In this document: one piece after another, positions 1 to 32,000 of the stretch
How positions within the stretch are numbered: position 1 is the stretch's first letter
Layout: every line of letters starts with the position of its first letter
NCBI GenBank assembly: GCA_003345555.1
Contig: PRDJ01000073.1
Location: 1 to 32,000, forward strand
DNA from: Candidatus Thorarchaeota archaeon
Lineage (GTDB): Archaea > Asgardarchaeota > Thorarchaeia > Thorarchaeales > Thorarchaeaceae
Length of the DNA stretch: 32,000 bases
Direction of reading: 5' to 3'
Position numbers and translations under genes: made by a program
The notes under the pieces: generated by a model
The model's input: the letters and a program-made list of their open reading frames with translations, nothing else
What the model was told of the DNA's origin: nothing
The model's database searches: none

Positions 1-304
1 TCTTTCTCGCCCGGTCCCCGTGCTTTGAGCTTTGACAGGTTGAATCGAACGCGGTGTCGTTTCGGGATCACTAGACAAAATGAACCACCCGTTTTGATGT
101 AAGGGATTCGAGCAGCCTAGATATCGCAAGTCGACGTACTGATTCAAAGAGATTGCGGCTCGATGAATCCTCTCTGAAATTGATGACAGAGTGCTAGGGC
201 AGAAGCGTCTTGGCCTCTCAGCGAAGGAATATATGACACTGAGGCTTGTTAAATGAAAGCGATGAGCCAGAGTTGGCTTGTGAAAGACAAGTGGCGGGGC
301 CAGA

Positions 305-799
305 ATGAGTTACAGAAGGAAATCTTGGCAGGAGAAGTTGGCAGACAAGAAGGGCTTACCGAAGATACTGAGGCTGGAGAAGACATTTCCATGTTACAAC
401 GCAGTTCACAAGATGGGAGCTGAGGCAGGCGACGAAGTGGTCCTCGTTAATCCCAGCGAAGTCGTTGAGATTATGAAAGAGGTACCAGAGGGAAAACTAA
501 CAACTATCGTCCAAATCTGCAGGAAGATTGCTGAAAAGCACAACGTTAAGGCTTGTTGCTCTCTCACGACGGGAATCTTCATCATGATTGCAGCCAACGC
601 AGCCGAAGAAGCTGCTAGTCAAGCGGGAGATATCACTATTCCCTATTGGCGGACTCTGAAGGCAGATGGATCCTTGAATGAGAAATACCCCGGCGGAGCT
701 GAAGGCCATAGGAAGAAGCTCGAGAGAGAAGGATTTCCTGTAATCAAGAAAGGAAAGAAGTATTTCGTTGAGAATTACCAGGATTTCTTGGAAGATTGA
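305..799 (+). CDS. MGMT/Ogt DNA-binding-domain protein, alkyltransferase-like (no PCHR catalytic Cys)
   Basis: 164-aa ORF with the Ogt C-terminal-like pattern 'VPEGKLTTI..I...IA' and 'IPYWRTLKADGSL..KYPGG...HRKKLEREGF'. PYWR occupies the position of the PCHR active-site motif. Confidence 0.72.
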   Translation: MSYRRKSWQEKLADKKGLPKILRLEKTFPCYNAVHKMGAEAGDEVVLVNPSEVVEIMKEVPEGKLTTIVQICRKIAEKHNVKACCSLTTGIFIMIAANAAEEAASQAGDITIPYWRTLKADGSLNEKYPGGAEGHRKKLEREGFPVIKKGKKYFVENYQDFLED

Positions 800-934
800 T
801 AGTGACTTTCCCTCCTCCATAGGACTTGGGATAATTGCTCCAATGTGTCTTGACAATTCCCATTTTCGATCTGTTTGGAAATGGCATAGAACGATTCCAA
901 TATGCCTAATCGGGGCATTTCCTTTTTCCGGATT

Positions 935-1189
935 TCAGGCTGGGTAATCTCTCCTCTTTGTCAGCCATAGCGCCATTGTCAATGTCGTTACTGGAATAAG
1001 AATACTCAAAGGGAGTATGATGAAAAGAAGAGGAATTCGAATATCCGTTCCTGCGGGAAACATTATCAGAAGCACAAACACAAGGGTCACGCCAAGCACA
1101 CCACTCATCACAACCAGAATTGAGCTCACAAGATAGGCCCATTTCGGTGGTGTGTCCACAGGTCTCAACTGTCTTCCCGCAACCTTCAT
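935..1189 (-). CDS. Small two-TM membrane protein (hypothetical)
   Basis: The C-terminal 84 aa of ORF 935..1516, from ATG at 1189, has two clear hydrophobic helices followed by a basic KRR. The upstream part of the long ORF does not look coding, so the start is uncertain. Confidence 0.4.
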   Translation of the reverse strand: MKVAGRQLRPVDTPPKWAYLVSSILVVMSGVLGVTLVFVLLIMFPAGTDIRIPLLFIILPLSILIPVTTLTMALWLTKRRDYPA

Positions 1190-1573
1190 TCCTCGTATGC
1201 TTATGGGTTTTGCCAACGAGCGACTTACTAGGACAAATCGATATACGTCATAATCAGGGGGCCCCCAGCTCCGTAGATGTACTTGTGGGCACAGTGAGGT
1301 GGAAAAGAAGGTAATATCCGATACTCCTAAGCCGCAGCGGTGGGCAGGCTTGTGCTTGCAGCTGGTTTCTAGGTTAGCGCGGCATGGAGCGATGACCGAG
1401 CATGCATTTCGAGCATGTATCTCCGTGCATGCATCTCGTGGGTCAGGCACCCAACTTGCTCTTTGACGGGTCCATTCGTAGCCTAAGTCCTCCGTCAACA
1501 GCGAAGCTTGCGTCAATCAAGCTGGTTATAGAACACTTAGGAAGTTCCTGAGCAAGGGAGGAAAAATCAGCTC

Positions 1574-2878
1574 TTGAGAAGAAATGCTGGACTGCGGAGT
1601 ACGGTGGCTCCGCTGCTCATCATCTTGTTCCTCTGCACTACGATGTCTTGCTTTTCAGCTGTGTCAGGGCGGTCCGACATAAACGAAATCGTGCCATCGT
1701 CCCAGAGGAATATCCCTCCTGACTATTGGCCCACAGAAGGCTGGAGGAACAGCACGCCTCAGGAACACGGGATGAACAATGAAACCCTTTACGACATGGT
1801 GCGGCTGATAGATGCCCAAGACTATCCCGTTCTCTCGATTGTCATCGTGAAGGATGGTTACGTCGTCTTTGAGCAGTATTTGAGCGAGTATCTCACTGCG
1901 CAATACCGTCACCTCCTTCACTCGGTCACGAAGAGCTTCACTGGTGCACTGATTGGAATCGCCTTTCAGCAGGGTCTCCTTAGTGGAGTCAATGAGACAG
2001 TCCTTAGTTTCTTCCCCGAGTACGAGATAGCCAATCCTGACCCTCGAAAGGACCGGATGACAATCGAGGATCTCCTCACAATGACCCCCGGTCTGGATTG
2101 GGACGAGTGGTCAACTCCCTACGTTGACCCGGATACCAATACACTCATGGGCATGATGTACAGTTCCGACGCGGTGAAATTCGTTCTAGACCGTCCCATG
2201 ACCTCAGAACCCGGGACTACTTGGACCTATTGTGGAGGCGCGTCCGTCCTACTTGGTGCAATCATCCAAAAAGTGTCGAATAGCAGTACACTGGAATTCG
2301 CTCATGAGTACCTCTTTGATCCTCTAGGATTCGATTATGGGACCTGGTATCTATTACCTGGCGGCTGGTACAACACTCAAGGAGGACTCAGGCTCACAAC
2401 ATTGGACATTGCGAGACTTGGGTTCCTTTACCTCAATAATGGCACATGGGATGGGACACAGATACTCCCAGCTGATTTCATCGCTCAAGCAACCAGTCCT
2501 ATTGATATCCCAAATGCACTCGGTGAACCATTTGGATATGGTTGGCATTGGTGGACTCGTTCGGACCTAGGAGTTTATTTCGCATATGGGCGATACGGTC
2601 AGAAGATCATGGTTTCGCCTGAGCACGACTTGGTGGTAGCTTTCAATGCGATGGTTCCGGATGATGGGTATGACCCTGAGTTCGACCTTTTCAGGGACTA
2701 CATTCTGAAGTCTATTGAAGAAGGGCCAGACAAAAGCGGAACTGACTCGATTCCCATTCAACTATACGTGGCTGGGCTCGTCCTAAGCGTCACCATGATT
2801 CCATTGATTGCTGCAGCGGTCTATGTATCAGTTGCTAGATTCCAGCACCGGAAACCCCTATCACCGGAAACCCCCTGA
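1574..2878 (+). CDS. Membrane-anchored serine hydrolase, beta-lactamase/AmpC (class C) family
   Basis: SxxK motif 'SVTKS', 'LLTMTPG', 'PGTTWTYCGG', 'GGLRLTTLDIARLG' and 'AYGRYGQ'. N-terminal signal-like segment and C-terminal TM helix. TTG start with purine-rich AAGGGAGG upstream. Confidence 0.9.
   Translation: MRRNAGLRSTVAPLLIILFLCTTMSCFSAVSGRSDINEIVPSSQRNIPPDYWPTEGWRNSTPQEHGMNNETLYDMVRLIDAQDYPVLSIVIVKDGYVVFEQYLSEYLTAQYRHLLHSVTKSFTGALIGIAFQQGLLSGVNETVLSFFPEYEIANPDPRKDRMTIEDLLTMTPGLDWDEWSTPYVDPDTNTLMGMMYSSDAVKFVLDRPMTSEPGTTWTYCGGASVLLGAIIQKVSNSSTLEFAHEYLFDPLGFDYGTWYLLPGGWYNTQGGLRLTTLDIARLGFLYLNNGTWDGTQILPADFIAQATSPIDIPNALGEPFGYGWHWWTRSDLGVYFAYGRYGQKIMVSPEHDLVVAFNAMVPDDGYDPEFDLFRDYILKSIEEGPDKSGTDSIPIQLYVAGLVLSVTMIPLIAAAVYVSVARFQHRKPLSPETP
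2846..2874. repeat. 13-bp direct repeat CACCGGAAACCCC x2, spanning the 3' ends of two convergent overlapping genes
   Basis: Exact copies at 2846-2858 and 2862-2874, separated by TAT. Confidence 0.9.
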
Positions 2879-4990
2879 TACACAAGCCGAGTGACATGCT
2901 GAGTGACATGCCGAGTGGCAGACACATGCTGAGTGACACGCCGAGTGGCAAGCTGAATGACATGCATCATGCGAAACACATGCACTGTGACACGCATCAT
3001 GTTGTACGCATCGACTGGTGCCCTCAAGAATCGGTTTCAGCGGTTCAGTGATTATCTTGCCGACGTTCTCTACCACTTTCCCGATCGTTGAAGCCACATT
3101 CGAGATAATCTGAGCGGTTGCCTGTCCTACGTCTCCCACGGCTCGTCCGATATCAGATATTGCTTGCCCGGTTGCCGTTGAGATGTCTCCAAACCAAGTT
3201 GGCACCTGTGGTGGGGCGGCACCGGACTCGGGGTGAGAGAATGAATCGTGAATGTAAGTATCGTGATGGGGGCTCATGTAGAGCCAATACCACGCCCAGC
3301 CATGATACGATCCACTGAAGTAGTAATCTGAACGAGCATCAATCGTGGGATTGGACTGTAGCTCTTCCCAAGCCCCCTCAGCAAGCTTCTCATGCTCGGC
3401 CTTTGTGGCTTCGAAGTCGGCCTGCCAAGACTTCTTCTGCACTTCATCAGCGAGACGCTCCACTAAGTCGTCCAGCTTCTCGGCATCAAACTCATCATCC
3501 ACGACAGCATCAACGAGCATCTGCTCATAGTAGGTCAGCTCCTCAAGCTGTATTCCAGTGACAGACACTTTGAGCGGGTCAACAGACAGAACCCTCAGTG
3601 CTCCTTTCTTGACGCAGGACATCAGTATCATAGAGACTATCTTTTGCCTGCTCTCATTCACAAAGAAGGCGGACTCAACTGGGTCGAGCTCGGCGATCGT
3701 TCCGGGCGTGCCAAGTGTCTGGATAGCTATCTCAGGTTTCTTGTAGACGCCTGTGGTTTCGTCAGGCTCCCACCTCGCTCCATAGTGAGAAGTCACCTTC
3801 TTGTAGCCATAGTATGCAATTCCTGCGAATGCTAGGACTCCGAACCCAAGAATCCACGCGCTTGGAGGAATCAACGGTGGTATGTATTCTGTGACGTAGA
3901 CGTTTACTGTGAACACGAGCCACTCCGACGCATTCAGACTAGATGATGATACTTGGAAGGTCACTGGCAGGATTGCCGGCACATTTGCAGGCACGAATTC
4001 GTACGTTAGGAACTGGCCCTCACCTCCAACCAAGGCACCCAGAAATGTTGAGACCTCACCGGAGGTCATGGTCAGATTGATGGGGACTGCCACCGAGACA
4101 GTCACATCCTGCAAATCTGCGTCACCGATGTTGTATACGCCAAAATCGACGTTGAATGGTATATTGGCTTGGGCGTCGATATAATTCACGGCATCAGACC
4201 ACAACGCACCCGGTTGAACATAAGGGGCATAGAATGACCAGTTCGTATAATGGAATATTCTCAGATGCTCCTCAGTGTTGGCGGGGTTTGCGGTCAGACT
4301 AACACTGAAGTTTCTGGGCGAGGCCAAGGGATTGGAGGGGTATGCCAAGAGACTGTATGAATCGTAGCTTCGTTCACTGCCTCCGCTCCATATTCCCTGA
4401 CGAGAGTCCACAACATACCCAGAGTAGTTTGCACCTTCCTGAGTTATTCCTCCTTCCCCACTTATCCACGAAGGCTGCATGACTATTGGGTATATCACGC
4501 GGACGTTCTCGATATCGACCGTCTGAAACCATTGCACCGGTGCCCAATTGAAGACTCCCAAATCCAATGTCTGTTGGATTATGCGGCTCGTACTGAAATA
4601 CCCGAAGACGACGGTGACCGTCTTGCCACTTTCTGTACGCGGAGTCCAGTCTAGACCATATCCTCCTGACTTGGTCGTTACAATAAGACTGTACTTGGTG
4701 CCGTCCATCTGGACATAAGCCCGATCAGGGTCGTATGCATTCGACTCTTGAATGCCAAGCAGGTCGAAACCCCCGAGCGAGCCACTGATTACCGAGAAGT
4801 TCATCCAGTATGTAACATTGATTCGCCCGTTTAGAAGGACAACCACGTCAACGAACACGCCATCGATATTCACGACTGAACTCTGACTCGGTACAGCTGC
4901 CGTACTGAAAAGGGGCATCAATAATAGTGCAGAGAGCACCACAACCGAGCCGAGCAAAGGCCTACGACCGGACAACAACCTACTCTTCAT
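2861..4990 (-). CDS. Large membrane protein: DUF2207-like/Ig-like extracellular region, TM, TIGR04222-like cytoplasmic domain, Cys/His-rich C-terminal repeat tail
   Basis: ORF 2861..5026 with likely ATG at 4990 (MKSRLL). It has an N-terminal hydrophobic signal, a beta-rich region including CARDB-like 'VYNIGDADLQDVTVSV', TM 'AWILGFGVLAFAGIAYYGY', then 'ELDPVESAFF...ILMSCVKKGALRV...ELTYYEQMLVDA', and ends in (CHSA)n. Confidence 0.85.
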   Translation of the reverse strand: MKSRLLSGRRPLLGSVVVLSALLLMPLFSTAAVPSQSSVVNIDGVFVDVVVLLNGRINVTYWMNFSVISGSLGGFDLLGIQESNAYDPDRAYVQMDGTKYSLIVTTKSGGYGLDWTPRTESGKTVTVVFGYFSTSRIIQQTLDLGVFNWAPVQWFQTVDIENVRVIYPIVMQPSWISGEGGITQEGANYSGYVVDSRQGIWSGGSERSYDSYSLLAYPSNPLASPRNFSVSLTANPANTEEHLRIFHYTNWSFYAPYVQPGALWSDAVNYIDAQANIPFNVDFGVYNIGDADLQDVTVSVAVPINLTMTSGEVSTFLGALVGGEGQFLTYEFVPANVPAILPVTFQVSSSSLNASEWLVFTVNVYVTEYIPPLIPPSAWILGFGVLAFAGIAYYGYKKVTSHYGARWEPDETTGVYKKPEIAIQTLGTPGTIAELDPVESAFFVNESRQKIVSMILMSCVKKGALRVLSVDPLKVSVTGIQLEELTYYEQMLVDAVVDDEFDAEKLDDLVERLADEVQKKSWQADFEATKAEHEKLAEGAWEELQSNPTIDARSDYYFSGSYHGWAWYWLYMSPHHDTYIHDSFSHPESGAAPPQVPTWFGDISTATGQAISDIGRAVGDVGQATAQIISNVASTIGKVVENVGKIITEPLKPILEGTSRCVQHDACHSACVSHDACHSACHSACHSACVCHSACHSACHSACVSGGFR
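2864..3010 (-). repeat. Coding tandem repeat: 7 x CHSA plus 2 x CVxHDA (11 Cys, 9 His in 49 aa)
   Basis: Direct translation is CVQHDACHSACVSHDACHSACHSACHSACVCHSACHSACHSACVSGGFR*. The 12-nt units differ at synonymous positions. Confidence 0.95.
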
Positions 4991-5084
4991 TCGTCGCACA
5001 CCGCCCGCGAAAGAGGGATTGGCCAACGCGAGTGTATCGTCTTGTTCCGTGAATCATTTAGTAACAGTCTGAACCACTGATTTC

Positions 5085-5480
5085 TCACTGGCCTTTTCTG
5101 GCCCGAAGCATTTCTGCCTGCGCCGCGGTAAGCTCCGACAAGTCAGCTTTTGCGGTGGCCCACTCTGCCATTTCTGGAAATGCATCAATCATGCCACTCC
5201 AGACGACGTGATATGCTTTCTTCAGAACAACCGCAGCATCCGAATCCTTTCCAACATACTCGAAGAAGCACTTCACCATGACTGGTGTCTGATCCGACAC
5301 ACTGGATGGTACCTCTGTGCCAAAGCCTGCAAAGGCTACATCCAGTTCATGCAGAACGTCAAGCCTCTCCCGTAGACCAGCTGCGAGAACCGGCAGGTCA
5401 ATGTCGTAAGCGCTGAATTGCATAACCAGTTTCTTGCCACTGATTGTGCCGTACGGCAGTCTAGATTCGCTCGAACTCAT
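5085..5480 (-). CDS. Hypothetical 131-aa soluble protein, upstream of and co-oriented with the CHSA-tail protein
   Basis: ATG-started ORF with protein-like alpha/beta composition that fills the gap between neighbours. No family recognised. Confidence 0.75.
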   Translation of the reverse strand: MSSSESRLPYGTISGKKLVMQFSAYDIDLPVLAAGLRERLDVLHELDVAFAGFGTEVPSSVSDQTPVMVKCFFEYVGKDSDAAVVLKKAYHVVWSGMIDAFPEMAEWATAKADLSELTAAQAEMLRARKGQ

Positions 5481-5492
5481 AGCACGATGACT

Positions 5493-5566
5493 CCAGTATT
5501 ATGCTGGTTATGTGTCCAGTCTAGAGGTTGATAAGCCTTTCAGCTGAAGGTGCTGGTTCAGAACCA
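5493..5566. promoter_or_regulatory. Divergent promoter region with three short inverted repeats
   Basis: CCAG-n7-CTGG (5493-5507), TTCAGCTGAA (5539-5548) and TGGTTC-A-GAACCA (5554-5566) lie in the 119-bp gap between divergent starts. Confidence 0.3.
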
Positions 5567-5599
5567 TTAAGAGGATTCGCGCTCTTTCGGGAGGCAGAC

Positions 5600-7021
5600 A
5601 TGGAAGCCCCCAGCTATAGTTACACTCTCGACGATCTTTCGTGGGTACCGAAGTTCATGAATGAAGTAAAGGACTTCTTCTTTGCTAGGTCCGAAGACAA
5701 CCTGCTGATTCTCAGACCCAACAAGACGATGCACCTTAATGAAAGCGCCATGATCATGCTAAAGATGCTTCTCGATGGAAAAGAGCCGGCACATGTTGTT
5801 GAACACTTCGTGAAACACTTCAACGCAGAGCAGCAGACTGTCTTGAATGACCTTGCCGCATTCGTCGAGGATCTCAGGAGGATGACGGTTGGGGACCAGA
5901 ACATACTTGCTTACAAAACAGCGAGAATCATCCCGTTTGGTTCGGCCGAGATAAGGTATCCAGTTCTCAGTGAGATTGCACTCACGTATCGATGCAATAA
6001 CAAATGCAAGTTCTGCTATGCCTACTCTCCATACCGGGAATCAAAAGAGATGTCCACAGAGGAAGTCAAGCACGCAATGGACATCATTGTGGACGATGCA
6101 CATGTTCCCAGTCTCTCTTTCACAGGAGGGGAACCTACCCTTCGCGACGACGTGTTTGATTTGATATCGTACGGTCGCAAGAAAGGACTCCGAATGAACC
6201 TCATCACCAACGGTCGTAGATGTGCAGAGACCTCCTTTGTGGAGCAACTTGTCGCAGCAGGTCTCAACAGCGCGCAGGTTTCAATTGAGGGGCCGAACGC
6301 TCGTATCCATGACTCGATTGCAGGAGTTGAAGGTGCTTTCGAGCAGACAGTGAAAGGCATCAAGAACCTCAAGAAGAGCGGCATCTACACTCACTGCAAC
6401 TCAACTATCTGCAGGCTGAATGTTGATTCCCTGACAGACCTTGTCGACTTCCACGCAGACGAACTTGGCCTAACATACTTCAGCATGAACATGGTAATCT
6501 ACACGGGCACAGCTGCCAAGCTGCGAAACGAGCTGATGATATCATACTCACAGATTGGAGACATTGTCAGACTCGTGAAACATCGCGCGAACAAGAAGGG
6601 ACTGCAGTTCGTTTGGTACGCACCAACACCCGTCTGTCTGTTCAATCCTATTGCTCACGGGCTCGGCGCCAAGAGCTGTGCCTGCTGCGATGGCTTGCTT
6701 TCTGTTGATCCTGAGGGCGGCGTCCTGCCATGTTCAAGTTTCAGTGAACCTGTTGGAAACATACTCAGAGAAGGATTCGATAACGTTTGGCAATCAAGGG
6801 CGGCCCGGTTCTGGCGTGCAAAGGATTTCGCTCCTGAAGGTTGCAGGGCCTGTAGTCACTTTGCCTATTGTACGGCTGCGTGTCCTCTCTATTGGGACGT
6901 GTTTGGATACGAGGAAATCAGACCCTTCTGGCCTGAAAAGACTAAGGTAGGGCGGGCAATCGACGACGCAAGACTGAGTCTAAGAAGAAAGACCAGAGGA
7001 AGCCAGCACGGGATTACTTAG
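5600..7021 (+). CDS. Radical SAM/SPASM protein with N-terminal PqqD-like RiPP recognition element (peptide/protein-modifying maturase type)
   Basis: CxxxCxxC 'CNNKCKFC', 'SFTGGEPTLR', 'ITNG' and 'QVSIEG'. SPASM cysteines 'CACC...PC...CRAC...CTAACP'. N-terminal 'HLNESAMIMLKMLLDGK...V..DL..FV..L' is PqqD/RRE-like. ATG at 5600 with GGGAGG upstream (the ORF track starts at 5528). Confidence 0.93.
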   Translation: MEAPSYSYTLDDLSWVPKFMNEVKDFFFARSEDNLLILRPNKTMHLNESAMIMLKMLLDGKEPAHVVEHFVKHFNAEQQTVLNDLAAFVEDLRRMTVGDQNILAYKTARIIPFGSAEIRYPVLSEIALTYRCNNKCKFCYAYSPYRESKEMSTEEVKHAMDIIVDDAHVPSLSFTGGEPTLRDDVFDLISYGRKKGLRMNLITNGRRCAETSFVEQLVAAGLNSAQVSIEGPNARIHDSIAGVEGAFEQTVKGIKNLKKSGIYTHCNSTICRLNVDSLTDLVDFHADELGLTYFSMNMVIYTGTAAKLRNELMISYSQIGDIVRLVKHRANKKGLQFVWYAPTPVCLFNPIAHGLGAKSCACCDGLLSVDPEGGVLPCSSFSEPVGNILREGFDNVWQSRAARFWRAKDFAPEGCRACSHFAYCTAACPLYWDVFGYEEIRPFWPEKTKVGRAIDDARLSLRRKTRGSQHGIT

Positions 7022-7034
7022 GCAACCCGGCGGT

Positions 7035-7751
7035 CTACTGGACTCCTGCTCGGTTTACGATGACTCGACCACAGTAGGGGCAGGTCTCCTCCTCACCGGG
7101 CAGAACAGGCTTTGCTAGCTTGCCACCGCAGAAGGGGCAACTTGTGACGGATTTCGGCAGCTGTGATACTGCTTCTGATGTGAGAGCGACTCTGGAGTTT
7201 TCATCAATTACCCCGCGGAACTTGCCCTCCTTCGACAGCTCTCTGAGAGCCCCAACAATCTGCTCATCAGTCGCTTCTGTGACGGCAGATATCTGATCGA
7301 ACGTCATTCTTCTTTGAGCAAGAAGCAAGTGAAGAAGACTCTCCTTGAGAGTGACCGCACGAGGGCTGACGATTTCCCATGCTCGCTGGTCAAGGTACAC
7401 TAGCGGTATCTGGCGCCTAGCCAGCTTCTCGGCCGCTTCGGAAACCGCTTGAGGATCGAGCTTCAGTTCCCTTGCTGCCGCATCAACACTTATCCGACCC
7501 TGTTTCTGGACAAGTGGAATTAGCTGGGCTGATACATCGCTGACTCGACTCTCTCGCCTTCCTCTAGATAAAAGCCAGAGACCGATTGCAAGCTCTGGGA
7601 GCCCAAGGATGCCCCATGCCACGATACCTGAAATCAGCCTTACTCCTAATTCGGGCGACACATCTGCAGTTGCAGTGTATACCAGATAAACCATAGCTAG
7701 AGATAGTATCACCAAAATGATACCAAGTAGTTGTACAAACCTTGGGTTCAC
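7035..7751 (-). CDS. Membrane protein: 2 TM, tandem winged-helix/PCI-like domains, C-terminal zinc ribbon
   Basis: Two N-terminal hydrophobic helices, then 'GRISVDAAARELKLD' and 'RRMTFDQIS...IVGALRELSKEGKFRGVID' (HTH-wing patterns), then 'CPFCGG...CPYCG'. GTG start. Confidence 0.72.
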   Translation of the reverse strand: MNPRFVQLLGIILVILSLAMVYLVYTATADVSPELGVRLISGIVAWGILGLPELAIGLWLLSRGRRESRVSDVSAQLIPLVQKQGRISVDAAARELKLDPQAVSEAAEKLARRQIPLVYLDQRAWEIVSPRAVTLKESLLHLLLAQRRMTFDQISAVTEATDEQIVGALRELSKEGKFRGVIDENSRVALTSEAVSQLPKSVTSCPFCGGKLAKPVLPGEEETCPYCGRVIVNRAGVQ

Positions 7752-7886
7752 CGTTCTCAGCCTAGAAAGGGGACTGCTGCCCCCTCAGTTATACCTTCTC
7801 ATCGCCACTGGTATCCGTGCCCACAATAGTTTTATTACCTCAGTCATTAAGTCCGAGACAACTCAGACCGACAGGATGTATAGCTC

Positions 7887-8303
7887 ATGGTCATAGACAG
7901 AGAGGGAGCAACTAGTGCAATAATCTTGCGCCTAAACACTGGGAAACCCGTGGAGTTCCCAGCGGAGTTTGTATCTGACATAGGGGAGAAAGCTGCCCTC
8001 ACCGTGTTGCATCACAAGGACAAAGTCGTCAAGCTATTTCCTGTTTCCAGTGACGTTATCTACCTTCTGAGAATCGAGATTAGCGATCTCTCACGCAACT
8101 TCCTCAAGCAGCTCAACTTTGCATTTAACGATGCTAAGTTGAATGACATCATTTTCACGACTGGCGTTTGCCTAAGGGGAGAACGCTGTTACTACGAGTG
8201 TTATTTCGTGCCCGATCAGCTGGTCGTGACCTTGCGGGAGCTGGAGGATAGCCTCAAGAAAATCCCCGGTGTCTCAAGGGTAGTGTTACGCAAGGTAGAC
8301 TAG
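7887..8303 (+). CDS. Small protein with AbrB-like N-terminus and ACT-like C-terminus (putative regulator)
   Basis: 'KPVEFPAEF...KVVKLFPV' resembles a swapped-hairpin fold and 'LRIEI.D....L..L...F...LEDSLKKIPGVSRV' is ACT-like. TTTTATTA TATA-like element at 7830-7837. Confidence 0.6.
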   Translation: MVIDREGATSAIILRLNTGKPVEFPAEFVSDIGEKAALTVLHHKDKVVKLFPVSSDVIYLLRIEISDLSRNFLKQLNFAFNDAKLNDIIFTTGVCLRGERCYYECYFVPDQLVVTLRELEDSLKKIPGVSRVVLRKVD

Positions 8304-8343
8304 GGAAGGCCACTCGACTAGAGGGTAAGTTAGCATTTTTGGA

Positions 8344-8420
8344 GAGACCTTCGTGTCTCCCCCTTTTCAAGGGGCCAGAGGACTCAGGCCATCATAGTAT
8401 TCTAAGGAGCCCTCTGGCTT
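8344..8420. terminator. Cluster of hairpins between convergent genes (possible bidirectional terminator)
   Basis: GAGAC/GTCTC (8344-8359), CCCCTT/AAGGGG (8360-8374) and GCCAGAGG/CCTCTGGC (8374-8418). Confidence 0.3.
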
Positions 8421-8448
8421 CGGGCATGAAATGTCGTGGTCCTAGAAT

Positions 8449-9285
8449 TCAGTCCTCGATGATCTCTCCTCCCGTCGACTCACGGTAGTTTCTCAAGTTA
8501 TGCGGGATATATGCATCGAGAAACACCTGAAGGATTTGTTCTGCGTCTCTATAGATTCCATAGGATTCGAAGTATAGGACGACGTTCCTCAAATCCTCCC
8601 TGAGCATAGACTCGGCGTGTCTCATATCGCAGTGTGTGTCGACCTTGTATGCTTGGGGAACGTCTATTATCCAAGGCTGTTCCTGCCACCAGAGAATATT
8701 GTACTTGCTAAGGTCACCATGTACATAGTGGACATCCCGATACATGATTAGGTAGTCATCAAGAATCTGATCGAACACGAGCTCAGGATGTTCTAGATCG
8801 ACATCCTTCAGCTTGGCGGCGGCCTGCTTGTTGTCACCCAAGAATCTCATTGTCAGGTAGTTACCAACTCTGCCAATTGGGGTAGGCACATGGATCCCTG
8901 CCCGAAAACAGTTCATGAGCAGGTCATACTCTACAACTGCGAAGTTCTCCACCATCTGTAGGACCAGGTGACTTCTCTTCGATGAGGCTACTCCCTGGAA
9001 TCCGCTCTTCGCCGACAAATGATGAGAACTGCGGTACAGTCTGTAAGCCTTAAGGACTATTGGGTGCTCCTTCCACAGGGCAAGATAGATCGAGGCCTCC
9101 TTGCCTGCGTTCATCTGGTACAGCAAATCCGTAGCGAGTCCGAACCTAATCGCATCTTCCTTCACAGAGTCGAAGGTCAGTTCGGACAGTGCTGAATCCT
9201 GGGTTTGATCCTTTGCTTTCTGCTCAGTCCTTTCTCTGGTGAGAGACGAGCCTTTCAGAGGATTGAATTTCTCAACTCGGCTCAT
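8449..9285 (-). CDS. rio1: RIO1-like atypical Ser/Thr protein kinase
   Basis: 'GKEASIY', 'KAYR', catalytic loop 'HGDLSKYNIL', 'IIDVPQA' and 'LREDLRNV..YF'. Confidence 0.88.
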   Translation of the reverse strand: MSRVEKFNPLKGSSLTRERTEQKAKDQTQDSALSELTFDSVKEDAIRFGLATDLLYQMNAGKEASIYLALWKEHPIVLKAYRLYRSSHHLSAKSGFQGVASSKRSHLVLQMVENFAVVEYDLLMNCFRAGIHVPTPIGRVGNYLTMRFLGDNKQAAAKLKDVDLEHPELVFDQILDDYLIMYRDVHYVHGDLSKYNILWWQEQPWIIDVPQAYKVDTHCDMRHAESMLREDLRNVVLYFESYGIYRDAEQILQVFLDAYIPHNLRNYRESTGGEIIED

Positions 9286-9814
9286 TTCTTCTCCGCTCCG
9301 CGAAAGGGCCCAAGCACTCTCTATGCTTCTCTATATGCAATTCTATTGTACACCTTCGGTGTATGGATAGTTGTGCGTCAATGATTAGTGGCACACAAGA
9401 GGGACTGCAGGCTTGTGCAACCGTGCTGTGTTTCACTCAGTGGTTTCGGTGACGCACGATGAACGAAGGACACCTAGAGAAACAGAGAAAGCTCATTCAA
9501 CTTCTCGAGCACGGATGCTAACGCCCGCTGCTAGAACAGATACCTCTGCCATCATAAACAGGAACGACACCTCCGTGCTTTAGGTGGCCAGAAAAGACTT
9601 GGCCTGTTGATATAGGCTTTCCGGTCTCAGAGGGAAAGCGACTCTTCTCATGTCGGAATTTGAGCTCAACCACCAAAACACCTCGTGAGCACAAGATACG
9701 GACAGAAGCATTTATTTCTGGTAAGTCTCGCGTGACCGCAGTTTCCGTCTGGCGATTCTGAGGCCGACAACGAGACTAATGCAATCATGCTGTGCACAGA
9801 GAGAGACGAGAAAG

Positions 9815-11524
9815 ATGCCAAAGCCATCCAATCCACTAATCGTACAGTCTGACAAGTCTGTTCTGCTTGAGGTCGACAATCCCCTCTACGAGAAGGCGAG
9901 GGACTCCTTGGCCCGTTTTGCAGAACTAGTCAAGAGCCCAGAGTACGTCCATACATACAGGATTACACCCCTCAGCCTCTGGAATGCAGCCGCAGCAGGG
10001 ATGAAACCGGATGCCGTCGTACAGGCTCTTGAACAATACGCCAAGTATCCCATTCCAGGTAACATTGCTCGCGAGATCCTCGACTATATGAGCCGGTATG
10101 GCCAGCTGTCGCTTCTGAAAGAGGGAGACAGGCTCATTCTCTCATGTGCGAACGATGATCTTGCCGAAGAGATTTGGGCTAACACGAAGGTCCGGGAGCT
10201 TCTGTTAGACAGACTAGACAAGACTAGGATGCTCGTAGATCCAGCTCAGAGAGGTTTCGTCAAACAGATACTCCTTGATTTCGGCCATCCCGTTGACGAC
10301 ATTGCGGGATACGTCAAAGGTGAGGAACTGCCCTTCGAACTGCGTTCTACCACCCTCGGGGGAAGACCATTCAAGTTGAGGGCCTATCAGCAAGATGCTG
10401 CGGCCACGTTTTATGCAGGTGGAGGAATAACAGGAGGCTCGGGCGTGGTCGTGCTGCCATGCGGATCCGGAAAGACAATGGTGGGCATGGGCATCATGCA
10501 CGAACTCCAGACCTCAACTCTGATATTGTGTCCCAACGTTGTTGCAGTGCGTCAGTGGATAGCAGAACTGCTCGACAAGACCACCCTCACGCCAGAGCAA
10601 ATAGGAGAATATACTGGCGACAACAAGAACGTGCGCCCTATCACTGTCGCAACCTACCAAATACTAACGTGGCGCAGGTCGAGGGAGGAAGAATTCGAGC
10701 ATTTCAAGATCTTCGAGGCCAGAAAATGGGGTCTAATCATATACGACGAAGTGCATCTTCTTCCTGCCCCAGTATTCAGAGTGACTGCATCCATACAAGC
10801 GACAAGGAGACTAGGCCTCACTGCAACACTTGTCAGGGAAGATGAGAGGGAAGAAGACGTCTTCAGTCTCATAGGGCCAAAAAGGTACGACGTTCCGTGG
10901 AAGCAGCTTGAAGATCAAGGCTGGATTGCAACTGCAGTCTGCTATGAGATTCGTGTAGATCTACCTGACAGTCTGAAGCGGAAATATGCAATCGAGGAGG
11001 ATCGGAGGAAGTACAGGATTGCAGCGGAGAACCCGGTCAAGCTGGAAGTGCTCCTCAAGATAGTAGCTCACCACCAAAAGGACAACATCCTCATCATAGG
11101 CATGTACTTGGATCAATTGAAGATCATCGCTGATGAACTGGAAGCCCCACTGATTACGGGAAAGACAGGCAACGACGAGCGCCAGGAACTGTACGATGGC
11201 TTTCGTCATGGAAAAATCAAGACGCTTGTCGTATCCAAGGTCGCCAATTTCGCTCTGGACCTTCCCGATGCAAATGTGGCAATTCAGGTATCCGGGACAT
11301 TTGGTTCGCGTCAGGAGGAAGCTCAAAGACTGGGGCGAATCCTCAGACCCAAGGTAGACGGCAGTCTGGCGCGCTTCTACTCTATCGTCACGAAGGATAC
11401 TCGTGACATGGACTTCGGGGCAAAGAGACAGCTGTTTCTGACCGAACAAGGATACCAGTACGTCATAGCATCTGCAGATGAAGAAGTCTGGAAACAGGCA
11501 CCTGAGTCCCTTTGTGCTGTCTAG
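9815..11524 (+). CDS. xpb: XPB/Ssl2/Rad25-type SF2 DNA helicase/translocase with N-terminal clutch (Helicase_C_3-like) domain
   Basis: N-terminal 'PLIVQSDKSVLLE...RFAELVKSPEYVHTYRITPLSLWNA', then 'LRAYQ', Walker A 'LPCGSGKT', 'IIYDEVH', 'LGLTATLVRED' and 'SRQEEAQRLGRILR'. Likely ATG at 9815. Confidence 0.95.
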   Translation: MPKPSNPLIVQSDKSVLLEVDNPLYEKARDSLARFAELVKSPEYVHTYRITPLSLWNAAAAGMKPDAVVQALEQYAKYPIPGNIAREILDYMSRYGQLSLLKEGDRLILSCANDDLAEEIWANTKVRELLLDRLDKTRMLVDPAQRGFVKQILLDFGHPVDDIAGYVKGEELPFELRSTTLGGRPFKLRAYQQDAAATFYAGGGITGGSGVVVLPCGSGKTMVGMGIMHELQTSTLILCPNVVAVRQWIAELLDKTTLTPEQIGEYTGDNKNVRPITVATYQILTWRRSREEEFEHFKIFEARKWGLIIYDEVHLLPAPVFRVTASIQATRRLGLTATLVREDEREEDVFSLIGPKRYDVPWKQLEDQGWIATAVCYEIRVDLPDSLKRKYAIEEDRRKYRIAAENPVKLEVLLKIVAHHQKDNILIIGMYLDQLKIIADELEAPLITGKTGNDERQELYDGFRHGKIKTLVVSKVANFALDLPDANVAIQVSGTFGSRQEEAQRLGRILRPKVDGSLARFYSIVTKDTRDMDFGAKRQLFLTEQGYQYVIASADEEVWKQAPESLCAV

Positions 11525-11599
11525 AATCCGTGGAGTCCAGCCACCCTGAGCATGTCTTCTGCCGGACCTTGGACTGATTGTTCTGTTTGACAGAATGGG

Positions 11600-12541
11600 T
11601 CAGGTTTGCCTTGTCACCAAGATGGACCTCAGGTAATCCATTTTCTCGTGAATATACCCTAAGACTCTGGGCCCGATATCAGGGGTCACAACCTCAGGCT
11701 CAATCATTTCTCTCTCGAGATTGGCCAAGAAGCATATACTCCAACCGATAGCTGACATTAGAGCTAGCGGCACGAGAGCCTGAATGATTGCGGCCTCTTC
11801 ATAGCTCTTGAAGACACCATCGGGGACATGGTGGTGGGTTGCTCCCTCGGCCTGACTGACGAGGTAAGCTAAGTCTAGAAGCGGTTCTCCGATGCTGCAC
11901 GATCCCAAATCCAGCAACAGGACCCTATCCGGCTGAATTATGATGTTCGACTCCTGTAGGTCTCCGTGCATAGTCCTGCGGGACCAGACGCATGCAGCAT
12001 CGATGCTGCTTCCGAGTTCCTTCGCGGTCACACCAAAGAAACCTGCTGCGGCCGCTAGCTGAGGCGAGAAACCGGTGGAACCTTTCTTGCTACGAAGGAC
12101 TTGGTCCGTGATGTGTTTCAGATACTCGGAAGGCTTCTTGTAGGACTGAACTCCTCGTGGATGCAGCTGTGACAGAATCAAAAGCGCCTGCCGCATTTTT
12201 TCCAAACCAGATGCAGGAATTTGGTCAAGGGATGAAGGTATAGTGCCCTCAGCGTATTCCGCTATGATGAAAGGGGTTCGGAACTCATCATCAAGACGAT
12301 CACATTGAATCGGCTTGGGACAAAGGTCTCTGCGGCGCAGGAAATTCATGACTTCGTATTCGTAACTATACGGGTGTGCCTTATGAGGACCCTTGAGCAC
12401 TGGCAACTTCAGAATGTAACGTTGTCTTGGCGTTCGGGCAATCAGAGAAACACTGTCCCAGCCGCCATGGGGTGCAGAATCGAGAGTAAGCGAATCACTG
12501 CCACGCCATGCTTTGTTGACCAACCTGCCGAGTTCACTCAT
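11600..12541 (-). CDS. Aminoglycoside phosphotransferase/choline kinase (APH) family protein
   Basis: Gly-rich 'HGGWDSV', 'YILKL', Brenner motif 'HGDLQESNII', 'LLDLG' and 'GEPLLDLAYL'. Likely start at 12541 (ORF extends to 12658). Confidence 0.8.
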   Translation of the reverse strand: MSELGRLVNKAWRGSDSLTLDSAPHGGWDSVSLIARTPRQRYILKLPVLKGPHKAHPYSYEYEVMNFLRRRDLCPKPIQCDRLDDEFRTPFIIAEYAEGTIPSSLDQIPASGLEKMRQALLILSQLHPRGVQSYKKPSEYLKHITDQVLRSKKGSTGFSPQLAAAAGFFGVTAKELGSSIDAACVWSRRTMHGDLQESNIIIQPDRVLLLDLGSCSIGEPLLDLAYLVSQAEGATHHHVPDGVFKSYEEAAIIQALVPLALMSAIGWSICFLANLEREMIEPEVVTPDIGPRVLGYIHEKMDYLRSILVTRQT

Positions 12542-12661
12542 GTCATGACCGTGTACTTTGGAGATTCTTACCCTCACAGGCCTTTCACCCCAAGAAACAA
12601 ACATGTCTGGAATCTCTCGACCACAAGAGCCCGCTTTCTGGGCCGCTCCACAGTCCAAGCA

Positions 12662-13789
12662 TTAGACTTTCTTGCCTGACAAGATATCCCCTATTGACGC
12701 CAGCAATGCCGACAGATGGATGAAGGGGTTCTTACCTTGTTTCATTCGGAAATCGATTTCAGCAGTCCTCTGCACCAGTGCGTTTCGTGTCGTCTCGTCA
12801 AGTGACCTCACAGCGATTTCCCTCTGAATCTGAAGACACACCTCGTCCGGAGTATACCCCTCGACGGCCAACAACTGTTTCATCAAGTCTCTGGATTCAC
12901 CAAAGGAACCCTTTGCGGCCAAGGAGACCATACGGCGCACAGCGCTCACGATTCGAGACTCGGAGCATTCATAGACGATGTCTTCGGTGACCTTGGTCAC
13001 ACCCGCTGCTGAGATTTGAAGAAGGTTCAGGGCACGTCGCATATCACCTGATGACTCTTTAGCGATGGCGGCGAAGGCGGTATCATCTACCTTGAGGCGT
13101 TCTTTCCCAGCAATGTCCTGCAGGAGCCTCATCACGGTCTCGCCTGATAAGGCGGGAAACCTGAGTATCAAGCATCGAGACAAGATTGCAGGACTCCAGC
13201 CCGTCAATGATGGAGTGATTAGTATGAACCGGCAGGCATCGCTGTACATTTCCATAGTCCTGCGGAGCGACTGCTGCATACTCGTATCGAGAGCATCGGC
13301 TTCGTCGAGGACTAGGTACTTAATCATCTCATTGCTCAGAGTCATTGTGGAAGCAAACATCCTGATAGCTTCGTGCAAGAGTTGACCCTTGTTCGGCTCG
13401 CGAGAGCGGCCCTTGAGAGCAATACCAGTCTTTGCTTCACGATATACTGCAGACATGAACTCATCCAATTCAGTACGCTCGCTTCGGTCCAGTTTTGCCA
13501 AAGCCGTTAGGTCACGCTTAGCTTTTGCGACTGATATATCCTTCAAATCGCGAATATTGAGATACTGGAAGTTTTCTGTGAATGTGTCCCCCAAGAGATC
13601 TCTGGCGAACACCTGGGCAGCACATGACTTACCTGTTCCAGGTGGCCCAAGGAATATCATGTTGTGCGCGGTCTTTGACCTAGCAAGGCCTCTCAACTGG
13701 CCAATAGTATCATCTTGGCCAACGAACTCATCCCACGTATGTGGGGCGTATTTGATAGACCAGAGAACTGGCTCCAACCATCGCACCAA
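12662..13789 (-). CDS. rfcS: Replication factor C small subunit homolog with an internal insertion
   Basis: 'WSIKYAP..WDEFVGQ', Walker A 'GPPGTGKS', Walker B 'LDEADAL', 'QQSLRRTMEMY', 'SRC' and 'GDMRRALNLLQ'. Confidence 0.88.
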   Translation of the reverse strand: MVRWLEPVLWSIKYAPHTWDEFVGQDDTIGQLRGLARSKTAHNMIFLGPPGTGKSCAAQVFARDLLGDTFTENFQYLNIRDLKDISVAKAKRDLTALAKLDRSERTELDEFMSAVYREAKTGIALKGRSREPNKGQLLHEAIRMFASTMTLSNEMIKYLVLDEADALDTSMQQSLRRTMEMYSDACRFILITPSLTGWSPAILSRCLILRFPALSGETVMRLLQDIAGKERLKVDDTAFAAIAKESSGDMRRALNLLQISAAGVTKVTEDIVYECSESRIVSAVRRMVSLAAKGSFGESRDLMKQLLAVEGYTPDEVCLQIQREIAVRSLDETTRNALVQRTAEIDFRMKQGKNPFIHLSALLASIGDILSGKKV

Positions 13790-13927
13790 TCAAAGGGGCT
13801 AGAGCATGACAAGATAAGTTTGCCTTTACCAACCTCGAACGATAACTCATCATCTTTTCTCTACAGGTCATTTGATAGCACAACCAAAATCGTCATAAAC
13901 AGCTGATATGAGCCTCGTTGGTTACAA

Positions 13928-15670
13928 ATGTCGAAGGAAACGCTCGAACAGGAGCTTGAGCACCTTCTAAGAGAGGACCTTCTTGCAGCCTGCCAGTTCT
14001 GGGGAGTACAGGTGACTGGTACTGCCTCAGGGACATCGCTCGTCAAACTCCTTGCTGAGAAGATGAAATCCAAAGAGGGCCGAGACCGCACCTTCCATTC
14101 CTTTGACCAGAAGGAAACCGACCTGCTCGGAATGCTCACCCTCAGCGGAGGAGCAATGAGCTATGACAGGTTAAAGCCGTACAGGAAAATCTATAGCTAC
14201 GGCCAACTGAACCAAACTGAGAGAGATTTACGAAAGAAGGGTGTTATTGTCAGACGCGTAGTCTCTAGGCTCACAGAATATGGTCGGGAAGTCGCCGAGT
14301 TCAAAATCCTCGACTTCCTTGTCCCTCATCTGGTTAGATTCTTCTCGGAGAAGCCCACACCTGTGACCGAGAAACCAAAGTCAATCAGAACAACCATCGA
14401 CTACAGAGACACGCTCTTGGTTGACATGCTCCTCCTTGTGTCCTACCTTGCCAAAGAAGATGTGAAGATGACATCCTCTTGGGAGTTCCCGAGCCGGGAC
14501 ATCGATCGCGTTATGCAGGCCATGTCGGAGCCCACGACTGACCGGTTTGACCTTGTCCAGAAGGCGGCACGCAAGACGGGTGCATATTCCATCATCGAGA
14601 GTGATAAGGCCGTTCCCTCCAAGGTTGACGTATTGTTCGCCGGACCGCAGGAGCAAGTGGCTCGACGGGTGCTGTTCTCAGCGCTAGGCCGCTCCAGAGC
14701 GATATGGGCAACACCTGACCAGCCGACAGAATACACTCTCAACCTTGCGATATGCCGACTGCGTGAGTGCACCGTTAAGGACTGGATTAGTATCACGGAG
14801 CTTCGTGATTGGATTCGCGCAGAGCTGTTTGTCGACAATCAGCCATTGAAGTGGATTCAAGTCGACGAAGACCGGGTCAGCACAGCTCTAGAGACTCCTG
14901 TTCTGCTTGGCCTCCTACAGGCCGCATACAAGGGAAAGAAAATCCAAGCAGTCAACTTGACACCAGTCGGCGCAGCCGTCATCGCAAATCAACCCCTTCC
15001 TCCGGCTGAGAGCAGGGAATCATTCTTCGTTCAGCCGAACTTCGAGATTACAGTATTCACATCCGAGATGGATTACTACAAGCTATACCAGCTTATGCTT
15101 TTCGCCGAACCAGTTAAGACTGATGTCGTAAGCACACTCAGGATTACAGACAAGTCAGTGTTTCAGGCAATAGAGATGGGTCTCAGAGAGAGAGACATTC
15201 TGGGATTCCTCGAGAAAGAGAGCAGCAAGCCAGTCCCGGCGAATGTCGTCCGCTCAGTCAAGGATTGGGTCTCCCAAGCCACATTCGTCACGATTTCCCA
15301 AGTGTACATGTTGGAGACGGATAACGAGAAGGACCTCGAGAAGCTCATGCTCATCGAGGATTTCAGACAGAGCGTTGTGAAGAAAGTGGGACCAACGGCA
15401 GTAGTACTACAGGGCGATGTCGACAATCTGGCCGAGGATCTTCGAAAGCACAAATGCAACATCACGAGGGCCGATAAGAAAAAGGCGGAACTGGAAGTTA
15501 CTCCAGGTGCTGCAGTAGCTGAGCAGGTTTTACTCTATGGAGACCAGACAGTGACTGATGCTCCTGCGAACTGCATGGGTTGCCCGGCCCTTCAGTCCTG
15601 CAACAAGGTGGTCAAACGTAAGCGCGGGCATCATGAGGAGAACGTGAGTGAAGAAACCGATACTTCCTGA
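13928..15670 (+). CDS. XPB-associated protein with Helicase_C_3/Tfb2(p52)-like clutch domain
   Basis: C-terminal 'FFVQPNFEITVF...LMLFAE......LRITDKSVFQAIEMGL....ILGFLEKES..PVPANV...VKDW' has the same pattern as the XPB N-terminal domain and the p52 clutch. N-terminal helix-extension-helix-like segment, and terminal CxxCxxxxxC. Confidence 0.78.
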   Translation: MSKETLEQELEHLLREDLLAACQFWGVQVTGTASGTSLVKLLAEKMKSKEGRDRTFHSFDQKETDLLGMLTLSGGAMSYDRLKPYRKIYSYGQLNQTERDLRKKGVIVRRVVSRLTEYGREVAEFKILDFLVPHLVRFFSEKPTPVTEKPKSIRTTIDYRDTLLVDMLLLVSYLAKEDVKMTSSWEFPSRDIDRVMQAMSEPTTDRFDLVQKAARKTGAYSIIESDKAVPSKVDVLFAGPQEQVARRVLFSALGRSRAIWATPDQPTEYTLNLAICRLRECTVKDWISITELRDWIRAELFVDNQPLKWIQVDEDRVSTALETPVLLGLLQAAYKGKKIQAVNLTPVGAAVIANQPLPPAESRESFFVQPNFEITVFTSEMDYYKLYQLMLFAEPVKTDVVSTLRITDKSVFQAIEMGLRERDILGFLEKESSKPVPANVVRSVKDWVSQATFVTISQVYMLETDNEKDLEKLMLIEDFRQSVVKKVGPTAVVLQGDVDNLAEDLRKHKCNITRADKKKAELEVTPGAAVAEQVLLYGDQTVTDAPANCMGCPALQSCNKVVKRKRGHHEENVSEETDTS

Positions 15671-16682
15671 ACAGTTGATAGGGCATTTCCTAGGAGTTGG
15701 CAGTGTCGGTGAGACTGACCCAAAAGCTCCTCTCGCCTACGTAAAGTCATTGCGAGTACCCTACGCCTATGAACTACCGAGGCTTAGAGAAGAAGACATG
15801 ATCAGGCGGTTCGCCGCGCTCGTGGATGGGTTCGAGGATAAGGGCGATTTCGTCATGGACATCGATATGTACGTGTACCGGGACATCACCGAGGACGATT
15901 CGCCTCTCTTGCCCGACGAAGCCCATGCACATAGCCTGTACCTGATGACCCAGAATGCATCCTACAATCTCTTCAAGACGCAGCAGCCGGCTCCAGGCAC
16001 GATGTGTTTCAGCACGCGGGGAATCGACGGTAGGCAGCTCGTATCCCGAGCAATGTTTCACCTCTACTCTTCTTTGATGTCAAGGGCAGCCATGGGTCAA
16101 ATGAAGCATCTGTCCCAGTGTTGCAAGAGTATCATACTGTGCCAGGATGATCCTGCACTTGGGTTCGTGTCAAAGATGCTACATGAAGGAAAAGGAGAAG
16201 ACCTAACCTTAAGACAGATTGTTCAGAGTACTGAGAGAGTCTACCCGGTCAATTCGATACCTGCCTACCATTACTGTGATGACTGGAGAGGACTCATCGA
16301 AGACGATTGGTATGTCCTGTGGGACGGTCAGCCAAGAATCAATCACATCGACTTGGTATCATTCAAGCCTGAGATAGAATCCGACCATGCAGAGAGACTG
16401 AATTCATTCCTAGAAAGGGGAGGAAGCATTGCCCTGGGAGTCCTACCGAATGTCGACAGTGGCTATTCCAATCCTGTAGTTGAGACGCTCAGGCAGAATT
16501 TGGAAAAGACGCTGCAATTGCTACACGACAGCGGCGTGGATTTGGGTCTCTTGAGTGACCGAGCCATGATCTCAACTCAATGCGGGCTCTCGAGCGCAAG
16601 CAGCTCGCTGTGTAGAGAAATACATGAAAAGAGCAAGGAATTCCCCACTGTCTTCCGGAAAACGATCAAGAGCTTCATTTGA
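15648..16682 (+). CDS. UROD/MetE-superfamily protein (single-barrel cobalamin-independent methionine synthase-like)
   Basis: N-terminal 'GVGSV', 'QDDPAL', Zn-ligand-like HxC ('HYC'), 'GSIALGVLP' and terminal 'STQCGLS'. Overlaps the upstream gene by 23 bp. Confidence 0.62.
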   Translation: MKKPILPEQLIGHFLGVGSVGETDPKAPLAYVKSLRVPYAYELPRLREEDMIRRFAALVDGFEDKGDFVMDIDMYVYRDITEDDSPLLPDEAHAHSLYLMTQNASYNLFKTQQPAPGTMCFSTRGIDGRQLVSRAMFHLYSSLMSRAAMGQMKHLSQCCKSIILCQDDPALGFVSKMLHEGKGEDLTLRQIVQSTERVYPVNSIPAYHYCDDWRGLIEDDWYVLWDGQPRINHIDLVSFKPEIESDHAERLNSFLERGGSIALGVLPNVDSGYSNPVVETLRQNLEKTLQLLHDSGVDLGLLSDRAMISTQCGLSSASSSLCREIHEKSKEFPTVFRKTIKSFI

Positions 16683-16718
16683 GAAAGTAGCTCGACCGTC
16701 TTCAGCGGTTCACGAGAT

Positions 16719-17600
16719 ATGCTTAATAAAGGCACGAACGGCGCTATCTCGAACGCAGTGGTGCCGCCCATGGCTGAGTCCGTCAAGAAACCGGGTAGGG
16801 TGATGAGCTTTGTTCAGCAGTACAGGCTCAAGATGCTCATCCCTGAACTGCTCGTTGTCTTTGCTGTATGGTACATGAGCCCAAGTTCGCCAACGACAAA
16901 CGTCTATCTGCTTCTCGGGCAGTTCTCCATAATCGCCCAGCCACTGTACTCCATTCCGAGCGGATTGTTGCTTCTTATGACGGCGTTCATGTTGCATGGG
17001 ATTTATCCGTTGGACAACTACCATGAAGGCAAGATTCCGTCACTTCCAAAGGCAGCCGTACCGATGATTCTCCTAGCCTTCTTGTTCTTGCCGCTCTTGG
17101 TGACGCTCCAGATGATGGGATATTTCATGACAGAGGCCACAGAATACCTCGGTCGAAACCCACTCTGGGAACGTGTGGAGAGTGTCGGTGATTTGTTCTT
17201 CTATGCTGGGCCAATGTTCTTCGTAGCATTTCAGTGGTGGCTCTTCATTCCCGTCTTGTTCTTGTCAGAAGCAGTGGATGGTATACACAAGATAGCCCAC
17301 CATGAGACGTCCAGTGTGAAGGTAGCTGTAGTATTCTACTTCCTATGGCCCGTTTCAATGCCGTTCTTCTTCGACCCAGTTGAGATCATGGCAATGGCGG
17401 CCTTATCCATTCCGGCCTTCGCTTTCTACTCCTACATCAGGCCCTATTATGCATACGTCACTGCTGTACATACTCTGACATTTGCTCTTCTCGTGGTAGT
17501 AACGATAGTCCTAGGACAGTGGATGCCTTTCGTAAACATGTGGTTCCCTGGATTCATACCACCGCATGTTCCACCGAGAATCTGGCCACCAATATTGTAG
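16719..17600 (+). CDS. Polytopic membrane protein, possibly a degenerate CPBP/Abi-like family member
   Basis: About 7-8 hydrophobic segments. 'Y.YIRPYYAYVTAVHTL' resembles the CPBP HxxxN region but the EExxxR motif is not evident. Pro-rich C-terminus. Confidence 0.5.
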   Translation: MLNKGTNGAISNAVVPPMAESVKKPGRVMSFVQQYRLKMLIPELLVVFAVWYMSPSSPTTNVYLLLGQFSIIAQPLYSIPSGLLLLMTAFMLHGIYPLDNYHEGKIPSLPKAAVPMILLAFLFLPLLVTLQMMGYFMTEATEYLGRNPLWERVESVGDLFFYAGPMFFVAFQWWLFIPVLFLSEAVDGIHKIAHHETSSVKVAVVFYFLWPVSMPFFFDPVEIMAMAALSIPAFAFYSYIRPYYAYVTAVHTLTFALLVVVTIVLGQWMPFVNMWFPGFIPPHVPPRIWPPIL

Positions 17601-17607
17601 TTATGGA

Positions 17608-17910
17608 TCAATTCATGCTCGCTGAAGTTGGTTTCCGTGTAGCTTCCTCAATGTCTTCCTCACGTAGCTTGTGCTTGAACGGTCTGCCCTGGCCATAGAT
17701 CGTAGGGTCTTCGTTCCTCGTCTTTGACATGATGGCGGTGAAACCGATTATCTGGACCACCAAGGCGGCCATGCTGATGAGGAAAACCTCGGTGAAGTAC
17801 TCGTGAGAAAAGAGTCTGAAGAACCATATGGTGGGATACGCGAAAGCTTGGACTATTATCCCTGCCAAGAGCATCATTACCCACCTGTTCGTCCAGTTGG
17901 CACGAGCCAT
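17608..17910 (-). CDS. Small two-TM membrane protein with charged C-terminal tail
   Basis: 100-aa ATG ORF with two hydrophobic helices, co-oriented with the three upstream paralogs. Confidence 0.62.
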   Translation of the reverse strand: MARANWTNRWVMMLLAGIIVQAFAYPTIWFFRLFSHEYFTEVFLISMAALVVQIIGFTAIMSKTRNEDPTIYGQGRPFKHKLREEDIEEATRKPTSASMN

Positions 17911-17988
17911 GCATTGGCAACCTCATTAGAAGTTCTGAGTTGTGCCGCTCGGGCGTGCGATAGTTAAAGATAGCTGTGACGTCAATCT

Positions 17989-18954
17989 CTATGGCTTGTA
18001 GGTCTCTTGAAGTATCCTAACAAGCTCTGCCGCAAGGATTCGGAAATCTGCTTTTGAAACGTATGGCACGTCACTGCTGCGTTTGGGAATATCAAATCGC
18101 CCAACTACGACCGCGACATCTTTGTCCATAGAGAACTCGAACAATCCGGGGTATTTTGTCCTGAGTCTCACTTGGGTTGTTGCCTTGTCCACTGTCCCGC
18201 CCTTGTAAATCGTGCCTACGAGGTATGGATAGACGAAACCAGACTTAGAAACTTGGACCTTTATCGTGACTGTATCCGGAAGGCCATCCAGATAGGCCTT
18301 GCATTCAGCGCCTAGAATCGTATGCATGTCACCCCGCTCGCCTACCTCGACGCTGACTCCTGCCCTTACGCCCTGAACGCTGGCAAGTTCACGCGAGAAC
18401 GCATAGGAATCTCCGGATAGCGGGGGCTTGAAGAAAGTCTTCGGATCAATCTTCACTACCCTGTATCCTACTAGAAAACCAAGCACAGAGACTATACCAT
18501 ACTGGACTGCAATCAAGATGAAGGAGTCGACAAGGTTCCCAAAAAGGGGCGGCTGGAACTGTTGGTAAAGTGTGCTCAGTATCCCTAGACCAATCGAGAC
18601 GGGAAAGAGTACGCAACAGGTCAGTCCTCCTGCAGCACTGGCATAAAGGTGACCGTAGGCCTTCTCATGCGCCTCAACCATACGTTCATACTCTGAGAAG
18701 TTAACCCAGACTGTCTGGCGTTTCCACTCGCCGGGAATGTAGTCGATTGCTCTTTTTGAACCAGCTCCCATCGAAGCGGAGAACAACAGAACAAGTACCG
18801 GTATCCCGAAATATGTCACCGACAGAGAGCTCAGGTCGGACGGACTGCTGACCTTGAACCAAAATCCGAGAGCAATGAAGATGGCAACCAGTACCGGAAA
18901 AGCTAGATTAACCATGCGCTGCCTGCTGTAGTCAATAATCCTTTCTTCACTCAT
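17989..18954 (-). CDS. Uncharacterised 4-TM membrane protein, paralog 3 of a tandem triplet
   Basis: Layout is 2 TM, 'W......NFSEYERMVEAHEKAYGHL', 2 TM, then 'GYR......FFKPP' and a soluble beta-rich C-domain. Confidence 0.8.
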   Translation of the reverse strand: MSEERIIDYSRQRMVNLAFPVLVAIFIALGFWFKVSSPSDLSSLSVTYFGIPVLVLLFSASMGAGSKRAIDYIPGEWKRQTVWVNFSEYERMVEAHEKAYGHLYASAAGGLTCCVLFPVSIGLGILSTLYQQFQPPLFGNLVDSFILIAVQYGIVSVLGFLVGYRVVKIDPKTFFKPPLSGDSYAFSRELASVQGVRAGVSVEVGERGDMHTILGAECKAYLDGLPDTVTIKVQVSKSGFVYPYLVGTIYKGGTVDKATTQVRLRTKYPGLFEFSMDKDVAVVVGRFDIPKRSSDVPYVSKADFRILAAELVRILQETYKP

Positions 18955-19921
18955 TCGTTTCTTTCTTCTCCCTGTCGACGCTGTCGGGTGTACCTGTGGA
19001 CGCAGTTGAAATCATCCCTAGCTCGGCCATCACTTCATCAAGTATCTCATCGCTGCCTTTTGCTTTTACGTACTCTGCGATACAACTTCTTACGAGCTCA
19101 TCGAGCTGATTATGGATGGATGTACCATTCTCTGCTTGCGGGGCAACGAGCTTCATCTCTTCTGAATCAAGCTTGACCTTCGCCACAGCCTCAAAGGGCA
19201 CGCCCAACTTGTCAGCTTGGACCTCAACCCAAGCTGAATTCTCTATGCCTTCAATCCTGCCCACTGCGCCGGGGCTTCGAAGTGTGAAGTAGCCTGCGCT
19301 TTCACCGATAGATAGTCTGATGCCGGCCCAAGAAATGCCAACGGTATCTCGAAGCAGGTCAACAGCAGCGCGCAACGGCCGAGCCTTGATGAGTGGAAAA
19401 CTTGGGGTGGCATCATTTGGGAGTGCCATGTACGCAACGCGAAGAACAGTCAGCCCCAACACCATCAATAGCATGGCAAACACATGAGGGGCCCACCCCG
19501 ATGCTTGCTGGAATTGCTCCACAATGATTAGTGGCAACAGCAGGGCAATCGCGGCAACAGCAGCGGCCATCAAGACTAATGGAATATCAAACCTGCTTTG
19601 CAGGTGCGAGTATGCCCGCGTGTAGTCTCCTGCAAGATGCTCGAACTCACCATACTCAATCTCCCTTTCCTCAAGGTGCCACTCGATAGGAGACACCGAA
19701 ACCTGCAGTTTCATTCTCCAAGACGTTAGAATCAAGGGTGCCAGCATGGTCGCCATTACAGCAGCAGCCAGAACAAACCATCCACCCGGGTCTGACCAAG
19801 CCGTCAGCAGTACAGATTGAGACAACTCCTCCCCTGCAACAATCCATATGAGTAAGACAACAAGAACAAGGGCGTAGTACGGGAGGAGTGATCTGTAGAC
19901 GACAACTTCCTTAGACACCAT
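18947..19921 (-). CDS. Uncharacterised 4-TM membrane protein, paralog 2 of a tandem triplet
   Basis: Layout is 2 TM, 'W......EYGEFEHLAGDYTRAYSHL', 2 TM, then 'AY.......SFPL' and 'GYFTLRSP...RIEG'. Overlaps the next gene by 8 bp. Confidence 0.8.
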   Translation of the reverse strand: MVSKEVVVYRSLLPYYALVLVVLLIWIVAGEELSQSVLLTAWSDPGGWFVLAAAVMATMLAPLILTSWRMKLQVSVSPIEWHLEEREIEYGEFEHLAGDYTRAYSHLQSRFDIPLVLMAAAVAAIALLLPLIIVEQFQQASGWAPHVFAMLLMVLGLTVLRVAYMALPNDATPSFPLIKARPLRAAVDLLRDTVGISWAGIRLSIGESAGYFTLRSPGAVGRIEGIENSAWVEVQADKLGVPFEAVAKVKLDSEEMKLVAPQAENGTSIHNQLDELVRSCIAEYVKAKGSDEILDEVMAELGMISTASTGTPDSVDREKKETNE

Positions 19922-19955
19922 ACTGCCTCGTCACTAGAACGCGCTTACTGGACAG

Positions 19956-20984
19956 TTAGCAGTTTCGGTGCTCGAAGTCTACTTGCCGAACACCAAGGAG
20001 CTTGAGCTCTTCAGATGCTAGGCTTCCATTGATGCCCCTTTGCAGGAGTTCCGAGAGTATCAGTGCGATTGCGTTCTCGGTCACAAGTCGTACATCCTTC
20101 ACACCCAACTGCCGAATCTTCGAGGGGACGGGGTTACGTACATAATATCCTTCTTTATCGTCTGGAGTCCTCTTGAGGAAACTCCTGTCTCCAGAGTGCC
20201 AAAGCCAAGATGTGCTCCATGAGCCATCAGGTCCTTTGAGGACACATAGGACCCGCGAAAGAGATCTGAGGTCCTCGGAGGCCGACTGGACACAAGCTTC
20301 GTGTTCGAATCCTGAGATACGCACAATCACGCGCGGATTTCTGTACACAGTGAAATCGCCACTCATTCCCTTGTCCATCGCTATTCTTACAGGTGAGACG
20401 TTGGGAACGCCCTGCTGCATTCCAGCTAGCCAGAGAGCCTCACGGATCGGAGGAAGTTGGAAGTCGGGCGAGGCCAAGTTGGAAGTTGCTCGATATCCAC
20501 CATAGAAGCTGACAACTCCGATGCATGTTACTGTCAGAACTGACAGGACTGTAATAGATGGAGCAGTCAAACGGTTTACAAAGAAGGAGTAGTACGGCAG
20601 CGACAGATTCAGGAAAACCAAAACGACAGGGAGATGGAAGTACCAAAGCCTGCTAATGGGCACCATGCGGCTGTATTGTCTGGCATGGTCCCGAATCAAA
20701 CGGACACATTCTTCGGCCTCTAGCTGAATGGTTTGGAACTCCCAGTTTGGACGTGAATAGGAGACTGCGGACTTCTTTCCCCTCCAGCCCAGAAAGAATC
20801 CGATAATGGCCGTGTACAATGGCAGGCCTAGAAAGAAAAGTAGCACAGAAGCATAGACAAAGTCAGACATAGGTGCGGCAATCGGGACGATGTAGCAGGA
20901 GATTGAGATCACGAAAATGGTCTGGAGAAGGAACAGGCCCCAGATGACTTTGAGTGATTTGTAGGCAATCGGAGACGCTGACAT
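19956..20984 (-). CDS. Uncharacterised 4-TM membrane protein, paralog 1 of a tandem triplet
   Basis: Layout is 2 TM, 'W......EAEECVRLIRDHARQYSRM', 2 TM, then 'GYR......DFQLPP' and 'GDFTVYRNP...RISG'. ATG at 20984 (a GTG at 21002 is possible). Confidence 0.8.
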   Translation of the reverse strand: MSASPIAYKSLKVIWGLFLLQTIFVISISCYIVPIAAPMSDFVYASVLLFFLGLPLYTAIIGFFLGWRGKKSAVSYSRPNWEFQTIQLEAEECVRLIRDHARQYSRMVPISRLWYFHLPVVLVFLNLSLPYYSFFVNRLTAPSITVLSVLTVTCIGVVSFYGGYRATSNLASPDFQLPPIREALWLAGMQQGVPNVSPVRIAMDKGMSGDFTVYRNPRVIVRISGFEHEACVQSASEDLRSLSRVLCVLKGPDGSWSTSWLWHSGDRSFLKRTPDDKEGYYVRNPVPSKIRQLGVKDVRLVTENAIALILSELLQRGINGSLASEELKLLGVRQVDFEHRNC

Positions 20985-21129
20985 CCACGAACCGTCCTTC
21001 ACTGTTGCGACACAATTCTGGCATCTTTAAGCGTTGCGCGCCGGCCATGAGTCCGGCAGGCACGCCTCCATACTGTGAGACGAATGTGCCGACCTATTGT
21101 GCTGTCGGTTCTTGCGACCTACGACAACA

Positions 21130-21172
21130 TTTATTAGCAGTGGGATGTTAACAATTGTGAAGTAAAGGAGGT
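21130..21172 (+). promoter_or_regulatory. Putative TATA box, palindrome and Shine-Dalgarno for the bcp pair
   Basis: TTTATTA at 21130-21136, palindrome ACAATTGT at 21151-21158 and AGGAGGT at 21166-21172, upstream of ATG 21182. Confidence 0.5.
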
Positions 21173-21181
21173 TGTAGTGCC

Positions 21182-21664
21182 ATGATTAAAGTAGGAGATA
21201 AGGCTCCAGACTTTGAGACGACCACTGCGAGCGGTGAGAGGTTCAAATTGAGCGGCTTGAAGGGCAAGAGGGTTCTTTTGTACTTCTACCCTAAGGACGA
21301 CACACCCGGGTGCACAGCTGAGGCATGCTCAATACGAGACAGCTACGCAGCCTTTGCTGGGAACAATGCGGTCGTGTATGGCGTGTCAGGTGGGCCTTCA
21401 AAATCGCATCAGGATTTCAAGAAGAAGTACAATCTGCCGTTTCCTCTGCTTATGGATGAAGACTTCCGGATAGCAAGGCTGTACGGGGTATACGGAATGA
21501 AACAGATGTACGGCAAAGACTACGTGGGTATTGAAAGGACCTCATTCCTAATCAATCAGGAGGGCAATATCGAAGCCATATTCGGCGGACCTGAAGGAAT
21601 GGAGAAGGTGAACACAAAGGAACATGCCAAGCAGGTCCTTGAGGTATGGGGCCTGAAGCTATAG
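21182..21664 (+). CDS. bcp: Peroxiredoxin Bcp/PrxQ, copy 1
   Basis: 'GDKAPDF', 'LYFYPKDDTPGCTAEAC' (peroxidatic and resolving Cys) and 'ERTSFLI'. Confidence 0.95.
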   Translation: MIKVGDKAPDFETTTASGERFKLSGLKGKRVLLYFYPKDDTPGCTAEACSIRDSYAAFAGNNAVVYGVSGGPSKSHQDFKKKYNLPFPLLMDEDFRIARLYGVYGMKQMYGKDYVGIERTSFLINQEGNIEAIFGGPEGMEKVNTKEHAKQVLEVWGLKL

Positions 21665-21675
21665 AGGTGACTGGA

Positions 21676-22158
21676 ATGTTGAAAGTAGGTGATCAGGCAC
21701 CGGATTTCGAGACAATCACGGACTCCGGGGAGAAGTTCAAACTTAGTGACCTTAGAGGAAGGAAGGTTGTCGTCTACTTCTATCCTGCTGATTCAAGTCC
21801 GGGGTGCACAAAAGAGGCGTGTTCCATCAGGGATAACTACGATACTTTCCTTGCCCAAGGAATTGGTGTCTACGGAATCTCTGGGGGGTCGATCGCATCC
21901 CACCAACACTTCAAGCAGGAAAACAAGCTGAACTTCCCGCTCCTGTTGGACGAGGATCATAGCATTGCCAAACTCTACGGCGTCTACAAGCCAATCGGAG
22001 TTCTTGGCAAGGGGGTACTCGGAGTAAGGCGAGTTAGCTTTCTCATAGATGAGAAAGGGAAGATAGAAGGTATCTTCGGCGGCTCCGAAGGCCTAGACAA
22101 GGTGAAGTCGAGTCAACACGCCGAACAGATAATCAACTTCTGGGGCCTTAAACTCTGA
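21676..22158 (+). CDS. bcp: Peroxiredoxin Bcp/PrxQ, copy 2
   Basis: 'GDQAPDF', 'VYFYPADSSPGCTKEAC' and 'RRVSFLID'. ATG at 21676 preceded by GAGGTGA. Confidence 0.95.
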   Translation: MLKVGDQAPDFETITDSGEKFKLSDLRGRKVVVYFYPADSSPGCTKEACSIRDNYDTFLAQGIGVYGISGGSIASHQHFKQENKLNFPLLLDEDHSIAKLYGVYKPIGVLGKGVLGVRRVSFLIDEKGKIEGIFGGSEGLDKVKSSQHAEQIINFWGLKL

Positions 22159-22171
22159 GTATGCCCTGTTC

Positions 22172-22906
22172 TTACCTTTCCATAGGCCGACCCACGCTGC
22201 TCAAGTAGATGACTGATTCTTTGACTCCGTCGACGTTAAGAATCGCATTTATCTCATTGTCGTAGAAGGCACCTATTTGACAGCTCCCGAGACCAATCGC
22301 TTCGGCGGCAAGAGCAAGGTTCTCTGCGATGTGACCAACGTCCATGTATACATACCTTGCCGCTCTCTCGAGGTATTTCCATATTGACCTCTGGAAAACC
22401 GCGGACCAAATGAAAACGACTGCGGCGCGGGATGCCGTGTCTTGGTCGAGAGCCCCCTCAGCGATTTCCTTAGCAAGGTTGCCCGGCTTGAGCAATTGCA
22501 GAACATGAGCTCTCACATCGTAGTGATAGAGGCCCTGTTCAAGATCTGTAACACGATTTGCGTAGATGTAGGTCTCAACCGGGTACAATGCACCTGCGGA
22601 AGGGGCCGTGCGCAAACTATTCTCTCTGAGGTCAGCTGTTATGCCTTGCGTTGCCCAGAGAAGCTGTGATAGATCCTGCTTTGTCAGTGGGGTTTGAGTG
22701 TAGGCTCTGATGCTTCTTCTTCTTCGTAACGCATCCCAGATCCCAGAACCATCATTCGTCTTGGGCAACGGCAGAGTGATGACCTTCTTGTCCGAATAGT
22801 CTTTGAATGGCGAAGGCCTGGGGATTTGATCAGCGCCTCGCGTCGGAAGTCGCCCACGAACATACTTTGTCTTTTCCTGAAAGTCCTCAACAAATGCCGG
22901 AGCCAT
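22172..22906 (-). CDS. SagB/ThcOx-family FMN-dependent dehydrogenase (nitroreductase fold)
   Basis: 'RRRRSIRAY', 'LSQLLWATQG', 'RTAPSAGALYPVE', 'GLYHY', 'RYVYMDVGHIAENL.LAA...GLGSC.IGAF.D'. Confidence 0.9.
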   Translation of the reverse strand: MAPAFVEDFQEKTKYVRGRLPTRGADQIPRPSPFKDYSDKKVITLPLPKTNDGSGIWDALRRRRSIRAYTQTPLTKQDLSQLLWATQGITADLRENSLRTAPSAGALYPVETYIYANRVTDLEQGLYHYDVRAHVLQLLKPGNLAKEIAEGALDQDTASRAAVVFIWSAVFQRSIWKYLERAARYVYMDVGHIAENLALAAEAIGLGSCQIGAFYDNEINAILNVDGVKESVIYLSSVGRPMER

Positions 22907-23079
22907 ACATCATCGAGACAAGCGCGGTTACTCCATCTTATCAACTAATGGGCGACCCTGCGACCCTCTTCATCCTATCTCCGATGGTACGGGCATAGGT
23001 TTTAATCGAGGGTGAAAGCCAGCACCATCCGTGCAAGCAGACCAAGAGAAGTCTGCACGAAGTTAAGGGGCACAGAGCA

Positions 23080-24507
23080 ATGCCGGAGAAGAAGACAACC
23101 AAGAAAGAGCCCGAGAAGAAGGTCGAGAAGCCTACCGTTCCGGTGAAGGCTGAAGAGCAACTTTCCGCGGATGAGCTGAAGAAGAAAGCTGAGAAACCTG
23201 GCAAAGATGCAATGATCTTGCATCCATTCTATCAAGGCAAGATTATGAGCATCGGCAAATGCCCAGTGAGAGATTTCTCAGATTTTGCCATATGGTATAC
23301 GCCGGGTGTAGCAAAGCCATGCCTCGCTATAAAGGACAACGAGGATCTAGCCTATGAGCACACCAACAAGGGCAACATGGTTGCTGTGGTAAGTGACGGA
23401 ACCAGAGTTCTGGGACTCGGTGACATTGGTCCCTATGGCGCTGGTCCGGTAATGGAAGGTAAGGCACTGTTGTTCAAGTACCTTGGCGGTGTCGATGCTT
23501 GGCCACTTTGTGTCGACACGAAAGACACGCAGAAGATAATCGATTTTGTGAAGCTAATCCAGCCGACGTTTGGAGGAATCAACCTCGAGGACATTGCTAA
23601 GCCCAAGTGCTATGACGTGCTCGATACGCTGAGACGTGACCCTAGCATCAAGATACCAGTCTGGCATGACGATCAGCAAGGCACGGCCTGCGTAGTTCTG
23701 GCTGGTGTCTACGGCGGCCTGAGAGTTGTTAAGAAGGACATCAGGACTGCTAAGGTTGCCATGATGGGCGTCGGAGCCGCAAACACTCGTACAGCATACC
23801 TCCTCATGGCTGCTGGGGTCAACCCGAAGAACATGGTCATGGTTGATACCAAAGGCGCCATCTATGCAGACCGTGAGGATATTGTGAAAGAGAAGAACTA
23901 TGATAGGCTCAAATACGATTTGGCTCAGAAAACGAACCCGACTCGCATGACAGGCGACCTCGGAGCTGTCATATCGGGTGCTGACGTATTGATTTCCGCC
24001 TCCGAACCAGTTCCGGGATCTATCAAGAAGGAGTGGGTCTCGAAAATGGCGAAGGACTCTATTATCTTCGCATGCGCTAATCCTCTCCCTGAGATATGGC
24101 CATGGGATGCGAAGGACGCTGGAGCGAAAATCGTTGGAACAGGGCGAAGTGATTTCGATAACCAAATCAACAACTCCCTTGGATTCCCCGGCATTTTCAG
24201 AGGAGCCTTGGACGTCCAGGCACGGACGATTACCGACGAGATGTGCATTGCAGCGGCGAAGGCTCTTGCGGACCTCGGTGCCAAACAGGCATCAGAGCGC
24301 AAGGTCATTCCAACAATGAGTCAATGGGAACTCTACCCGCTTGAAGCAACCGCTGTGGGAATGAAGGCGATTGAACAGAAGATCGCCAGAAAACAGTGGG
24401 AGGAGAAAGAGCTGTACAAGCATGCCGAGGATGTAATCAGGACGGCAAGGGCAGCCTCCGAGATGTTGTACAAGCAAGGCTTCATTCCCAAGGCACCGCC
24501 AACCTGA
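23080..24507 (+). CDS. mae: NAD(P)-dependent malic enzyme (stand-alone prokaryotic type) with Lys/Glu-rich N-terminal extension
   Basis: 'YTPGVA', 'SDGTRVLGLGDIG', 'PVMEGKALLFK', 'INLEDI', 'HDDQQGTA', 'G.GAA', 'GRSDFDNQINNSLGFPGIFRGAL'. Confidence 0.95.
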   Translation: MPEKKTTKKEPEKKVEKPTVPVKAEEQLSADELKKKAEKPGKDAMILHPFYQGKIMSIGKCPVRDFSDFAIWYTPGVAKPCLAIKDNEDLAYEHTNKGNMVAVVSDGTRVLGLGDIGPYGAGPVMEGKALLFKYLGGVDAWPLCVDTKDTQKIIDFVKLIQPTFGGINLEDIAKPKCYDVLDTLRRDPSIKIPVWHDDQQGTACVVLAGVYGGLRVVKKDIRTAKVAMMGVGAANTRTAYLLMAAGVNPKNMVMVDTKGAIYADREDIVKEKNYDRLKYDLAQKTNPTRMTGDLGAVISGADVLISASEPVPGSIKKEWVSKMAKDSIIFACANPLPEIWPWDAKDAGAKIVGTGRSDFDNQINNSLGFPGIFRGALDVQARTITDEMCIAAAKALADLGAKQASERKVIPTMSQWELYPLEATAVGMKAIEQKIARKQWEEKELYKHAEDVIRTARAASEMLYKQGFIPKAPPT

Positions 24508-24516
24508 ACATCAGAC

Positions 24517-24560
24517 ATGGGCTGCGTTGCGGAACCTCCGCCGCAGCCATCTCCTTTTCC
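24517..24560 (+). terminator. GC-rich hairpin followed by a pyrimidine tract after malic enzyme
   Basis: GGCTGCG (24520-26) pairs with CGCAGCC (24542-48) and GCGGA (24529-33) pairs with TCCGC (24537-41), followed by CTCCTTTTCC. Lies between convergent genes. Confidence 0.5.
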
Positions 24561-24602
24561 TAGAACTCGAATCGCGTACGCAGTATCCGATGATGCTACA
24601 TC

Positions 24603-26576
24603 TCAGTGATGCACCCGACGCTCGATGAGAATCGAGCCGAGTGCGAATGGCAGAAGTACAAGTAGTGCAATCACGGATACGTTGTTGATATGGGGATTGC
24701 TATCATTGCCATCAACGAGCAAGTCATAGTCGCAATCTGGGAACAATGGATCTAGACGCTCAAGGAGCTCTAGCTGATCTCTAAGAAGGTCATTATCACT
24801 ATCTGAACTCAGGGGATTCATTCCCCGTTCCACCTCCACGGTGTCAGGCACGCCATCATGGTCTCCGTCTGGCGAAAGGGGATCCGAACCGTGTTGGTAC
24901 TCCTGAATGTTTGCCAGAGTATCGTTGTCAGAATCTAGAGCAGAATCGTCAATCAGCGCATTCAAACCCCACTCGACCTCCCAGTTGTCAGGCATTCCAT
25001 CAGTATCTGTATCGGAGTTCGTGGGGTTTGTCCCAAGGCCTATTTCCCGAATGTTGGACAGACCGTCACCATCCGGGTCTTCACGACTGTCATCACGCAA
25101 GGGGTCTAGACCGTATCGGACCTCAATAGCGTCACCCATATCATCGTTGTCAGTGTCAGGTCTGAAGACGTCCGTGCTATTTCCGATTTCATCCTTGTCA
25201 CTGAGACCGTCACGGTCCCAATCGAGCGGCGGGTCAGGTGGCGGCCAAGAGTACTGCACAGAATCTAGTATTCCATTTCCATCGGTATCCGACGCGTATT
25301 CCAAATACAGAGTCACATCAGAGGTCTTGTTTGCCTGATTGAGAACAGTCACGGTTAGAATGCCAAGAGGACAGACATAGTCTGATTCCATGGAGAAGTT
25401 GCCAACAGGCAGCTGAGTCATCGGCAGGAGGATTGACGTACCGTTCGCAATTGTGACAGCGAGGCTGCTGCCCTTAGATGTCGAGCCTCGCAATTCCACC
25501 TTCTGAGGAACAGTCATCACTGCTCCCAAAGTGGCATTTGCAAAGGGAGAAACCGATTGCTCCATTCTCTGTCGAGAGATTTCTCCGTTTCCACGCATGG
25601 CCAGATAGACTGCAGCAGATGCGGATGCCCTGGCTACAAGGATGGCCTGGGTGGTGTCGTAACTGGATTCACCCAACCTATCTGATGGAGGCATCTCGGG
25701 ATCGTATGTGTGGCCACTCTTGATATTCACAGAGGGAAAACCTGCAGCCAGAAAGGAGAGATGATCGGTCTGTGTGTATGTTCCTCTCGATGCCAACATT
25801 ATATCCGGACCCGAACGTCTCATAAACGAAATGAGTAGGTCTGCGAGGTACTTGGTTGTCTGGTAGCCCTGCAGGGATTCGCTCTCATGCTCCGCGAGCA
25901 GACATCTGTAATCTTCTTGGACTGGATTGTGATACAGAAGCTCGTCATAGTTGTAGAATGCGATAACCTCAGCACCTTGTGCAACCAAGTACTGCAAAAT
26001 CTCCTTTGAACCATAGAGTGCTCTGATCCAGTGATTGGGGTCGATGAACTCCATGTTGCCTGCGAAGAAACAGTAGTAGATATCGACAGGCAGTCTGAAT
26101 TGCGACAGAATTCGGGCTATCATCATCACCACCCCACAGCCGCCCGCGTTCTGATCCACGCCCATACCTGATTCTGCCGAGTCCAAATGCGCTCCAAGCA
26201 CCAAGGCGCGGGAATCGTTCCCGTAACCTTTCTGATACCCGAGAACCGAACGGTGCGCCCCGAAGAACGATGCATTCACTCCCCACACCTTCAGTTGGTC
26301 GATTATCCATTTCGCGGCTAATTCATAGCCTGCTGTGCCGTCGAACCGAGGACCGTAGTTGGCTATTGTCTGGTAGCAGTGCAGAAAATCAATCCCCATC
26401 CCCAGTTGCCAAGCAATGTCCCACCAGTCGAGCTTGTTGAACGGGTCTAGGACTATCTCGGGTGTTGACTCGGGAGTCTGATTACCGGGCAATGGAAACC
26501 ATAGCCATACCCCGGTTACGGCCACGGAGACTACTACCGCAACCAGGGCCAATGAGAGCGCTCTGCGTCGGTCCAT
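24603..26576 (-). CDS. Membrane-anchored M28-family metallopeptidase homolog with DxDxDG Ca-binding repeats
   Basis: N-terminal anchor 'RRRALSLALVAVVVSVAVTGVWLWF', 'LVLGAHLDS', 'GVDQNAGG', 'TDHLSF', then thrombospondin-type-3-like repeats and a C-terminal TM. Likely ATG at 26576. Confidence 0.8.
   Translation of the reverse strand: MDRRRALSLALVAVVVSVAVTGVWLWFPLPGNQTPESTPEIVLDPFNKLDWWDIAWQLGMGIDFLHCYQTIANYGPRFDGTAGYELAAKWIIDQLKVWGVNASFFGAHRSVLGYQKGYGNDSRALVLGAHLDSAESGMGVDQNAGGCGVVMMIARILSQFRLPVDIYYCFFAGNMEFIDPNHWIRALYGSKEILQYLVAQGAEVIAFYNYDELLYHNPVQEDYRCLLAEHESESLQGYQTTKYLADLLISFMRRSGPDIMLASRGTYTQTDHLSFLAAGFPSVNIKSGHTYDPEMPPSDRLGESSYDTTQAILVARASASAAVYLAMRGNGEISRQRMEQSVSPFANATLGAVMTVPQKVELRGSTSKGSSLAVTIANGTSILLPMTQLPVGNFSMESDYVCPLGILTVTVLNQANKTSDVTLYLEYASDTDGNGILDSVQYSWPPPDPPLDWDRDGLSDKDEIGNSTDVFRPDTDNDDMGDAIEVRYGLDPLRDDSREDPDGDGLSNIREIGLGTNPTNSDTDTDGMPDNWEVEWGLNALIDDSALDSDNDTLANIQEYQHGSDPLSPDGDHDGVPDTVEVERGMNPLSSDSDNDLLRDQLELLERLDPLFPDCDYDLLVDGNDSNPHINNVSVIALLVLLPFALGSILIERRVHH
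24700..25223 (-). repeat. Eight coding DxDxD(G)xxDxxE repeats (thrombospondin type-3-like Ca-binding)
   Basis: DWDRDGLSDKDE, DTDNDDMGDAIE, DPDGDGLSNIRE, DTDTDGMPDNWE, DSDNDTLANIQE, DGDHDGVPDTVE, DSDNDLLRDQLE, DCDYDLLVDGND. Boundaries are approximate. Confidence 0.85.
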
Positions 26577-26793
26577 TTCAGTCTTAGACCCTCGTTCTGT
26601 GGGTTCATCAGTGTGGCCCGCAAACATGGATAAATAGCCGTCGAAAGCAGTACTCATGCGGCAAGGGATGTCCACTGCAAAGCGCATTCGATGTTCCAAC
26701 GTCAATCACATTGCGCAGCATGAAACGACGCACTTGCATGTATTCTACAACTAGAGGAAGACGTTCCTATCCAAAGTCGGTGGCCGAATACAG

Positions 26794-28134
26794 TTGAGAC
26801 TCAGAGATGTTGTAGCAGGTGCCAATGCCTCCATGTACTATCGGACAGACTTCAGAAGGATTAAGGCCGTCTATTATCCTCAAACAGAGAGAGACGCAGT
26901 CGAGGCTATAGCCAAGGCCCGAGAAATGGGGTACGACGTGACGCCGAAGGGGGCTGGCTCGGGGCTGAGCGGTGCATGCACGGGAGGAAACAGAGACCGT
27001 GTTATCATAACCACCCTCCGGATGAACCGTGTACTCTCGATTTCGCCGGATCATACCTATGCAGATGTTCAGCCCGGTGCCACACCTGACGAAATCAACG
27101 CGGTGCTGGCACCTTCTACGATGAGGTTCCATGTCACACCCAGCAGCAGGGATGTGGCGACTGTCGGAGGAATGCTCAGCACAGATAGTGGAGGAAATGA
27201 TGCTTGGCTGCACGGGACCATGAGAGACAATACGCTGAGGGCAAAGATACTGACCTATGATGGAAAGCAGATCGAAGTAGGCCGAGAAGGAGTCAGATGC
27301 GAGGACACCTCTCTTGAAGATGATCTAAATAGGAAAGCGCTGACGCTGAATGATATCGCAGACGCCCATGGTTTGCTTGGATTTGTGACCGAACTGCGAC
27401 TTGCACTGAAGCCGATTGGCGATGAGACTGTTATGGCGGGTCTTGTCGAGTGCACCGACATCAGCGAACTAGGCAGCGTTGTTCAAGACATAATCAGTGC
27501 CAAAATCCCCGTGACGTATGGAGAAACCGTAATCTATGCTCATCCGGATATACGAGGCAGCCTGAATCCGCCGCTACTAGTCCTTGAATTCCCAGAAGCC
27601 CACCTGAGGGACCTTCAGAGTATTACCCGTCTCAGGATGCTCACCAGAGAGGAACTAGCCGAACTGAAGGATATTAGGCTCAAGCTGGCAAAGCGAACTC
27701 CCAAGAGGGGTCTCCAGATTTCCCTATTTGAGGACTACGGTTTCTATGGACATAACCTGTCAAGGCTGCAGGAGCGCGTGGAGAGAATCGACTCGTATTT
27801 GAGGGAGCACTCCTTCGAACCCCTCGCAAAATACGGCCACGCGCCAACGAAGTGGTACATGGGAGACAACACGCAAGCCAACGGAATCATCATGCACTCC
27901 AACGAGATTAAGCAGCCCCGCCAGAGCAGCTCCGATGTATTCGAGACCGCGATGGGGCTAGTTCGGTTGTGCGAGGAACTTGGAGTGACACCAAAGCCCG
28001 AACACAAGTGGATCTACTCAGATTATGCAAAGCTGGCACGGATTCGAGAGCTTAGAGAAGTGATTGGGGGCGGGTTCAATAGCTTCATCCTTGACCCAGA
28101 CTGCGGCGCTGTTCTTAGTACCATGATTCAGTAG
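26794..28134 (+). CDS. FAD-binding oxidoreductase, GlcD/D-lactate dehydrogenase-like (PCMH FAD domain), paralog A
   Basis: 'VTPKGAGSGLSGAC', 'VQPG', 'P.S...ATVGGMLSTD.GG' and 'GFVTELRL'. C-terminal 'YGHAP...H...EH'. TTG start equivalent to paralog B. Confidence 0.88.
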   Translation: MRLRDVVAGANASMYYRTDFRRIKAVYYPQTERDAVEAIAKAREMGYDVTPKGAGSGLSGACTGGNRDRVIITTLRMNRVLSISPDHTYADVQPGATPDEINAVLAPSTMRFHVTPSSRDVATVGGMLSTDSGGNDAWLHGTMRDNTLRAKILTYDGKQIEVGREGVRCEDTSLEDDLNRKALTLNDIADAHGLLGFVTELRLALKPIGDETVMAGLVECTDISELGSVVQDIISAKIPVTYGETVIYAHPDIRGSLNPPLLVLEFPEAHLRDLQSITRLRMLTREELAELKDIRLKLAKRTPKRGLQISLFEDYGFYGHNLSRLQERVERIDSYLREHSFEPLAKYGHAPTKWYMGDNTQANGIIMHSNEIKQPRQSSSDVFETAMGLVRLCEELGVTPKPEHKWIYSDYAKLARIRELREVIGGGFNSFILDPDCGAVLSTMIQ

Positions 28135-28166
28135 TTGACCGCGGATTACTTTCGGGCATGTCCCGG

Positions 28167-28184
28167 GGCGGTTTATATACCGCC
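28167..28184 (+). promoter_or_regulatory. TATA-like box embedded in a perfect inverted repeat (GGCGGT-TTATAT-ACCGCC)
   Basis: Arms at 28167-28172 and 28179-28184. The AT-rich core is centred about 23 bp upstream of ATG 28199. Confidence 0.55.
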
Positions 28185-28198
28185 AAAAGGACGGTCTC

Positions 28199-29344
28199 AT
28201 GATGAGCATGCAACTGTCACAGCGCAGTCCAAGAGGTCTCTTCGACCCGTACTACGTGCCTGACCTTCTTCTCTATCGCGACAGAGAGCTTGAGTCAATC
28301 ACGGGCGTATGCAAAGACTCCTACGAAAGCGAATACGGAGTGAACTGCCTTGTCCATGGCATCGGAGGAGTGGGCATGACAGTCTTCTCAAGATACTTCC
28401 TCACGAGGATTATCCCGGGAAGCTTCGATGCTCACACAGTCTATGTCGATGCTAAAGGCAAGGATGTGCTCGAGATTGTCGGGGAACTCAATGATGCAAT
28501 CCACCGAAAGGAGAACAAACCAATCACAGTTGCCTTTGATCTCGATGTGCTCTGGATGCAGTTCAAACGAATGGCATCAGACGCGGCCAAGAGAACAGTA
28601 TTCGTCATAGACAATATCGATGAAAGAAACGAAGATGTCTACTCCAAACTCGCAAGACTCTCGAAGGAGATCAAAGCGAGCACGATTGGAGTGCTCAATA
28701 GCCACGACTATAGGATGTTAACCAAGTTACCTGCCACTCAAATGGCGTACGACTTCGAAGTTCACTTGGACACATACAGCCAGTCCCAACTCTACGACAT
28801 AATCCGCATGAGAGTTGAGGACACTTTTCCTTTGGGTCTGACAGAGGACATCCTGAGATATATGACCGACATAGTCTGCGAATTCGATGCATCAAAGCCT
28901 AAGACTTCCATAGAAGCTTTGAAGGTGCTTTGGCCGCTTGCTCAACGTGGACAGGAGATAGATTCGGATGCAGTCCGTGCCGCTACGGCCAAGATAGTAA
29001 CATTGGGTCAGGACCAAGACTACATGGACACCGTCGATACCATCAGCATGAATGATTACATGACAGCATTGGTCCTCGAAGTTCTCGCAGAACATCTGAT
29101 GAGGTATCGAACAGAGACGTACATCGACCGTCAGACTCTCAACGAGAATGTCCAGATAAAGTGCGAAGAACTAGGTGTGAAATACACACATAGTGACATA
29201 GAGAAGAGCCTCCAGACACTCATATTCGAAAGTATAGTCTTCGAATCTGGTTACTCTCACAATCTTCTGTACGTTCTAGTACCCCCGGATGTGCTATACG
29301 ATTCGGCTCTGAGCATAAGACGCGAGCTCACCAGAGGTAAATGA
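28199..29344 (+). CDS. Orc1/Cdc6-like protein with degenerate Walker motifs
   Basis: 'FDPYYVPDLLLYRDREL' (Cdc6 N-terminus), Walker A-like 'HGIGGVGMT', Walker B-like 'FVIDNID', 'YSQSQLYDII..RV' and a C-terminal winged-helix-like segment. Confidence 0.78.
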   Translation: MMSMQLSQRSPRGLFDPYYVPDLLLYRDRELESITGVCKDSYESEYGVNCLVHGIGGVGMTVFSRYFLTRIIPGSFDAHTVYVDAKGKDVLEIVGELNDAIHRKENKPITVAFDLDVLWMQFKRMASDAAKRTVFVIDNIDERNEDVYSKLARLSKEIKASTIGVLNSHDYRMLTKLPATQMAYDFEVHLDTYSQSQLYDIIRMRVEDTFPLGLTEDILRYMTDIVCEFDASKPKTSIEALKVLWPLAQRGQEIDSDAVRAATAKIVTLGQDQDYMDTVDTISMNDYMTALVLEVLAEHLMRYRTETYIDRQTLNENVQIKCEELGVKYTHSDIEKSLQTLIFESIVFESGYSHNLLYVLVPPDVLYDSALSIRRELTRGK

Positions 29345-29445
29345 CGCATCGGCCTTTGAGTCCCCTATCTACATAACTCAGTGATTATAAACCGCGAAAG
29401 CTCATGACCATAGTGGACCACCTGCTCCGCCGGTCTAGGAAGAGC

Positions 29446-30594
29446 ATGTTGACGACAACGAAGAGAGCTCAAAAGAAGCGCTCTGAGATGACATTCGAGA
29501 AGTGTGTTCGGTGCGGAAGCTGCATGAAGATATGCCCGATCTTCGACGCTATGGGAGAGGAACAGTACTCTCCTCGCGGAAAGCTCTACTTACTGCAGGT
29601 GATGGACAAGGTTGAGTCCGACCCAGAGCTTGCGAAGGAATTCAGAAGACTCTTGTTTCAGTGTGCAATGTGTGGCAGGTGCACGGACGTTTGTTCATCA
29701 GACGTAGACCTTCTGAGAATATGGCATGAACAACGTGCAAGGGCAATCAAAGATGCGCCTCAGGAGTTCGCCTACCTCGGTGCTCTTGAGAAATCTCTCG
29801 AAAATGTCAAAAACATATACGGACTATCACCGGAAGACAGAGCAGTCTACTGGCTTGACGAACTGGAACAGGAAATTCCGAACCTCCGAAAGAGAGTATT
29901 TCCCGAAGCGAAGACAGCGGACGTTGTTGTTTTCTTGGGTTGTCTTATGTCATTTCGGGCTTCACAGGTCGATGTACTCAGGGCACTCTTCAAGTCTCTC
30001 GAAATACTGAAGGTGGATTACTTGGTGCTGGGTGCGGAGGAGTTCTGCTGTGGGCATCCATTGGATCTAATGGGCGACGAAGCCGGAGCAAAGAAGCTCA
30101 GGACGCACAACAAGCGTGTCATAAAACAAACTGGCGCAAAGCAATTGATAACGTGCTGCCCGGGTTGTCTATCGCAGCTGCAGAACAACTACAATTTCAC
30201 TGGCATAGAGGTATTGCACCATACTCAGTTCTTTGACAGGCTCTTACAATCGATAGAACCCTATAAGCAGACTGAGGAGTTTACATATCACGATCCCTGC
30301 GAACTGCACAGGATATGCAATGTTAAGACTGAACCGAGATCTCTTCTCAAGAAGATGGGTGTCCAGTTCCGAGAACTGGAACTGAGTTGCTGTGGCGGAG
30401 GCGGTCTGCTGAGGATGACAGACCCGAACCTAAGCGATAAGATTCAGCAACTTCGGGCAGCACGGGAGAAACTGAGCTCAACAACCGTAATCACAGCATG
30501 TCCAGCCTGCAGAGAGCAACTGCTCGGCAACAATCTCAAGACAAAGGACATAATCGAGCTTCTGGTGACTTGTCTCTCGGAGGCGAAGGGCTGA
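29446..30594 (+). CDS. Fe-S/CCG-domain protein (GlcF/HdrD-like subunit)
   Basis: Two ferredoxin motifs 'CVRCGSCMKICP' and 'CAMCGRCTDVC', plus CCG domains 'CCGHP...CCPGC' and 'HDPC...CCGGGG...ACPAC'. Start 29446 is preferred because TTATAAA at 29385-29391 is too close to ATG 29404. Confidence 0.9.
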   Translation: MLTTTKRAQKKRSEMTFEKCVRCGSCMKICPIFDAMGEEQYSPRGKLYLLQVMDKVESDPELAKEFRRLLFQCAMCGRCTDVCSSDVDLLRIWHEQRARAIKDAPQEFAYLGALEKSLENVKNIYGLSPEDRAVYWLDELEQEIPNLRKRVFPEAKTADVVVFLGCLMSFRASQVDVLRALFKSLEILKVDYLVLGAEEFCCGHPLDLMGDEAGAKKLRTHNKRVIKQTGAKQLITCCPGCLSQLQNNYNFTGIEVLHHTQFFDRLLQSIEPYKQTEEFTYHDPCELHRICNVKTEPRSLLKKMGVQFRELELSCCGGGGLLRMTDPNLSDKIQQLRAAREKLSSTTVITACPACREQLLGNNLKTKDIIELLVTCLSEAKG

Positions 30595-30595
30595 G

Positions 30596-31933
30596 TTGAA
30601 CATCCGGGACATTGTCATCGGTGCAAATGCCTCCATATACTATCGAATGGACTTCCGCAAAATCAAGGGCGTCTTCTACCCCCGTACCGACGAGCAAGTC
30701 CAAGAAGCCGTTGCCTGGGCCAGAGAGAGGGGCTATGATGTGACGCCAAAAGGTGGGGGTTCCGGACTTAGTGGAGCTTGTACCGGGGGCGACCGTGATC
30801 GAGTGATGATAAGCAGCCTTCAAATGAAGGAGGTGCTTTCGGTCTCGAAAGACCAAGGGTACGTTGATGTTCAGCCTGGGGCAACTCCTGATGAAATCAA
30901 TGTTCTCCTAGCTCCCTTGAAGATGAAGTTCTATGTCACACCCAGCAGCAGGGACGTAGCGACTGTAGGAGGAATGCTGAACACTGACGGAGGGGGGAAC
31001 GACGCTTGGGTCAATGGGACGATGCGAGACAACACGTTGAGAGCCAAGATAGTCCTATACGATGGCCGCCTTATCACCGTGGAGCAGAAGAGCGTAAAGT
31101 CGAGCGACTCACAGCTTGAGAGCGACCTCAACAGCGTGGGAATGACCATCAATGATGTCGCTAGTTCGCATGGAACTCTCGGCTTCGTTACAGAACTACG
31201 TCTCTCCATAAGGCCCATCGTCCAAGAAAGACTGATCGGAGGGCTGGCAGAATACAGGGACAGCGATGAGCTAGGCAGCACGTTGCGCAGGATGATTGAA
31301 ACCAAGAGCCCCGTAAAGTACGGAGAAGCCATAGTTGCGGCACATCCTGATGTGCGAGGTGAGTTGCGGCCGCCTGAGCTTATTCTTGAGTTCCCTGAGG
31401 ATTATGCGTCGAATCTTGAAAACATCACCCACTTCAGGAAATTGACTGCTGAGGAGCTTGCAAAGCTCAAGGACGTGAGACTCAAGCTCCCGAAGCGGAA
31501 CCCGAAGAAGGGACTTCAACTGGCGCTGTTCGAGGACTATGGTTTCTACGGCGACGGCCTGAAGATGATACAAGAAGGCGTAGCCGGAATCGATCTTCTT
31601 CTCAAGAAGCACGGTTTTGTGCCATTTGCCAAGTATGGTCACGCGCCCTCAAAGTGGTACCTCGGAAACAACGCTGCTGCTTACGGCATCATCTTGCACT
31701 CTAGAGAAATCAGACCTGAGGGCATAACGAAAGCGGAGGTCTTCAAGGCCGTGATGGAGCTTGTGGACCTGTGCGAAGAGGCAGGTATCACACCGAAGCC
31801 AGAGCACAAGTGGCCCTATAATGACAAGGTGAAGAACGATAGGATTCAGCAAATCAGAGAAGTGATTGGCGAGGGGTTCAATACGTTTGTTCTTCAGTCC
31901 GACTGCAACGTCGTCCTGAGTTCCATGGTCTGA
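30596..31933 (+). CDS. FAD-binding oxidoreductase, GlcD/D-lactate dehydrogenase-like, paralog B
   Basis: Colinear and largely identical by eye to 26794..28134. Motifs 'VTPKGGGSGLSGAC', 'YGHAPSKWY' and 'PEHKW'. TTG start 1 bp after the Fe-S gene stop. Confidence 0.9.
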   Translation: MNIRDIVIGANASIYYRMDFRKIKGVFYPRTDEQVQEAVAWARERGYDVTPKGGGSGLSGACTGGDRDRVMISSLQMKEVLSVSKDQGYVDVQPGATPDEINVLLAPLKMKFYVTPSSRDVATVGGMLNTDGGGNDAWVNGTMRDNTLRAKIVLYDGRLITVEQKSVKSSDSQLESDLNSVGMTINDVASSHGTLGFVTELRLSIRPIVQERLIGGLAEYRDSDELGSTLRRMIETKSPVKYGEAIVAAHPDVRGELRPPELILEFPEDYASNLENITHFRKLTAEELAKLKDVRLKLPKRNPKKGLQLALFEDYGFYGDGLKMIQEGVAGIDLLLKKHGFVPFAKYGHAPSKWYLGNNAAAYGIILHSREIRPEGITKAEVFKAVMELVDLCEEAGITPKPEHKWPYNDKVKNDRIQQIREVIGEGFNTFVLQSDCNVVLSSMV

Positions 31934-32000
31934 ACACCGCTCAATTTCCAACTCGGCAATATTCGGACTAGGATTGCTGTCGAGCACGCAATCGGAAAAA

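Follow-up and report, generated by a model that had tools for sequence, protein, structure and literature searches.

Background

The nearest systems in print are CrpC/CrpA (2026) and TIGR04222/MNIO (2025). In Methanococcus voltae, the RRE-radical SAM-SPASM enzyme CrpC installs thioether (ranthionine) links, each joining a Cys to a residue a short way downstream, on CrpA, a soluble 28.8-kDa Cys-repeat protein whose repeat unit is 17 residues long and whose N-terminal region is leader-like; binding of the two is thought to involve the RRE together with domain-domain contacts (PMC13692751). In that paper, QhpD is cited, through QHNDH, as a precedent for thioethers made in protein (PMC13692751). 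For the second system, MNIO enzymes were proposed in 2025 to modify the Cys-rich C-termini of TIGR04222 proteins (PMC12452194). The first-pass annotation of this locus had held that TIGR04222 tails have no known modification, a statement that this proposal supersedes. To our knowledge, the CXXX-repeat and ACGX-repeat (TIGR04340) systems are curator-predicted and uncharacterised.

Here we describe four genes at positions 2861-7751 of the window (the whole stretch of 32,000 nucleotides that was analysed): a tailed membrane protein, a 131-aa orphan, a divergent RRE-radical SAM-SPASM enzyme, and a TM-wHTH-Zn-ribbon protein. This gene content is observed directly, and all four ORFs are present as first described. 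We searched Pfam, NCBIfam, and the accessible literature and found no family or paper covering the pair of enzyme and tailed protein. With moderate confidence, we read the locus as a four-gene protein-modification module whose core pair is widespread in bacteria. The pair's recurrence in many bacterial phyla suggests a modification, so far undescribed, that is made on an entire membrane protein and not on a small peptide.

Results

At the protein level, the tail-bearing single-pass membrane protein is encoded at 2861..5026 (minus strand). Its 721-aa ORF runs from a TTG, and the start is likely the ATG at residue 13 (coordinate 4990), giving about 709 aa. From the N-terminus, a signal/anchor helix is followed by a beta-rich ectodomain, a single transmembrane helix, and a winged-helix/helical domain in the cytoplasm; a Cys/His repeat tail ends the protein. 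In the AlphaFold2 model (mean pLDDT 78.9), the extracellular beta-sandwich ectodomain (residues 42-387; 3866..4903, minus strand) reaches pLDDT > 90 and resembles DUF2207 proteins and ribophorin I/OST1 in fold. The transmembrane helix spans residues 388-412 (3791..3865, minus strand), with a hydropathy peak at 385-404. AlphaFold2 helices at 22-41 and 388-412, only two hydropathy peaks, a basic N-terminus (5 K/R in 21 residues), and N-x-S/T sequons split seven outside (all in the ectodomain) to one inside place the tail on the cytoplasmic side, in agreement with the topology predicted at first reading.

Orthologs of this protein (52-86% identity) were found in 18 genomes of the Thorarchaeota-like family, and homologs occur across bacterial phyla with motifs kept over the whole length. 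DUF2207 proteins are its top AFDB fold matches (E 1e-13). The DUF2207/TIGR04222 relationship suggested earlier is retained only as a distant one: it rests on fold similarity and on weak, sub-threshold HMM matches of the bacterial homologs (TIGR04222 24.2, DUF2207 N 20.8, and DUF2207 C 18.6 bits), whereas the window protein itself has no TIGR04222 or DUF2207 (PF09972/PF20990) HMM match.

The last 50 residues (2864..3013, minus strand) form an (Ala-Cys-His-x)n repeat ending in GGFR, with 11 Cys and 9 His, in exact agreement with the tail as first written. Elsewhere, the ectodomain has no Cys and the remaining cytoplasmic part has one. Among 14 orthologs the tail hardly varies, even though identity over the whole proteins is only 52-86%. 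Protein identity is 98% in the tail vs. 63% in the preceding 50 codons, and third-codon-position identity in the tail is 0.39. Because 46 of the 50 codon columns vary only synonymously and four change the residue, the tail is not a chance sequence but is under selection at the protein level. AlphaFold2 draws it helical (pLDDT < 50), after a low-confidence Gly/Ala-rich linker at residues ~600-670. Its C-x-x-x-D units resemble the motif of PapB. The tail is presumed, by inference, to be the substrate ('core') of the radical SAM enzyme.

The PqqD/RRE-radical SAM-SPASM enzyme lies at 5600..7021 (plus strand); the ORF is open from 5528, but the ortholog alignments begin with the ATG at 5600, which gives 473 aa. 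It exceeds the Pfam cut-offs for PqqD (33.3 bits vs. 23.4), Radical_SAM (93 vs. 29.5), and SPASM (32.9 vs. 21.5), with the RRE at about 5675-5881, the CxxxCxxC motif at 5993-6016, and the SPASM cysteines at 6635-6883, all on the plus strand. Across 53 homologs, C132/C136/C139, seven SPASM cysteines (C346, C360, C378, C415, C418, C424, and C428), and the RRE core residues, including R30, D33, and N47, are invariant; together with the PqqD match, this supports the assignment of an RRE.

None of the NCBIfam models reached its cut-off for the enzyme, the best being AhbD (148.6 bits vs. 500). AhbD, NirJ, and PqqE scored 130-149 bits vs. 86.5 for PapB and 81.6 for AlbA; since the sacti-/ranthisynthase models score no better than these cofactor enzymes, the reaction type is open. 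Among solved structures, PqqE (E 1.8e-20) and SkfB (1.4e-16) come nearest, and CteB reaches only 1.3e-9. In the enzyme tree, three well-supported clades match the tail ending and the accessory genes.

We modelled the complex of enzyme and membrane protein and obtained an ipSAE of 0.84 (0.83-0.84 in three runs), vs. 0.00 for the best of three controls. In calibration, 58 of 80 solved complexes attained the ipSAE mark, as did 2 of 110 mismatched pairs; these counts apply only roughly here because our runs used our own alignments and riding ligands. The runs had at least 33% of contacts in common, and partner pLDDT was at least 62. Expected error is lowest for contacts of membrane-protein residues 429-437 with enzyme residues 36-53, 84-91, and 107-113. 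They fall in a juxtamembrane segment (residues 425-439; 3710..3754, minus strand) with the consensus W/Y-x-x-P-x-I-x-x-x-T/S-F, kept in all 48 aligned homologs, with P431 invariant. In the model, the interface consists of the canonical RRE groove and a motif invariant in the family, and residues 425-439, as the modelled docking site of the RRE, would be a leader-like recognition element. The first-pass annotation had expected the RRE to bind the membrane protein, which the model upholds, but at the SDYYF... or PQVPTWF... regions, which it does not. The tail itself made no confident contact. As a prediction, the model favours an association of enzyme and membrane protein but gives no support for catalysis on the tail. 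Its high score may owe something to RRE-leader complexes whose structures are already solved and which it resembles.

This leaves room for a tail that stays unmodified and binds metal (Zn, Ni, Cu(I), or Fe-S), with the membrane protein serving the enzyme merely for docking or regulation and the enzyme acting on another target, which could be another residue of the protein, a lipid, or a small molecule. Eleven Cys and nine His at i/i+4 would line one face of the low-confidence helix, and a metal site alone would account for their conservation. In the complex model the RRE and the helical domain, unlike the tail, have confident positions, the enzyme's top HMM scores are to cofactor enzymes rather than peptide crosslinkers, and the CrpA cluster is induced on pyrite, with its authors suspecting metal binding (PMC13692751). 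However, metal sites rarely need near-perfect conservation over 50 residues, Ala and Ser included, across genera. Moreover, the enzyme has an RRE, a domain known from peptide and protein substrates, and enzyme clades track the tails: CHSA tails that differ in their endings, and (Cys-Ala)n tails alongside paralogs that are 32-35% identical. A lipid target is further disfavoured by the Tes score (74.3 bits vs. a cut-off of 450) and by carriers from many bacterial phyla not known for tetraether lipids. We consider metal binding without modification unlikely, although not negligible, and retain modification of the tail by the enzyme as the preferred reading.

Regarding the gene layout, the intergenic gaps within the module are 58, 119, and 13 bp. 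The equivalent gaps of 13 related loci contain no conserved Cys-rich small ORF, which agrees with the initial remark that no short precursor ORF lies nearby. The 131-aa accessory protein (5085..5480, minus strand), of no known family, is encoded directly upstream of the membrane-protein gene in the same operon. It is 60-88% identical in 18 other genomes of the Thorarchaeota-like family, and three bacterial loci (L053, L080, and L084) have a homolog with 37-41% identity immediately before the tailed gene. Its model has an ACT-like (alpha/beta) fold plus two C-terminal helices (pLDDT 85), and its fold is only weakly similar to that of HxsD.

The Zn-ribbon protein (7035..7751, minus strand) has a pair of hydrophobic helices at its N-terminus, two wHTH-like regions, and, at the C-terminus, a CPxCG...CPxCG ribbon that is invariant among orthologs; its HTH and Zn-ribbon matches are only sub-threshold. 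A bacterial TM-wHTH-Zn-ribbon partner is its probable counterpart (hhalign probability 83.5%, E 8.3e-6). Most bacterial loci have a third conserved gene, which follows the enzyme in 40 loci and encodes a multi-pass membrane protein of ~313 aa whose function is unknown; this protein has no Pfam match and was not seen in archaeal loci.

The tail could also be a true RiPP core, cut from a giant-leader membrane protein after modification and released as a free Cys/His-rich peptide. The layout is leader-core-like: the recognition motif comes first, and the repeat core forms the very C-terminus; the Gly/Ala-rich linker precedes this core, and the ~313-aa bacterial protein could be a protease or exporter. 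Nevertheless, that protein offers no Pfam match and no archaeal counterpart among the loci seen, and the Thorarchaeota module genes include no protease, peptidase, or ABC exporter. Both the ectodomain and the cytoplasmic domain are kept over their whole length, which a mere leader would not need, and release of a cytoplasmic tail alone would not export the peptide. Thus, a released core seems improbable to us, and we favour a modification that stays on the membrane protein.

Co-occurrence of the genes was observed directly. In the Thorarchaeota-like family, the membrane-protein, 131-aa, enzyme, and Zn-ribbon genes are present in the same 19 of 25 genomes. Four well-assembled genomes (G010, G013, G015, and G016) lack all four module genes with the flanking p138-RIO-XPB synteny intact; where the Zn-ribbon gene is missing with the other three, the neighbour at 7887-8303 and the synteny are kept. 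In G012, the Zn-ribbon gene is retained, although enzyme and Zn-ribbon genes are on separate contigs. Because the Zn-ribbon gene has its phyletic pattern and deletion boundary in common with the other three, its protein is a probable fourth component, as had been suggested. Adjacent genes are inherited and lost together, so the phyletic pattern in one family is weak evidence alone.

Beyond this pattern, all 16 enzyme loci with enough flank in the archaeal family adjoin the tailed protein and the 131-aa gene. An enzyme homolog in G029 (41-43% identity) adjoins a 924-aa membrane-protein homolog with a related CHSA tail, and Anaerolineae homologs (~50% identity) directly follow a ~577-aa homolog with the same tail. 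Searching DNA for (CHSA)3C gave at least 120 loci in Thorarchaeota and more than 10 bacterial phyla, and 73 ORFs encode a 500-930-aa membrane-protein homolog that ends in the motif. Desulfobulbus alkaliphilus DSM 24258 (locus L102) is among the carriers. Starting from the tail motif, the enzyme, as a full-length homolog, is found in 47 of 54 judgeable loci (same strand and directly downstream in 43); the other seven are explained by a locus cut-off or an enzyme elsewhere in the same genome, and in the four real exceptions the family enzyme is elsewhere in the genome (543-607 bits). The co-occurrence that had been put forward as a check is therefore borne out from both sides, but the system, first placed in an archaeon, is not archaeal: it is mainly bacterial, in many phyla.

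Family synteny also takes in p138, RIO kinase, and XPB, which lie outside the module, and therefore adjacency inside one family proves little; even so, we give almost no credence to unrelated neighbours in inherited synteny without shared function, a reading already contradicted by the pair's recurrence in more than 10 phyla with otherwise different neighbours and by the loss of four genes as a block while the flanks stay, and opposed as well by the unlinked Zn-ribbon gene of G012 and by the complex-model score against its controls.

Discussion

Under the module reading, the membrane protein would insert with its beta-rich ectodomain outside and its winged-helix/helical domain and (Ala-Cys-His-x)n tail in the cytoplasm. 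The enzyme would be recruited through its N-terminal RRE, binding the strand-like segment 425-439 below the membrane as RREs bind leader peptides, while the cytoplasmic helical domain would pack against the SPASM side. The flexible tail, about 240 residues downstream of the docking segment, could then be fed into the active site. If the enzyme works as CteB, PapB, and CrpC do, the thiol of each Cys would there form a bond with a carbon in a residue close by. The outcome would be many small thioether rings (-2 Da each), and the product would remain attached to the membrane protein; the module has no protease or exporter. The 131-aa and TM-wHTH-Zn-ribbon proteins may be accessory partners, perhaps a chaperone and a membrane-anchored binding/signalling partner, with roles unknown. 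No chemistry has been shown for any member, nor has entry of the tail into the active site; thioether crosslinks are the probable, unproven product, inferred from the analogy. If the reading is true, the modification falls on a whole membrane protein.

A sister system occurs in two genomes (G025 and G028), where a (Cys-Ala)n-GGGR tail is carried by a 555-591-aa membrane protein beside RRE-radical SAM-SPASM paralogs. These enzymes are 30-35% identical to the window enzyme and form an outgroup clade; their membrane protein is either homologous or analogous to ours. The sister tail differs in having no His and a period of 2 rather than 4, and its enzyme clade is separate. We found no paper on it in the literature searched, so it is not a known system either.

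Compared with RRE-containing sacti- and ranthipeptide maturases (CteB/SCIFF, PapB, AlbA, SkfB, and StsB; PMC10288494) and QhpD/QhpC, the locus has the same arrangement of domains and a Cys-rich substrate, here a presumed one, in which the Cys lie close together. However, the models stay far below cut-off (PapB 86.5 vs. 340, AlbA 81.6 vs. 850, and StsB 94.4 vs. 625 bits), and those enzymes act on free peptides or on a small soluble subunit, not on a membrane protein. The CXXX-repeat (TIGR04117 target, TIGR04115 maturase) and ACGX-repeat systems likewise combine a radical SAM/SPASM maturase with a Cys-x-x-x repeat target, and TIGR04117 is the only NCBIfam model touching the tails of the bacterial homologs (E 0.013-0.5). 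Cut-offs were missed by a wide margin here too (TIGR04117 10-15 bits vs. 50, TIGR04115 34 vs. 350, and TIGR04340 89.6 vs. 400), and CXXX/ACGX targets are ~100-aa peptides, vs. membrane proteins of 500-930 aa here.

Like TIGR04222/MNIO, the locus has a membrane protein whose low-complexity Cys-bearing C-terminus is the proposed target of a RiPP-type enzyme from an adjoining gene. Unlike it, the partner is a radical SAM/SPASM enzyme and not an MNIO (DUF692), and TIGR04222 tails are Ser/Gly-rich with scattered Cys and predicted periplasmic, whereas the window tail is strictly A-C-H-x and cytoplasmic. With CrpC/CrpA, it shares an archaeal RRE-radical SAM-SPASM enzyme beside a Cys-repeat protein and a whole protein as substrate, presumed in the present case. 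CrpC belongs to TIGR04463 ('rSAM_vs_C_rich'), for which the window enzyme scores 61 bits vs. a cut-off of 525 and is thus not a member. Unlike CrpA, the partner here is an integral membrane protein with an ectodomain, a four-residue A-C-H-x repeat, and a modelled recognition motif beside the membrane helix.

Results

At the gene level, a six-frame reading of the window found all four genes that the first-pass annotation had claimed in 2861-7751. The tailed membrane protein is a 721-aa ORF on the minus strand (2861-5026) with a probable start at the ATG at 4990 (~709 aa), and directly upstream, in the same direction, lies the 131-aa ORF (5085-5480, minus strand). The RRE-radical SAM-SPASM enzyme is a divergent 497-aa ORF (5528-7021, plus strand), with every ortholog beginning at the position of the ATG at 5600 (473 aa), and the Zn-ribbon protein is a 238-aa ORF (7035-7751, minus strand). 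The quoted repeat is indeed at the end of the membrane protein: the last 50 residues contain 11 Cys and 9 His.

The nearest homologs, by the names they bear in public sources, assign the genome to Thorarchaeota (Asgard archaea). Within the 25 genomes of the Thorarchaeota-like family, the same 19 carry orthologs of the enzyme, the membrane protein, the 131-aa protein, and the Zn-ribbon protein, and these were not found in the same six. Four of those six genomes (G010, G013, G015, and G016; 91-98% complete) have an ortholog of the gene at 7887-8303 and keep the synteny to its right (RIO kinase, XPB helicase, and beyond); none of the four module genes lies beside that ortholog, on contigs that run 4-9 kb to its left. 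Another genome, G012, keeps the Zn-ribbon ortholog, though on a different contig than the enzyme. From the shared pattern, the joint absence with flanks kept, the case of G012, and the homology of the partners, we predict that the module in the window consists of four genes, with its right boundary between 7751 and 7887. The Zn-ribbon gene had been put forward as a possible fourth component, and its phyletic pattern and joint absence with the other three genes support that role.

Several observations concern the neighborhood. The tailed gene and a gene of the beta-lactamase family (1574-2878; its product has a hydrophobic anchor at the C-terminus) are convergent, and their 3' ends overlap by 18 bp (2861-2878). 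Further along the window, five consecutive ORFs of 293-348 aa (15648-16682, 16719-17600, 17989-18954, 18947-19921, and 19956-21002; together 15648-21002) have no Pfam match at E <= 1e-4. In the locus of the closest relative (L013; G003:C3, around 10085-13465), the Zn-ribbon, 7887-8303, and XPB orthologs each appear split into two ORFs, which points to frameshifts or misassembly there.

Starting from the enzyme, in all 16 family loci with enough flank the enzyme ortholog (67-86% identity) neighbors both the 131-aa gene and the tailed gene. In another family of the phylum (genome G029), the next gene after an enzyme homolog (41-43% identity) encodes a homolog of 924 aa that bears a related CHSA tail. 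Anaerolineae enzyme homologs (~50% identity) stand directly after a ~577-aa protein with the same architecture and almost the same tail, and genes for a ~390-aa coiled-coil protein and a 164-aa TM-wHTH-Zn-ribbon protein come after them. One of these Anaerolineae loci (L036) has no tailed gene; that genome has one elsewhere (398.5 bits).

Starting from the tail, a degenerate DNA pattern for (CHSA)3C, searched in one genome per species, matched at least 120 stretches. Besides Thorarchaeota, the matches listed belong to Chloroflexota, Planctomycetota, Spirochaetota, Myxococcota, Acidobacteriota, Thermodesulfobacteriota, Gemmatimonadota, Omnitrophota, Verrucomicrobiota, Nitrospirota, Bacillota, and others. 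Among 80 fetched loci, the motif was the C-terminus of a 500-930-aa homolog or fragment in 73 ORFs; four loci (L038, L074, L090 from Streptomyces, and L094) were set aside as false, the pattern having matched in another frame or in a different repeat (e.g. CHCA or CHWA). A full-length enzyme homolog was within the locus for 47 of the 54 ORFs that could be judged (at least 1.5 kb downstream), directly downstream and on the same strand in 43 of the 47. Three of the seven exceptions are Thorarchaeota loci with the divergent enzyme gene beyond the fetched 8 kb, and the other four genomes carry a family enzyme elsewhere (543-607 bits). Co-occurrence of the enzyme with a Cys-rich-tailed neighbor, the check proposed earlier, is thus borne out from both sides, with all exceptions accounted for.

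A profile search with the membrane protein retrieved 1,035 clusters at 50% identity at E <= 0.001 (183 at E <= 1e-30), and those matches that reach the end of the profile have a CHxA repeat or a close Cys/His variant at their C-terminus. At least one carrier is cultured: Desulfobulbus alkaliphilus DSM 24258 (locus L102). At one Anaerolineae locus (L033:5309-5987), a HEPN-domain gene and a 105-aa partner gene lie between the tailed and enzyme genes and look like an inserted toxin-antitoxin-like pair.

We compared the last 50 codons of 15 orthologs with the preceding 50 codons. In the tail, 46 of the 50 codon columns presented synonymous variation only, and four change the residue. Mean protein identity was 98% in the tail vs. 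63% in the preceding codons, with nucleotide identities of 73 and 62% and third-position identities of 0.39 and 0.31, respectively. Tandem Repeats Finder reported only a degenerate 12-nt period in the tail DNA (69% matches). Because the codons vary synonymously and the DNA repeat is merely degenerate, we infer that the tail sequence is held by strong selection on the protein. In the repeat unit, Ala, Cys, and His are invariant and the fourth position is variable (S, D, N, G), so the acceptor residue of any crosslink is left open.

The AlphaFold2 model of the membrane protein, built from 48 homologs (mean pLDDT 78.9), presents an N-terminal helix (residues 22-41), a beta-rich domain (51-379, pLDDT above 90), a single transmembrane helix (388-412) with a disordered linker after it, a winged-helix/helical domain (449-600, pLDDT 81-96), and a low-confidence C-terminal region that includes the tail. 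Since hydropathy gives two helices only, the N-terminus is basic, and seven of the eight N-x-S/T sequons fall in the ectodomain, the predicted topology agrees with the first-pass annotation: the tail is on the cytoplasmic side, where the radical SAM enzyme works. Outside the tail, there is no Cys in the ectodomain and one in the rest of the cytoplasmic part.

The window membrane protein has no Pfam or NCBIfam match (for DUF2207, none at E <= 1). Two bacterial homologs gave sub-threshold scores: L033 for DUF2207 N (PF09972; 20.8 bits, cut-off 24.4) and for TIGR04222 (24.2 bits, cut-off 43, E 2.2e-5, residues 307-421; membership not met), and L049 for DUF2207 C (PF20990; 18.6 bits, cut-off 33). 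A fold search of the AlphaFold DB placed DUF2207 proteins on top (E 1e-13 to 2e-10). Because of these homolog scores and fold matches, we classify the protein, from sequence and model, as a distant relative of the DUF2207 superfamily and not a member by HMM. The suggested tie to DUF2207/TIGR04222 proteins therefore stands on the fold matches and the weak scores of homologs, and does not extend to any HMM match of the window protein itself. With the ectodomain (3866-4903, minus strand), the fold search also returned ribophorin I/OST1, a eukaryotic oligosaccharyltransferase subunit (PDB 8b6l_O, E 5.3e-9; 6s7o_E, 1.2e-7; yeast 6ezn_A, 7.3e-6), as well as an AFDB entry named OST subunit 1, with low TM-scores (0.18-0.31). 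This likeness in an Asgard archaeon may deserve a domain-by-domain comparison.

The enzyme's assignment as a PqqD/RRE-radical SAM-SPASM protein was confirmed with Pfam: PqqD (PF05402) scored 33.3 bits (cut-off 23.4) over residues 61-118 of the 497-aa ORF, and Radical_SAM (PF04055; 93 bits) and SPASM (PF13186; 32.9 bits) were also above their cut-offs. In an alignment of 53 homologs, the CxxxCxxC motif (C132/C136/C139), seven SPASM cysteines (C346, C360, C378, C415, C418, C424, and C428), and the RRE residues R30, D33, and N47 are invariant.

We predicted the complex of the enzyme, with SAM and three 4Fe-4S clusters, and membrane-protein residues 420-721, giving both proteins as alignments. The score was 0.84 (0.83-0.84 in three runs), the best of three controls reaching 0.00; the runs share at least 33% of contacts, and partner pLDDT is at least 62. 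Among solved complexes, 58 of 80 reach the mark for this score, as do 2 of 110 mismatched pairs; this calibration is only rough here (own alignments and small molecules were used). Moreover, solved RRE-leader complexes exist, so the score may partly reflect likeness to them. The contacts with the lowest expected error join enzyme residues 36-53, 84-91, and 107-113 –the strand-helix groove of the RRE– to membrane-protein residues 429-437. The latter lie inside a segment (425-439) with the family consensus W/Y-x-x-P-x-I-x-x-x-T/S-F, where P431 is invariant in 48 homologs. In a second patch, the SPASM side of the enzyme meets the helical domain (516-542), which contains the invariant W534. The leader segments proposed in the earlier annotation fall outside this modelled interface. 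Although no biochemistry supports it, we consider it probable that the two proteins bind. For the tail there was no confident contact in the model, which is silent on catalysis on it.

In a maximum-likelihood tree of 56 enzymes, with (Cys-Ala)n-linked paralogs as the outgroup, there are three well-supported clades, whose order is unresolved. The first is Thorarchaeia (support 100/99). The second comprises Chloroflexota/Myxococcota/Sumerlaeota, with coiled-coil and Zn-ribbon partners and tails that end in ...SSF, ...SRF, or ...GSF. The third mixes many phyla, its tails end in VSGG-x-H/R, and a ~313-aa multi-pass protein comes after the enzyme. As the clades match tail endings and partners, enzyme clade, tail ending, and accessory genes change together. 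The phylum mixing of the third clade is as expected for a mobile cassette, judging from the tree.

The outgroup paralogs, 30-35% identical to the window enzyme, belong to a sister system and lie beside membrane proteins of 555-591 aa that end in (Cys-Ala)n-GGGR (L030:1177-2844 in genome G025 and L031:9877-11652 in G028). In G025, two such enzyme genes flank the tailed gene. At L031 and another fetched locus, L032, an ORF of ~235-250 aa after the enzyme gene is suspected to encode a methyltransferase.

Among the accessory proteins, archaeal and bacterial TM-wHTH-Zn-ribbon proteins are probably homologous, to judge from their alignment (hhalign probability 83.5%, E 8.3e-6). In three bacterial loci, a homolog of the 131-aa protein (37-41% identity) is encoded immediately before the tailed gene; the fold of the 131-aa protein itself gave no PDB match at E <= 0.001, only weak ACT-like/HxsD-like ones (E 2e-3 to 2e-2). 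The ~313-aa multi-pass membrane protein gene follows the enzyme in 40 fetched bacterial loci (e.g. L045, L082, L085, and L113), and at L046 and L085 it stands directly after a tailed gene with no enzyme between them. This protein has no Pfam match, and its gene was not seen in Thorarchaeota loci.

In most other genera of the family, a ~1.2-kb gene (~380 aa, RPHIKTHK motif) lies between the enzyme and Zn-ribbon genes (L017:9767-10918, L019:8628-9779, L020:9884-11059, and others); it is absent from the window's genus and from genome G006. We take its product to resemble alanine-racemase-fold D-serine dehydratase-like PLP enzymes, from an impression of the sequence. By BLAST it resembles neither the coiled-coil nor the 313-aa partner of the bacterial loci, and it was set aside as an unrelated insertion. 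In several other family genera, a conserved Cys-poor ORF of ~105-110 aa, 37-40% identical between genera, lies on the module strand between the 131-aa and tailed genes (L015:3428-3786, L019:6244-6596, L021:7593-7938, L027:7667-7994, and L028:5778-6131); the window has only a 58-bp gap there.

Discussion

We propose that the enzyme's RRE would recruit it to the juxtamembrane motif of the membrane protein, that the enzyme would act repeatedly on the tethered tail, and that the product would stay part of the membrane protein. We lean towards the tail being the enzyme's substrate, a reading that rests on linkage and the binding model, without biochemistry. CteB, PapB, and especially CrpC suggest by analogy that the likeliest reaction would join each Cys to a neighboring residue through a thioether; this type of link is tentative, at somewhat less than even chances. 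The catalytic-proximity profile (PMC10288494) allows no call between sacti- and ranthi-type: only positions 1, 2, and 4 could be placed by motif (Tyr140, Thr175, and Ser228), and the others need structural alignment to CteB. RiPP pathways depend on a leader for the modification and usually end in proteolytic release of a small product. With a modelled leader-like docking motif, no protease or exporter gene in the module, and a ~710-aa membrane protein as carrier, the module probably works like a RiPP pathway whose product is a modified protein.

The main rival is that the tail is an unmodified Cys/His metal site and the membrane protein a scaffold. Sequence data do not exclude this reading.

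A separate short precursor can be rejected for the 14 loci read, the one in the window and 13 related ones. The gaps inside the module are 58, 119, and 13 bp, and six-frame reading of the gaps in these loci found no conserved Cys-rich small ORF. Cross-locus matches in the gaps were mostly plain DNA conservation among close relatives, none of them both Cys-rich and conserved, in line with the earlier remark that no precursor ORF was nearby.

Membership in a described enzyme family fares no better. No NCBIfam model reaches its cut-off for the window enzyme: the best match is AhbD (148.6 bits, cut-off 500), and other families considered also stay below theirs: StsB (NF045574; 94.4, cut-off 625), the ACGX system (89.6, cut-off 400), PapB (NF047865; 86.5, cut-off 340), AlbA (NF012164; 81.6, cut-off 850), the CrpC family TIGR04463 (rSAM_vs_C_rich; 61, cut-off 525, at G000:C73:5975-6889 in the window's genome), and the CXXX-repeat maturase TIGR04115 (34.3, cut-off 350). 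For the CXXX-repeat target TIGR04117 (cut-off 50), the window protein has no match and bacterial homologs reach 10.5-15.5 bits. The bacterial enzyme homologs are likewise below NCBIfam cut-offs (e.g. L033 for SkfB, TIGR04403: 80.1 bits, cut-off 300). With scores so far under the cut-offs, we rejected TIGR04463, TIGR04115/04117, ACGX, PapB, AlbA, StsB, and Tes. Because the Pfam domains exceed their cut-offs and no NCBIfam model does, the enzyme has a peptide-maturase architecture outside every curated family; in sequence, PqqE and SkfB are the closest proteins of solved structure. A lipid-modifying radical SAM enzyme (Tes/GDGT-MAS type) was rejected on its score (74 bits, cut-off 450), on the RRE that the enzyme carries, and on the wide bacterial distribution.

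A further-reaching reading, which we regard as unlikely on present evidence, is that the enzyme builds the tail into a prosthetic structure that stays permanently on its receptor-like membrane protein: a crosslinked ring ladder with nine imidazoles, possibly with non-sactionine/ranthionine chemistry, that would bind metal or relay a redox/envelope signal across the membrane with the TM-wHTH-Zn-ribbon partner. If true, Asgard archaea and more than 10 bacterial phyla would share a new class of membrane-protein module, one that is constructed post-translationally.

Comparison with known systems

Nearly all known radical SAM/SPASM maturases act on short peptides; for whole proteins, thioethers made by an enzyme have so far been demonstrated in only a few soluble examples (QhpC and, in 2026, CrpA). 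In the present system, an integral membrane protein that has a large ectodomain would supply the substrate as its cytoplasmic tail, and the motif modelled to be recognized sits beside the transmembrane helix, some 240 residues away from the repeat. Although its ~1,000 clusters (50% identity) are spread over many anaerobe-rich phyla, the membrane-protein family has no family model. If the modification is true, it would name a large orphan enzyme family and show what purpose the invariant Cys/His repeat on the inner membrane face serves.

In the literature we found no description of this pair, and neither partner has a Pfam or NCBIfam family. Among the nearest published systems are the RRE-bearing sacti-/ranthisynthases (PMC10288494). 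CrpC, from Methanococcus voltae, installs thioethers on the Cys-repeat protein CrpA (PMC13692751), but the window enzyme is not a member of its family. TIGR04222 membrane proteins are proposed MNIO substrates (PMC12452194); they differ from the system in the window in enzyme class, tail, and membrane side, which is the opposite one. The curator-predicted CXXX-repeat and ACGX-repeat peptide systems are set apart by their low scores. Compared with all of these, the system would be a radical SAM/SPASM maturase acting on a Cys repeat –its substrate role being inferred– and what is new is that the repeat is borne by an integral membrane protein.

Follow-up and report, generated by a model that had tools for sequence, protein, structure and literature searches.

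A long-type XPB and a predicted p52/Tfb2-like partner suggest a prokaryotic XPB-p52-like module of bacterial type in Thorarchaeia

Does an archaeon encode a counterpart of the XPB-p52 pair of TFIIH, and, if so, does that pair reflect TFIIH ancestry or transfer from bacteria? The question was raised by an earlier note on a 32,000-nucleotide stretch (the window) of a Candidatus Thorarchaeota genome with 93.5% completeness, in which a minimal XPB-p52-like core was proposed. Considering the domain anatomy of both proteins, the predicted fold of the second one, their distribution, and the position of XPB in maximum likelihood trees, we regard it as fairly probable that the locus holds a prokaryotic XPB-p52-like module of bacterial type, which was acquired once by the thorarchaeial ancestor, kept almost universally, and mostly replaced the short-XPB/Bax1 system.

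Organization of the locus and the long-type XPB

The features of the locus are as follows:

9815..11524, + strand: long (bacterial/eukaryotic-type) XPB, an SF2 DNA-dependent ATPase/translocase of 569 aa (NF045503, Pfam, motifs)
9836..10216, + strand: XPB N-terminal clutch-fold domain (PF13625, E = 1e-35)
10112..10309, + strand: DRD-like alpha/beta domain of XPB, residues ~100 to 165 (boundaries inferred)
11600..12658, - strand: APH/choline-kinase-like phosphotransferase (PF01636, E = 4e-15)
12662..13789, - strand: second RFC small-subunit paralog with an insert of ~50 aa (~13376 to 13537) and an altered sensor-1 region (profile matches)
13928..15670, + strand: predicted p52/Tfb2-like nonenzymatic XPB partner, 580 aa (AlphaFold2 model, Foldseek)
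13928..14992, + strand: N-terminal and middle region of the partner, with winged-helix-type domains collinear with the N-terminal half of p52 (structural matches)
15011..15283, + strand: partner clutch domain, residues 362 to 452 (PF13625 and structure)
15269..15475, + strand: predicted p8/Tfb5/Tfb2C-fold alpha/beta domain of the partner, residues 448 to 516 (model pLDDT 91)
15572..15601, + strand: C-x2-C-x5-C tail of the partner, Cys549/552/558 (homolog alignment)

The XPB gene was taken to start at the ATG at 9815, since alignments with homologs begin there; a second in-frame ATG lies upstream at 9779. Its product, the only XPB found in the genome, scored 860 bits against the NF045503 equivalog (cutoff, 610) and showed the domain order PF13625, ResIII, Helicase_C, and ERCC3_RAD25_C, with Walker A, DEVH, RED, and motif VI intact. 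The N-terminal clutch-fold domain that had been read from the sequence was thus confirmed by profile, with Thr51 at the position of human T119 and Ser31 aligned with that of F99. XPB was 62 to 65% identical to Chloroflexota-type XPBs and ~35 to 39% identical to eukaryotic ones. Its DRD-like domain apparently shares a fold with the p8-like domain of the 580-aa protein, and an HMM of bacterial p8-like mini-genes weakly matched this region in thorarchaeial XPBs.

A profile search revealed exactly two PF13625 copies in the genome, one in XPB and the other in the 580-aa protein, whose gene starts 2,403 bp after the XPB stop. The distance of 2.4 kb given earlier was therefore correct, while the second copy, described as near the C terminus, lies in the C-terminal half with ~100 residues after it. 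The kinase gene and the RFC paralog, the presence of which was also verified, occupy the gap on the opposite strand, so XPB and the p52-like gene do not form one operon; the latter and the RFC paralog are divergently transcribed. A syntenic locus with 94% identity was found in a Candidatus Thorarchaeota MAG, and synteny in dozens of Thorarchaeia genomes ruled out contamination or misbinning. Scans for promoters and terminators, which are ill suited to archaea, performed at chance level, and searches for a conserved small open reading frame or p8-like gene found none, whether ahead of XPB or in the rest of the genome.

Predicted likeness of the 580-aa protein to p52/Tfb2

The AlphaFold2 model of the 580-aa protein (pLDDT 81, pTM 0.72) resembled p52/Tfb2 along most of its length, with a winged-helix region followed by a clutch and a predicted p8/Tfb2C-type fold. 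In the Foldseek ranking, the first 19 matches were all p52/Tfb2, with E values from 6e-10 to 2e-5 over ~530 columns, and structural alignment with VIA paired model residues 39 to 511 with p52 residues 25 to 461 (Z 13 to 14), the rmsd of ~20 Å being due to a different domain arrangement in the predicted model. The p52-like identity suggested earlier is therefore firmer than first claimed, as the predicted collinearity (~39 to 511) extends beyond the clutch. Within the model, the clutch superimposed on the human XPB N-terminal domain with a Z score of 15.3 and an rmsd of 1.3 Å over 91 residues, the N-terminal and middle region matched 6tru_B (Z 8.2 over 239 residues), and residues ~41 to 145 and ~253 to 354 matched ArsR/MarR winged helices. 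When residues 448 to 516 were compared with 48,161 chains, the top five were XPB DRD, Tfb5/p8, and Tfb2C, the best being human XPB 171 to 295; the Z scores of 4.8 to 6.7 are modest for such a small domain, against a background of ≤4.4. Foldseek likewise ranked p8 in its top six rows for this domain, at nonsignificant E values above 0.2.

At the sequence level, PF13625 matched residues 368 to 480 above its curated cutoff (51.9 bits, E = 9e-14), and a search against PDB sequences retrieved the XPB N-terminal domain alone (E = 0.003 to 0.2) and no p52. Pfam Tfb2 (PF03849) gave 13.9 bits against a gathering score of 34.5, which was reached in 0 of 86 Thorarchaeia genomes (best, 28.7 bits); thus, the link to p52 is structural. 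The Cys residues, a possible metal site, were invariant in 120 of 120 aligned homologs and also occurred in the sister-family genome; they lie in the low-confidence C-terminal tail of the model, a position taken by a WYL domain in several bacterial partners.

Distribution of the pair in Asgard archaea and bacteria

PF13625 was detected in 82 of 85 genomes of the family and in the single sister-family genome (83/86 other Thorarchaeia), mostly as the XPB-partner pair, and in none of 313 other Asgard genomes; the long-type XPB core was likewise confined to Thorarchaeia among Asgards. In 50 of 51 tabulated genomes with both domains on one contig, the genes were 4.4 to 8.5 kb apart in the same order, indicating that the linkage is not due to chance, while in one genome the partner had relocated 72 kb away. 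The whole neighborhood is syntenic across Thorarchaeia, however, so linkage within the class does not count as independent evidence.

Such evidence came from bacteria, where adjacency and natural fusions support the proposed pairing independently. Among the 13 nonthorarchaeial candidates compared, the best-scoring partners were those of Chloroflexota (HHalign 99.4% over residues 36 to 514), and TM scores of the 580-aa model were 0.51 to 0.67 to bacterial clusters versus 0.22 to 0.31 to p52. The partner gene lies adjacent or close to XPB in cyanobacteria, actinobacteria, Deinococcus, Paenibacillus, Planctomycetota, Chloroflexota, and a woesearchaeote, and the bacterial pair is sometimes fused or accompanied by a p8-like mini-gene. 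Fusions in a single open reading frame occurred in both orders, XPB-partner in P0428 (a single record that could be a frameshift artifact) and partner-XPB in P0430 and P0431, which differ from each other; three further candidates (P0432, P0433, and P0435) with truncated XPB halves were discounted as probable frameshift artifacts. In Planctomycetota, UvrA-XPB-partner operons and UvrA-XPB fusions were found.

The absence of Bax1 noted at the locus holds for the whole genome, in which a Bax1/DUF790 search that scored in three archaeal control genomes returned nothing. Bax1 was present in 4 of the 85 family genomes, and since five Thorarchaeia genomes carry it alongside the long XPB, replacement of XPB-Bax1 was not obligatory. 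The genome search for p8/Tfb5, using PF06331 and an HMM of four bacterial mini-genes (both weak probes), was also negative in this 93.5%-complete genome, as was that for p44/Ssl1 with PF04056. The proposed minimal core is thus supported as a probable XPB-p52-like pair and not as a TFIIH core, neither p8 nor p44 having been found.

Composition of the proposed module

The conserved anatomy and the bacterial context make it likely that XPB and the 580-aa protein form a physical complex. A complex prediction with XPB residues 1 to 180 and partner residues 340 to 515 gave 0.27 and 0.29 against a mark of 0.32, with XPB folded without an alignment, values that weigh neither for nor against a complex. 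The kinase probably lies outside the XPB-partner module, given its poor conservation (22 to 33% identity in most relatives) and its nondetection at loci L093 and L115.

The insert of the RFC paralog shares the range of the pair (77 of 85 family genomes and the sister-family genome, versus 1 of 313 other Asgards), and the paralog, divergent from the partner, sits between both genes in the sister family as well. It might accordingly join XPB and the p52-like protein in a Thorarchaeia-specific three-part machine in which XPB would open or remodel DNA and the alternative clamp loader would load PCNA, serving repair synthesis or the restart of forks. We consider this unlikely: no RFC or clamp-loader gene was present at the inspected bacterial XPB-partner loci, unrelated neighbors are equally syntenic, the partner lies 72 kb off in the genome mentioned above, to which it has relocated, and a second small subunit of RFC is known to be a regular component of the replicative clamp loader (PMC2880001). 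The genes for the canonical small and large RFC subunits are on a different contig of the genome.

Slightly less probable still is that the two proteins share ancestry and have lost their interaction in Thorarchaeia, the 580-aa protein now being an independent winged-helix DNA-binding protein held in place by gene-order inertia. Regional synteny, the two intervening opposite-strand genes, and the faster evolution of the partner (~65% identity across thorarchaeial relatives versus ~78% for XPB) would fit such a history, but the clutch fold is intact and conserved in both proteins, including an invariant Pro-Asn and Trp, the genes co-occur across Thorarchaeia, and the bacterial relatives are adjacent or fused.

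Phylogeny and origin

In XPB trees, built after removal of fragmentary representatives and redundant rows, Thorarchaeia were sister to Chloroflexota with aLRT values of 99.4 and 99.3 and aBayes of 1 (LG and C20-PMSF), these being SH-aLRT/aBayes supports from short searches in which the ultrafast bootstrap had not converged. Little support for this grouping remained in a core-only tree, and deep nodes were weakly supported. In every maximum likelihood tree, Thorarchaeia fell among the bacteria, and the eukaryotes branched off on a long stem of their own; eukaryotic XPB grouped with the long prokaryotic type, apart from the short XPBs of other Asgards. The earlier note had looked to such a phylogeny to separate bacterial transfer from TFIIH ancestry; the thorarchaeial XPB indeed falls among bacterial XPBs, as sister to Chloroflexota rather than nested within them, and it is therefore the far wider spread of the pair in bacteria that indicates the direction of transfer. 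As Chloroflexota were closest for both proteins among the sampled relatives and the pair is restricted to Thorarchaeia among Asgards, a bacterial origin of the pair appears likely.

The converse would be that the thorarchaeial pair is a working two-subunit proto-TFIIH from an Asgard ancestor common with the eukaryotic XPB-p52, lost in other Asgards, with the Chloroflexota likeness reflecting archaeon-to-bacterium transfer; the TFIIH translocase arm would then predate eukaryotes within Asgard archaea. A clade of Thorarchaeia and eukaryotes was rejected in the rooted LG approximately unbiased (AU) test (P = 0.043) and was not in the other three of the four runs (P = 0.11, 0.29, and 0.31), so TFIIH ancestry is disfavored without formal rejection. 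The 580-aa protein is also p52-like in size and lacks a WYL domain, and Pfam Tfb2 scored 14 to 29 bits in thorarchaeial partners versus ≤14 in 11 bacterial or woesearchaeal partners scanned. These matches are all below the cutoff and limited to the clutch region, however, and together with the absence of the domain from the 313 other Asgard genomes, the position of Thorarchaeia in all maximum likelihood trees, and the failure to find p8 or p44 in the genome, they leave a shared Asgard ancestry with little probability.

Proposed role

By analogy with TFIIH (PMC6422496 and PMC7708078), the partner clutch and the XPB N-terminal domain would pair sheet to sheet, giving a pseudosymmetric dimer that might hold the two RecA lobes, raising basal ATPase activity and capping the DNA-stimulated rate, while the built-in p8-fold domain could work without a separate p8 and the winged-helix half may touch DNA or recruit other proteins. 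The most likely job of the module would be ATP-driven translocation on duplex DNA, opening a bubble that would be handed to nucleases encoded elsewhere; the genome encodes UvrA and an XPD/DinG-family helicase, the latter unlinked to the locus. A role in DNA repair is plausible and somewhat favored because of this analogy and the planctomycete UvrA context.

A transcriptional role, either promoter opening or the clearing of stalled RNA polymerase as by XPB-p52 in the eukaryotic preinitiation complex, would suit the structural likeness to the TFIIH submodule and the near-universal retention in Thorarchaeia but is improbable, given that promoter melting by archaeal RNA polymerase needs no ATP, the pair is missing from other Asgards, no p44 bridge was found, and the bacterial context is one of UvrA and WYL sensors.

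Comparison with known systems

The archaeal XPB-Bax1 system (PDB 2FWR, 6P4F, and 6P66; PMC13024598) has the XPB helicase core and RED motif in common with the thorarchaeial pair. Its XPBs lack the N-terminal domain and have a nuclease partner, whereas the thorarchaeial XPB belongs to a different clade, carries that domain, and is accompanied by a partner without a nuclease domain, in a genome in which Bax1 was not found. The RFC paralog resembles RFCS2 of Methanomicrobia and Halobacteria (PRK12402; PMC2880001), likewise a second RFC small subunit whose insert lies between Walker A and B. It gave one continuous PRK12402 match, but at 231.8 bits it fell below the equivalog threshold of 317, and, unlike in RFCS2, its insert sequence is essentially exclusive to Thorarchaeia among Asgards.

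The 580-aa protein very probably belongs to fam18955 ("TFIIH-like / ERCC-3") of Méheust et al. 2022, which, in the family description there, has distant RAD25 homology, lies beside RFC small-subunit genes in three Asgard genomes, and is 20 to 23% identical to Theionarchaea copies (PMC9258230). That annotation is ERCC-3/RAD25-like and carries no p52 homology, XPB pairing, or bacterial link. In the main text of two structure-based Asgard surveys (PMC12962969 and PMC13734099), TFIIH, Tfb2, and XPB go unmentioned.

Bacterial XPBs (NF045503; Mycobacterium tuberculosis XPB, PMC3353954) are of the same type, and their PF13625 "helicase-associated domain" neighbor is homologous to the thorarchaeial partner over residues 36 to 514, although p52 homologs were stated as not found in bacteria (PMC3353954). 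The two genes are kept close in both settings, but in the archaeal host they are split by the kinase and RFC genes, the partner is 580 aa with a Cys tail in place of WYL (most bacterial partners, 620 to 920 aa), and the p8-like mini-gene of some bacterial loci was not found.

Eukaryotic XPB-p52-p8 (Ssl2-Tfb2-Tfb5; PDB 6NMI, 8EBS to 8EBU, 7NVV, and 6TRS; PMC6422496 and PMC7708078) likewise combines a long XPB bearing an N-terminal domain with a partner of predicted collinear architecture, and the Thr at human T119 is conserved. In contrast, the thorarchaeial XPB lacks the large eukaryotic extensions, its partner shares ~12% identity with p52, differs in predicted domain arrangement, scores below the Tfb2 cutoff, and has the extra Cys tail, and the separate p8 and p44 of TFIIH were not found. 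The comparison suggests that a single two-domain unit was duplicated, seen in XPB as the N-terminal domain plus DRD and in p52 as the clutch plus the C-terminal domain, p8 being its second half in free form. Because the p52-like partner is fixed throughout an Asgard class and also widespread among bacteria, the XPB-p52-p8 arm of TFIIH probably goes back to a ready-made prokaryotic precursor module. Two questions thereby become testable, namely, the role of the prokaryotic long XPB, so far assayed without its likely partner, and the source from which eukaryotes obtained the XPB-p52 module, and the thorarchaeial pair offers a simple system for testing how the XPB-p52 partnership began.

XPB and its probable p52-like partner in the thorarchaeal locus

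The earlier note described this locus accurately as an XPB with an N-terminal clutch domain and a 580-aa protein (P580) carrying a second copy of that domain. Both copies were recovered as matches to PF13625 (the XPB N-terminal/clutch-fold domain), and these were the only two in the genome. The genes concerned are as follows (window coordinates).

9815-11524, + strand: XPB, with PF13625 at the N-terminus; passes NF045503
11600-12658, - strand: APH-like kinase, between the XPB and RFC paralog genes
12662-13789, - strand: RFC small-subunit paralog, with a basic insert of ~50 aa
13928-15670, + strand: P580, 580-aa ORF, with PF13625 at residues 368-480

The single-copy XPB scored 860 bits against NF045503, the bacterial-type long XPB equivalog (cutoff, 610 bits), and a genome-wide search found no Bax1, the DUF790 nuclease that pairs with short archaeal XPB. 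Relatives placed the source as Thorarchaeota. XPB Ser31 (9905-9907) aligned with human XPB F99, F99S being a patient allele; Ser occupied this position in 38 of 52 Thorarchaeia XPBs, and the T119-equivalent Thr was conserved.

Several other ORFs of the window lacked Pfam matches. A 138-aa ORF (7887-8303, +) was more conserved than XPB; its identity was 84 to 98% within the window's family and 64% for the sister family. A 344-aa ORF (15648-16682, +), overlapping the end of the P580 gene by 23 bases, showed ~50% identity in most Thorarchaeia loci and was not detected in some. Three consecutive ORFs of 321 to 348 aa (17989-21002, -), also without NCBIfam matches and at least two of them paralogous, kept their order across Thorarchaeia.

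Predicted structure of P580

The 19 best Foldseek matches of an AlphaFold2 model of P580, built from 120 homologs (pLDDT 81, pTM 0.72), were p52/Tfb2 chains (best E value 6e-10, ~530 columns), and XPB chains ranked below them with matches confined to the clutch. According to VIA-align, model residues 39-511 aligned with human p52 25-461, and the P580 clutch fitted the N-terminal domain of XPB to within 1.3 Å over 91 residues. Considering the global RMSD of ~20 Å from p52, the domains are collinear with those of p52 but differently arranged. Residues 448-516, modeled separately (pLDDT 91), had the XPB DRD-like domain, p8/Tfb5, and Tfb2C as the top five structural matches among 48,161 chains (Z 4.8-6.7), and Foldseek ranked p8 first, though not significantly. 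Given these matches to p52 and p8/Tfb2C folds, P580 is predicted to have the p52 architecture, plus an invariant C-x2-C-x5-C tail, and to work like p52. Its Pfam Tfb2 match was weak and failed the threshold (13.9 bits), and thus it was not filed as a p52 ortholog. In addition, the XPB DRD-like domain (10112-10309), the partner C-terminal domain (15269-15475), and p8 apparently share one fold, so the two N-terminal domains of XPB and the two C-terminal domains of p52 look like a duplicated unit.

Distribution of the module

Among 400 Asgard genomes, PF13625 was present in 82 of 85 from the window's family, in the one genome of the sister family, and in none of the other 313, where XPB-like helicases were only short or distant (best E value, 3e-43). 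Genomes with the domain mostly had two copies, which lay 4.4 to 8.5 kb apart in 50 of 51 tabulated same-contig Thorarchaeia cases. Bax1 followed a near-opposite pattern, occurring in 4 of 85 genomes of the window's family and commonly in many other Asgard families; a few Thorarchaeia carried both systems, such as G313, whose short XPB adjoins Bax1. In the largest sampled Asgard family (f22, 135 genomes), only 16 had Bax1 and XPB matches, so that neither XPB system seems to be present in most of its members. The module of bacterial-type XPB and p52-like partner is real, conserved, and fixed in one Asgard class. Since the entire neighborhood is syntenic within Thorarchaeia, linkage there does not by itself demonstrate functional coupling.

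The independent evidence for partnership is adjacency, fusions, and UvrA links outside Thorarchaeia. Long XPB had a PF13625 partner adjacent or close by in cyanobacteria, actinobacteria, Deinococcus, Paenibacillus, Planctomycetota, Chloroflexota, and one woesearchaeote; two inspected loci had none nearby. Single-ORF XPB/partner fusions exist in both orders, and Planctomycetota have UvrA-XPB fusions (P0427 and P0429, ~2,500 aa) and UvrA-XPB-partner operons (L118 and L138). The woesearchaeote layout differed (L123, 8001-12609): there, a 414-aa protein bearing N-terminal PF13625 and a 354-aa unknown come after long XPB. Chloroflexota-type and Deinococcus XPB loci had an additional, unannotated gene of 66 to 99 aa, homologous to the P580 p8-fold domain and directly upstream of the partner, of which none was found in the window's genome:

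L125, 6228-6428; L126, 5869-6123; L128, 6042-6242; L059, 7750-8049: p8-like mini-genes

The RFC paralog has an altered sensor-1 region lacking the sensor-1 Asn, and its insert, probably helical, lies between Walker A and B. The insert shares the module's Thorarchaeia-only range: it occurred in 78 of 86 other Thorarchaeia and in 1 of 313 other Asgard genomes, the latter possibly a misbin. Canonical RFC genes lie elsewhere in the genome. The paralog may cooperate with XPB-P580, or it could be no more than an RFCS2-like subunit (cf. PMC2880001).

Origin of the module

The phylogeny proposed in the earlier note, which had left TFIIH ancestry and bacterial transfer as alternatives, favored the bacterial side. 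Full-length trees placed thorarchaeal XPB as sister to Chloroflexota (aLRT 99.4 under LG+F+G4 and 99.3 under C20-PMSF), and core-domain trees, for which short Asgard XPBs served as the root, placed it among bacterial XPBs, with eukaryotes on a separate long stem. The closest non-thorarchaeal XPB among 50%-cluster representatives was P0121 (63%), belonging with Chloroflexota, a group reaching 62 to 65% identity. For P580, too, the highest-scoring partners were those of Chloroflexota (HMM, 60-75 bits; HHalign, 99.4% over 36-514), and its structure was nearer to bacterial clusters (TM up to 0.67) than to p52. The woesearchaeal XPB was placed elsewhere, suggesting separate transfers into archaea. 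That the module is instead a relic of an Asgard proto-TFIIH seems very improbable, and TFIIH ancestry via the thorarchaeal lineage is unlikely. The case against ancestry is limited in that only the rooted LG run rejected a forced Thorarchaeia-eukaryote clade (P = 0.043); the clade survived under C20 (P = 0.11) and in the full-length set (P = 0.31 and 0.29). The long eukaryotic branch is poorly placed. Thorarchaeia partners also scored slightly above sampled bacterial ones on Pfam Tfb2.

Proposed function and comparison with known systems

In TFIIH, the clutch of p52 and the N-terminal domain of XPB form a pseudo-symmetric dimer through which p52 recruits XPB (PMC6422496); p52/p8 is both an activator of XPB and a brake on its speed (PMC7708078). 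Since both dimer surfaces are present in this genome, the P580 clutch would most likely couple to the XPB N-terminal domain in the same way. The genome search for p8/Tfb5-like genes suggested earlier, extended to p44, found neither, so the module would work by itself as a regulated translocase on duplex DNA. A role in repair, with the nucleases being separate, seems most plausible, as the genome encodes UvrA and an unlinked XPD/DinG; the bacterial contexts are the best pointer in this direction. Two UvrA-like genes are adjacent (C41, 83430-86617), and a third lies in a 1,619-aa open frame (C17, 22033).

Balasingham 2012 (PMC3353954) stated that no p52 homologs had been found in bacteria, a 2026 review considered a TFIIH-like assembly absent from archaea, and our literature search turned up no account of a p52-like partner in prokaryotes. 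The distantly RAD25-like fam18955 of Méheust et al. 2022 (PMC9258230), which in three Asgard genomes adjoins RFC small genes, is probably the P580 family, described there without connection to p52.
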